From NCBI GenBank assembly GCA_021613535.1, contig CP075492.1, positions 2,976,001 to 3,040,000 of the forward strand: a stretch of DNA of 64,000 bases. The letters are read 5' to 3'. How positions within the stretch are numbered: position 1 is the first letter of the stretch; each line of letters starts with the position of its first letter. This document shows, one piece after another, positions 1 to 64,000 of the stretch. This stretch comes from Adineta vaga (taxonomy: Eukaryota > Animalia > Rotifera). The notes beneath the pieces were generated by a model that was given only the letters and a program-made list of their open reading frames with translations, was not told the origin of the DNA and did no database searches. Made by a program: the position numbers and the translations under genes.

Positions 1-3000
1 TGAATTACAATTAAACAACTTAAGAAAAATACACCAAAGATATAATATTGTTTACATTTTTGAAGATATCCATGAAAATAAAAATAATTCAAAAACATTA
101 TTGAATCAATGTGTAATGAAAAGTCGAAAACTATTTTTGTACTTGTTTCGAATGAAGTGCAAAAGAAAAGTTGAAAAAAAAACTTCTATTTTACGATACT
201 TATATACACATAGAAGACGTGACAATGATGTGTTGTATTCTCTTTTCTCATTCTGTAAGTTCTCAGTATTCTGTTATTTATTTGACGTTTGGTATGAAAA
301 AGTACATTAGTGAAAGTTGAAACGAGAAAAGAACATTGAATATAGAATGAACATAATATTTAATCGAAGGAAAAGAAAAAAGTGTTTGCTTTTCCAAAAA
401 AAGGCAAAAATAGAAATGGAAATTATTAATGAAGATTTTAAAAAAAATTAAAAGACAATAGTTTTATCAATACGTTGAATATCACCAATTTGTTGAATCA
501 AAGATAAAATCATACATGTACAATTTGTGATGAGAGCAAAGGAAATTATGAGGGATTTTAACTAAGATAATTCATTTGAAAAACAATACACACGGGAAAA
601 AAAGTATGTTGATTTTTGATAAAATAATCAATGAAAAGTCGATTAGTTCGTGCTTCTCCTTCTCTCTTTGAGAAAATTCTTACAATTTCAAATATTGGTT
701 CAGTTTGATTGAATTTTATATAATACAAACTAGTTTGTGGATGTCAACCTTGATAATGAAAAAGGAGATGAACCATCTTAATTATTTGATTTTATACGTA
801 ATATTAATAAAACATAATTAATGAATTTCAATATTTCATTATTCATAATATCATCTGGATTTAATATAAATGATTGAATTTATTTTGATTTATTTAATTT
901 TAAATCAAATAAAATATATTTCCTGTTTTACTTTGATTATAATTCTTATCCTAATTCATATCTTCAAATTGTTTTATAGATATTTTTATTTTAATATTAA
1001 ATTTAAAAATAAGAATATGAATTGATAATTGATTATTTCATGTTGAGTTTTTAATATCTTCTACAATTTGTTTCTTTTGATTGATATTTCATACTGTTAG
1101 AAAGAAATGAGCATTTGTGTCATTACTAATGCACGAGCTGTTTTAATACCAATGTCTTACAAAAAAAAAGGAAAAGAAAATAATGATAAAATATTTGGTT
1201 TCATCAAATTAAATTTATCTGATATATCTTCAGTTATAAGAATTACTTTTTACTATTAAGATTTATTTTCAAAAGATTTGACGATTTCTTCTACAATAGT
1301 ATTTGTACTGAAATTTGTTGATATGATTTCAAAAGATTAAAAATGAAAGTGTGTATATCTTATCTTCTATGTATTGACGTGTTGAATTATATTATGAATA
1401 TATTCAATACTTTAATTAACATTTTCTTTTTAACTTTTGTTTATATTTATTTTGTATATGAGATAGTTATAGATTTAAAAGATGTTGTTCTTCTAATTCA
1501 TTAAATATATAACTATAAATAATATTCATATGCAGTTTTCAAATATAAAGTATTTGCAAATATGATAAGACACTAAGTTCAGTTATAAATGGAGTCGCAA
1601 CAGAACTGAGAATAAACAAAATATAACAACTGATTTCCGTCGAATTTTATCTTCATTGTCATTGGAAGTCGATGCAATCAATGTTGATTCATCATCATTT
1701 TTTAATTTGATGTCAAATCATTCATCTATCTTTCAGCTTCTTCGTTGAAAAAATGTCCACTAAATCAGTCGTTTTAACAGAGAAAAGACAAGAAAAATGA
1801 TCAACTTGTAGTACATTCATAGTTTTCACTATAATTACAATTAAATAATAATAAATAATATGTCATATATGTGATTATAATCTTAATATTTATCATTGAT
1901 TTTTGTTATACCTATGATCGTCCTTATATAGTATAGATATTGTTAACTTATGATACTACTATGATATATCAGTAGAGAATTAAATGATGTCTCCAATATA
2001 TAATAAAACTTTCGATTAAATTCCTATATTTAGCATCTTCTATGATGTTATCTTGACTTTTGATTTTGTGATAAAGAGGTACACGGGTAAAGATATGTTT
2101 TTCTGTAACCCATTTAGATTTCGAACTATCCAGGAAATTCGGTTATTTTTCATAAGATGATACGAGAGTTTATTTTTGAAAACTATACAATACTCAACAG
2201 AGTTAAATATATTATTCAAAAAATGTGAAATTTCAACTAGTATAATCAAAACATTTGCTCAATACAAATAATTACCTAAACGAGGTACAAAAATTTCTTT
2301 ATTTTCACTTTTTTCGGATTAAATACAACATCAATCCATTCATATATTTATATTTGTAGTTAAAAATTCTTCATCGATACTACATTTTTCGAACAGCGAA
2401 TTGTCAGAATGTTATGATACTTATTTTCCTCGAAATTTTTATTACGTAATAGATCTGAAGGCAACTGAACTAATTCACTTAGAGAAATCTTTAAAAAAAT
2501 GTGAAAATATTTATATTATTCAATCACAATTGTGTACAATAATATGCTGTTGACATGAATTTGCTTGATGATTATATCGATATAATATATGTGGTAATTG
2601 TATCGACGATCAACGATGAATTATTTCAAGATTATTATACATGAAAAAAGTATTTCTATTAGACAGAACATTGTTTTTCTTTTACTATTTTGAAAGAAAA
2701 GACTAGTATGACTCATCGTTTTTATAGTGCACTTTCGGTTTTGTGGTTCGTTGTCAGGGTAAAATACTCTGTGGTTAATTAAAAAGTCATCAAGGTGTGT
2801 TACCTTGACGACAATGAGAAATGATAATAGCACTATAAAAAGAGAGTGCTCTCCTCTCTGAATCTATTTCGAGACAGAGCCTATTGAGCTACTATCATTT
2901 AGTATCATATTGTACATAGGACTTTTCTTCGATTAAAGATGATTTTAATCTCTGGTTTAAATATGTCAGACTCAGAAAGTTCAGTTTGAAAGATGGTATT

Positions 3001-3114
3001 AAAATAACTTCCCTTTATATTATTATAGTATAAAATTGAAAGTATCTTTTGAAAATGTAATTTTGTTTCCAGATTTTAAATTAATCATTCGTTCATTTCT
3101 ATAATCAATTTTTA

Positions 3115-4041
3115 ATGTCAAACGGATCTACAACAATCAGTTATACTCCAGGTGGTGCCGATGATCCAGCTAATCCATTTCATTACATACCATCAATGGC
3201 TGCAACTGTTGTTTCTTTGATTCTTTTTACATTTACCTTTATTTGTTTGTCTGTTTGGACAATCCGAAAACGATCTTGGTATATGATTACACTTTTAATT
3301 GGATGTATTATGGAAATTATTGGCTATAGTACTCGAATTCCATTAGTTATACAACCAGTTGGACAAACCGGTTTGTATGCATGTATGCATGCTTGTATCA
3401 TTCTTGCACCTGTATTTAATGCTGCAATTGAATATGTTCTCTTGGGTCGTTTAATGCATGCTGTAGGTGATCAATATTCATTGATTAAACCAAAATTAGT
3501 TGCATGGATCTTTATAGTTTGTGATGTTTTCTCATTACTAATGCAAACAACTGGTGCAGGATTACTTACGACAGCAAGTAAAAATCCGACAAATGCACAA
3601 ACAGGATTGAATATTCTTCTAGCTGGTCTTTCAGTCAATCTTGCTTCATTTGCTATTTTCTGTGTACAAGTTATCTATTTTGATTATCGTACACGAAAAT
3701 CACCACCAAATTTTCCAAGTGGTAGTCTCTGTCAAAAAGGTTGGCGTCAATTTCTTTATATAATCTATTTAAGTAGTTCTCTCGTCTTACTTCGACAAAT
3801 CTATCGTGTTATTGAATTTGCTCAAGGTTTTACTGGTTATTTAGCTATTCATGAAGTTTACTTTTATATCTTTGACACTTTACTCATCTTTATAGCAACA
3901 ACGATCTTTGTTATTTTCTTTCCTGGTAATGGTTATTTACCTCGAAATCAGAATGATACTTTTCTTATCATACAAAACAATGAACACAATCGTCAAGAAG
4001 AAAATAAAGGAAATATTTTTGTTATTAAAGAAAAACTCTGA
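3115..4041 (+). CDS. RTA1-family (Rsb1/Rta1-like lipid-translocating exporter) 7-TM protein, fungal-type
   Basis: Uninterrupted 308-aa ORF with ~7 hydrophobic segments. Family motifs: E-I-I-G-Y-x-x-R, ILAPVF-x-A-x-x-Y-x-x-LGR, F-I-x-x-DVFSLL-x-Q-x-x-G-A-G, R-x-IYRVIEFAQG-x-x-GYL-x-x-HEVYFYIFD. Candidate 5'UTR intron ~2996-3072 (gtatta...tttccag). Confidence 0.85.
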   Translation: MSNGSTTISYTPGGADDPANPFHYIPSMAATVVSLILFTFTFICLSVWTIRKRSWYMITLLIGCIMEIIGYSTRIPLVIQPVGQTGLYACMHACIILAPVFNAAIEYVLLGRLMHAVGDQYSLIKPKLVAWIFIVCDVFSLLMQTTGAGLLTTASKNPTNAQTGLNILLAGLSVNLASFAIFCVQVIYFDYRTRKSPPNFPSGSLCQKGWRQFLYIIYLSSSLVLLRQIYRVIEFAQGFTGYLAIHEVYFYIFDTLLIFIATTIFVIFFPGNGYLPRNQNDTFLIIQNNEHNRQEENKGNIFVIKEKL

Positions 4042-4610
4042 ATTACGTGTTGTACTTTCGTATAAATAAAATAATATATTCTTAGAAAAATCTTTATCGT
4101 TATTTTCAAATCAGATAATAAAGCGATATTGATATATATATAGATTTTCATTTGTTATTGTTGTTGTTCATAGCATATACCCACGTGTGACGATAGCAAG
4201 TAAAATAGTTACTTTTAGAAAGAAAAAAAAAGGAATATTTAATGATTATAGTTTTTTTTCGTCGCCGTTGCTTGAAGAGAACATAAGAAAAAAAGTTTGT
4301 TCTTTTCTTTTCTATTAGTCACAAATAGAAAAATAATAAAGCATCTCATATAGATATGATTCAGTACGAACACAGATGTTGTTATTACTAATCGAAATAA
4401 TTATATAAATGTCATTTGAATATATTTAAAGTATGTATTATTATCTCTATAATGAATATATAAAAATTGAATAAATTCGTTTTTTTTCTATGTTATTTAT
4501 ATATTTAAAGAAAGAGAAAAACAAAGAATGTTTATCGAAAAAATTATTCTAAATTTTTATTTTTTTCATAGTTTTTATAATTACGATAGATTTTTCTTAA
4601 AATAAAACAA

Positions 4611-6082
4611 ATGACGTCTGAAATCTTATCAACACAAGATTCAAAACGACGACGAATAATGATTATTACTGCTGATGACAATATTATTCATGAAATTGAA
4701 AAAACTAATAATGAATTCTTATTACAACAGATTAATGTTCTATCAAATCAACAAGTAAATTATTTATATGATAATTTTATATAAATAAAAAGAATTGTTT
4801 ATATGTACAGATGAAAAAAATAAAATCAACAAATCCAAAATCCAAATCATTAACTTGTGTTATTTGTGGATCATCAGCATATGGATATAATTTTGGTGCA
4901 ATTGCTTGTGAAAGTTGTAAAGCTTTTTTTCGTCGAAATGCTTTTAAAAATCCTGTAAATATAAAAATAATTCTTAGAATTTATTTCATTTTTATTTATT
5001 TAGATAACATTTCCATGTCGTGATAGAAATTCTTGTAAAATAACTTCAGAAACACGTCGTAATTGTCCATCATGTCGTTTAACAAAATGTTTTAATAATG
5101 GAATGCAACGTGAAAAACTTTCAACAGTAAATTTTAAATTTGAGTTTTTTTTTAAAAGAAAATTCTTTTTCTTTTCTTCTTTTAGATTGAACAAAAAGTA
5201 ACAAAACGTCGTGAAATTGAACAAAATAGAAATTTAACATTACAATCTCAATTATCTGATGATGTAATCTTCTTTCTCCGTTAACATCAAAATCATTATT
5301 AAGTTCAGAAGATTTACAACGTATTGAAAATATTTCAATTTTTTATAAAAATCGAATTGAACTTGGTACAGATATTCATTCTTTTCTTATTAATTTCATT
5401 TTTGATTTCTATTTTAGCATCTCATGAGAATCTTTCTTATAATTCATCAATTCAAATAACAACATTTTTACAAACTTTAAATAGTCGATCAAAATCTATT
5501 ATAGAACTTTTATCATTTTTTAAACAAATTGATGAATTTAATCAATTAAATATTGATGATAAAATTATTTTAATTAAATATAATTTAATGTTAATTTTAG
5601 GAATTTATTGTACAATTTCATATAATATTGAACCACATGAAATAATTCAATCAGATATTGATATACCAACAAATATTCAATTAAGACAAATACTTTATGG
5701 TTATGAAACATTTCGACGAACAAGAAAAATTTTTGGTTCATTTTTAAGAATTGCTGAATTTAATGAAAAAATAATTTATTTATTATTTATTATTATTATT
5801 TTTACAAATGGTTTTTCAATAACAAATGATTATGAATCAATACTTTATGATAGAATTCATATTTATCAAACACAAAATAATTATATTGAATTATTATCAA
5901 AATATTTAGAGACAATTTATGGATTTAATAAAACTATTCAAGTATTTAGTCAACTTGTTTTTCAAATTATTTCATGGCAAACAATTCAAGAAGATATGAG
6001 AAAAAATATTTTAAGAGTTTTATCACCACAAGATCTTAATGAATTACTTCCAATTATTAAATCGATTTTTCGTATTTCATAA
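4611..6082 (+). CDS. Nuclear hormone receptor (C4 zinc-finger DBD + ligand-binding domain, NR1-like P-box CESCKA)
   Basis: Spliced exons start at 4611, 4811, 5004, ~5186 and ~5419. DBD: CVICG...YNFGAIACESCKAFFRR and CRDRNSC...RRNCPSCRLTKCFNNGM. LBD signature FFKQIDEFNQLNIDDKIILIK. Apparent 1-nt frameshift near 5265 (real lesion, unmodelled splice or assembly error). Confidence 0.85.
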
Positions 6083-7495
6083 AAAATTCTTTTGATTTCA
6101 AATTATTATTTAAATGTTGTTTTTATTAGTTAGTAGAAAATTCATTTTCATCGTCATAGAATTCTTTTGTATTTTATTGAAAAAAAACTTCATTGTTTTA
6201 CAATATCAATTAATAAGAAATACATATATATACTCTTAATCAATATCATGAAAATGAAATTTCGATAGGACGAGTTATTTCGTTTGTATGTGTCATGGTA
6301 ATGCGAATGCTAATGAGTAGTTTTGGAATAGATTTTCTTAAAAAGCTTTGCTTTTCATCATTATTCGAAAGAAAAAATAAAGATTTAACAATCACATGTA
6401 AAATTCAAATTACGAATGACGGAGATAAATAATATGATTTTTTTTTCATGAGAAATACTCGTTTTTGTTCCGTTTTCATTTTCTATGAAAAAAAACAAAC
6501 ATTTTTGTGATATTTATAACAATTGAATACAAATACTGAAGAAATCGATATTAGAAAAAAAACTAATAATAAATGATTCGATCCATCTTCATCTCTTCTT
6601 TCCAAATGATGAAAAACGCACTTTTCTCTTTTGTTTTTATCAGAAATTATACAAACAACACTGACTAACATTCATGTTATAGTAACATATGTAAATTTAT
6701 GATTGTTTTCAAAGAAATAAAATAAATATCAAAGATATATTTCATTAAAAATATGTTTGTTTATTTTATTAATCAATTCAAATAATTTGTTACTCTTTAA
6801 CATATATGTTATTTTCTTTAAATCAAATTTTAAAGCTGATTTTATTTATTTTTATTCTAAGATTTCTTTTCTACTTCTATTCAAATTTCATTATCAATAT
6901 TAATAAAACAATATCTTTTACAATCCATTGATTTTTTTATGTCATTTTCATTGTTATTTTAAATAGAAAATAAACAAATCAAATTTCTACTGAATATTTC
7001 CATGTTCTTCTATTATTTTTATTGAATTCTATTAATAAAACTTTCTCTTTGTAAATAATAAATTTAATAGAAATATTTCGAGTATTAAATAAATATTTTC
7101 AAATTACAAAAAAATGATCAAAGAAAGATTAAGTTATAAATAAATAATAAAATATTAAATTAAAATACGAAAAGATTTTATTGAATCTTTTGAATTTATT
7201 TATTGAAAATTAAATAATCAATAGAATTTTTGTTCTTTTTTTTATTTATTTCAATTTATTTGTTAAATAAAATTAAAGAAAAATCATTTTTAAATCAACT
7301 TTTATTTATTTAAAAAACGAAAATGTTTTTCAAAGAAAAAATTAAACAAAAATATTTTTCTTTTTTCATTAATGAAGAATTTTTAAGAAAAACATTTTAT
7401 TTCAAATATTTATTTTTATTTTTAAAAATATTCTTTTAGAATTTTTCATTTCCAATTTTTATTTTAAATAAAAACTTTTCTCTTTTCATCAAGTT

Positions 7496-9621
7496 TTATT
7501 CATATAATTCAGCACTCTTGAGAGAACTACCATTGTATCCACCAGTAACTAAAACTTTTCCATTTGATAAAATTGTTGCTGTATGTAAATATCGTCCAAC
7601 ACTCATATTCTTTGTTGTTGTCCAATTACCTGTTGTTGGATCATATAATTCAGCACTGTTGAGAGAAAAAATACCATCGAATCCACCAGTAACTAAAACT
7701 TTTCCATTTGATAAAATTGTTGCTGTATGAGAATATCGTCCAACACTCATATTGTTTGCTGTTGTCCAATTACCTGTTGTTGGATCATATAATTCAGCAC
7801 TGTTGAGAGAAAAAATACCATCGAATCCACCAGTAACTAAAACTTTTCCATTTGATAAAATTGTTGCTGTATGTCCATATCGTCCAACATTCATATTGTT
7901 TGTTGTTGTCCAATTACCTGTTGTTGGATCATATAATTCAGCACTGTTGAGAGAACCAGATCCACCAGTAACTAAAACTTTTCCATTTGATAAAATTGTT
8001 GCTGTATGATAATATCGTCCAACATTCATATTGTTTGTTGTTGTCCAATTACCTGTTGTTGGATCATATGATTCAGCACTGTTGAGAGAACCACCATTGG
8101 ATCCACCAGTAACTAAAACTGTTCCATTTGATAAAATTGTTGCTGTATGAGAATATCGTCCAACACTCATATTGTTTGCTGTTGTCCAATTACCTGTTGT
8201 TGGATCATATAATTCAGCACTGTTGAGAGGACCACCTCCACCAGTAACTAAAACTTTTCCATTTGATAAAATTGTTGCTGTATGATATCCTCGTCCAACA
8301 TTCATATTGTTTGTTGTTGTCCAATTACCTGTTGTTGGATCATATAATTCAGCACTGTTGAGAGAAAAAATACCATCGAATCCACCAGTAACTAAAACTG
8401 TTCCATTTGATAAAATTGTTGCTGTATGTCCATTTCGTCCAACATTCAAAATTACTGTTGTTGGATCATTTTCAGCACTCTTGAAAAAAACCACCATCGA
8501 ATCCACCAGTAACTAAAACTTTTCCATTTGATAAAATTGTTGCCGTATGATAATATCGTCCAACACTCATATTTCCTGTGTTAATCCATCCTAAAAAAGA
8601 AAATTGATTTGAATAAAAATAAATGAATTAAGAAAAGGAAACCTTTCGATTGATAAATAATTAAATCAAATTTAATTAATTGATGATAATTTTGATTAAT
8701 AATAAAAATATATTTCCAAATGAATCAAATGAAATAGTTGACGGAGAATTCAATTGTGAATTTGTACAACCAATAATACAAAAAAATCCATTTTGTTTTT
8801 GTTGAATAATTCTTTGATTATTTGAATCAATAATAAATAAAAATTGATAAAAATCTAAAATAATATCCGAAGGACAATTTAAATTAATTGTAAAATTTAA
8901 TGAATAATTTCCGACAATAGTTTGACCAATAAAAGATTCTGATTGAAATAATTGAATTCGATTATTATCACAATCAGCAACAAATAAATTTTGATTTGAT
9001 TGATCAATAAAAATTCCTTTTGGATTTGAAAGTGTTGTTGATGTTGAACCTTTTGTTCCTGTTCCTGCAATAATCATTAAAGGATTCCATAAATAAATTA
9101 ATGATTTTGAAAGAATTTGATGTCGAGTTGAAATTGAACAAAAAAGATTTTGATTCGAATCAATAAAAATATCAAAACATTGTTCACATAAATTCATTTG
9201 TTTTTTTATTAAATTTGTTGAATTTAATTCAATTTGACTAATACCACTATTGAATTCAAATGTATCAAAATATATTTCATTTGTTTCTCCAATAAAAATA
9301 GTTGATGAATTTATTGAAATATTCATCTTTGAATTTAAATTTCCTTGAAGAGAAAGAAGAAGAATTTGTTTTGTTTCTCGATTTGGAATAAAAATTGTAT
9401 TATTTTTATCAATAAAGAAATCTGAAGGAAATAATCCAATTAATGTTTCATTTGCAATTATTGTTCCATTAGAATTCCATGATGAATCAAATGAGATTGA
9501 CGGTTGATTATACGAAATCCCTTTTTGAAAAAGAAAAAGAGGAAAAACAATAAAAAGATTTAAATAAAATTTTACCTTGAATTTGTTGAATTAGAAAAAA
9601 GAGAAAGATTGAAGAAATCAT
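7496..9621 (-). CDS. Signal peptide + NHL-repeat + Kelch-repeat protein (frameshifted at two T-runs)
   Basis: Exon 1 reads MISSIFLFFLIQQIQ (ATG 9621). Exon 2 has NHL motifs (LSNPKGIFID, LFVADCDNNRIQ, LNSPSTISFDSFGN). After an intron at ~8592-8642 come ~8 Kelch units GR-x-x-HTATILSNGKVLVTGG...SAELYDP-x-x-G-x-W. Frameshifts near 8705 and 8490. Confidence 0.75.
7500..8575. repeat. Coding tandem repeat, ~138-144 bp unit, near-identical copies (Kelch blades)
   Basis: ccaccagtaactaaaact(t/g)ttccatttgataaaattgttgc recurs 8 times; variation is concentrated in the GR-xx-H and GG-loop codons. Confidence 0.9.
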
Positions 9622-10656
9622 TTTTTATTGAAGAATTCTTTTGAAATGATTTTTCTTCTTGACACTTTGTTTTAAAAGAGAAAAATCATTTAACAAATAT
9701 TTAAAGTTCACTAATCTTTCAAGGACATTTTTTTATTAAATTAAGTTTTTTTATTTTCCTAAAATTGAATTTCAAGACAAAATTTCTAATTTTTTAATTT
9801 AAAAAAATAAACAAATGATTCAGGTCAAGTCAAAGAATTTTCCTAATTTCTTTATTTATTTAAATTTCAAATTTCAAATAAGAAAAATGAGATTTGAATA
9901 AATCTATTCTTAGAATTTAATAATTTTTCTTTCTTTTCTATTTTTATTATTATTTTCAAGAAAATAAAATCATTATAATGAATATTTCATTTATATTTCT
10001 TAATCTTAATGAAATCTAATCATTATTTTTGTTTATTTAATTAATCTTATTTAAATAATATTCGATATATTTAATTAAATTTATTTTTTAATCAATTCAA
10101 AAAAAGAAGAAAATTTTTCATTTTGTTGAATATTTTATTGACATTCTTATTTCTCATAATTATTCTTCTTCGTATAAATTTCACTTCATAGTTTATAGAC
10201 AAGAACGAATGTATTCAATTAAACGAAGATTATAGTGAAATTCGATTTTTTGTATTAATATTTGAATTAAATCAGATTGAGAATATGAATATGATTTTTT
10301 TTTCTATCGAGCACATTCTCAAAGAGAAATCGATTGTATATAAGTTCAATAAGAGTTTATTTTAAGATATGCTTCCTTTTCTCTAATATTCAAATGATTG
10401 AATTTAATCAATTTCGATTATTTGAATGATTAAAAAGTCGAAAGTAATTGATGAGATATTTAAACAAGAACGAAATCGGTCATGATAACTTTACACACCT
10501 TATGTAATTGACTTCTTAGTCTTATTTAATTTTAAAACAGTGCCAATATTAGATTTCGAAAGAAGGATAAAAAGAAAAGCAATGAACAGCTTCAAAAACC
10601 GATAAAATTCTTTTTTTAAATCTGTATATTGTCACTAATAGATATGATTTTCGTGA

Positions 10657-11001
10657 TCAAACTGCTACTTCTATTTCCGAAAGCAAAACTTTTCGATAAT
10701 TTCTAAAATTGTATCGTTTTAAAACATGAAAAATTTCATACGCTCCATAATTATCAATAGTATTATATTCAAGATAAAGTTTCTTTAATGTATAATTAAC
10801 TTTTAAAATATTAGTAAGAGCACAAACATCAGATGAAGTTATATAATTTCTTTGTAAATCAAATCGTTGACATATTTTATTTCTTTTCAATTGATTGCCA
10901 ATGTTTTCTACATCAGAATCTTTGATATCTTTGTGAAAGAAGTCCCATTCTGTTACTTTCTTATACTTGTTAAGGAAATAGATAATAAATAATCTGTTCA
11001 A
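10657..11001 (-). pseudogene. RNI-like leucine-rich repeat gene fragment
   Basis: FDLQRNYITSSDVCALTNILKVNYTLKKLYLEYNTIDNYGA matches the RNI-like LRR consensus. No ATG start; only 2-3 repeats. Confidence 0.55.
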
Positions 11002-12778
11002 TTGAAATACAGTTAGTTATTTCATATTTCCTCGACTGTAAGGAGGGTTATATGAAAAAAATAGTTTGTTTGTTTGTCTATGTGCGTTTGTGTCAAGGTC
11101 AAAGGTAAAAAAAAACATCAGTGAACGTTAGTGAAACATCACCGTGACGCAGTATCAACCAGGGTGTTGGGTGAAACCGTGAGTGGAAATATGGACGTGG
11201 GTGTTGAGTGAAATCATGGATAGGGGCATAGAGTTGGGTGTGGGTGAAATTGATTATCCAAGAAAGCCTAATATTTTGTTTTTGGAAACTAATACATATT
11301 TGAACAATAACATGTGAGCCGTTTTTAGCTTGCCAGATGAATTCGTCTCACTATTGGAACCAGCTGAAAATACCTTTCCTCCACAGTCGAGGGTTAAGTG
11401 AGTCGGCACGACGAGCGTTACTTGTGTAATAATTACCTTTTTTGTATCATTATATTTTTTTCTTTCTTATATCAGAAAAAAATATCGACGAACAAAGTAA
11501 AAAACCCCACTTTAGATATTATTGGCGTGACGGTGCTGTTTTTCCTGCGCTTATCACACGTCTGTAAGTGAAGATAGGATGGAAAAATGATCTGCACAGA
11601 TCATGATTAAAATGAGTTGATTTTTTCTTCTCTCTCATTTTGTGTTTTATTTACTTTATTCCTTTCGCACACAGGAATTTTACGCTTTTGAGGAAAAACA
11701 AAAGTATTTATCGAAGATATAAATCGAGAATTATTTGTACTTCAAAAAAGATGTAAAGGAAATGAAAACATCTACACTTATCCTATAGAAATAAGTTTCC
11801 ATTAAAATTGAATTATATTAAACACGACAAATGAAACAATTGATATAATGTTTAAAAAGATACAAAAAAATGTTCTATGAAGATCGATATAGGATGTTAT
11901 AAAAAGAATACACTTTGAAAGTTCTTCATACGACATTCATGGAATGACTCTGAACAAGTCACTAACGGTTAAGTTATCTCAAATGAGTCATCTATAATGA
12001 TTACATGTTTAGTTAGTAAGTTACACGGAAGATAGTGCAGACACTGCCGTTCATAAAAAAAGAAGAAAGAACCCGGCTGCATGTGGAAGCCGCTAATAAT
12101 AATCACGCCTGACTCTAACGAGTATTAAGCCTTTAGGATGTTATTATTATTAGTTTACGAAATAGACAAAGAAGAATATTAAGAAATAAATCATTTCTTA
12201 TTGTTACTAAAAAACTATATCGTATATATAAATTTAATTAAAGTGTAAAAAATACGACATATTTCAGTTATTAAATATTTGAATCTTCTTTGAAAGAAAG
12301 ATGTCGTTTTTTTATCGAGATCAATTTAAACAAATATATTCGAGAATACAAAATATCTTAGGAGCATTGTTAATTAATTCTTTTCTATCAAAATATCATT
12401 TGATAAAAATTCATTCGAATAATTCCTTTGATTACCATTTTTCTTAAAGAATATTTTTTCATTTTATCAAATTAAAATAAACAAAGAAATTAAAAACATT
12501 TTTTGAGTTGACATTAATAATTTTGAGAACTGTTGAATTAAAAATCAGAAACTTTGTCTTGAAATTAAGTTTTAGGAAAATAAAAAACCCGACTTAAGAA
12601 AAAAATTATTAAACTTTAAATATTTGTTCAATGATTTTTCTTAAAACAAATAAAATCAAATCATTTGAAATGAATTCTATCCCGATATTTAATATTTAAT
12701 AGAAACAAAAAAAAGAATATATGAGATTTATTATTCTTCATGAATAAATATTTCTATTTGTTATAGTACGAATAAAAA

Positions 12779-13321
12779 TTATTTTTGAATTGAAATAGTT
12801 GAATTAATTCGTTGAATAAGTTCTTTACATTTACTTTCAGAATTTTTCTCATCAATTTGACTAAAATCTAAATATAATAAATTAGTAATACTCATTCCTA
12901 ACCAACCAGTTGGATTGCATTTAATTCCTTCTTCTTTTTTACAATTAACTGAATTTTGATCAGCTAGTGTTAAAAAACAAATTAATGCATAACAATTTTG
13001 AACACCTTTTGACATACTAAAACATTTTTTTTAAATAAAAAAAAGATAAAGAAAAAAAGTAAATTTTATATACCTTAAAAAGACATTTTCTTGCATTCCA
13101 CCTTGTTTATCGATCCAAATAGGTATATTTTGATTTTTACTAAGATAATCATAAATTTTTTCAACTAATTTTTGATTATTCCATTGATATGATAACATTA
13201 TATGTTCGAATTCTTGTACATTGGAATTATCCAATTCATCTTCGGAATTTTCTGATGAATATTCTTGTTGATCTAATGATATTTTAATGAAAAAATCACA
13301 CTGAACTATTTGTTTTTCCAA
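12779..13321 (-). pseudogene. TIR_2-type TIR-domain gene, 5'-truncated
   Basis: HIMLSYQW...IWIDKQGGM, intron 13017-13073, then SMSKGVQNC...ICFLT...NC...P-x-GWLG...LYLDFS. No ATG; appears to lack the catalytic-Glu (ELxYA) segment. Confidence 0.7.
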
Positions 13322-13382
13322 ATGATACGATGGATTTTATTTCGACACAAATAAATAGTATTCATCGATATACAACGATAGT

Positions 13383-13658
13383 TTTCATCTGAAAGATTCG
13401 ACTTCGGAGAATATGCACGTTCCTATCGGATTAGGCCAGGCACAGATCGAGAAGATTTTACATGATGCTATTGCTCGGAATTAAAGTGGTTCACTCACCT
13501 TTGAACCACATCTAACTCACTCGGGTGCTGTCGCTCTAACTGGTCCAAGTGGCATCGCGAATGAAACTTATGCCAATATGTTGTCCATGGATGGTTTCCA
13601 TCTTGCTGTGGAAACAGCTAAAAACCTTTTGAACGAAATTGGTGTTGAATGGAACTAA
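13383..13658 (+). pseudogene. C-terminal relic of a bacterial-type sugar-phosphate isomerase/epimerase (xylose isomerase-like TIM barrel)
   Basis: Hand translation (absent from ORF track): FHLKDSTSENMHVPIGLGQAQIEKILHDAIARN*SGSLTFEPHLTHSGAVALTGPSG...FHLAVETAKNLLNEIGVEWN*. HLKD, P-x-G-x-G and G-x-L-T-x-E-P-H motifs; in-frame TAA at 13482; GC visibly above flanks. Confidence 0.7.
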
Positions 13659-13954
13659 ATTTTCTACCAGCAGATAAAAACAAAGAAATTAGCTACGAAA
13701 CTAGTTTTTTTTATAATTGTTTCCTTTGGTCGAGTGCTTAATAAAAATACACCGATACAGTATAAACAGAAATGTCATTTATCCGTACTGAAAACGCTAT
13801 TCCACCTGTATTAAATTAATATTTAAATCTGTTCGTATATAATCTATTTTCGGAATGTAGATGTCAGTTCCAGTACAATCGTTATCGAGAATCAAACATC
13901 ACAATATCTTACGACTTAATCATACAAAGTCAATTCACTTTGATATTCTGCATC

Positions 13955-14508
13955 TAGGGTCCGGCGGAACTGTCCCGACCCCTATTTTTTCCCGAACCTG
14001 TCGGGATCGGGATGAACATTTTCGGGATCTGCTTAATTTTTTCATATCGAAATAAAACATTTTATCAATCTTTGTTATAATCTTCAGTAAAAATGAATAT
14101 TAGAAAGAAATCCAATGTATAAGAAAAAACGACTTCTACCTGGATGATATTGACGTGTATAGTAATATGATTTCATCGTTAGATACATTGTTTTCAATCA
14201 TATGATCTCTTTATTTTGTTCACCATATGTATTCGTCCTTATAGACCTTGCCTTCCGTCTTTCTTCTTGTTTCATTTGTGATATGCTATATGCTTTTTTC
14301 ACCTTCAATAAAAATTTCTATCCTAGCAGTTGACAAAAATATTAGATTGTATACCTAAACGTCACATTTCTGTCTAGAAATCATAATAGCGTGCAATGCT
14401 ATCGAATGATGTCTCATTTGGCATGAGTTTGAAAAATATTTCTGACAGATTCGCAAAAATGGGTTTAAAAGGGACCGGGACAAAAAAACTTCGTCCCGCC
14501 GGACCCTA
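13955..14508. mobile_element. Non-autonomous TIR element (MITE; TAGGG termini, hAT-like)
   Basis: Left TAGGGTCCGGCGGAAC; right end reverse-complements to TAGGGTCCGGCGGGAC; subterminal cggga motifs. No clear TSD. Confidence 0.75.
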
Positions 14509-14639
14509 CTCCTTAGGAATCATTCTCATCTTCTTCTTTCGAAAGTTGTCGTGTAAACGGCCAGACACACTGATAGTACACTAAAAATTCAATAGTAGAA
14601 TTCAACTTTCGAGTCTGACATTTCTGTCGTTTCTTTGAT

Positions 14640-15447
14640 ATCATTGGTAGTATAGGTTTTTTAAACAACTAACTTTAGGTCATATTATATTGGCAAAATC
14701 GAACAAATAATTTCGATTATATCCCATCGTCTTTAAAATCAAGTATTAATATAAATTTTAAAGAATCTGATACATTATATGATATATTAAAAGAAGGATT
14801 AATCGATGAATATTCATCGAAATTAAATTATTCTTCATTTTTTTCTGAATGTTCTTCATCTTATTGTACATATTCATATTATGGACGAGAAAAACTTCTT
14901 ACTATTATAACAAATCTAATTGAAATATCAAATGGACTAAGTATTATACTTAAATTAATAAAACCACTTGAGGTTGGGTGTGGGTATCGGTATTCAGTCT
15001 TCATCCACATCCACGTTCACCTACACCCTCAAGAATTACATGAAACATGTTCAAGTTCATTTATTGAAAATCTTTTTTGATAATAATAAATGATTGAATT
15101 TATCTTTAAATAATTTTCAATGTTATGGTTTTTATTTATTTCAAAAAGAATATTTTAATCAATCAAATTATCGTTTTATTCCACAATATGATAATCAATG
15201 TTTATGTTAAATATCTTCAATTATTGTATTCAATCGATTTATATTAAAAATTATCTTCTAGATGGTTTTCTACTTGATTGTAATCCACTTGAATCATTTT
15301 TTCGATCAAATTTTATTTGTCTTTATAATGAAACATGTGTTCAATGAATTAATTCTAATAATTTATCATTTATTAAATCATTAAATTCATCAAAATCAAT
15401 TCAATATTTTAGAAATAGTACAATCAATGATTTAGCATTAAATGCAT
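14640..15447 (+). pseudogene. Degraded remnant of a Cys-containing membrane-protein family gene
   Basis: Fragments LNYSSFFSECSSSYCTYSY...TIITNLIEISNGLSIILKLI and LESFFRSNFICLYNETCV*...NSTINDLA with stops and frameshifts. Interrupted at 14967 and ended at 15448 by telomere-like hairpins. Confidence 0.5.
14967..15033. repeat. Telomere-like hairpin element
   Basis: cttgaggttgggtgtgggt...cacctacaccctcaag; terminal inverted CTTGAGG/CCTCAAG. Confidence 0.7.
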
Positions 15448-15498
15448 CTTGAGGGTGTGGGTGTGGGTGAAGAAGCGATACTTTGACCCGAGCTCAAA
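15448..15498 (+). repeat. Telomere-like hairpin element
   Basis: cttgagggtgtgggtgtgggt-gaagaagcgatactttgaccc-gagctcaa; same loop as the 25030 and 36220 copies. Confidence 0.75.
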
Positions 15499-15682
15499 AG
15501 CGTTTGAACAGTTGGGAATCATTTCTCGTCAGTAGCCGTAAGCACGTTTCTGAATCTCACTACTATGCTCATATGTTATAGAGATTTTACTGTAGTTAAT
15601 ATACATAATTAAAAACGAGATATTGAGAAATAAATTTAACATAAAATTCTTTGTTTTCTATTATTTATTCGATAATAAATAA

Positions 15683-17275
15683 TTAAATTTGTCTATCCTT
15701 CCGACACGTTAATTTTTTGAATAAAACTCGATCTTTCAATTGAAAATTATCAAATACTTGTTCAATATCTTCTAATAAAATTCCTTTTGTTTCCGGACAA
15801 AAAAGATAAACAAATAAAACTGCACAAAGACATAAACTTGAAAATAGATAAAAACCAAAATGAATTCCAAATGAAGAAATAAATTCTAAAATAAACGACA
15901 TAATAATACACATAAACCAATGACTTGCTGTTGTAAATGACATTGCTCTTGCTCGAACATTTAATGGATAAATTTCTGCTGCATAAATCCAACAAATCGC
16001 TCCCCAAGAAAGTGCAAAACTAATAATATAAACTACCGTTGAAATAAGTATTAATATTCCCGTATTTGTTCCACAAATAATCTCTTCATTAACAATCATG
16101 TTATCCTTAATAGTTTTAATCACCTTACAACCAACAAGAAATCCCGTTCCTGCAAAAAAATGTCCAAAAACCATTCCTAATCCACAAAATATTAATAAAT
16201 ATCTTCGTCCAATTTTATCAAATAAGAATAGAGCAGGAATTGTACTAAACATATTTGCTCCTGATAAAATAATCAATGATAAAAATCCTGAACCAAGAAT
16301 TCTTTCAAAAATCATTCCTCCATAGGCAAATATGGGACTAATTCCTGATGTCTGTAAGAATATATGTAAAATCATTCCAATTAAAAGTCTTTGAAACATT
16401 TTCTTTCTTGTAAATAATTCTTTAATTGAAATTTCATTTCCTTCGTCTTTAATTGCATCATCAATTGCATTTAATTCTTCATTAACATCATCAATTTGAC
16501 GAATATATTTTAAACTTTTTTCAGCAGATTTTCGACTTTTATTTTTCAATAACCAACGGGGAGTTTCCGGACAACAAAATATTCCCATAAGAAGAATCAA
16601 AGGTACAATTAAAATAATTCCATTTGATAATCTCCAACCTAAGGAATGATTTTTCAAGAAAAAATTAATAATATTTGCAGAAAATAATCCACTAACAATT
16701 GCCATTGTCATAAAACCTGATAACATTCCACGTAATTTCGTTGGTGCAATTTCTGATGCATACAATGGACAAGCAAATGATGAACAACCTACTCCTGTTC
16801 CTTCAACAATTCTTCCAATTAAAATAAATTTCATTACATTTTTCGATCCTCCTGGTGGTAAAATCACCATGAATGTTCCAATGATAAATAAAACTGATGA
16901 AGTAAATATAATTGCTCGACGTCCAAATTTCTCCGCGATAAATGATGAAATAAAAAGAGCACCAAGAAAACAACCGAGATTATACATTAATGTAAATAAG
17001 ATTAGAAATCGTCGATACTCCGATGGTAATGCCGAGATTGAAAGATCACAAATACTTTCATTGCCATAAATGCCAATACAAAAATCTTTTTTAAATGAAT
17101 GCATAATAACAATTCCACCCGTTACACCTTGATCATAGCCAAAAAACCAACCACCTAACGAAGAAAATGCAGATAAAAAAATTGCACGTGATGATTTGCC
17201 TGACGGTATATTTTCATGTTCATGATTGGAATTGCTTTTCAAATGAATTGATTCTTCTTCATTATTTGTCTTCAT
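15683..17275 (-). CDS. MFS sugar porter (SP family) hexose-type transporter, intronless
   Basis: 530 aa, ~12 TM; FFGYDQG, EKFGRR, GRIVEG, SEIAP-x-x-LRG, PETPRWL, DKIGRR, EIYPL-x-x-R, PETKG motifs. Confidence 0.92.
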   Translation of the reverse strand: MKTNNEEESIHLKSNSNHEHENIPSGKSSRAIFLSAFSSLGGWFFGYDQGVTGGIVIMHSFKKDFCIGIYGNESICDLSISALPSEYRRFLILFTLMYNLGCFLGALFISSFIAEKFGRRAIIFTSSVLFIIGTFMVILPPGGSKNVMKFILIGRIVEGTGVGCSSFACPLYASEIAPTKLRGMLSGFMTMAIVSGLFSANIINFFLKNHSLGWRLSNGIILIVPLILLMGIFCCPETPRWLLKNKSRKSAEKSLKYIRQIDDVNEELNAIDDAIKDEGNEISIKELFTRKKMFQRLLIGMILHIFLQTSGISPIFAYGGMIFERILGSGFLSLIILSGANMFSTIPALFLFDKIGRRYLLIFCGLGMVFGHFFAGTGFLVGCKVIKTIKDNMIVNEEIICGTNTGILILISTVVYIISFALSWGAICWIYAAEIYPLNVRARAMSFTTASHWFMCIIMSFILEFISSFGIHFGFYLFSSLCLCAVLFVYLFCPETKGILLEDIEQVFDNFQLKDRVLFKKLTCRKDRQI

Positions 17276-18053
17276 TTATAAGGAAAAAAAACATCAATTG
17301 ACAAATTTAACCGACTTTTTACTTTATCTTTCGAATAGTAAGGACATTGTCATAAAGAAAAAGAAGAAGAAAAAAAAGATTTTATTGTCTTAAGGAAGAA
17401 TAGAAAAAAGTAAATATATATATATGTAAGAATGTCCTTGGACAAAATAAGTTTTTTTCTAAAAACGAAAATATAATTCAAGGATATTTTAGATTTATAT
17501 TATTAATGGAAAAAATCAAATGAATATTTTTAAGAAAAACAAATGTAATTCTATTACAGCGATTCGTTCTATACTATAAAAGATAAAAGTAAAGTTAGAT
17601 GCCAATCAGTTACCACAACTAGATGTTCATTTATTCTCAAATACGAGGTCAATTTCATGAAGATTATTTTTTGACAATATTTGAATATGTAAAATATTTA
17701 TATACATTAATAAAGTGCCTTGAGAATAACCAGAAGAATATATTCTTCCAGATATTCAATATTCATTACGGATTTTGTATATAGAATTAATTAATACTAG
17801 AAGTTAAAAGAAGATGAAAGAATGAAACATGATAGGTTTTAATGAAAAGTACATTACTAGAAGTAAGATTATATTATACACAAAAGAATCTAATGACGTC
17901 AATTCTTGTTTATATTATAAAAACAGAAGTTAAAATTGCTTCCAGATTCTATATAAAATATGCATACAGAAAGTTAACTTGTACTTTTAATTCGTTATTT
18001 TTATCGATATTTTATTTTATGAATTCAATATATAATATAGAGAAAAGATCTTA

Positions 18054-19030
18054 ATGGCTAGCGTATTGCAAGACGTTTATTTTCAATAAACAAAAATCCT
18101 AACGCCCATCATTATTATTTGTGGTATAACAGGTAATTCGATGAATATTACTATCCTTACTCGACTCATTCTATACAATCATGCATGTTCTCGTTATCTT
18201 CTTGCATTATCGATTAATAATCTCTACTTTTGTACTGTAACTATGGTTCAACATTATTTGGCTGATGTATTCAAAATTGATTTCGGTCAAATTTCTATTC
18301 ATTGGTGCAGATTTTTTCAATATGGCACTTTATTATGTGTTCTACTTTTGCCTTATTATACTGTACTTGTATCAATTGATCGATATTGTGCTAGTTCTAA
18401 CAAAGTCGGAATAAGAAATCTTAGCACTATTAAAGTATCACGATATGTCCTTGTAATTGTTACCTTGATGTTTGCATTGTATGCTTTAAATCATCCAATA
18501 TTAGTGACATTGCGACAAGATGATGGACTTGGATGTCGATTACGACACGATACTTCTTACAATGTAGTATTTGGATTTATGTTATCTACTCTGGTAGCAG
18601 TACTTGGACCTTTATTGATGGGTATATTTGGTTTTTAACAATTCGAAACATAAATCGAAATCGAATGACATCATTGAAAAATTCAGTTCATCGCCGTACT
18701 GAAAGTCAATTGTTTCGAATGCTGCTTTTTGAAGTGGGAGTTTATCTTATTTTAAATATACCATCCGGAGTTACATATATTATGTCAACCTTACCGTTGT
18801 CATTCGTAATCACACCTGAATTTGGTTTTGCATCCGGTTTTTCTCATATTTTATTTAAGCTGTCTTTTATGATGCCATTTTTTTGTCTTATTCTATCCGG
18901 TCACATCTATCGCAGAGAATTTGTTCGTCTTGTAAAGAAAATATTTAGATGTTGTCCTCAAAATACAATTCAACCCTTACTTACCACGCGAACTGCTCAG
19001 CACTTGGTTTTGGCAATTAATCGTGTGTAA
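18054..19030 (+). pseudogene. Rhodopsin-class GPCR, disrupted
   Basis: ATG 18054, in-frame TAA at codon 12, GN in TM1, SIDRY motif. A frameshift in the T-run at ~18633 joins the two track ORFs; helix-8-like YRREF. Confidence 0.75.
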
Positions 19031-19734
19031 AGATGTCAGTGAAAAAACATTCTACGTCACAATCGTGAATATTTATATAGCTGGCGGTAATCACTGACAC
19101 ACGAGTAGAAATGATTTAATTAAATTTTCTTAATGAAAGATCTCTTCATTTCTGGTGCAAAGTTGTACGGATTTTGCTATGAAGTTGCGAATATATCTTT
19201 TTCTAATTCCATTCATTTCGATGAGATAGAAAATTAAATTCTATTTTACAATGTGGAAAATTATGATATCAACCAATTACTAAGAAATCCATGTTAGATT
19301 ACATCTTAGATTTAAATTCATTATATATTTTCATCACTATTTTATTGTTTGTCGTTTCTTTCACATGTGAACATATCTATATAATAAATAAAAAGTATTA
19401 TACTACTCTCCATCACACTCCTTCAAGATAATATGTTTTCAGGACATATTCCTTATTGAATAGGATGGTTGTGTCTCCCATCTCTAAATGTGTGTCTGGT
19501 AAACATTTCATATCTCTATTATGCCGTAGAGAGGAGATGTAATTGAAATACTGCAAGCGGACGCGCTAACTCCCGGTTCAATTCGCGATCTTTGATTGAG
19601 CAGCTATATTCAGAAATTGACTTAGAGAAAAGTACTAAATCTCACATTTGAATCAAATTTCACTTACAATCTAGTCTTTTTTCAAGTTTGTTTCGCTATT
19701 GATAATATCCGTCATAATATACCACCAGCTATTC

Positions 19735-20010
19735 AACAAACTAATGATTGGGAAATAAAATCAATTGAAAAAATTCAACAAAAAGCAACAGAATTATCAC
19801 AACTCGTAGCTGCTCATATCCAAAATCCATCAACAAGACTTCATCCTATAGCCAAAGAACAAGATGATTTCATTGAAACGGATCTTCGTCATTGGAAAAA
19901 AAACTTGATTATCTAAGATCAAATATAGTTTTGCCATCAACTATTTTTATTAACCAACATGAAAATATCCCATTAGTACATGATGTTTCAGTCAGTCTTT
20001 CATCGACAAT
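19735..20010 (+). pseudogene. Degraded coiled-coil gene fragment related to the B-box/coiled-coil families
   Basis: NDWEIKSIEKIQQKA...DDFIETDLRHWKK resembles INQWENESIEKIQ in the NHL genes of this window; frameshifted. Confidence 0.5.
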
Positions 20011-20731
20011 GATTTATGGATAGAGATAGCCGTAGCTGTAAATTATATCACAAAATATAGTGGCATAAGCAGATCGTATCAACTGAATAAGATAGGTTCA
20101 TCTATCTTAATGAGTACAGGTGACATAATTACATTGTTCGTCTATTGTGACAATCGGAAAATTGTGATGATAAACAAAAATAATTTTTTTGAAATATCAG
20201 TTGGATGTGAATATTAATAACTGTTCATTTCCTTGGCAGTTTCACGTTATTCTTCGTGAATGAAATAGTCGTATTCTTATTGTAGCAACACAAATAACAT
20301 CTGTTCAATATTAATATTGCGAAATCGACACTTGTTCATTTATTTATACATAAACCAAGTATATATCTATATGAAATTGTGAGAAAAAAACAGTTTGAAA
20401 TACATACACTTAGAGATGTGCCGAAGCTCTCGATTCCGGCTCGGGCTCGATCTGATTAAGTTCGATCTGGAGTGGTGTCGGTTGGATTCAGCATCGATTT
20501 TGGCAACTTGACAGGATAACAGCTAACGTAAGACTCGAATGGACCGAGAGGATCAGACTTGATGCATCTTCATAGGATCCTCTTGTACTTTTTTTCGACA
20601 TTTTAACTTTTCAATCGAATTTAGGTTAACCAAAAATAAAGTTTCAACAACTTTTCTCTTTGGTTTGCAAGCTGTCGTTATATTATTGGACTTATATAAA
20701 AGCTCAAAATAGCATTTAAATGGCAAAAACT

Positions 20732-20832
20732 TTTGAGAGTGGGTGAAGGTTTTGATATGTGGGCATCTGACAGCGTGAGAGTGAGAATTGGCGAAGAGAA
20801 TAACGACACCCACACTCGCATCCACCCTCAAA
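20732..20832. repeat. Telomere-like hairpin element at the left edge of the segmental duplication
   Basis: tttgagagtgggtg...cacccacactcgcatccaccctcaaa. Confidence 0.6.
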
Positions 20833-22783
20833 CAAGAAGAATACGAAGATATCAGTAATATATTAAGAGAAATACTAGCATCTAAAAAGAAAATTTATTT
20901 ACAGATATTTTTATTCTTTTTTATAGAAATTTCGAATAGGGAAAGATATTTCAACCTACTCAACTTTCAACAGGTCCAACTTTTCTGAGAGAATTTTGAA
21001 ATCGAAAAAATAATAATTCGATTTGATAAAGATCTAAAAGGATTATCGAATAAATATTCGATTTTTTGTTTTCCTCCCAATTCTAAATGAATTTTTTTGG
21101 ATAATTTTGAAAAAAAAATGGTTTTGTTAAATATATTTTAATCTTACTTGAGACACTACGCATTCATAGGCATGCGAAAAGCAAAGGAAAAGAATCAATG
21201 AAGCATGAAAGTTAAAAGAATACATTATACGGATTCAACGTTGCTTTTTTTATCTTCTATGTTATATAATTTTATCAAAGATGAATTAAGAGACAAATTC
21301 TTTCATCATTTTTAACATAAAAATGTGTTAGAAATAAAAATATTTCAGTCACAAACTTTGAATTGTTATTTTTTTCAAAATAGTAAAGTCATTCTTTGAA
21401 ATAATGGAAAAGGACATGTCTGTTTATTTTTTTAACAGAATTTCGCAGTTGGTGATGAATTAAACAATATTATGAAATTCGTTGTTTTTGTTTCATATCT
21501 GTTTCATCCTACGTCAGAAAATTATTCTGAGTACTCTGATTTTTCTCTGCTTCCCTCAGGATCAAATAAATCGTGAACAAAAAGCATTAATACGACTCAA
21601 GATGACAGTTCTCAAAACGAACGCATGCGTACAGAAATATGAAGAAAAAGAAATCCAGCATTCATTTCAGTCACACTAAGATTTCTTCTTTCCAATTCAA
21701 TTAATCACTATATGGGCACGGCCAAACGTTACGGAATTTCACCATTTCCCGTTTTTTCACGGAGGAAAGTTTAGTGCCATTTTTAGATTAATTTGAACTA
21801 TAAAATTCAACTTTTTTATTCTATGTCGATTGAGAGGATGGATGAGGGTGTGTGTGAGGGTCTGACTGAGATTCTGTTAAAGGATTACGAAATTATGTAT
21901 GAGACGGAATCGATAGAAATTCCGCCAAATTCTCGTCGATTCCGTCTTTGACGAATTTCAGGAAGGGAACTCATTTTCACTATGTGCGATATTACGTAAT
22001 AGGATACATTCTGACTAATTATCTATTGTGTAATTCTGTATATGTTTCATACAAGCCAAAATTTGAATAAATCAATTTCGTCGGTAGAAGTAAATATTGA
22101 CCTTTTAAGAAAAGTTTTGTTAATGTTTACTTCATTTTGTCTATCAATTCATCTATAAGAGAACCGAGATAGATGAAATTGCGTCTCAGTTAATGTTGGT
22201 CTACAATCAATTTAACAGTTTAAACAATTGTGTTGCTCAGAAAGAGACGAAAAATAATGACAATTTCGCTGTTTTATTTTGAATAAATAAACCTTCTCTC
22301 TCTTAGAAAGACTTCGTATACAAACACATACAAGCAATCTATCTGCATTTGATTTTCTTCAACCATCAAAGTTGGTAGTGAACAATGATTAATATGTTTT
22401 TTATCATCCTTTTCATTCTGAAAGTTTCTGTCGTTGATCTTAGCCATTTTTTTGGTGGAACAATAACAGCGTGAGTTTTTGTTATATTCAATATATGTTG
22501 TTCCAAATGTATATATTGTAGGCGTCCTTACAATAATTCGCAAACGACTGGTTCAATACCGATGATAGTGCGTGAACGATGGTCATGGCGTATTACTTAC
22601 TATGCTGTATAGCTTCACGATGCACCACTGCGGTCATTGTTGCACAAACTCCTATGATTGGTGATAGTAATCCTGTCTCATGTATATATGGTGCTGCTTG
22701 TGGTAGTCATTGAAGCACTGGTACTGGTAGGATGAACACAAGTACCTGGTGTACTGATTTTAATAATCCTCTTGTTACTATGT
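20830..22783 (+). repeat. Segmental duplication copy 1 (direct repeat of ~26042-29349)
   Basis: 20830-20900 matches 26042-26112; ~21050-21735 matches ~26735-28390 minus the inserted element; 22033-22783 is almost identical to 28600-29349. Confidence 0.85.
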
Positions 22784-24831
22784 CCGGCGAATACTATAAT
22801 ACATTCTCAATATCGATCAATGTTGCATTTAGTATCGTGTTTTCTGCTGGTAATTGGCTCACAGCTCTAGGTGCGGGATTTGGAAATTTAGGATGGAGTG
22901 TTGTTAGTCGAATTAGTACTATTCTTCGAACAGATGGTTATTTAAATACTAGTCCTGTTGCTGTTTCATTGCCAATTATCTACAAACAAACCAATATACG
23001 ACACACACATGTTGTTCAAATGTCAGATTTTGATGGATCAGATATATTACAATGTCGTTGGTCTACTTCATCAGGCAATGTGAACGGAGCTGATGAATGT
23101 AGTGGTATATGCAACGGTCTTCCTGGTGGTGTTACCGCTATTTTAACTGGAAGCAATTGTACGATGTCCTTCACACTTACTACAGATTACTGGTATTACG
23201 GAGTTGCCTTACAAATTGAAGATTTTTATGATAATGTAGCACTTTTAGCAAATAGTCCAATGAGTTCTGTTCCTATGCAGTTTCTTTTCTATGGTTATCC
23301 AAATACTAGTGGTTGCAGTACTCCACCAGAAATTATTGGTGATCGACCAAACCGAGGTAAGTATTTCAAACTTGCAATCGGAGAAATGGAATGCTTATTT
23401 CTGATGATTTATTTTTAAAGCTTGTATTGGTGTGATGCCTGGTACCAGTATTACTTTACATGTTGTCGTGGATGTGTATTGCAGTGGAAAGAGCATTGTT
23501 GATTTTATTTCGACTGTACCACGTGGTGTAACAAAGAGTAGTATTACAAGTCCTACTACTGGTCAGTACATAACATATTGATTAATTATTTCCTTTACCA
23601 TTTCTTACTTCTAGGCCAATACATAATCTATCTGTATTGGACTCCTCGAACTGATCAGTATGGCCCTCAAGGAATTTGTATGGCAGCAATCGATAATACA
23701 AATATTCAATCCAATCAATAGTGTATCACATATTTAGTTAGTTTTCTGTCACCTGATGTTATTCGACCAACGTTATAGTTCAAGGTTCAGCATCACCAAT
23801 TGGTACTGTCTTTCAAAATCAAACTCTTTTTTCTATTCAAAGTATCAATTCTATAAAGATCTTATTTTGATTACTGTGATTTATACTTTTAGCCTCAAAA
23901 TTCGTCAATCGTCCAACACGAAACGGAACTTTTATCTATTTGAATAGCACTGGTGGTGGTACACTTGTCCAGAAATATGATTGTGGTTGGGACCCAAATG
24001 TGACATATACAGGTTATACAATTGTTATTAATTTTCCAGTCGCACCATGGACTCCTGGTCATTTCTTTTATGTCACAATGGATGGCGGTATAATTCATTT
24101 TTTCTCTCTTCTACATCATTATGGTTCCATATATTCTTCTTCATTTAATTTTAGGTGTTGCCAGTGGAACAGAATTTTGTGGTCCTGAATCTGATTCTAT
24201 TTACGATCCCACCTTTTGGGTATTTAATATATGGAATCCAGCAGTGTCATCAACAACCACAACACCGTTTACCAATAACAGTAACAACAAAACCAACATC
24301 AACAACAAGTATCAATACTTTGGTTTGTTTTATTTCATTTTCTATAATCTTTGATCATTATGAATGTTTTGCTATTTAGTTAACAACAACTGGTATTGTT
24401 ATTACAACAACTTCACCTGTTACAACAACAGCAACAACTGCATCAACTACAATTGGTAAATAAAACAGATATTCTACATTTTTATTTTGTTTTTCAATAA
24501 TTTCATTTGATTTAATTTAGTTTCAACAACAGCTGGATCAACTCAATCAACGACAACAACTGAATCAGCCTTTCTTGCGATATCTCCAAAAGATTTTGTA
24601 AGTTTCTAATTGAGTTTTGCATAGATTAGTAATGAAAAGTTGTTGATTGTAAGAAGAACTATGTAGACCACCTATTGCATTGATGACAAGTCTTATATTT
24701 ATTGTAATGATGTTTCTTCACGCGCAGCTATGTATGCTGCATTTACAAAAGTGAATAAGATGTTTAATCCTTCACATATTCAAGCTAAAACACGACATCG
24801 ACAACGAATGAAACGAATCATGGGATCTTAA
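22385..24831 (+). pseudogene. Multi-exon cell-surface protein (signal peptide, SHFxGGT motif, Cys-containing ectodomain, Thr-rich stalk, TM), disabled
   Basis: Exon 1 MINMFFIILFILKVSVVDLSHFFGGTITA; D-x-D-G-x-D-x-L-x-CRW and ALQIEDF...SSVPMQF motifs; ~7 short introns; stops/frameshifts near 22608, 22711 and 23720. Confidence 0.65.
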
Positions 24832-25029
24832 AGACCATTTCATTGATTTGAACACATAAAACTAATCGAGAACTATTTTGATTTGATTTTCGAATTTCAT
24901 TATTATATTTATCTCAAATAGACTTTTCTGTGATCCGTGTGTTATCTGAATAAAAAATATAATCTCGAGAATGTGGATGATTTTATGGATGTATGCATTT
25001 TTGCTTTCAGCAAACTTACACTCTCAAGA

Positions 25030-25074
25030 TTGAGTGGGTGTGCGTGAAGAAGAGATTCCTTGACCCACACCCAA
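25030..25074 (+). repeat. Telomere-like hairpin element
   Basis: ttgagtgggtgtgcgt-gaagaagagattccttga-cccacacccaa. Confidence 0.7.
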
Positions 25075-25152
25075 TACGATTCGTTAGTTCTTAATCAAGA
25101 AATCATCTATAGAATTTTCAACCAAATTATATAAAAATGGAAATATTCATAT

Positions 25153-26091
25153 TTAATAAGTTCGATTTCCATATGTTTGAGATTTATAAATTGAATGAGC
25201 ATGTCTTCCATAATGTTGTAAACTGTGCATAGAATTTGTTAAGATTTGTAATTCAAATACTTGATTTAATTTTGGTCCTTGAAGAATTAAATGAATAGAT
25301 TGATAACCATTATGTTTTGGAAATTGAATATAATCATGTATTTTTATAATTTGATAATATTTTTGAAAAAGATTTACTAAATAATAACATTGATTGATTG
25401 TTTGAACTGAGATTTCAATTGAAATAATATCATAAAGATATTTCGGAAATAATTTCAATTTTTCCCAATATGAATAAAATGTTTTTAATCTTCCATTGAT
25501 TCGATATGAAAATGAAACTTGTTTGATTAAAAATGAATTTAATTCAATTAAAAGACAAGTTAATAAATTTGAATCAAATTGTTTCATTTTATAAATTGAA
25601 ATAATTTGTTTTCGTTCTTTTCGATGAAATTTCTTAAACATTTGATCATCAATTAAACTAATTAACATATGTGTACCATTATATTTATCATATTCTGTAA
25701 TAGATTTATTTACTTTATCAATTGGTTCTTTATATAAATCAATTAATTTTTCATAAATTTGATTTTGAAAATCAAGATTTTTAATAAAACAAATTTCAAT
25801 TTGATTTATTTGATAAAAATTCCAATTTGATTTTAAATAAAATTCATTACAATAAATTCCATAATTTAATTGGCAAATAAAATTATTAAGATTTGAACTT
25901 GTGATAAATTCATTAGATTCATTAAATCCTTTTAAGATTAAATTATAATTATTACATTTCCATTCATTGATTTCTTGTTCAAACGAATCTATTCTTTGAA
26001 ATTCATATTCAATTCTTTTACAATATTCAGTTTTTAACTTTAAACAAGAAGAATATGAAGATATTAATAATAGTAAGAGAAAGACTAACAT
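25153..26091 (-). CDS. RelA/SpoT (p)ppGpp-synthetase-domain protein with N-terminal hydrophobic (signal-peptide-like) segment
   Basis: Intact 312-aa ORF with synthetase motifs in order: GRLK, DIISIEI, DYIQFPKHNGYQSIH, FELQILT, AHSIYK. N-terminus MLVFLLLLLISSYSSC. No recognisable HD motif or TGS/ACT domains. Confidence 0.85.
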   Translation of the reverse strand: MLVFLLLLLISSYSSCLKLKTEYCKRIEYEFQRIDSFEQEINEWKCNNYNLILKGFNESNEFITSSNLNNFICQLNYGIYCNEFYLKSNWNFYQINQIEICFIKNLDFQNQIYEKLIDLYKEPIDKVNKSITEYDKYNGTHMLISLIDDQMFKKFHRKERKQIISIYKMKQFDSNLLTCLLIELNSFLIKQVSFSYRINGRLKTFYSYWEKLKLFPKYLYDIISIEISVQTINQCYYLVNLFQKYYQIIKIHDYIQFPKHNGYQSIHLILQGPKLNQVFELQILTNSMHSLQHYGRHAHSIYKSQTYGNRTY

Positions 26092-27257
26092 CTAAAAAGA
26101 AAATTAATTTACCGCAACATTTTTTACAATAAAGATACAAACTGAATGATTTATCGTATGTTCTGAAAGTTTTCACCCAGAATAATTCGTTCTTCACTAT
26201 AGATAGAGTCAATATTGAGAATAGTTCATATGTAATAGACTAAATCACATATATACAGCTGATTGAGCATGGCTGAACGTAAGATTTGTCGGTATGCATG
26301 AGATTTAGGAGTTATAATCACGTTAACCTTTCTCAGGGAGTTGTGAAATCGAATAATAACTATAGAGAGGCATTCTAGCTTAGCTTGATTGCAAAATACG
26401 GTGCGCGGAGCTGTAGAAATCTCTGCTAATACTTTTGAATTTCGAGGAAATAAATTATATCGTTGCATGAATCAATTATCTTTTCAGTCAATTGTAAGAG
26501 ATTTAGCAATTGCTTTTTTCGAGCGTCCTTTTGTTTTTTTTATAGAAATACTGCCTTAATTTACCGAAAAAATCCATATTTTATTTTGAGTAAATAGATT
26601 ATCATGTTCAGTTACTCAGCTCTTCAATACTCTTTGTCCGATAGTTGATCGACGCTCTGTTCTTCAGATTTGAGAGGTCAAATAATCTGTCGAGAGAAAG
26701 AAACTCAGTAATACGTTACAAAGGGCATCCGATTAATAAATCGAATGGTTTTCTCTCAATTCTAAATGAATCTTTTCGGGTAATTTTGAAAAGAATATGA
26801 TTTTTTTAAATATATTTTAATCTTACTTGGGATATTATGTATTCATAGGTATGTGAAAAGAAAGAAATGATTGTATTTGAAAGCCACTCATCCGATATAT
26901 GAGAAGAAAAGGAAAAAAATCAATGAAGCATGAAAGTTAAAATGATATATTAAACAGATTCAACGTTCCTTTTTTATCTTCTATCTTATATAATTTTATC
27001 AAAGATGATTTAAGAGACAAATTCTTTCATCTTCCTCAACATAAAAAATTGTGAAAAATAAAACGATTTCATTCACAAAACTTGAATTATTATTTTTTTT
27101 CAAAATCGTGCAATCATTGTTTGAAAAAATGGAAAAGAATACATTAGTAAAGGTGATGCAAAAGTACATGTCTGTTTATTTTTTTTACAGAATTTCGCAG
27201 TTGGTGATGAATTAAATAATATTATGAAATTCGTTTTTTTTTGTTTTATACTTTTTT

Positions 27258-28146
27258 GGCACTAGGACAATTCGTCGCACGGACTATTCGTCGCATGGAT
27301 AATTCGTCGCAAGCTCATTTTTGTTAATTGATGTACCAACATATGTGATTAAATTAATGAGTAATTATTCCATTTCCAATGGACTTGTGAGAAACATCAC
27401 GTTGAATTGCGAGAAAATCGACACATGAAAAATGATCGGAAACTAAAGTGTCAAAAAATCCAACAAAGATTTCAGTTTTAAGAAAAAATCTATCCATCCT
27501 ATTATGAAACAGTATTTCCATTTGATATCAAAACTGAAGTGGTTTTTTAATGTTAATATTGTAAATTAAATAGCGCTGAACGCAATAATCCAATAAAAAT
27601 ACTCTAGAAGTAGTCTGACTAATTTGATGAGACTTTCTTTAATAAAATGTGCCTATCTTTACGTTATAAAGCTCTTCCTTTTGTTGGTGAATATCTAAAG
27701 ACTTTGTCAGAAAATTCAGATCACTTCGCATCGATGATCGTAATATTAAACAAATACGATCATAAACATATAGTTGTAAGAGAATTACGGCTCCGATTGA
27801 TACTACTAGTTTTTATCAAAAATACCAAATAATCTATAAGTTTTGTTATGTAATTAGCTTTAGAAATTTCCATATACAAATTCTATTGAATAAAAATACT
27901 TCATAAACTATTTTCTCAAATCATTGAAGTTTTCTTCACTTATTCATTACTACATATTTTTTCCACTAGTCTGTTTCAATTTTCGTAAAATAATTACTTG
28001 TGTGTCATATATTTTATCACTGTTATGAAACATTTCTCTCTCTTTCTCTACCTGTATGTTACGTTAATCTTGTTACAATTAATTCAAATATTGTGCGACG
28101 AATTGTCTGACGACGAATTGTCTATGCGACGAATTGTCCAGTCACC
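27258..28146. mobile_element. Non-autonomous DNA transposon with GG..CC termini and 8-bp TSD (Merlin/MULE-like)
   Basis: Three tandem ggac(a/t)attcgtcgca-like units at each end, inverted. TSD actttttt at 27250-27257 and 28147-28154. The empty site is visible in the duplicate near 21495-21510. Confidence 0.88.
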
Positions 28147-28952
28147 ACTTTTTTCATCGTACATCAGAAAATTATTCTGGGTACTTTGATTTTTCTCTAC
28201 TCCCCTCGAGATCGAAGCATCTATTATCGAAAGCCATTAATGCGACTGAAGATGTAAGTTCTCAAAACAAACGCATGCATATAAAAATATGAAGAAAAAG
28301 AAATTCAGCATGCGTTTCAGTCACACTAAGGTTTCTTCTTTCCAATTCGCTTAATTACTATATGGGCAAGGTTGAGAGTTACGGAATTTCAATTTTTCAA
28401 CTTGGGAGATATAACTTTATATCTCCTCAATAACAAGAGAAATGTATCTGAATTTTTAGGCATATACGAAGATTAATTAGTTGTATCAGTGTTGAAAATT
28501 TCATTTAGTTATCATAAGCCATAGTAAAGTTATTTAAAAACCGTCGTCCGTTACGGAATCTAATCATTTTCCTCTTTTCCATGGAGGACAGTTTAGTGCA
28601 ATTCTGTATATGTTTCATACAAGCCAAAATTTGAATAAATCAATTTCGTCGGTAGAAGTAAATATTGACTTTTTAAGAAAAGTTTTGTTAATGTTTACTT
28701 CATTTTGTCTATCAATTCATCTATAAGAGAACCGAGATAGATGAAATTGCGTCTCAGTTAATGTTGGTCTACAATCAATTTAACAGTTTAAACAATTGTG
28801 TTGCTCAGAAAGAGACGAAAAATAATGACAATTTCGCTGTTTTATTTTGAATAAATAAACCTTCTCTCTCTTAGAAAGACTTCGTATACAAACACATACA
28901 AGCAATCTATCTGCATTTGATTTTCTTCAACCATCAAAGTTGGTAGTGAACA

Positions 28953-29349
28953 ATGATTAATATGTTTTTTATCATCCTTTTCATTCTGAAAGTTTCTGTC
29001 GTTGATCTTAGCCATTTTTTTGGTGGAACAATAACAGCGTAAGTTTTTGTTATATTCAATATATGTTGTTCCAAATGTATATATTGTAGGCGTCCTTACA
29101 ATAATTCACAAACGACTGGTCCAATACCGATGATAGTGCGTGAACGGTGGTCATGGCGTATCACTTACTATGCTGTAGCTTCATGATGCACTAATGCGAT
29201 CATTGCTGCACAAACTCCTATGATTGGTGATAGTAATTCAGTCTCATGTATATCTGGAGCGGCTTGTGGTAGTCATTGGAGCACTGGTGCTGGTACGATG
29301 AACACAAGTACCTGGTGTACTGATTTTAATACTCCTCTTGTTACCATGT
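28953..29349 (+). pseudogene. 5' part of second copy of the SHFxGGT surface-protein gene, truncated by an LTR
   Basis: Near-identical to 22385-22783; has its own TGA near 29183; homology stops at the LTR end. Confidence 0.8.
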
Positions 29350-29647
29350 ATTAGAGAGAGACAAATGTGTTTCTTTCGAATGTTCGTAGTTTATTTAGAA
29401 AAAATGTAAAAACACGCGCACACGTCACACCACTCTCTTCTCTCTCTCACTTTACTGAGAAAAACATGTATATATATATAATCACACAAAGAAAAGTGAA
29501 TACACATATATCACGAATAAAGAGAAGAAAGAGATGATATCATCAAAAGAAAGGATCTAGGTCGAGAGAGAGATGGAAGATGAAAGACGAGATCAATGAA
29601 AAGAAAGAGAAGACTAGAATATGAAGAGATAGGTGTCGCCTGTAACA
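29347..29647 (-). repeat. Putative 3' LTR (~300 bp)
   Basis: Minus strand TGTTACA...TAATACA with AATAAA near its end. The outer end is fixed by loss of homology to the duplicated host gene; the inner end is inferred (no second LTR to compare). Confidence 0.55.
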
Positions 29648-29895
29648 GTCGACCCAACGCGGAACGATGTGTGTCCGCACACATATATCTGACAGAACGA
29701 AAGAAAAAAGTTTAACAATGAACGCGACAAAAAATAACGAAAAAAAAACAAACGAGGAAAGGAAAGAAAAATATCTATATGTGTATATGTATATATATGT
29801 TCATATAGAAAGAACGAGAAAAAATAACGAAAAAAAACACGCGTATACATTTCAAACGATGGAAGGAAAGGAAAAAAACATATATGTCTACATAC

Positions 29896-31458
29896 CTAAT
29901 GATTTCTTCTCTTCTTCCTCTTGCTGAATCGATAATAATGATCTTCATCGAAGCTTCGACTATGAAAAAGTTCTTCGAGTTGATCAGCTGCTGTTGGACT
30001 TTTCACTCCAATAAATACTTTTCCATGCTTGATGTTGATGTTCAAAAATTGGATGTTCTTTGATCGTAATATTTGTTTGATGTGAGCATGTTTGAATAAT
30101 CGATGGACAGGATAAATGACTTCTGATCGATAACGATTTGATCGGCGTCGACGATTACTTATTTGATTTGGTGTTGGATTTTCCTGTAAATATAACTGTG
30201 GACCCAAATAATAAGAATTTCTTGCCTTTTGTGATTCATCCTGAGCATGAATTCTCTTTCTTTCTTCTGGTATTGGATCAGGTTGTGGAAATGGTCGATG
30301 AAGTTTCATAACTTCTGGAAATTCGTCATCACTTATTGGTTCATATACATGTGGTGTTGGTTGAACTTTTTGTGATGGTGATTCCATTGGTTCTTCTTCC
30401 ATTTCGACGGGCGATGATTCATTTTCATGGTCGAATATACCTATATCAAAATCAGATGGTGTTAGTTCAAGTTCAATACTTATCGATTCTTGTTGGCCTG
30501 GATGTTCCTCTTCTCTTGAATCAACATATGCATGAGCTTCAGGCTCATCTCGATTTGGTGGTTTTAATTCAACTGATGGTTCTTGTTGAGTTGTTGATTC
30601 GACTGGAACATCTTTTTCATTTTCGACTGTTGCTGGTGGTGTTAATACAAATTTAATTAAATTCATATCATAAGCGATTTTTGTAACAGCGAAAACATCA
30701 TTAATCGCATATTCTTCTAACATATGTCGATATTTTGTTTCTTCCTGTACACGATAATCATATTCTCGACCATGGACGTATTTCGGCTTATATGTGTCGA
30801 GAGAACGATCGATACCACATGACCATTTGGCTAGTGTAGCTGTTTTATCTAAATACTGGCCGAATGTAGATTTGATCACAGCTTGTAGACCATATAGTTC
30901 ATATCGATCATATTCATTTTGAACATTGACGCCATCTGCTTTGATTTGACCACTAAACAAATTCAAATTCATAAATGATTTTAATTCGTCAGCTACGTAA
31001 CCCCAAGCATAAATACGATTGTTCGATGTGAAAATAATCGAACATAATTGTCGAATTTTTATAAATAACGGCGAGCTGATTGGTGGTAAATAATTCACTT
31101 CTATTATTATAACAATAGATGGTGAATTTGGACGAATGAATTCGACTTGAATTGTTGCTGCTGAAATTCGATTGTATGCATCGCCTTCTGTATCCAATGT
31201 GTAATTAAACGTTAATTTTGCTTCATCGATTAATTTATCCATTGTTTCCATGTCGGTTTTTTCATGAATATAATAACGAGAATAATTTTTTGGTTGTTCG
31301 AATGGTTTTAATTTTCCTTGTCGACATAATTCTTGTAATTCACGTTCTTTTTTTGCTTTCTTCGGGTTCCATCGTTCATTTCGTCGTAATAATTCTTCTA
31401 ATGGTGGAATGTATCGATCATTATAATATTTTCTTGGGCATGAACTCTTTCGGTCCAT
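29896..31458 (-). CDS. Retroelement ORF3: DEDDy (RNase D-like) 3'-5' exonuclease with acidic/Pro-rich tail
   Basis: ExoI YTLDTEG, YGLQAVI...YLDK...W, ExoIII YAINDV. Polypyrimidine tract + ttccag acceptor 1 nt before the ATG. Confidence 0.75.
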   Translation of the reverse strand: MDRKSSCPRKYYNDRYIPPLEELLRRNERWNPKKAKKERELQELCRQGKLKPFEQPKNYSRYYIHEKTDMETMDKLIDEAKLTFNYTLDTEGDAYNRISAATIQVEFIRPNSPSIVIIIEVNYLPPISSPLFIKIRQLCSIIFTSNNRIYAWGYVADELKSFMNLNLFSGQIKADGVNVQNEYDRYELYGLQAVIKSTFGQYLDKTATLAKWSCGIDRSLDTYKPKYVHGREYDYRVQEETKYRHMLEEYAINDVFAVTKIAYDMNLIKFVLTPPATVENEKDVPVESTTQQEPSVELKPPNRDEPEAHAYVDSREEEHPGQQESISIELELTPSDFDIGIFDHENESSPVEMEEEPMESPSQKVQPTPHVYEPISDDEFPEVMKLHRPFPQPDPIPEERKRIHAQDESQKARNSYYLGPQLYLQENPTPNQISNRRRRSNRYRSEVIYPVHRLFKHAHIKQILRSKNIQFLNINIKHGKVFIGVKSPTAADQLEELFHSRSFDEDHYYRFSKRKKRRNH

Positions 31459-32008
31459 CCTGGAAACAAATTCAAAGAAAACGAAGAAGAAGAGAGAGAA
31501 AAAAAGAAAAAAAAAACTTCCCTTGTTGATGTTTGTTGATTGTGTTTGTTGATGGTGTATGTTGATATAATGAGTCCAATTATTAGCTAATATATCTAAA
31601 GTGTGAAAAGTAAGTGAATATCTTCAGGATTTACATGAACCCTCTGCCATCGTTCCATTTGAGTAAAATGGCTATAATAAAATGGGTATTCTCTATACCT
31701 CCATATAAGAAGAAAAACACTTTGTTATTCTGATTCGATAAGTGAGATGTTCGATCGTAATATATGGATCGATTTGGAAGATAAAAGAATTGTTATATAT
31801 GTAGTAAAGCGGTGAACTCGAATAGACAGGAAAGATAAAAGATCCTAGTGAAGAAGTATACGGTGGAATAGGTGTAAGGAAAGAAAGAAGATATATGTAT
31901 ATATAGTGGAAGGAAAGGAAAGAAAAGAAAAGACTGTGAATGGCTTGTAAACACGTGTGTTATCCATTTAATATATATATATAATTCGGTTTATTAATCC
32001 AAATATAT

Positions 32009-34947
32009 TTAGTCCATGTTTTTCCGTTCAAACAGGGATATGATGACATCTATTGTAACTTGTTTGATAAGTGTCGGTTTTTTAATATGTTGAACGATGA
32101 ATGTTTTTGTACCTAATTGTCTTATAATGCGGAATGGTCCTTCGTATCGAATGTCAAATTTGCTTCGACGATTGAGTGTTTTGATAAGTACTAAATCATT
32201 AATTTTGTGCGTCGGATTCGTTCGATATCGATCATATCGTTGTTTGTATTTCATCTGACGATATAAAATATTGTCTTTTGCTTGTTCGGCTAATGTCGAC
32301 AGGTATTGTTGTAATTTGTAAGAGTGTTGTGGATCTTGTGTAAGTGAAACGACGGGTCGTTGTTGATCGAAGGGTAATGTCGGTGAGCGACCGTACATCA
32401 TTTCGAATGGAACTTGTCCGGTTGTTGAATGGATACTAGTATTGTAGTTGAATGTGACGAAAGGCAATTGTTCATCCCAGTTCGTTCGATTTTCATTTGA
32501 TAGTGCAGCTATTTTTGCATCCATTGTTGCATTATATCGTTCGATTTGTCCGTTTGTCATCGGATGATAAGGTGTGGAGTATAAATGAGTAACACCAATT
32601 TTCTTGAATAATTCAGTCATCATCGAAGCGGTAAAATGTGTACCATTGTCGGTGAGAATGCATTTAGGAGTTCCATATTTAAGGATCACCTCTTCAGTAA
32701 CGAATTTTGCTGCTGTAGATGCGGTACAATCACGTACTGCTTTTGTAATGATGAATTTTGACAGGACATCGGTTAATGAGATGATGTATCTGTTTCCATT
32801 TTTTGTGGTTGGCGTTATTGGTCCATGAAAATCCATGGTAAGTAGTTGCCATATTCCTTCTGGTGGTTTGATTGGTTTTAATAGACCTGGTGGCTTTCGT
32901 CGTGTGTGGTTGTTTTGTAAACAAGGAATGCAACTTTTAATATGGTCGCGTATGTCGGATATCATATTAGGCCAGAAGTATCGTTGTTGAATCCTATGGA
33001 TTGTTCGATCTCGACCAAAATGTGCTCCATTTGCTGGTGTATCATGATAAATTTTTATAATGTTTGATCGAATACGTCCTTTGGGTACGTAAGGTACTGG
33101 TGGTGTTGAGTTTTTCATTAACATATCATCTTGTACAAAGTATTCGTGGAACTTGTCAATGTTCATCGTAATATGTTTCGTTTCTTCGTCTTGATGCTGT
33201 AGTTCCTGGAGTTGTTCGTGGGTGAACGGTATGATTCGATTGTCGATCTCCACCGGCTGATGGTGTTGAATATTCTTCTGGACGCAGGAACTGTCCTCTA
33301 GTGAGTCATCGTTCCTCTTCGGTTGTCCATCGTGGGATTGATCGATCGGATGATCGTTGTTCTTCTGGTCTTGTTGTTGTCGTTTCATTTGAGCTCGGGT
33401 GGTGACGGATGTTATGATAGATGTTACCAGCGAGCTTTCGGTTTGTGTTGTTTGCGATCTCGTAGGAACGTAATCGTCTAGATCGTCGGATGCGTTGTCT
33501 GACGGTGAACGTGATAGATAGTCTGCTACTGTATTGTGTTTTCCTTTGATATATCGAATAGTGAACTTGTACTGTTGCAGCTTCAAACGCCATCGTTCGC
33601 ATTTGGAATTCAGTTGCTGTTTTAAGTTGAATGGTAACAGAGGTTTGTGGTCTGTTTCGATTATAAATTCCCGTCCATCTAAATATTTGTGCCATTTTTC
33701 AATTGCATGTATAATGGCATAACATTCTTGTTCCGTTGCGGGCCAGTTCATTTGTGTTGTTGTAAATTTCTTCGATAAGTATGCTACCGGTAAATCTCCA
33801 TTCGAATGGGTTTGCATCAGGACAGCTCCTATTCCGATTTTTGATGCGTCGGTTTGAATTTTAAATGGTAGATTTTCATCGGGTATGCGTAATATTAGGT
33901 CATTTGTTAATATTTGTTTCAATTCATGGAATGCATGAAGTTCGTCGTCTAATAGTTGAATGGGTACGGCTGGCATTTTGTTTGATCGTTGTTCTTTCGT
34001 AGTAGGTGCATACTTGTACAGAGGTTGTGCTATCATAGAAAATTTTGGTATGAACTTGCGATAATATTCTGCTGCCTTGACGAATCGAAATGCTTCCTTT
34101 GCTGTTGCTGGTTGAGGAGTTTCCAATAAAGCATGAATATTGTCAGCGTTCGGTTTGATATTCCCGTGTTCGATGTGATGACCTAGATAATCGATCGATG
34201 TTTGAGCTATGTGGCATTTTCCAACGTTGAGACGAAAGTTTGCTTCGTGTAATCGATTCAGAATATCATCCAGGTGAACTAAGTGTTGATCGAAAGTTGG
34301 TGAATATATGATGACATCGTCTAAATATGCTAATGCGTATTTCCATCTTGTAGGTCCGAGAATTTGACTAACAATACGTTGAAATGCTGGTGGACCGTTC
34401 GTAACTCCTTGTGGTAACACTGTAAATTGATAATGTTGATCTCGGGTTGAAAATGCTGTTTTTGGTCGATCTCTCGCATCCAACCCAACTTGAAAATAAC
34501 CCGATTTGAAGTCAATCGTTGTATAATAACCGGCTTGTGATAAATGGTCAAAGATGTCGTCGATTCGAGGTATTGGAAATGCATCCTTCGTCGTGATGGC
34601 ATTCAGTTTCCTATAATCGATACAGAATCTAACTGAACCATCTTTCTTGCGTACTAGAACAATCGGTGAAGACCAAGGAGATGTTGATTCTTCGATCACA
34701 CCTTGTTTTAATAACTTATTTATTTCCTCTTGTCGAATCCGTTCGTCCTTGTACGAGACACGGTATGGTGGAGTGAAGACGGGTGGATGATTACCAGTCT
34801 CTAGTGCATGCCGAACCGTTCCTTTGATAATAGATGATTTGCGAAGATCAAGTAATTTGCCATATTTCCATAAGATTTTTTGTATTGCTTGTTGGTGATC
34901 TTTGTTTTGTATGTGTGATGTTAATTCTTCGATTTGTTCTCGTATAT
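32009..34947 (-). CDS. pol: Pol: reverse transcriptase, RNase H, integrase
   Basis: SPWSSP...RFCIDYRKLN, PQG, YLDD; TDAS...E-x-ECYA...TDHKPL...NTVADYLSR; HHCC, D-D-E (MDF, TDNG, ERYN), GPF module. The first ~30 codons of the track ORF (to 35038) come from flanking DNA. Confidence 0.95.
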
Positions 34948-35982
34948 GGGTGAATCCATGAGGACCCAGCCACTTTTTGGAAAGGTCTTTTTTTTCGATT
35001 TTTTTTTCTTCAAAAGGTTGATCTCGACTAGAAAACACTTTTAGTTAAAAAAAATTAAGTACTCTTACCCAAAAACTCCGAGTTTTTGAGCATTTTCTCG
35101 GAACACCTATGGTGTATTTTTATATATAGAAAAATGTCGAGAAAAAGCGTGGAACTTCTTTAAAAGTATTCTTTTTGGAATTTTTTGGTTTTCAGAAATG
35201 TAAACAAAGTCTAGAAACATGTTTCCTGAGGAACATCAGACCAGTTCTATTGAAGGTTTCGGAGGCTCAGTCATTTTTCTCTGAACATATCAATAGATAT
35301 ATTTCGTCAACCTAGATTGTATTCAATTAAATTGAATAATTTTTATTTTCTTTTACTCGTGGAATACAACAACTTCCATGACACTATCCTAACAGAACGA
35401 AATCATACTAACGACTCTGCCCTGATAACTGAAAAGATTTGCTGTTATACTGTCTTTCACAAATGAGACCATGGAATCGAAAGAGACATTACTATCGAAA
35501 TGATAGATTTTCTAGAATACAGACGTTTAGGTTGCATAGTGTATTTTGTACGAAGTATTGTAAATGAAGAGAACAAAATATGAAAGCATAAAGCAGGATT
35601 ATTTCCTTTTCTATAATAAGAACAAATTCAATAAACAAAATGGTATAATCGTCATAGAAATATTCTTTTATGATTTTACAAGGTGAGCAATGAAAAAGAA
35701 CTGCGTTGTTTTTCTTTGATCTATACAAAGACGAAGATTGTTCACAAGGAAGAGTGTTTATTTTATTGAACAAACGACGCGTGGGAAGATAACAAGAGAA
35801 TATAAAGTTGATAAAGTAAATTGCCGATATAAATGATGAAATGTTTAGTAATTCTAAAATATGGCACTGTTGACTAGAGAATTTAGTTGAGATTGGAATT
35901 GATAGAAATATAAAAATAATATCTATATATATGTTTTCTTATTTTATAGAGAAGAAAATAGAATTAGTAAATGTATAAGTAA

Positions 35983-36468
35983 TTGAGTGTGGGTGTGGGT
36001 GCGGGTGCTGGTGTATTATTATCGTTATTACTATATGGATAAACCTCAATTTCAATATTTGACTATCGAAGGAGCTCTTTAGCTTCCTTACCATATTCAA
36101 GGAACTGTTTTGTTGTTGTCAGTTTTCTTTTACGAATTTCATACTGAAGGGTGGATTTGGCATTGAGGCTGTAGGTGTCAGTGGCACAACCAAGGGGAGG
36201 CAAATAGGCAATTGCCCATCTTGAGGGTAGGTGTGGCTCAAGGTATCTCTTCTTCACCCACCCACCCACACCTACACCCTATTCTTTAGAAGTCATTTAT
36301 GTAATATAAGATTTACAACGACTGTAGAGATATATTACTTGTAGAAATAAAATACTGAAGACAATAATCTTTATTTCATTTTCTTCAAAATCAAATGTTA
36401 ATATTGAGAGAAAAGTTTAGGGTGTGGGTGTACTATCTTATTCCACACCTAACCAACCACACCCTCAA
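35983..36468. repeat. Cluster of three telomere-like elements plus an hAT-like terminus
   Basis: 35983 ttgagtgtgggtgtgggtg; 36220-36280 reverse copy of the gaagaagagataccttga hairpin; 36416-36468 tttagggtgtgggtg...cacaccctcaa; 36179-36218 cagtggcacaaccaaggggaggcaa...gcaattgccc. Confidence 0.65.
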
Positions 36469-38164
36469 CTACGAACAGATATTGTGTGTAATGCAGATAA
36501 TAAATATAATGGAACTTTCGATAAATGTATAACTCTTAATACAGAAAAGAAAGCGATTAAAACTCATCTTGAAAATTGCTTTGAGAAATATATGATATAT
36601 TATATGGGAATGATGAAGTTTGAAACAATTAATAGGAAAATAATTGAAGTTTACCTTGGTTTTACTGTGATCAATGAGCTGATCTTTATGAAAAACAAAA
36701 CAAATTTGGATATGAGTTAAAAGATTTAATCAAATCATTCATAGTGTTGTTTTATTTCTTGAACATATTTATAAATATATAAAACCATCAAAAGAAATCG
36801 AATTCTATTCAATTTTAATATATCAAGTTTACAAATATCATTTAATTAAAATTACATGCAAATCCTCCAGGTGGGTTTTTCTTGCTGTCATTTTTTGAGT
36901 ACAAAAATATCGATTTAAAAAAGTGTATTTTTATCTTATATTAAACTCAATTTCTTTTTTATTCGCGCGACTTTTGTTGCTTACTTGATTCATTACGAAA
37001 TTTAAAAATAAATGCTGTCAAAAATATAGATTACTTATGTAATATAAGTTATCTACTCTAGTAAAATTATCATGCATTATAATATCAGTCGATAACATGT
37101 GGGAAAATACATTTTTTCTCTCAAAAATGTATTCTGTAAAGGATTTGTACTTCTAAGGTGCTGAATATCAAAGTTTATTACAGTTTCTTATTTTTATATG
37201 TATTATACAAGTACACATATCTTGTTTGAAATCTGTCGTAAATATTTTAAAGATACTTCCAATAGTCTATGGTATATTTGCTTATCATATTTACTTCATC
37301 GTAAAAAAACATTTGGCTAACAGTATTTACAAGTGATGAAATTCTTTGACCTATTTTTCTTCGTTTTTTATGTATTCATGGCTCTATATGAGAACAAGTT
37401 AAAGAAGATTTCTAGTTTTACAGCACGTTTTTTATATTGCGTATTTATATTCTCGCATTGACTAACAATTGAATCGACAAAGAATGGTAATCTATATTAA
37501 ATACGCATTCATAAATTATAATTAGAATAATTACATCCGACGATTCCCTAAAAAAAAAGAAATATATACGATATACCATTTGTACAATGTTATATACTTT
37601 GTTGCTCGTATTTTTAATCTTCAATTCAACATAATATGTTCAAGATTATGTTCTTGAAGCAAATCGTGCTAGCTTATGAGTAATTGATGATTTTGGCGAT
37701 CTATGAAAATGTTATTTCAATGAATGTCAAAAAATAACTCATGTACTCAAAATTATTAATAACTCCTCTTGCATTTTTCGATTCTGTACTGGATTTTAAC
37801 CAAAATGCTAAAAACTGTCGATTCTTTAGATTTCTCTGAATTCGTATAACCATTTGTTTAACAGTTCGATCAATCTGAAAATATATGAACGTTTTAAAGA
37901 GATGTAATACGAAAATTATTGTCAAGTGTCTGCTTAACTCTATTGAATACATAAATCAAATGATTGATTCTTGTAACGAATTAAATCATAAATAAGGTTA
38001 CAAATAATACTTTCGCCTGAATCACATTACCTTGTTTTTTAAAACATAGAGAAAAGACGTTATGTGACTTTAGATTCCATTTTTAAAAATAGATTGACAC
38101 GTGGGCTCAAAAATATAAACAGTCAGCAGGTTTTTAGACAGGCTACCTGTATATTTCCCATCAT

Positions 38165-38320
38165 TCTGATGACACAAGCAAAAATCAAGGTAAAAATTGG
38201 ATACTTTATTGTATTCATCATCATCATCGTGATATAAGCAAAATATTAGGTACAAGTTTATTTCATACAAATTATATGCATTATCATGATCATGACATAA
38301 GCAAAAAATCAAGTACAAAC
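38165..38320 (+). promoter_or_regulatory. Three ~60-bp imperfect upstream repeats, each with RTGAYAYAAGCAAAA (mirrored at ~45085-45240)
   Basis: Cores at 38169, 38229 and 38292, within 220 bp of the ABCG ATG. The regulatory role is inferred. Confidence 0.45.
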
Positions 38321-38385
38321 TTCATATATTTATATATCTATAGTTGATTTTTCTATGTATACATCAAACCAAATAAATAACTGAG

Positions 38386-40501
38386 ATGGCAAATATTGAA
38401 ATGCATGATGGAGATACATTACAAACTCAAATGTCTATTGATGGTGCTCAACAAATTACTCAATTATCATCACGTATTACAATAACATTTTATAATATTT
38501 CAAAAGTGATCAATGTTCCTGCTAAAATCATTGATCCATCATCAAAAGAAAGATTTATTCAACGAATTCTTCTTGATCATGTTTCTGGTCAAATTCATTG
38601 TGGAGAAGTTGTTGCACTTATGGGACCATCAGGTAAGAATAGAACAAGAGATTGTCTCTTTTCTAATATATATGTATATGTTTGTTGATATTAGGATGTG
38701 GAAAAACAACATTATTAAATACATTAGCTGGTCGAGCATTAAACGGTGTTACCGGTAATATATGGTTTAATAATCAAAAATATGATAAAATAATGAAAAG
38801 AAAATTAGCTTATGTTCTTCAAGAAGATTTATTTTTTGATAATTTAACTGTGAAACAACAATTAACATATACAGCATTACTTCGATTACCAAATACTTTA
38901 TCAAGAAAAGATAAAATTGCACAAGTTGAACAAATTATTGATCAATTACATATTCGAAAATGTGTCAATACACCCATTAAATTAATTTCTGGTGGAGAAA
39001 AAAAACGTGTTAATATCGGTACTGAATTATTAACAAATCCAAGTGTCATTTTTCTTGATGGTAGATTGATTCTTTTTTTTTCTTGATAAAATCAAAAATG
39101 AAATAAATTCTAATTTTTATCTTAGAACCAACATCTGGTTTAGATAGTACATCAGCAGTAGCTTTAATGGATATTCTTCATGATTTAGCTAAACAAGGTA
39201 AAACAATAATAACATCAATTCATCAACCATCATCACAAATATTTCTTTCATTTGATCAACTCATTTTATTAGCTGATGGAAAAACTATTTTTATGGTAAT
39301 TATTAGATAAGAGATATTCTATTGAAAAAGAAATGTCTCTCTCTCTCTCTCTCTATACATTTGTGTATAGGGTAAACCATCAAATGCTTTATCTTATTTT
39401 GCAACGATGGGATATGAATCACCGATACAATATAATCCAGCAGATTATGTAATGGATTTAGTGAATCAAGATATGAAGATTCGTGAAGAACTTAAACAAG
39501 CATATATTCAAAATCAAATCATTTCAAAAGATAATCAAGGTAATCAATATTTGATTAGTGAACCATCAGGAAATGAATCTGATCTGACTAATCCAGATAA
39601 TATTGATTTATTAGTCAATAAAAATGAAGGAAAATGGCCAATTGGATTTTTATCACAAGTGTTAATCTTATTTCATCGCAGTTTTCGAATGACTGCCAAT
39701 AAACAATTTACTCTCCTTAATATAGGTCAAGCATTAATTCTCGCTATCATGACTGGTCTTTGTTGGTTACAAATGGATTTTTCTGAAGACACAATACCTG
39801 ATCGATCATCATTTACGTTTTTTATTATGACGTTTTGGCCATTTCATACATTATTAGTTGGTTTATTATCCTTTCCATTTGAGCGTCTTGTTATTGCAAA
39901 AGAACGAGCAAGTGGTTCATTTCGTTTATCATCATATTTCATGGCAAAATCATTAGCTGAAACTCCACTGAAGTTAGTTTTACCAACATTATTTCTTTTG
40001 ATTGCTTATTGGATGGCAAGAATAAATAATAATTTTGGTGTATTTCTTGGTATTCTTGTTTTTCAATTATTAGCTGTCATTGTCGCTGAATCGCTGGGTC
40101 TATTCTTAGGTGCAGCATTTAAAAATTTACAATATGCCATTAAGACTGCTACTGTCATTCTGTTTGGTTTGACACTAGCTGGTGGATTTTTTATTCAAAA
40201 TTTACCACATTGGTTAGGTGTATGGGTTATATGGTTATCTTTTTTTGAATATGCATATAGAGCATGTCTCCGGTTACAATTCAAAGGTGGACAGTTATAT
40301 CAATGTGTGGATGGATCAATCATAGCTTCGTGTGAAAATAATATTACTGCCACATTTGATGGTGATCAAGTGCTTCAATATTTTAATGGTGGGATTGATA
40401 TTGGTTATAATTTTTTAGTTCTTTTTGGTATGTTTATATTTTTTCGAATTGCTGCATATCTTGCATTACGATTTATTAAAAAAACTGATGGTCGAACATA
40501 A
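38386..40501 (+). CDS. ABCG half-transporter, copy A
   Basis: Exons ~38386-38632, 38695-39060, 39127-39296, 39371-40501. Walker A GPSGCGKTT, signature ISGGEKKR, Walker B FLDEPTSGLD, IHQP, NPADY, C-terminal TMD. Confidence 0.93.
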
Positions 40502-41639
40502 TTATTTTATTTTTTGTTGTTTTTTTATATTATAGTTTTGATGTAGTTCAAAGAAAGAATAAGGAAAATGATCGAAAGAATTGATATTAGCATTTAAATA
40601 TCTTCATTTGATAACTATAAATAGATGGGAATAAAAAAGATCTAAAGTATTGATATGGTACAATACAATTACCGACATGATAATACATCGTTATGTTAGC
40701 TCGAAACAATAATATTAGATATTGTTCTATAAAAATCAATCAGTGTATATTATCATCGTAATATTGCAACATGGTTGGGTAGCTGTAGTTATGTCTAATC
40801 ACTTGATTCTGCTCGTGCTTAAAAAAATAAATAAAATACGAGAAAAACATTTCAGTTATAATTCATCAAATACTAATTTATGAGCATATTGTTCAATAAC
40901 CAAATATTTTATTACCGAAGCGAGTATAAGAATCGAATGCATCGAAAAGATTAAGAAGAGAAAATGAAGATTTACAAAAGAAAACAAAAGCGAATTCTTT
41001 CTCTATAAAATATAGATGATTGATAGTAACAAAGGATATTAAGAGACATATGCGTGTACATTAACAAACACTAGTTGATTGCGAAGAATTGTATGTAAAG
41101 ATTTGTCTCGTATCTCTCTGAAAAAAATAATTTTAGATTTTGAAATTTCTTTCGAACTTGAGCAGGTGGGTGAATGTTATGCATGATATAAATACCTACA
41201 CTAAGATCCTCATATTCTCAATGTAGTACTTATTAGTGAAATATATTCTAATTAATCGATAACTTCTAAGTAAAGTCTTCATAGCTATTATTGTATATTT
41301 GATTTTTAATTACAGAACATGATTTGGCGTATTATAATTGTTTTTATAAAATTACAATATAATCATTCCAGCATGATAGTATATGGAAAATGTATAGTTA
41401 GCAGCGTAATCAGGATCTCGGCATAGAGGGGCTGAGCTCCATTTGAATTGTTTGGAGTGTATCAACATTAGTAAAATAGATTTGCCAAAGTTTTAAAACT
41501 CGATGGAATTATTTTGTTTCGAACATATTATTTAGTTAGTTCCCGTTTATAGATGAAATAAAACAAAAGACAACGTACGAGTAGTTCTGTTTCTAAATGT
41601 ATTTCATAACAGGTTAATCATAATAACATAATCCTACTA

Positions 41640-42300
41640 TTTTTGTAATGCTCAGCGAATATATCAACAAATTTTTCAAAATGTCGTTCTATAACCAGAA
41701 ACACACTTAGATCATTAAGTCTTTCATTCCTCATAGACTTTCGTGCATAGTTTTTAATTACTTGCATTTATGAAAAGGCTCTTTCAAATGCAATTGGTGG
41801 TACTGGAAATGTTAATTTACATTACCTTTGATCAAAGCAACATTCAAAGAAAATGCTCGTTGCATTGACTTTATCTTGCCGAGTACATCGAGCACAGTTG
41901 ATAATTTACTATCTTTCCTTATATGTTTCATAACAAAAACTTTAATTTGTACCATATTCTTTTCTAATCATAAATGATTAATCGATGGCGCTAATGTTCC
42001 AATATCCAAAACGTTTTTGTTAGCAGATTATAAAGATGAAAAAACATGACTATAATCGCAACTTTTCTTCATTAGTATGATAATCTCTATGGCCAACTCG
42101 TGTCATAATTATATAATCTTTGCAATGTGATGGAATTACTTTTGGAAGTCTTGTTTTAATAAATTGATTCATATCAACGTCATTTTGATTTCCAAATATA
42201 ATTGTTTATTGGTGTAATACTTTGAAAGAGTTTTTGTTTCTCAAATGATTTAATTGTTCACCAATTGTTGTAATAAGATGTTGAACGTTGCCAAGATCTG
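41640..42300 (-). pseudogene. hAT transposase relic
   Basis: 41710-41816 translates LTFPVPPIAFERAFS*MQVIKNYARKSMRNERLND, the hAT C-terminal dimerisation motif. Outer limits approximate. Confidence 0.65.
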
Positions 42301-42900
42301 TACATACACTTTTCAAAATTAAATATTAAAAACAAAATATTATTGCTTTTTTTCAAGAAGCTTGATATAATTTACCTTCGAATTGATACGAGAGGTCTAC
42401 CGCCATCGATTATATCTTCTAATGTTTGAAGAATTGCTGCACAATTAGATTCCATCGAATCAATAGATTTAAATCTTGAATCTCAATATTGTTGTAGTGT
42501 CTAATTGAGGAAAAAAGAATAAAAAAATAAAGTATGAAATTTTATATTTTCACTTTCTTCATCTAGCTCCAGTAATTTCTGTGTATCACAAAAGTAACGA
42601 TTAGTTACACCTGATGCTCAAAACATATTGATGAATTTTAGAAAGAATGGAAAAAAATTCATCACTATAGCGTACAATTCATTTATATTTATGGAGAACG
42701 GTATAAACGCACAATATAAGTGTAAATAAAATGCCAAATATCTTTACAAACATCTATCATACAATACTTCAATTATAAACGTAGGACATATCATATTGAA
42801 ATTTTGTTTGCTCCTTATTTATTTGAAGTCAAATGTTTCATGTTAAAGTTTATCACATAAAAACTACAACATACTAAAAACAAAACACAATATAAAATAA

Positions 42901-45018
42901 TTATGTTCGACCATCTGTATTTTTGATGAATCGTAATGCAAGATATGCAGCAATTCGAAAAAATATAAACATACCAAAAAGAACTAAAAAATTATAACCA
43001 ATATCAATGCCTGTATCAAAATAGCGAAGAGCATCAGCTCCAGTAAATGTGCCATTAGCGTTCTTTCGACATATATCCATATGTGATCCATTTACACAAC
43101 GATAAATTTGTCCTCCTTTGAATTGTAATCGAAGATTTGCACTGTAAGCATATCTGAACAATGATAACCATTTAGCCCATACACCTAACCAATATGGTAA
43201 ACGTTTAATAAAAAAACCACCAAGTAACATTGAACCAATAAAGATAACTGTAGAAGCTGCTATAGCATGTTCTAAATTTTTGAATCCTGCACCCAACAGG
43301 AGTCCTAATGAATCAGCGACAATAACAACGAGTAATTGAAAAACAAGAATACCAAGAAATACACCAAAATTATTATTTATTCTTGCCATCCAATAAGCAA
43401 TCAAAAGAAATAATGTTGGTAAAACTAACTTCAGTGGAGTTTCAGCTAATGATTTTGCCATGAAATATGATGATAAACGAAATGAACCACTTGCTCGTTC
43501 TTTTGCAATAACAAGACGCTCAAATGGAAAAGATAATAAACTGCCCATTATTGTATCCAGGACCCAAAGGGTCATAATAAAATACAAAAATGCTGATCGA
43601 TCAGGTATTGTATAATCAACGAAGTCCATTCGTAACCAACAAAGACCAGCGATAATGGCAAGAGCTAATGCTTGTGCAAAGTTAGGAAAAGTAAATTGAC
43701 TTTTGCCCGTTAATAGAAAACTGCGATGAAATAAGATTAACACTTGTGATAAAAATCCAATTGGCCATTTTCCTTCATTTTTATTGACTAATAAATCAAT
43801 ATTATCTGGATTAGTCAGATCAGATTCATTTCCTGATGGTTCACTAATCAAATATTGATTACCTTGATTATCTTTTGAAATGATTTGATTTTGAATATAT
43901 GCTTGTTTAAGTTCTTCACGAATCTTCATATCTTGATTCACTAAATCCATTACATAATCTGCTGGATTATATTGTATCGGTGATTCATATCCCATCGTTG
44001 CAAAATAAGATAAAGCATTTGATGGTTTACCCTATACACAAATGTATAGAGAGAGAGAGAGAGAGAGACATTTCTTTTTCAATAGAATATCTCTTATCTA
44101 ATAATTACCATAAAAATAGTTTTTCCATCAGCTAATAAAATGAGTTGATCAAATGAAAGAAATATTTGTGATGATGGTTGATGAATTGATGTTATTATTG
44201 TTTTACCTTGTTTAGCTAAATCATGAAGAATATCCATTAAAGCTACAGCTGATGTACTATCTAAACCAGATGTTGGTTCTAAGATAAAAATTAGAATTTA
44301 TTTCTTTTTTGATTTTATCAAGAAAAAAAAAGAATCAATCTACCATCAAGAAAAATGACACTTGGATTTGTTAATAATTCAGTACCGATATTAACACGTT
44401 TTTTTTCTCCACCAGAAATTAATTTAATGGGTGTATTGACACATTTTCGAATATGTAATTGATCAATAATTTGTTCAACTTGTGCAATTTTATCTTTTCT
44501 TGATAAAGTATTTGGTAATCGAAGTAATGCTGTATATGTTAATTGTTGTTTCACAGTTAAATTATCAAAAAATAAATCTTCTTGAAGAACATAAGCTAAT
44601 TTTCTTTTCATTATTTTATCATATTTTTGATTATTAAACCATATATTACCAGTAACACCGTTTAATGCTCGACCAGCTAATGTATTTAATAATGTTGTTT
44701 TTCCACATCCTAATATCAACAAACATATACATATATATTAGAAAAGAGACAATCTCTTGTTCTATTCTTACCTGATGGTCCCATAAGTGCAACAACTTCT
44801 CCACAATGAATTTGACCAGAAACATGATCAAGAAGAATTCGTTGAATAAATCTTTCTTTTGATGATGGATCAATGATTTTAGCAGGAACATTGATCACTT
44901 TTGAAATATTATAAAATGTTATTGTAATACGTGATGATAATTGAGTAATTTGTTGAGCACCATCAATAGACATTTGAGTTTGTAATGTATCTCCATCATG
45001 CATTTCAATATTTGCCAT
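42901..45018 (-). CDS. ABCG half-transporter, copy B
   Basis: Same four-exon structure and same NBD protein sequence as copy A; TMD partly diverged. Confidence 0.93.
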
Positions 45019-46978
45019 CTCAGTTATTTATTTGGTTTGATGTATACATAGAAAAATCAACTATAGATATATAAATATATGAAGTTTGTACTTGATTTTT
45101 TGCTTATGTCATGATCATGATGATGCATATAATTTGTATGAAATAAACTTGTACCTAATATTTTGCTTATATCACGATGATGATGATGAATACAATAAAG
45201 TATCCAATTTTTACCTTGATTTTTGCTTGTGTCATCAGAATGATGGGAAATATTACAGGGAACCCGTTTATATAGTTTTCATCTTTCTCTGCCAGGCTCT
45301 ATGACTAGGGAGAGAAAGCTGGGGGATACTCCCTCAGATTTATCTTTTATTATCGCTTTCTGACAGAAAATCTCTTGGTTCATATGGATGTTCTTGTGCA
45401 TCAGACAAATTTAACGGAAAGTGCATAATAAATCTAATTACTCTGGCTCGAAACACAATCTACCTAAATGCTTTATCGAAAAAAATGCCAAAATCGAAAA
45501 GAAAAGATCAGTTTGAATCGAAGATAGGTCGATTTGAGTTTTTGTTAAACTTTGGCAATATGATAGACAAAGAGAAATATGTTAGGACCAAAAGCGAAAT
45601 ATTTAAAGTTTTCAATTAAAACTAATTTTGCTACAGAAAATCTTGATGTGAAGAATCGTTTCTCCATAGCTTTGGGTGATTTTCTCTGTGGCTTTCTCCT
45701 CCCGCTCAGTTAAACCAAAGAAAACCATGGTCTCTGTGTATCATTAATGTTACTTTCAAGTATTCATTGAATCATGACGGAAGGGGAAATAGAATAATGA
45801 AAGTAAAAGATAAAACATAGGATTGCTGAAGTTTCACACATGCAACGAAATAGAGATTGGGAAAAGACTGAAACCAAACATTATTTATATTTTTCTTCAA
45901 TCGAACTGTCGATGTACATTGAGAAATTAGTTGTTTATTTACTTCATCACTGGTAGAAATAGTTTTACCGTCAGCTTATTCGGGAGCTATGTATTTGTCA
46001 GTATAGTTGTGAAGTAAGAAACAATCTCGGATAGTTGCTGTGATGAAACAGGGTTTATTTTTAAAAAATATACTTACATTGTAGCCAATATGATTGCTTT
46101 GTGTTCAGACGATTCGTCTCTTCATACACTGATCCGTTCATTTTACATTAAAGTAACGAAGGAAAGTGGTCGATATCTTATTAAGTACTCGTTTACAACG
46201 TCAAAAGTAATATAGTTTTTAGAAAAATGACCACAATGGATATTATTAGCAGGAGAATATAAAGTTTTAAAAACGGCTCACATAGATATAGTTCTTGCAC
46301 TAATATACCTCTACGTCTTTATACCGTGATATGTCGATATAAACAGACGGACACTGACTGATTCTGCTACAGTAGTATAATGACTAAACTATATGATAAG
46401 AAAGCATTGTTTTACCTGATATGGATGATAGGTATCGAGAATTTCATTGAATCGTTGACAAACATTTTGTATCGAACAAAAAAAAGTTCACAGTTTGATA
46501 GATGGTCGAGAATTCGATATGCGAGTTCGACGGGTAATGCAACAGATGTTAACATAGTTTTTATATTTGACATGTGATGCGTTACTGTCTATTTGTCTTT
46601 GATCGAATGTGTGACTACTTGTTTTCAATCATTCATTTCTTACGATTGTGAGGTTACTGTACACTGAAGAATAGTTGTATGTACAACTTTCAATTTCGAC
46701 ACTACTGATTTATTCGAAATAACAAATGAGCTTTCATCTTGATAATTTGAACATTCATCCCAAAGTGTTCCATCATGTGATTTTAATCATTGTGAGAAAA
46801 TGTCTGAAATAAATGGAAAGGATAATACGGTGTGTAGCTTAACCTTTTGCTTCTATATACCACTCTCCCACACCCACACTTTGTACGATAATGTTTCATT
46901 TGATAATAAACAAAACAAAGATAAAAATATGTTTATTCAAATCGATGAAAAAAATTTATAAAGAGTAAAAAACGAATG

Positions 46979-48083
46979 TTAATTTGGTTTATTTAAAATA
47001 CTTTTATTCAGATGAATAACTTGAGAATCTAATAATTCAATAAACGTTTTCATAATTTGTTCATTAGCTAAATCCATTCGATGACCACATTTTTTAGATT
47101 TAATATCATTTGGCTGAACACCCGATGCGCAACAACTTCCCCAACAATCCGAAAGTTTTGTAATAACACTATGATGTGGTGTTAAACGATAATTTAAATC
47201 AATAATATTAACTATTGTTGGAACTGCAACTTCATGAAATGAATCAAAAGAATGAAATATATTTGCTAAATCAATAAATACTTTAAAAAATCTTCGTGGA
47301 ATATAATAAATATCCGACCATCTAAAAGAATTTCAACTAAAATATGATTTTCTCTTTTTCTTAAAAATTCATTTGACTTTACCCTCCACAAAAAACATTT
47401 GGATCAGTTTTATAACGTCCTGAATAATTTTTTGCAACCATAACTGTTGCCGCTTTTGCAATATTATGAAATCCATTTGACCATGCCCACCAATTCCATC
47501 CATCTGTAGTTGTAACACATTTAAATGGCGGTAAAGGTCCATCAAGAAACCAAATATTTTCAAAATTCATATCTTGAAATTTAAATGGATTTATCCAAGC
47601 CTTTTTTTTATGTGAAAATAAAATCGATTTATTCAAACAATATAGAAAAATACTTACATCAAAATGAAAAAAGAGAAGACCATTAATTTGTGAATATGTT
47701 TCTAAAATAATTGTCATTATTTCACTAACCATTTTATATGGACATGAAATTGAGACTAAACCATCAAATGTATAATTTAATTTTGAAGTATAATTTGGTA
47801 TTGAATAATGTAATTGATAGAAAAATGGTCGATATTTTTCCATAAGTGATATTCGATTGATATAAGGCGAATTCCATCGAATAAATCCAAGTGTACGAGA
47901 AAAAGGAGATTCGATTTGATTTTTTTCTTCGACTTGTTTCTCGATATATTTTACTAATAATTGAACTCTCTGGGGATTATTTAGAAAAGAAATTCCATAG
48001 AATATGATCAAAATTAAAAAAGATAAAAGAAAAATTTTATAAATCAACGAAAATGAATAAGTTTTTTCATTTGACTTCATCAT
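46979..48083 (-). CDS. Type II membrane protein, putative glycosyltransferase-like (reminiscent of STELLO-type C-terminal region)
   Basis: N-terminal TM; introns ~47601-47656 and ~47322-47382; GLLFFHFDAWINP, WSDIYYIPRR, HEVAVPTI, CGHR motifs. Family assignment tentative. Confidence 0.55.
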
Positions 48084-48422
48084 TTGTTCATAGATCGACT
48101 CTCAACTAGTTCTTAGTGATGAAATTTTTCTGAAATACTACCGAGCTCTCTATAACCCTTTCTTTCTCTTTTCTTTTTTCTTATTGAAAAAAAAGAAAAG
48201 GAAAACTCATTTTAAATTATGTATACTACTTAAAACATTTTTACTTTTTTCTTCTTAAAAGAAATGTTAATTAAATTGAAGAGAAGAAGGGAAAAAAAAC
48301 GTCTTTTTATTTTTAAACATTTCTTTTCTTTCAATAGACATTCCCCCATTTGGAAAGTCATTTTTCTTTTTTTCAAGCAAACAATTAACCTTACCTTCAT
48401 CTTTTTAACAAATCAATGAAAA

Positions 48423-49511
48423 ATGTTTGGAAAAAAGTTCTTAGCATTTATAAGTTTATTACTAATCCAAATTATCGTTTCCATTGTTTATAAATACTCT
48501 CAAATCAAAGGAAAATATGAATATTCTCCTTTAGCTATCATTTCATGTTCAGAAGTAATTAAATTTATTCTTAGTTTTATTTTACTAATTTATTCGTTTA
48601 CAAAAATTGAAAAAAATGAAAACTTTTCTGAATATATTCAAAATCAACTTTCATATTTATTTATTTTGAATATATTTATCTTATCATTATTATATTTTAT
48701 CAATAATCAATTATCATTTATATTATTTCTATCGGTTGATCCTGCTTCGATTTCATTATTTAAATCTTTATCATCATTAGAATGTGCAATTTTATTATGG
48801 ACATTTTTTAATCGAAATATTAGTCAAATTCAATGGTCTTCAATATGTTTACAAGTAATTGGTTTAATTGTTGTTCAATATGATACATGTCGACATTCTG
48901 CTTTATTTCAATTGAAATTTTATTTCATTTTAATTGCAAGTAGTTTTTTAACAGCTTTATCTTCAGTTTTAAATGAATATTTTATCAAAACATATTCCGT
49001 TGATATTAATCTTCAAAATTGTATTTTATATCTTTTTGGATTTCTATTAAATATTCTTTCATTTAATTTTATACCAAATCTTGATGGACATGGAACAAAA
49101 GACTTTTTTCAAGGTTATACAGGAATGGTTATTGGTATTATTTTATGTAATTCACTTTTAGGTATAACAATAACATTTGTTTATAAATATGCCGATGCAA
49201 TTATAAAAACATTTAGTACGGCATGTGCAACAGGCGTTCTTTTGATATTTAATTTAACTTTATTTCATTCATATACAACATTAACATCATTTTTAGGAGC
49301 AACAGTCATTTTTATTTCGTCATATATTTATTTTTTATCAACAATTCAATTACCGGAAGTAAAAGAAGAAGAGAATCCATCGAAAACTTTATCACCGAAA
49401 TCAAAATCAATAATAAAATGGATAATTTATTTAATTGTTTTATTTATTCTCATTTTTTCTTCTATTTATTTTCTAAATCAACGTAATCGATATCATTTGA
49501 AATTTTTGTAG
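48423..49511 (+). CDS. Nucleotide-sugar transporter (SLC35A-like)
   Basis: Intronless 362 aa, ~10-11 TM; SEVIKF, LYFINNQL, QW, NEYFIK, QN-x-x-LY, FFQGY, KYADAIIK motifs. Confidence 0.88.
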   Translation: MFGKKFLAFISLLLIQIIVSIVYKYSQIKGKYEYSPLAIISCSEVIKFILSFILLIYSFTKIEKNENFSEYIQNQLSYLFILNIFILSLLYFINNQLSFILFLSVDPASISLFKSLSSLECAILLWTFFNRNISQIQWSSICLQVIGLIVVQYDTCRHSALFQLKFYFILIASSFLTALSSVLNEYFIKTYSVDINLQNCILYLFGFLLNILSFNFIPNLDGHGTKDFFQGYTGMVIGIILCNSLLGITITFVYKYADAIIKTFSTACATGVLLIFNLTLFHSYTTLTSFLGATVIFISSYIYFLSTIQLPEVKEEENPSKTLSPKSKSIIKWIIYLIVLFILIFSSIYFLNQRNRYHLKFL

Positions 49512-49611
49512 GTTTTTCTCTCTAAATGTTGTTTTTAAAGCTTTGTTATGTAATGTTAATAAAGATCTTAGATGAAAAGATAAGAAATAGAAGAACACGT
49601 GTTATTTTCAA

Positions 49612-51989
49612 ATGAAATTTGGTGAATATTTACGAAAAAATTTAACATCAGAATGGTCATCTCAATATATTGAGTATGAAAATCTCAAAGAATTCCTTTA
49701 TGAAATCGGAAATAAAGCTCCAAAAAATGAAATTCTATTAAGACAACAATATTTTATTGAAAATGATCAAGAATTTTTCCAAGTAAATAACAAATTCGAA
49801 TATTTTTATAAGTAAATTTCATTATTTTGTTTTAGTATTGTGATCAACAATTATCGAAAATCAATACATTCTTTGCAGAAAAAATAGCTCAGTAAGGGAC
49901 CATTTCAAAATAGGAAATTGATTTCTCATTAAGAAAATCGAATCTTTTTCTTTCAGAGCTTTATTAAAATTTGATGTGTTGAAAAATGAATTGGAATATA
50001 TTGAAGTAAATGATCAAGAACATCATTTAACCTATACAAATAAATTATTCCTACGAAATTTGTCATCAAATGATGAATTCATTGAGGAAAATGCGAGAAA
50101 ATCAAAGAAATTTCATTCAAATCGAAAATGGACAAAACATCGATCAATGAAATTAAATGATTTAAAATTAGCTTTAAGTGAATTTTATTTAATGTTAATA
50201 CTTCTCAAAAATTATCAAACACTTAATTATAATGGATTTTGTAAGATTTTAAAAAAACATGATAAATTATTTCAATTAACAACTGGTTATCAATGGAAGT
50301 AAAAGAAAAGTATTGTTTTTGTTCTTTTTTTTATACTTTAAATTAATTTTTAGATTATCATTTATTGATTGTACACCATTTTATCAATCATCTCGTGTTG
50401 ATCAATTAATAGTTGAAGTTGAAAATTTATATATCAATAAAATTGAACATGGAGATCGAAGTCGTGCAATGCAACGTCTTCGTGTTCCACCATTAGAAGA
50501 AAAACAATCAGCAAAAGTAACATTTCGTTTAGGAATTTATATTGGAATGATTTTGATTTTAATTCCATTATTAATCATTATTTTATTTTCATTTTATATT
50601 TTTAATTCATCAAAAATAATTAATTGGCGTGCAGGACTTCATTTATATCGTTCATCATTTTTAATAATAATGCATATCATTTTTTTTGGAATTAACGTTT
50701 ATGGTTGGTCAACAAATGGTGTAAATCATATTTTAATCTTTGAAATTGATCCAAGAAATCATTTAACATATCAAATATTTCTTGAAATTGGAACATTTCT
50801 AATGGTTTTATGGTTAATTAGTTTGAATATATTTTTCGTTTTCTTTTATTTTGATTATTATCCATTTATTCAACCATTAATCTTTACAATATTTTTAATT
50901 TTCTTCTTCATTAATCCATTACCAATATTTTATAAAAAATCTCGAATATGGCTTTTAAAAAAATTCTTTCGAGTATTTCTCTCACCATTTTATCATGTTA
51001 ATTTTGCTGATTTTTGGCTTGCTGATCAATTATGTTCATTAGAATTAGTCTTTTTTGATTTAGAATTCTTTATTTGTTTTTATATTAATGGAAATAATAT
51101 CAGTTCAACAAGTTCTTCGCATACATTTTTTTGTAGTGGTTGGTCACAAATTGTACTTCAATCATTTTTTCTACTTCTTCCTTCATGGTTTCGTTTTTGG
51201 CAATGTATTCGTCGTTATCGTGATACGAAACAAAAATTTCCTCATTTAGTTAATGCTGGCAAATATGCAAGTACTCTTTTTGTTGCCGTTACAAATGCAT
51301 TGAGACGAGCAAAAAATTTTGATTATCATCAACATAAATTAGAAAATCCATTTCTTTACTTATGGATATTAACATCTTTGATAAGTTCGACATATAAAGT
51401 GATTTGGGATATTAAAATGGATTGGGGATTTTTTGATGTAAATGCTGGTGAAAATCGTTATTTACGTGAACAAATTGTATATCCGAAAAAGATTTATTAT
51501 TATATTTCAATTATAATTAATGTTCTCTTACGATATATTTGGATAATAAATGTTTTTGTTTATTTTAATTCTTTATTTGGTGAATATTCTGATATTATTG
51601 GTTTTTCATTTGCTTTTATTGAAATATTTCGGCGATTTCTTTGGAATTATTTTCGCCTAGAAAATGAACATTTAACAAATTGTGGAGAATATCGTGCTGT
51701 TCGTGATATATCCATTCGACCAACATCAAGTATTACTAATAATTTGCGAAGAACAGAACAAACCAATATTCAAGTCAATTCTCAAATTAATGAAAATGAT
51801 GCGACAATAACATTGAATAATGAAATTCCCATGATGATAATCAATGATCCTCGTCGACGATCTCATTCTTCATTAATCAGAAGAAAAACAAATGCAGAAG
51901 ATTTTATCGATGAAATCAATCCAATTTTGACAATTAATAACAATACAAATATGTCTTTTGATGATGATCAAACGAATTCCATTTGTTGA
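49612..51989 (+). CDS. XPR1: SPX-EXS phosphate exporter (XPR1/SYG1-like)
   Basis: MKFG start, YI-x-Y-x-x-LK, LNY[12 protein letters not shown]; EXS motifs [36 protein letters not shown]. Three short introns (~49783, ~49892, ~50299). Confidence 0.92.
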
Positions 51990-52699
51990 GATATTATCAT
52001 ATGAATTTAGTTTTTTCTTTTATGTGATTTTTTCAAATATTCCTGCTGTCGTTACAATATTTCTCTCTTGAATAAACTGTCTTCTAAGATAAAATCAATT
52101 TTTTCATAGAATTCCGATGAAGGGTTTCTTTCCAGTTTAGTTACAAACGACGTAATAGCATTATACAAACAAAGTAAAATATTAACAGGTAATTGTTATT
52201 GTGACAGGCGCTGTTTGGATCTTTTGAAACTTTTAAATAAAAAGCTTTTATACCGTTTGATCGTTGGAAAATTATCTACATATATTTCCTTCGTTCAGTC
52301 TCATGATATTATATTCATTCTACAATATGAACAATAGTTATTGTTATACATGCGTAGGAGAATGAATATTCTTAATACAATCATATAAATATATTTCTGT
52401 TGGAGACAAAAGAGAATTGAAATCGTGAGTTACAAAATAAATAGTATAAAATAACTGTTTTCTCTAATTTACTTATGATCCTGTGTCTATGTAAATACTA
52501 AAGCATTTGTCACAATGAAAACTATGTTGATGTTCTTTCTTTATATAGTTATACTAAAATAATATTTTAAGAGCAAAATATTTCTTTCGTTTATGATTGT
52601 TTGATCGATTAATCAACAAAAAATACATTAACAATCGACTTCATAAGATTTGGTAATGTTTTCAATAAAATTTTCGCTAATTTCAATAGTTGGCTAAGA

Positions 52700-53590
52700 T
52701 TACCATTCATCATTCCCTAGAAAGGATTGTGGTTCATTTGATTCAGCGACCGGTTCTGGTGGTGGATTATACGTTTCAACAGGTGGTTCCGGTGGTGGTG
52801 GATTATATGTTTCAACAGGTGGTTCCGGTGGTGGTGGATTATATGTTTCAACAGGTGGTTCCGGTGGTGGTGGATTATATGTTTCAACAGGTGGTTCCGG
52901 TGGTGGGTTATACGTTTCAACATATGGTTCCGGTGGTGGTGGATTGTACGCCTCAACATATGGTTCTGGGGGTGGTGGATTGTACGTTTCAACATATGGT
53001 TCTGGAGGTGGTGGATTATAGGTTTCAACAATAGGAGCTGGAGGAGGGTTCCAGGTTTCAATTACTGGTTGAGGAGTAGGAGCTGGTTGATACGGTGGGG
53101 GTGAATCTGATCTCTTGATAGGTGCTGGTTGTGGAACATTTGTACGAACAGTTGGAGGTCGACTAGGTTGAAATGGTTGTGGTCTTACAATCTTAATTTC
53201 TGTTCTTCTAACAGTAGTTGGTGCAGGTGTTGGTTCTGGTCTGTAAGCGGGTGCTGGTTGTGGTCTAGGTGTAGGTACCGATGCATACTGCGGTCTATTT
53301 CCATAGGCATTCGGATTAATCTGATTAGTCGGAGGATATGGATTGTATGGTTGAGGTTGAACAGCAATATTTCTTCCCATTTGGTTACAATCTCCAAGAC
53401 ATTTACAATACTTTTGACAACCACATCTTTCAGCCCATCCACAACAACAACAGCAAATAATAATGATAATGATAATGATAGCTAAAAGAATCAAACAACC
53501 TAAAGCAAGTCCAACAATTCCACCAGCTGTTAAAGTACTAGTTGAATTACAAGCAGCAAGTGTTGAACCAGTGGTACAATTAATTGCCAT
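52700..53590 (-). CDS. Single-pass membrane protein with juxtamembrane Cys cluster and Pro-rich repetitive tail
   Basis: GGIVGLALG...IIIIIIICCCCCG, a PPPY motif, then ~9 VETYNPPPPEP(P/Y) units (33-36 bp repeat at ~52750-53060). Confidence 0.75.
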   Translation of the reverse strand: MAINCTTGSTLAACNSTSTLTAGGIVGLALGCLILLAIIIIIIIICCCCCGWAERCGCQKYCKCLGDCNQMGRNIAVQPQPYNPYPPTNQINPNAYGNRPQYASVPTPRPQPAPAYRPEPTPAPTTVRRTEIKIVRPQPFQPSRPPTVRTNVPQPAPIKRSDSPPPYQPAPTPQPVIETWNPPPAPIVETYNPPPPEPYVETYNPPPPEPYVEAYNPPPPEPYVETYNPPPEPPVETYNPPPPEPPVETYNPPPPEPPVETYNPPPPEPPVETYNPPPEPVAESNEPQSFLGNDEW

Positions 53591-54049
53591 ATCGAAATAT
53601 ATTTATTGAAAACTAATAGAATAAAAAAAGCATGATCAAAGTAATATGAATTTCGTTTTTCTTTCTCTTCTGAAACAATTTCTTCTTATATTCATTCTTG
53701 TTCTGTTCTAAATTTTGATTGAGTGAAAAACAAATAATCGTCGTCACAACAGAATTTAAGGTGGAAAGTGTAGGCGACATAATAACAACAAAATTCTATT
53801 GAGATACTTCTATTGAAGTAAACCCACATTTGTGACGTTGATTTGACGTCATCATCAAATTCCATTTAAAAATTCTTCTTATACTTATTGTTATTTACAA
53901 AAGAACTGAATGCTCTTGATGATTTTAAAAAAGAATCTCTTATTTTCATCATAAATATCAAATCAATTTTCCTGTTAAGACTAAATTCTTTATTTGATAA
54001 TCTGTTTTTCTTAAATGAATATTATGAAGAAAAAAAACGTTTCTTTTTT

Positions 54050-56034
54050 TCAATCAGAATCAATTTGATATTTTAAAATTCTAAAATTTAAACTATCAGC
54101 CACGTAAATATTTCTATCCTGATCGAGAGTTAAACCCGTTGGATAAGTTAATTGATTTAATTCTTTTCCATTTCCATTACCTCCAATAACAATTGATCCT
54201 TTCGTATCCCCTTCAATCCATCTCATAATTCGATTGTTTCCCCAGTCCGAAATAAATATTTGATTAAATTGATCAACAAATAAACCTTTTGGATGAAATA
54301 ATTGTTCCGGCTCATCTCCCGAATCATTTCCTCCAGCAACACAAATTCCTTGTTTCGAATTTTTTTCCCATTTCATAATTCGATGATTAAACGTATCTGA
54401 AATATAAATTGAATCTTTATCATCAACAAAAATATAAGTTGGTCCACTAAGTTGATTTAATTTCTTTCCATTGCTATTTCCTCCCGCAACAACAATTCCA
54501 TAATTTGAACCTTTTTTCCATTTTCTAATTTCACTTTTTTCATAATCAGTAACATAAAGATTTCCATGTTTATCTAAAGCTAAACCCCAACAATCGATAT
54601 TCTTAAAAAGAATTTCTTGATTTTCTTTGTATCTTCCATAACATCGAATAACACGTTGATTTCCTCGATCGGAAATAATAAATGAATTATTATGTTTATT
54701 AAAAATAACATTGATCGGATTATTTAATCTTTCATTAATATTTCTTTTGAAATTTGCATCACAAATCGTTTGACCAATATTTGAACGATATTTTAATTGA
54801 ATAACACGATGATTTTCTGTATCAGCAATAAAAACATTCTTATTTTCATCCATCGAAATACCTTCAAAACGAGATAATTGATCTAATCGTTCTCCTTTTC
54901 CATAATCTCCAATAATAATTGTTCCTTTTGGTTTCCATTTTTGATTTTGTTCTAAAAGAGAAAATCTCGAATGAACTAAACCTGATGCTGGGACGTATCA
55001 AGGGAGAAGGAGGGAATAAATGGGCAATGATTCATCGAAATTTAACTCTTAGAAATAACGTTTTCTCTTCGTGACGAATCGATAGTAGAATACAGAACAA
55101 CAAAACTCTAAATATTCAATCGTATACTTATAGTTGTTATCATTACCGAGATGGAAAAAAACTTTTAGCCTATGATAGGAAATCTTGTTTAAATGATGTT
55201 TTTCGATACCAGCAAAGTTTGCCCATCTGTTTCAAACTGACCTGATGATTTAATTAATGCTGAATTTCCATTTGAAAGATTTTTCTTTTCATTTGGAAAT
55301 AGAACTTTGTCAGGAATTGGTGAAGGTAAATCTAATAACGAATGAATACTTTGAAAAGACGAATTTTTTTCTCTTAATTGAATCATAAATAAATCTTTTC
55401 CTGCTTGCCATTTTGCAATAACTTGAAAATAACTTCCTGGTAATAATAAAATTTCATTTTCATCTTTAAAAGACGAATGAAATTGAATCGATTTTCCACT
55501 TAAGCATTCAATATTAAATATTGTTCGAATTTCATTTGTTCCAAGATTTTTTTCTGCAATGTTAAATGATTCAATACATGAACTCATTCCCCACCAAACA
55601 TGATCAACATTATAATGATCACATAGATTTCCACGTGAACTTCGCCAGATTGTTCCGCGAAACGAAGGAAGTTTACATAAAGCAGTAAAAAATAATTTGA
55701 GAAAGAGAAAAAATGAGATTAATCCAGTTCGATTTTTTGAACGTAATCGTTCATTTAATAAAATTGATAAACTTAAATGTGGTTGAGGCCATTGCATTGT
55801 ATATAGATAAATAGCACCGGATTCATCCGAACTTAATTTATTCAATGGTTTTTGACAATTCTGTTCAACAATTTCAATCATTGAATCAACATTATGAAGT
55901 AAAGATTTAATTGGTTCAATTGCTTTTCTCAATGAGACTAATGGACAAGTTTCAAAACCTTGTATACCAGGGAAAAACCGATCGGGTTCTTCTTCAACAT
56001 CGAGAAAACGTCGAGGAACTATTCTTCCACTCAT
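54050..56034 (-). CDS. Probable ADP-ribosyltransferase (R-S-E clade)-NHL beta-propeller fusion
   Basis: Exon 1 from ATG 56034: AIYLYT, IWR, WWGMSSC, ENEILLLPG. Phase-matched intron 55241-54952 (tcag|gtcagt ... ttttag|aa). Exon 2 carries ~6 NHL repeats. Confidence 0.7.
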
Positions 56035-57039
56035 AAATTTACTTTTAATAAGAAAAAAAAGTCTTGTACACAATGGTAACAACAACAAATATTGTAAATG
56101 TTTCTAAACACAATTTTTATACTCTTAAGAAGAAGAAGAAGAAAAAGAAAGACGAAGAGAAAGAGAAAAATACAGACACATTAAAATGTATTTTGTTTTC
56201 GATTTATATAAAAAACTTTTCGTTCGAATAAAAGACACGCATGAAATAAATTCCATTGCAAGATAGACAAATCTCATTGTTTTCTTATCAAAGAGCGAAC
56301 AGAATTTTTTGAAGGAATTTCTAAAATTGTTTTATAATATAAATTGAATACACGGGCGGATCCAGCTCTTTACCTACCGTTGCTCTCTAGTAGAGATTTA
56401 TTTCTCATAAAACATGAAAAGTAAGATTGGGAAAAAAGAAGAAATATATCAAATATCAATCCATTAATCTTAAATATCATATAGTTGGAAGCGTTATTAT
56501 CTTTAGTAGATCATTATCTTGTTCAACAGTTTCGATCCTATGACACTCTTTCGGAAAGAAAAGAATGTAAATTATCATGTGATCTGATACCAGCTAATGT
56601 TGATGAACGAGAACAATTAGCGAAGATAAAATCTTTTGTTGATTATTTAGCAGTTGATTTAATTCATCATTTGAAAATTTTCATTACATAATTAATAGTG
56701 AATTGTTCTACCATAGTTTCATCTGTCACATATCTTGCCCAACGTCTATATTATCATTAAATTTCGAAATGCAACAAATCATGAAAGTACAAGTATGGCT
56801 TTGAATTTGTTGCATCACTAGAAAGAGTTTTATTGTAAACATATTGTGATGGAGATGAGTAATTCTTCTCTCGTATATTTATTACACTTTTTTAAAATAA
56901 AAACATAATGAATAAATTAATCGACAAATAACGAGGGAATCTTTTATTTCTTTTTATATGTGCTTGATAAAGAAGAAAGAACGAATAAGTGACATGCAGT
57001 TAATGTAATTGAAAGAGAGAGAAAAAGACTGAATATAAA

Positions 57040-57466
57040 TTTTATTGAATTATTATATTCATCTGTAAGTTTTTTTAAATGAATTTCATTGAATCCATCT
57101 TGTTTATGTTGATTTATTTGTTCATTTAAATGATAAAATTCATCTTTTATTTCTTTGATAAGAGATTTTTGATATTGTTCAAATCTTTTTCGACAATGTT
57201 CTGCTGTTTGTTGAATTTTTTCAATTGATTCTTTTTCCCATTGATTAATTTGTTTTATTAATAAAGTATTTTCTAATAATTGATTTTGTTCAATAATAAT
57301 TTGTTGATATTGATTGTAATCATTAATAATATCTTCTAATTCTTCACCTAATGTTTGTTGATGTTCACCTAAATGTTCATAACAATATTCTTTTGAACAT
57401 CCACGACAACGATATGTTAGTTTTTTCTTTATTGCATATATAACATTGAAGTTTAGTATTTGTCAT
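57040..57466 (-). pseudogene. B-box-like/coiled-coil 5' half of an NHL gene, disrupted
   Basis: MTNTKLQC..(frameshift)..CRGCSKEYCYEHL-x-EH...INQWEKESIEKIQ; no NHL exon follows. Confidence 0.7.
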
Positions 57467-57471
57467 TTGTG

Positions 57472-58670
57472 TTATATGAAATAAATACTAGAACGAAACG
57501 ATATACATTTATTTTCTTGATCAACAACATAAAGATTGTTATCCACATAAAACGTTAAACCTGTAGGACCTTTCAATTTATTTAATATATATCTATATAA
57601 ATCCTTGATCATTCCCACTATCTGACGTATAAATTTGACCAAAACTATCAACAATTAATCCATCAGGATGACATAATTGATAAAGATCATCGCTTTTCCC
57701 ATTGCCACCAGCTACAATCATACCTTCTTTTGCATCTTTTGAATATTTCATCACACAATGATTGTCTTGATCAGATTATAAATCGATTGTTCATCATATC
57801 GTTTCTCACCTATTTTCCATCGTCTTACTTCATTTTTCACACAACTAGAAGTATAAAGAAATCCATCTTTGTCTATTGTTAGACCATAACAATCAATATT
57901 CTTAAGAAGAATTTTTGGTTGCAATTAATTTTGATATAAAACCATCTACTAACGCGTCGATTTTCATAATCAGTAATAATTTGTGCTTTTTCTGCGTTAT
58001 AGTCCCATTGAACAAAACAATGATTCTTATAATCAATAAAGTAAATATAGTTTCATCGTCATCAATACAAACTGCTCGAGGATCATTTAATTACCAGGAA
58101 CAATTATCTTCTATGCATTCACGAGCTATGATATCTCGATATTCTTTCCATTTATTATATTTCTATTCTAAGAATAGACAATTAGTGAATAATGATTTTT
58201 ACGAAAAAAAAGATAAAATTATACTTAATAATGATGATCTAATAGAAATTTGATCAATAAATGATTGTGGTTCTTGATGAATATAAATCTTTGATGAATC
58301 ATTAAATTGTTTTCATGGAGGTCATCTTCTTGACGAATAACTTTTATTTGTTGAGTTAACAGATGAAATTTTTCTTGAATTTCATTAATAAATAAATCTG
58401 TGTACTGCGAAAGTTTTCTTCAACAATTTTGTGCTGTTTCCCATAGATGAATCTGTGTATTTATCCAAATATAGTCCGAACTTTGCTTTTTATCATCAAT
58501 GGTTTGTTGAAATTGATTATAACCATTAACAATTTCATCTAATTCTTCATTCATAACTTGTCGGTGTTGTCCTAAATCGTTATAACGCAAAATCTTCTTG
58601 AACATCCATCACATAAATAAGTAATTTTATCCTTTTCACATGTAGAACATTGTATTTTATTTGTTTCCAT
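57472..58670 (-). pseudogene. B-box/coiled-coil-NHL pseudogene
   Basis: METNKIQCSTCEKDK start; fragments parallel 61774-63242 with many indels. Confidence 0.75.
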
Positions 58671-58882
58671 TGTTATATATCGTACTAAACATAAAAAGAA
58701 AAAGAAACAACAGATATTGTAACTTTTGATTATATATATTTAATTCACTTCTATCTATATTATCTAAAACAATACTAATAGCAACTTTTATCTATTAAAT
58801 TAGGTTAAATCTTTTTCATCAAGATATTTATTTCAAACTAAAAAGAAAAGAACGCTAAAATCTATAGTTCTTAAAAAAATGT

Positions 58883-60325
58883 TCAGTCAATAATTAATTC
58901 AAATTTTTGGATACGATGATTTCCCCAATCAGCAATATAAAGATTTCCTTCGAAGTCAAATGATAAACCTGTAACACTATTAAATTGATTTGATTGATTT
59001 CCTTGACCATTTCCACCAACAATAACTTCGCCATGTTTACTTCCTTCATACCAACGCATTATTCGATCATTTTCGTTATCAGCTACAAAGATATTTTTCC
59101 ATTCATCAACATATAATCCTTCAGGAGAAGCTAATTGATTGAGATTATTGCCCTGACCATTTCCACCTGCTACAACAACACCTACTTTTGCACCTTTGCT
59201 CCATTTCATAACACGGTGATTGTCTCGATCTGATACATAAACTGATTGTTCATCATCAACAAAAATATAAGTAGGAAAATTGAGTTGATTAAGTTGATTT
59301 CCTTGACCATTACCACCTGCTACTAAGACTCCCATTTTCTCGCAAATATTCCATCGTTTTACTTCATCCTTCTTATAATCAGAAACATAAAGAAATCCAT
59401 ATTTATCCATTGTTAAACAACAACAATCAATATCATTAATAAGAATTTCTTGATGATTTTGATTTAACCATCGTATTACTCGTCTATTTCCCATATCAGC
59501 AATAATTAATGAATGATTTTGTTTATCAATAACAATATTTGCTGGTTCACATAACTGTCCATTTCGATTTTCAGTTGCTCTAATTTTCCCCATATTCGAA
59601 TCACATTTCCATTCCACAATTCGATTATTCATATAATCAGCAATAAAAATAATTTGATTTTCATCAATAAAAATTCCTTCAGGATTTGATAATTGATTTA
59701 ATTGTTGACCTTGTCCATTTCCACCTGCAATGGTCACTCCATCTTGATTCCATTTGTTACATTTGAATTCTAAAAATGAATAAATTAAATTCCTTTTTCT
59801 AAAATCAAACTTACTAATTGATGATTTGACCGAAATATAATCAAGAAAAGTTTGTTCTTTTCGATGAAGAATAATTTTTGATGAATCATTAAATTCTTTT
59901 TTAATTTTCATTAAACGTTGCTTTAAATAATTAAGATTAAGTTCATTAAATTCATTTTCTTCATAAATTATTTTTATTTGTCCAATTAATTGATCAAAAT
60001 TTTCTTGAATTTTATTAACAAATGCATTAGAATAAGAAATAACACGTTGTCGACATTCTTCGGCTTTTTTTTGAATCTTTTCAATCGATTCATTTTCCCA
60101 TTGATTAATTTTTTCTATTAAAATATTTCTTGATTTAAAGTTATTTTCACAAATAAGTTCTTGCTGAAATTGATTATAATCATTAACAATTTCATCTAAT
60201 TCTTTACCTAATTTTTGTCGATGTTGTTCCAAATGTGTAAAACAAAATTCATTTGAACATCCTTTACAAAAATACGTCATTTTTTCTTTATTACATGTAA
60301 AACATAGAATTTTGTTATTAGTCAT
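58883..60325 (-). CDS. B-box-like/coiled-coil-NHL repeat protein (intact)
   Basis: C-x2-C...C-x2-C...C-x2-H-x3-H, coiled coil, six NHL repeats. A 45-bp intron (59770-59814) happens to read through in frame. Confidence 0.9.
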   Translation of the reverse strand: MTNNKILCFTCNKEKMTYFCKGCSNEFCFTHLEQHRQKLGKELDEIVNDYNQFQQELICENNFKSRNILIEKINQWENESIEKIQKKAEECRQRVISYSNAFVNKIQENFDQLIGQIKIIYEENEFNELNLNYLKQRLMKIKKEFNDSSKIILHRKEQTFLDYISVKSSISKFDFRKRNLIYSFLEFKCNKWNQDGVTIAGGNGQGQQLNQLSNPEGIFIDENQIIFIADYMNNRIVEWKCDSNMGKIRATENRNGQLCEPANIVIDKQNHSLIIADMGNRRVIRWLNQNHQEILINDIDCCCLTMDKYGFLYVSDYKKDEVKRWNICEKMGVLVAGGNGQGNQLNQLNFPTYIFVDDEQSVYVSDRDNHRVMKWSKGAKVGVVVAGGNGQGNNLNQLASPEGLYVDEWKNIFVADNENDRIMRWYEGSKHGEVIVGGNGQGNQSNQFNSVTGLSFDFEGNLYIADWGNHRIQKFELIID

Positions 60326-60810
60326 TGTTTGTTATATGTACGCGATATAGAATTCAGAAAAAGAAAGAAATTTATCGATACACAGATCGAACCGAAAGAA
60401 AATATCAGTCATGTTAACAATAGATTTTCGAATATAGATGTCATTATTTATTGAATATGTAAACAGAGAAAATAGTTTTGTTTATTTTATAATCGGACTC
60501 TGATCTAAGGTTTTTCAAATCGTATTAATATTTCTGTTATTAATATATCGATCCGTTCTTATTCTAAAAATCACTCAAATGTAACTATTCATACAGTCTT
60601 AATCGATGTTGTTTAAATTATTTCATTTTCTTTATTCCCAAATAACAAAACGTACTTAATGAAAATTAAGAATCAAGAAAAAAGTTCTTCTTTAAGGCTA
60701 ATCAAACAGTTCGTGATACAGTTTCCAAAACAAATGGAATATCTTATTATAACTTTTGATTTCATATTTTTCAAAATAATTTTAATCTTAATTGAAATAT
60801 GAAAAATACT

Positions 60811-61480
60811 TTAATCAATGGGCAATTGAAACTTTTGTATTCAATGATTTCTCCAATCAGCAACATAAAGATTTCCTTCGAAATCAAATGATAAACCACG
60901 AGGATCATTTAATTGATTTGATTCACAACCTTCACCATTTCCACCTGCTACAACAACACCTTCTTTTAAACCTTTTAACCATTTCATCACAGGATGATTC
61001 AAAGAGTCTGACACATAAATCGATTGTTCATCATTAACAAAGATATAAGCTGGAAAATCAAGTTGATTTCCTTGACAATTTCCACCAGCAATAGTCACTC
61101 CGTCTTGTTTACATTTGTTACATTTTAATTCTAAAAATGAATACATTCACCTATAGATAAAATTCATTTTTACAAAACTTACTCATTGATGTTTGAATCG
61201 AAATTTGATTAATAAATGATGATGAGTCTTGATGGACCATTTCAAATAATCCAATTCATTTTCTTTGTGAATTGTGTTTATTTGTTCGAATAATCGATTA
61301 AAATTTTCTTTAGTTTGATTAACAAGTGTATTTCTATAATGGGTAACTTGTTGTCGACATTCTTCTGCTCATTTATGAATCTTTTCAATAGATTCATTTT
61401 CCCACTGATTGATTTTGTCTATCGAAGAAAAATTTTGTTTTCCATCCTGAATTTCTTGTTGAAATTGATTATAGTCATTG
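60811..61480 (-). pseudogene. Internally deleted coiled-coil-NHL paralogue
   Basis: Lacks the B-box and retains only ~2-3 spliced-together NHL pieces similar to 58883-60325. Confidence 0.75.
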
Positions 61481-61773
61481 TCATGTGCGATTACTTCGCA
61501 GAAAAAGATAAAGGAATGATTACACATTGATTTCGATAAACAACTAGAAAGAAAGAAAATACCAGTCATGTTAAAGTCTATTTAAATTTTCGAATGTAGA
61601 TGTTATTGATTAGGTGAAAGAAGAATATATCGAAATATCTCTAGTCTTCGCTTATAATACATCAATATTCTGATTGATATAGATTATAATAAAAGGTTAT
61701 AATCAAGATTCGTTTAATTAATTTTTCATAAAAACAAACGTTAGTTTTATTCTTCAGTATAAAATAATTCTAA

Positions 61774-63242
61774 TTAATCAACTATCAAGTCGAACTTTTG
61801 AATTCGATGATTTCTTTGATCAGCAACATAAAGATTTCCTTCAAAATCAAATGATACACCTATGGGATTGTCTAATTTATTGAACACAGATCCATTTCCA
61901 TTTCCACTGATACTAATTTCGCCTTCTTGTTTACTTTGACACCAATGCATTATTCGATTATTCACACAATCTGCAATATAAATTTGACTAAAATCATCAA
62001 CAATTAATCCTTGAGGACTATTTAATTGATTAAGATTATTTCCTTGACCATTTCCTCCCGCAACAACAATTCCTTCATTTGCATCTTTTTTCCATTTCAT
62101 CACACGATGATTGTCTCGATCTGATACATAGATCGATTGTTCATCATCAACAAACATAAATGTTGGATGATTTAATTGATTAAGTCGATCACCTTTACCA
62201 TTTCCACCTGCTAATAACGTTCCTTGTTTCTCACCTATTTTCCATCGTCTTACTTCATTTTTCATACAATCAGAAGTATAAAGAAATCCATCTTTGTCTA
62301 TTGCTAAACCACAACAATCAATATTCCCAATAAGAATTTGTGGTTGTAATCTATTTTCATAAAACCATCGACTTACTCGTCGATTTCCAAAATCAGCAAT
62401 AATAAATGAACAATTCTTTTTGTCGAAGATCATATCTGTTGGACTATTTAATTGATCAATACGATATCCTTCTCCATTTCTACCAGCAATCATTTTTGCT
62501 TTCTTTGCATTATAGTCCCATTGAACAAGACGATGATTTTTAGAATCAACAATATAAATTGTTTGATCTTCATCAATGCAAACTACTTTAGGACTATTCA
62601 ATTGGTGTAAATCATTACCGTAAACCCATCCACCAGCTATAGTATTTCCATTCTGTTTCCAATTATTATATTTTAATTCTAAAACCCAAAATAAACGTTT
62701 AATTCGATAAGAAACAGAAAAGACATACTTAATGATGATGATCGAATAGAAATTCTATCAATAAATGATTGTGACTGGTATTTAATACAAATCTTTGATG
62801 AATCATTAAATTCTTCGATAATTTCTTTTAATTTTTCCTTTAAATGATTTAAATTTATTTCATTAAATTCATTTTCTTGACGAATAACTTTTATTTGTTG
62901 ATTGAGCTGGTGAAATTTGTCTTGAATTTCATCGATAAGTAAATCTGTATATTGTGCAAATCGTTTTCGACAATTTTGTGCTGTTTGTTGAATTTTCTCA
63001 ATTGCATCTTTTTCCCATTGGTTTATTTTTTTCATTAATGAAGAATTTTTCGAATTTTCTTTTTAATCAATAATTATTTGTTGAAATTGATTAAAATCAT
63101 TTATCATTTCATCTAATTCTCCATGTAGTACATGTCGATGTTCACCTAAATGTTCATAACAAAATTCTTTAAAACATCCCCGACAAGGATATGTAATTTT
63201 ATCTTTTTCACATGTAGAACACTGTATTTTATTATTTTCCAT
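61774..63242 (-). pseudogene. B-box/coiled-coil-NHL gene with a single nonsense codon
   Basis: ATG 63242, in-frame TAA at 63065-63063 (codon 60), intron ~62679-62729, complete NHL exon. Confidence 0.75.
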
Positions 63243-63415
63243 TCTACTTAGTTAAGTATCAAAACGAAAAGAAAATTTATTTCGTATTGAATTCTATTGA
63301 TAGAAAAACAAACAAATAGAAGATCTTTTAACTATTCATATTAAACCAATCAAGCATGATTCCATATTTAATTCATATCTATCCATATTCTCGAAAAGTA
63401 ATGTCATTTCTGTAT

Positions 63416-64000
63416 TCACAAATTCATTAATTCAAATTTTTGTATTCGATGATTGGCCCAATCACTAACATAAAGATTTCCATTGCTATCGAATGATAAA
63501 CTACTAGGAGAAGATAATTGATTTGATTGATTTCCTTGACCATTACCAGCAACAACTATTTCACCCTCTTTACTTCCCTCATACCAACACATTATTCTAT
63601 GATTTCTATTATCTGCGATAAAAATATTATTCCATTTATCGATAAACGATCCACGAGGAAAATATAATTGATTAAGATTATTTCCTTGACCATTTCCACC
63701 TGCTACAATTACACCTTCTGTTGCATCTTGTTCCCATTTCATGATACGATGATTTGAATAATCTGTTACATAAATCGATTGTTCATCATCAACAAAAAGA
63801 TAAGTTGGAGAACTCAATTGATTAAGATGATCACCTTTTCCATTTCCACCTGCTACTAATTTTCCTTTTTCTTCTCCAATTTTCCATCTTTTTACTTCAT
63901 CCTTCTTATAATCAGAAACATAAAGAAATCCATATTTATCCATTGTTAAACAGCAACAATCAATATCATTAATAAGAGTTTCTTGATGATTTTGATTAAA
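63416..64000 (-). CDS. NHL-repeat gene, 3' part (continues beyond window)
   Basis: VAGGNG-x-G...NQL-x-x-P...YV-x-D-x-x-NHRI repeats; paralogue of 58883-60325. Confidence 0.85.
   Translation of the reverse strand, partial: FNQNHQETLINDIDCCCLTMDKYGFLYVSDYKKDEVKRWKIGEEKGKLVAGGNGKGDHLNQLSSPTYLFVDDEQSIYVTDYSNHRIMKWEQDATEGVIVAGGNGQGNNLNQLYFPRGSFIDKWNNIFIADNRNHRIMCWYEGSKEGEIVVAGNGQGNQSNQLSSPSSLSFDSNGNLYVSDWANHRIQKFELMNL

Follow-up and report, generated by a model that had tools for sequence, protein, structure and literature searches.

The closest functional precedent for the protein described here (P0001) would be the Sec-exported alarmone synthetases (EAS), a class whose mode of action it would resemble and which, in the available text of PMC12691689, includes SaEAS of Streptomyces albidoflavus (8VX3) and VpEAS/RelV of Vibrio. 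These proteins combine a signal peptide, a feature predicted for P0001, with a lone synthetase (SYNTH) domain and, like P0001, have no adjacent immunity gene, and the same text establishes that secreted RelA/SpoT homologue (RSH) synthetases working at low nucleotide levels exist, that SaEAS and Apk1 reach ~100,000 turnovers per minute with a canonical site and that EAS enzymes without their leader inhibit the growth of E. coli. EAS differ from P0001 in being bacterial (the string 'eukaryot' is absent from the main text of PMC12691689) and in having a canonical active site, and a Cys-rich domain such as that of P0001 is not described for them in the available part of that paper. The best sequence and fold matches of P0001 were long RSHs (B. 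subtilis Rel, 8ACU/6YXA; S. aureus Rel, 7OIW; RelSeq, 1VJ7; E. coli RelA, 5IQR/5L3P), which share with its residues ~140-306 the linker helices, the H-x-x-Y-K ending, the Asp, Glu and Gln, and the G-loop Tyr. Unlike these, P0001 is without hydrolase and C-terminal regulatory domains, has a leader, a Cys-rich domain and sequons added and two near-universal Arg replaced, and is found in an animal host. RelP (SAS2, 6EWZ/6FGK) and RelQ (SAS1, 5DEC) are SYNTH-only, as is P0001, in which equivalents of their R78, K80, S84, K88, D107, E174, K147, N149, Y151 and H190 are present; however, R112 and R91 have no equivalents, the similarity is weaker (E 6.5e-9 to 0.18) and both proteins are cytosolic. In the pseudo-SYNTH domain of A. 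baumannii SpoT (SpoT-Ab, 7QPR/7QPS), the adenine-stacking Arg is replaced by Glu, as in P0001 and its relative P0002, but this domain is joined to a hydrolase, which it serves, and is also without the first Arg, the catalytic Asp, the G-loop Tyr and the catalytic Gln, all of which P0001 has (PMC9974481, available text). Tas1/Apk1 (6OX6), CapRel (7ZTB) and FaRel2 (8PU4) have the fold in common with P0001 (Z 8.3 for Tas1 and 8.9 for CapRel). A lone SYNTH domain in a eukaryote is known from the divRel SAS of Dictyostelium, ascomycetes and diatoms, which the available text of PMC3153485 ascribes to bacterial transfer. The same text (Atkinson et al.) reports no SAS in animals and dismisses a Capitella RelA/SpoT as probable contamination, and in the available text of PMC7666150 ppGpp is detected in flies and human cells, the metazoan ppGpp synthases being unknown.

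P0001 is encoded in the window (the whole stretch of DNA that was analysed, 64,000 nt of Adineta vaga) by an ORF of 312 aa at 25153..26091 of the minus strand, which runs from an ATG at 26091 to a TAA at 25153-25155 without an intron and specifies, in order, a leader, a Cys-rich domain, the linker helices of a long RSH and a SYNTH domain; the plus strand across the locus contains many stops. A first-pass annotation made from the letters had described this intact intronless frame correctly, and the Pfam search which it had proposed gave a match to PF04607 (RelA_SpoT) at residues 200-305 with 70.6 bits (cut-off 27) and an E of 1.7e-19. All of the synthetase motif blocks that it had listed were found (GRLK, D221, DYIQFPKHNGYQSIH, ELQILT and HSIYK), the DxxxxR motif reading DIISIE, and the host-like composition that it had noted was borne out by a GC3 of 8.0%, which is inside the range of 7.3-16.9% of ten other non-transposon ORFs of the window (33% for the gypsy pol ORF). 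The gene content of the window is animal-type, with a 7tm_1 gene (E 1.7e-6), a weak nuclear-receptor match and NHL and B-box genes, and a DNA contig of 973 nt was an exact match to 26043-27015. Among the ORFs of the 64-kb window, no candidate partner ORF of at least 90 aa was seen beside P0001 on the minus strand, and no antitoxin-like or delivery gene was seen adjoining it. The leader remnant and local duplication claimed earlier were found as a truncated, frameshifted duplicate of the gene start at 20830..20912 (minus strand; 84.7% over 85 nt, E 4e-18), in which a 2-nt insertion after the ATG at 20881 leads to a stop after 9 codons. Further duplication blocks at 21067..22783 (unstranded) match 26746-29349 with 75-97% identity and include the start of the neighbouring plus-strand gene.

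Several other features of the window were recorded. Convergent with the synthetase gene is a multi-exon gene at ~22570-24831 (plus strand) that has Cys in its N-terminal exons and encodes a mucin-like stalk rich in Thr. Its RNA contigs are of high depth and contain numerous variant letters, which suggests that it belongs to a large family of expressed paralogues; its exon at 22714-23418 had no Pfam match. A second copy of the 5' part of this gene lies within 28596-35044 (96.8% identical to 22028-22783, ending at 29349) and is adjoined by a gypsy-type element with pol (RT, RNase H, integrase) at 32009-35044, near which a 575-aa ORF (29896-31623) had no Pfam match; no LTR pair of at least 60 nt was found at 28500-36500. 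Two inverted ABC-2 (ABCG-type) transporter genes (38377-40501, plus strand; 42901-45027, minus strand) have N-terminal exons that are identical and membrane domains that have diverged. An ADP-ribosyltransferase-domain gene (55189-56103, minus strand; Pfam ART, E 2e-5) is located amid a B-box/NHL-repeat array at 54050-63062, and a Kelch propeller gene (7496-8512, minus strand) contains six near-identical repeats. The intronless RTA1-like gene at 3085-4041 (plus strand; Pfam E 2e-61), from a family which we take to be fungal, is likely a further horizontal acquisition.

An exhaustive search of 1.84 billion representatives yielded three matches to P0001 well over the bacterial background, namely P0002 (E 8.5e-60, full length), P0003, a protein of Rotaria sp. 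Silwood2, and P0004, which together with its cluster mate P0152 is from Adineta steineri; the Adineta proteins carry the automatic UniRef label 'RelA/SpoT domain-containing'. These bdelloid proteins are the closest named relatives of P0001. Eight proteins (group B) were added via the lower matches P0020 and P0092 and a profile search, which brought the family to 13 sequences; these make up 10 clusters when grouped at 90% identity and are 24-42% identical to P0001. A profile search with group A gave no new member, and a word-indexed protein search with P0001 alone gave no relative among 622 candidates, the method being insensitive, as known relatives were missed. When the whole architecture was searched for in GTDB (14 of 64 parts) and in metagenomes (16 of 64 parts), the best 80 loci in each case matched only from residue 102 onward.

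By sequence, the domain of P0001 is nearer to long Rel/RelA than to RelP/RelQ, the match to B. subtilis Rel (residues 148-306) having an E of 3.3e-16 and those to RelP and RelQ an E of 6.6e-6 and 0.16, respectively; the family profile matched E. coli RelA with an E of 4e-28. The best NCBIfam match was TIGR00691 (81.7 bits, cut-off 499.2), and NF053588 (YjbM) gave 23.7 bits against a cut-off of 320, so that P0001 is not assigned to the RelP/RelQ type. No match to HD, TGS or ACT domains was found in P0001 at an E of 0.01, and the architecture is therefore not that of a long RSH. An AF2 model of P0001 had a pTM of 0.78, and the top 11 VIA rows of the structure comparison were all RSH synthetases (Z 8.0-12.2), the best being RelA/Rel (Z 12.2 and 12.0, rmsd 3.8-3.9, ~160 aligned). 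Since the homology begins in the pre-SYNTH helices, the gene looks like a long RSH of which the hydrolase has been replaced and the C-terminal half removed, and a bdelloid ancestor likely gained the SYNTH domain and linker helices horizontally from a bacterial long Rel/RelA. The comparison of the model with SaEAS (8VX3) gave a Z of 8.0 (rmsd 3.6, 145 aligned); however, the family profile matched SaEAS with an E of only 0.36, which is not significant, and the secreted state is thus probably of independent origin. The interpretation offered by the first-pass annotation therefore stands with respect to horizontal acquisition, secretory-type conversion, the loss of both Arg and local duplication, now for a conserved family, but not with respect to kinship with RelP/RelQ SAS, toxSAS or Tas1, as long Rel/RelA is nearer.

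The phylogeny suggested in that annotation was calculated from 39 rows and 201 columns with nine of the 13 family members, 28 of the 67 rows of a larger unfinished tree (long-branch rows included) having been excluded, and it contained no RelP, RelQ, EAS or fungal rows. The family formed one clade (support 99/96), within which group A (97/88) and group B (100/99) were recovered, and was joined (100/99) to nine alphaproteobacterial-type rows. Among them, one is Ca. Tisiphia, another has its best plasmid-collection match in Azospirillum, and in two of them the gene order is presumably rpoZ-rel. Grouping of the family with five alternative rows, which we take to be gammaproteobacterial RelA-like, was not rejected by the AU test (p 0.22), and no donor is therefore claimed. 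A giant-virus or phage donor found no support: three distant SYNTH-only matches were obtained in viral contigs with the family alignment, but group B gave none there, none of 30 matches in phage records covered 80%, and no BFVD match was closer than 26% identity. Separately, a Rickettsiales response-regulator domain was seen fused to a lone synthetase domain in P0037 (Trichoplax and coral symbiont clusters), and P0079 was identified as an ankyrin-repeat RSH of Ca. Tisiphia.

The SYNTH core of P0001 (residues 196-304; 25180..25506, minus strand) keeps R201, K203, S207, K211, D221, K259, N261, Y263, H267, E280, Q282 and H299. Residue positions were assigned from the spacing of the motifs relative to S. 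aureus RelP (PMC5794853 and PMC13710873, available text) and T. thermophilus Rel (bioRxiv 10.1101/670703 and PMC9974481, available text), and counts were made in the 13 family members and in 145 other RSH matches. K203, S207, K211, D221, D253, Y263, H267, E280, H299, Y302 and K303 were invariant in all 13 members, and R201 was present in each of the 11 members having that segment. Q282 was kept in 12 of 13 (the Rotaria protein has Lys there) and K259 in 10 of 13, while position 261 is Asn in four and Ser in nine, both of which occur in active SAS (PMC13710873 / PMC5794853, available text). The Mg-binding Asp, the catalytic Glu and Gln, the G-loop Tyr and the phosphate-binding Lys/Ser are thus in place. 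Identity to P0001 was higher in the SYNTH core (38-54 of 100-109 positions) than in the linker (13-24 of 72-90) or the N-domain (13-27 of 68-88), indicating that constraint is concentrated on the active site. Both Adineta steineri models (P0004 and P0152) are without the same 23 residues carrying G200-R201, which reflects either a mis-called intron or a real loss.

Two Arg replacements in P0001, read by the first-pass annotation from DIISIE and ELQILT, were confirmed, and both residues are lost in 13/13 members. By motif-spacing alignment, E226 (25414..25416, minus strand) occupies the site of the adenine-stacking Arg (SaRelP R112, Rel-Tt R277) and L284 (25240..25242, minus strand) that of the ExQIRT Arg. 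At the former site the family (n=13) has Lys in nine, Glu in two (P0001 and P0002) and Thr in two, as against Arg in 144 of the 145 other RSHs; at the latter it has Leu in five, Val in four, Lys in two, Ser in one and Ile in one, as against 142 Arg and three Lys among the 145, and Arg was also found in 163 of 164 domains from fetched loci. As both losses were seen across the whole family, they are a family trait and not drift in a single copy. Lys is a partial substitute for Arg. In SaRelP the adenine of ATP is sandwiched by two arginines, R78 and R112 (PMC5794853, available text), of which the family keeps the first as R201 and has Glu, Lys or Thr in place of the second in all 13 members, leaving the sandwich incomplete.

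These residues bear on whether the family could have become a secreted pseudo-enzyme that makes no use of ATP and binds (p)ppGpp or GTP/GDP with Mg2+, which would let it sense or scavenge the bacterial alarmones that are set free from food. A pseudo-enzyme had already been suggested in the first-pass annotation, and we regard this reading as the main rival but rather unlikely. It would account for the residue lost in 13/13 belonging to the pair between which the adenine of ATP is held, for the retention of the guanine-side (K259, N/S261, Y263) and phosphate/Mg contacts, for the change at E226, which is the same as in SpoT-Ab, and for the two gene models without R201 and the one member without Gln. 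The dead SYNTH domain of SpoT-Ab, however, has lost D272, Q347, R249 and Y329 in addition to having E267 for R277 (PMC9974481, available text), and the equivalents of these four are all kept in the P0001 family. D221 (13/13) and E280 are invariant and Q282 (12/13) nearly so, unlike in a known pseudo-SYNTH, where the catalytic Asp and Gln are lost, and neither a membrane anchor nor a signalling domain that could relay binding was seen in P0001. The kept residues would also hold Mg2+ and the (p)ppGpp product, and enzyme and binder are therefore not separated by them. A loss limited to the adenine pocket region, with product and metal contacts persisting, would likewise suit a protein that destroys alarmones by holding (p)ppGpp or (p)ppApp and removing or transferring the 3'-pyrophosphate (hydrolysis or the reverse reaction), so recycling the nucleotides of digested bacteria, and a digestive setting would provide its substrate. 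This is improbable, and we know of no RSH synthetase domain shown to be a hydrolase, which counts against it. Moreover, this task is generally performed in animals by Mesh1, though that protein is cytosolic (PMC3153485, available text).

A signal peptide is predicted from hydropathy at residues 1-16 (26044..26091, minus strand), with cleavage near S15/C16 as judged by eye. The hydrophobic leader described earlier for P0001 reached 3.81 on a 9-residue hydropathy window and is followed by no transmembrane-length segment (best 19-residue window 1.44), and no KDEL-type ending was found in the protein. A 9-residue hydropathy of at least 2.5 within the first 25 residues was observed for 6 of 9 family N-termini, compared with 2 of 140 other RSHs; P0020 and P0165 as called are without a leader, and P0162 has one (2.47) only from an inner Met. 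The '~170-aa Cys-containing region' of the first-pass annotation does contain Cys but consists of two parts, a Cys-rich beta domain of ~85 aa predicted in the structure model (residues 17-105; 25777..26043, minus strand) and a helical region (residues 106-195; 25507..25776, minus strand) that from ~140 is homologous to the pre-SYNTH helices of long RSHs and holds N138-G-T and C179. C24, W44, C73, G78, C81, C101 and N105 of the Cys-rich domain are invariant in 9/9. When folded by itself, this domain gave a low-confidence model (pLDDT 55.5) with a best structural match of Z 3.8, and an ESM Atlas search with it returned no usable match. N-x-T sequons occur in all 13 family members, at aligned N138 in 5/5 of group A and at a different aligned site in 8/8 of group B, with a variable middle residue in both groups. 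C179 is present in 13/13 members compared with 1/145 other RSHs and suggests a new putative disulfide with C235. Sequons and family-specific Cys together point to the secretory pathway, and the group B sequons suggest a eukaryotic host for that group.

As the first-pass annotation had proposed, an exported protein of this kind could in principle be an antibacterial effector that enters bacteria and poisons them via alarmones or tRNA modification, like Tas1/Apk1, toxSAS or mislocalised EAS, which would be in keeping with the growth inhibition by leader-free EAS enzymes, with an N-domain that could be an uptake module and with the upregulation of foreign genes against pathogens in bdelloids (bioRxiv 10.1101/2021.09.04.458992, available text). 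We hold this to be improbable: SaEAS and Apk1 are very fast with a canonical site, whereas the P0001 family has lost two near-universal Arg, among them the R277-type stacking Arg, mutation of which strongly lowers the activity of T. thermophilus Rel. The similarity of the family profile to CapRel, FaRel2 and SaEAS was not significant (E 0.19-0.36) and Tas1 was absent from the matches listed, no delivery domain was seen in P0001, and a disulfide-bonded glycoprotein would have no evident route into the bacterial cytoplasm. No RelA/SpoT/ppGpp annotation was found in 13 of the 16 supplements of PMC11258130 on pathogen induction, some of which were partly covered.

The acceptor-like tract reported earlier just before the ATG is present, as a pyrimidine tract and AG at 26092..26110 (minus strand; ttttctttttag) that also occurs in the duplicate and represents a possible 5'-UTR intron or splice acceptor. 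It would allow an intracellular ppGpp synthetase of the animal, paired with Mesh1, if an upstream exon or another start removed the leader; the RNA contigs leave the 5' end uncovered, and ppGpp is detected in animal cells, the synthetase being unknown (PMC7666150, available text). However, a Met and hydrophobic stretch stand at the same place in five further members of the family, one of them an annotated Adineta gene model, and the conserved sequons and Cys favour a secretory route, making this reading highly improbable. The shared start position of the relatives makes an intron in the 5'-UTR more probable than a coding exon upstream of the ATG.

None of the listed sequencing runs with P0001 sequence is recorded as RNA; run X1, however, behaves as RNA, in that it skips a 51-nt GT-AG intron in the window. 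It contains three contigs (depth 2.5-3.4, strand unspecified) over 25188-25735, corresponding to 548 of the 939 ORF bases, and run X2 of the same study contains a single contig at 25109-25274. No X1 contig was found over 26084-26965, the 5' end of the ORF was covered by no contig in the runs examined, runs X8 and X9 had no real ORF cover and X3 covered only 24956-25117, blanks that are not evidence of absence. These contigs are a weak sign that P0001 is transcribed. The low RNA depth, the broken local duplicate and the possibly damaged Adineta copies would be expected of a contaminant or a decaying, functionless transferred gene, but there is very little chance of this: the GC3 is like that of neighbouring genes, the start and upstream DNA are duplicated inside an animal contig and matched exactly by the 973-nt DNA contig, assemblies from two bdelloid genera contain relatives, and the active-site residues do not vary across sequences of 24-42% identity.

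As the metal-binding residues are kept and two Arg replaced, the members of the P0001 family are probably exported enzymes that modify nucleotides by an altered chemistry. Our main reading, to which we assign a probability of roughly 0.45, is that P0001 is secreted and still catalyses the transfer of pyrophosphate, with a donor pocket that has been rebuilt, acting on the nucleotides of lysed microbes. What was observed comprises the domain content, the family, the pattern of residues and the make-up of the leader, from which secretion, catalysis, substrate and biological role are inferred. Following entry into the ER, the protein would form disulfides, be N-glycosylated and be released into the lumen of the gut, into a compartment like a lysosome or onto the surface of the body. 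D221 and E280 would hold Mg2+, Y263 would stack the acceptor base and R201, K203, S207 and K211 would hold phosphates, while the absence of the second adenine-stacking Arg may result in low ATP turnover or a relaxed choice of donor; the pyrophosphate would likely be moved onto a guanine-type nucleotide. Free ATP and GTP are scarce outside cells. Substrates might speculatively come from microbes broken during feeding, comparable to what is proposed for the Streptomyces EAS in the available text of PMC12691689, and the product might be a signal or modulate surviving microbes. Against activity would stand the Glu of P0001 at the R277 site, the same change as in the dead SpoT-Ab domain, together with the loss of the ExQIR Arg, the A. 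steineri models without the GR strand and the Lys for Gln in Rotaria; R277A is also among the changes with 'strong impact' on Rel-Tt activity (bioRxiv 10.1101/670703, available text).

No description of the P0001 family was found in the literature on rotifer or bdelloid ppGpp, alarmones, RSH, Mesh1 and horizontally acquired animal synthetases, subscription papers being mostly outside the scope of this search, and the family is apparently an undescribed, conserved variant of the RSH synthetase in an animal. The surprise is lessened by foreign genes being common in bdelloids, and, since all named members come from this group, the family does not account for the ppGpp of flies or humans. The finding is nonetheless an animal-encoded RSH synthetase domain under evident constraint, with a natural, conserved rewrite of the ATP-adenine pocket and a secreted state apparently reached independently of bacterial EAS. 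The protein is small and easily expressed, and enzyme, binder and degrader would be separable by one assay series. It is possible, and we put it forward tentatively, that bdelloids possess a family of secreted enzymes, old and diversified and derived from RelA, which produce or remodel nucleotides of the alarmone type extracellularly from ground-up microbes. If true, the family would provide the first alarmone synthetase encoded by an animal, its donor pocket differing from that of every characterised RSH and an uncharacterised disulfide-rich domain standing where the hydrolase was.
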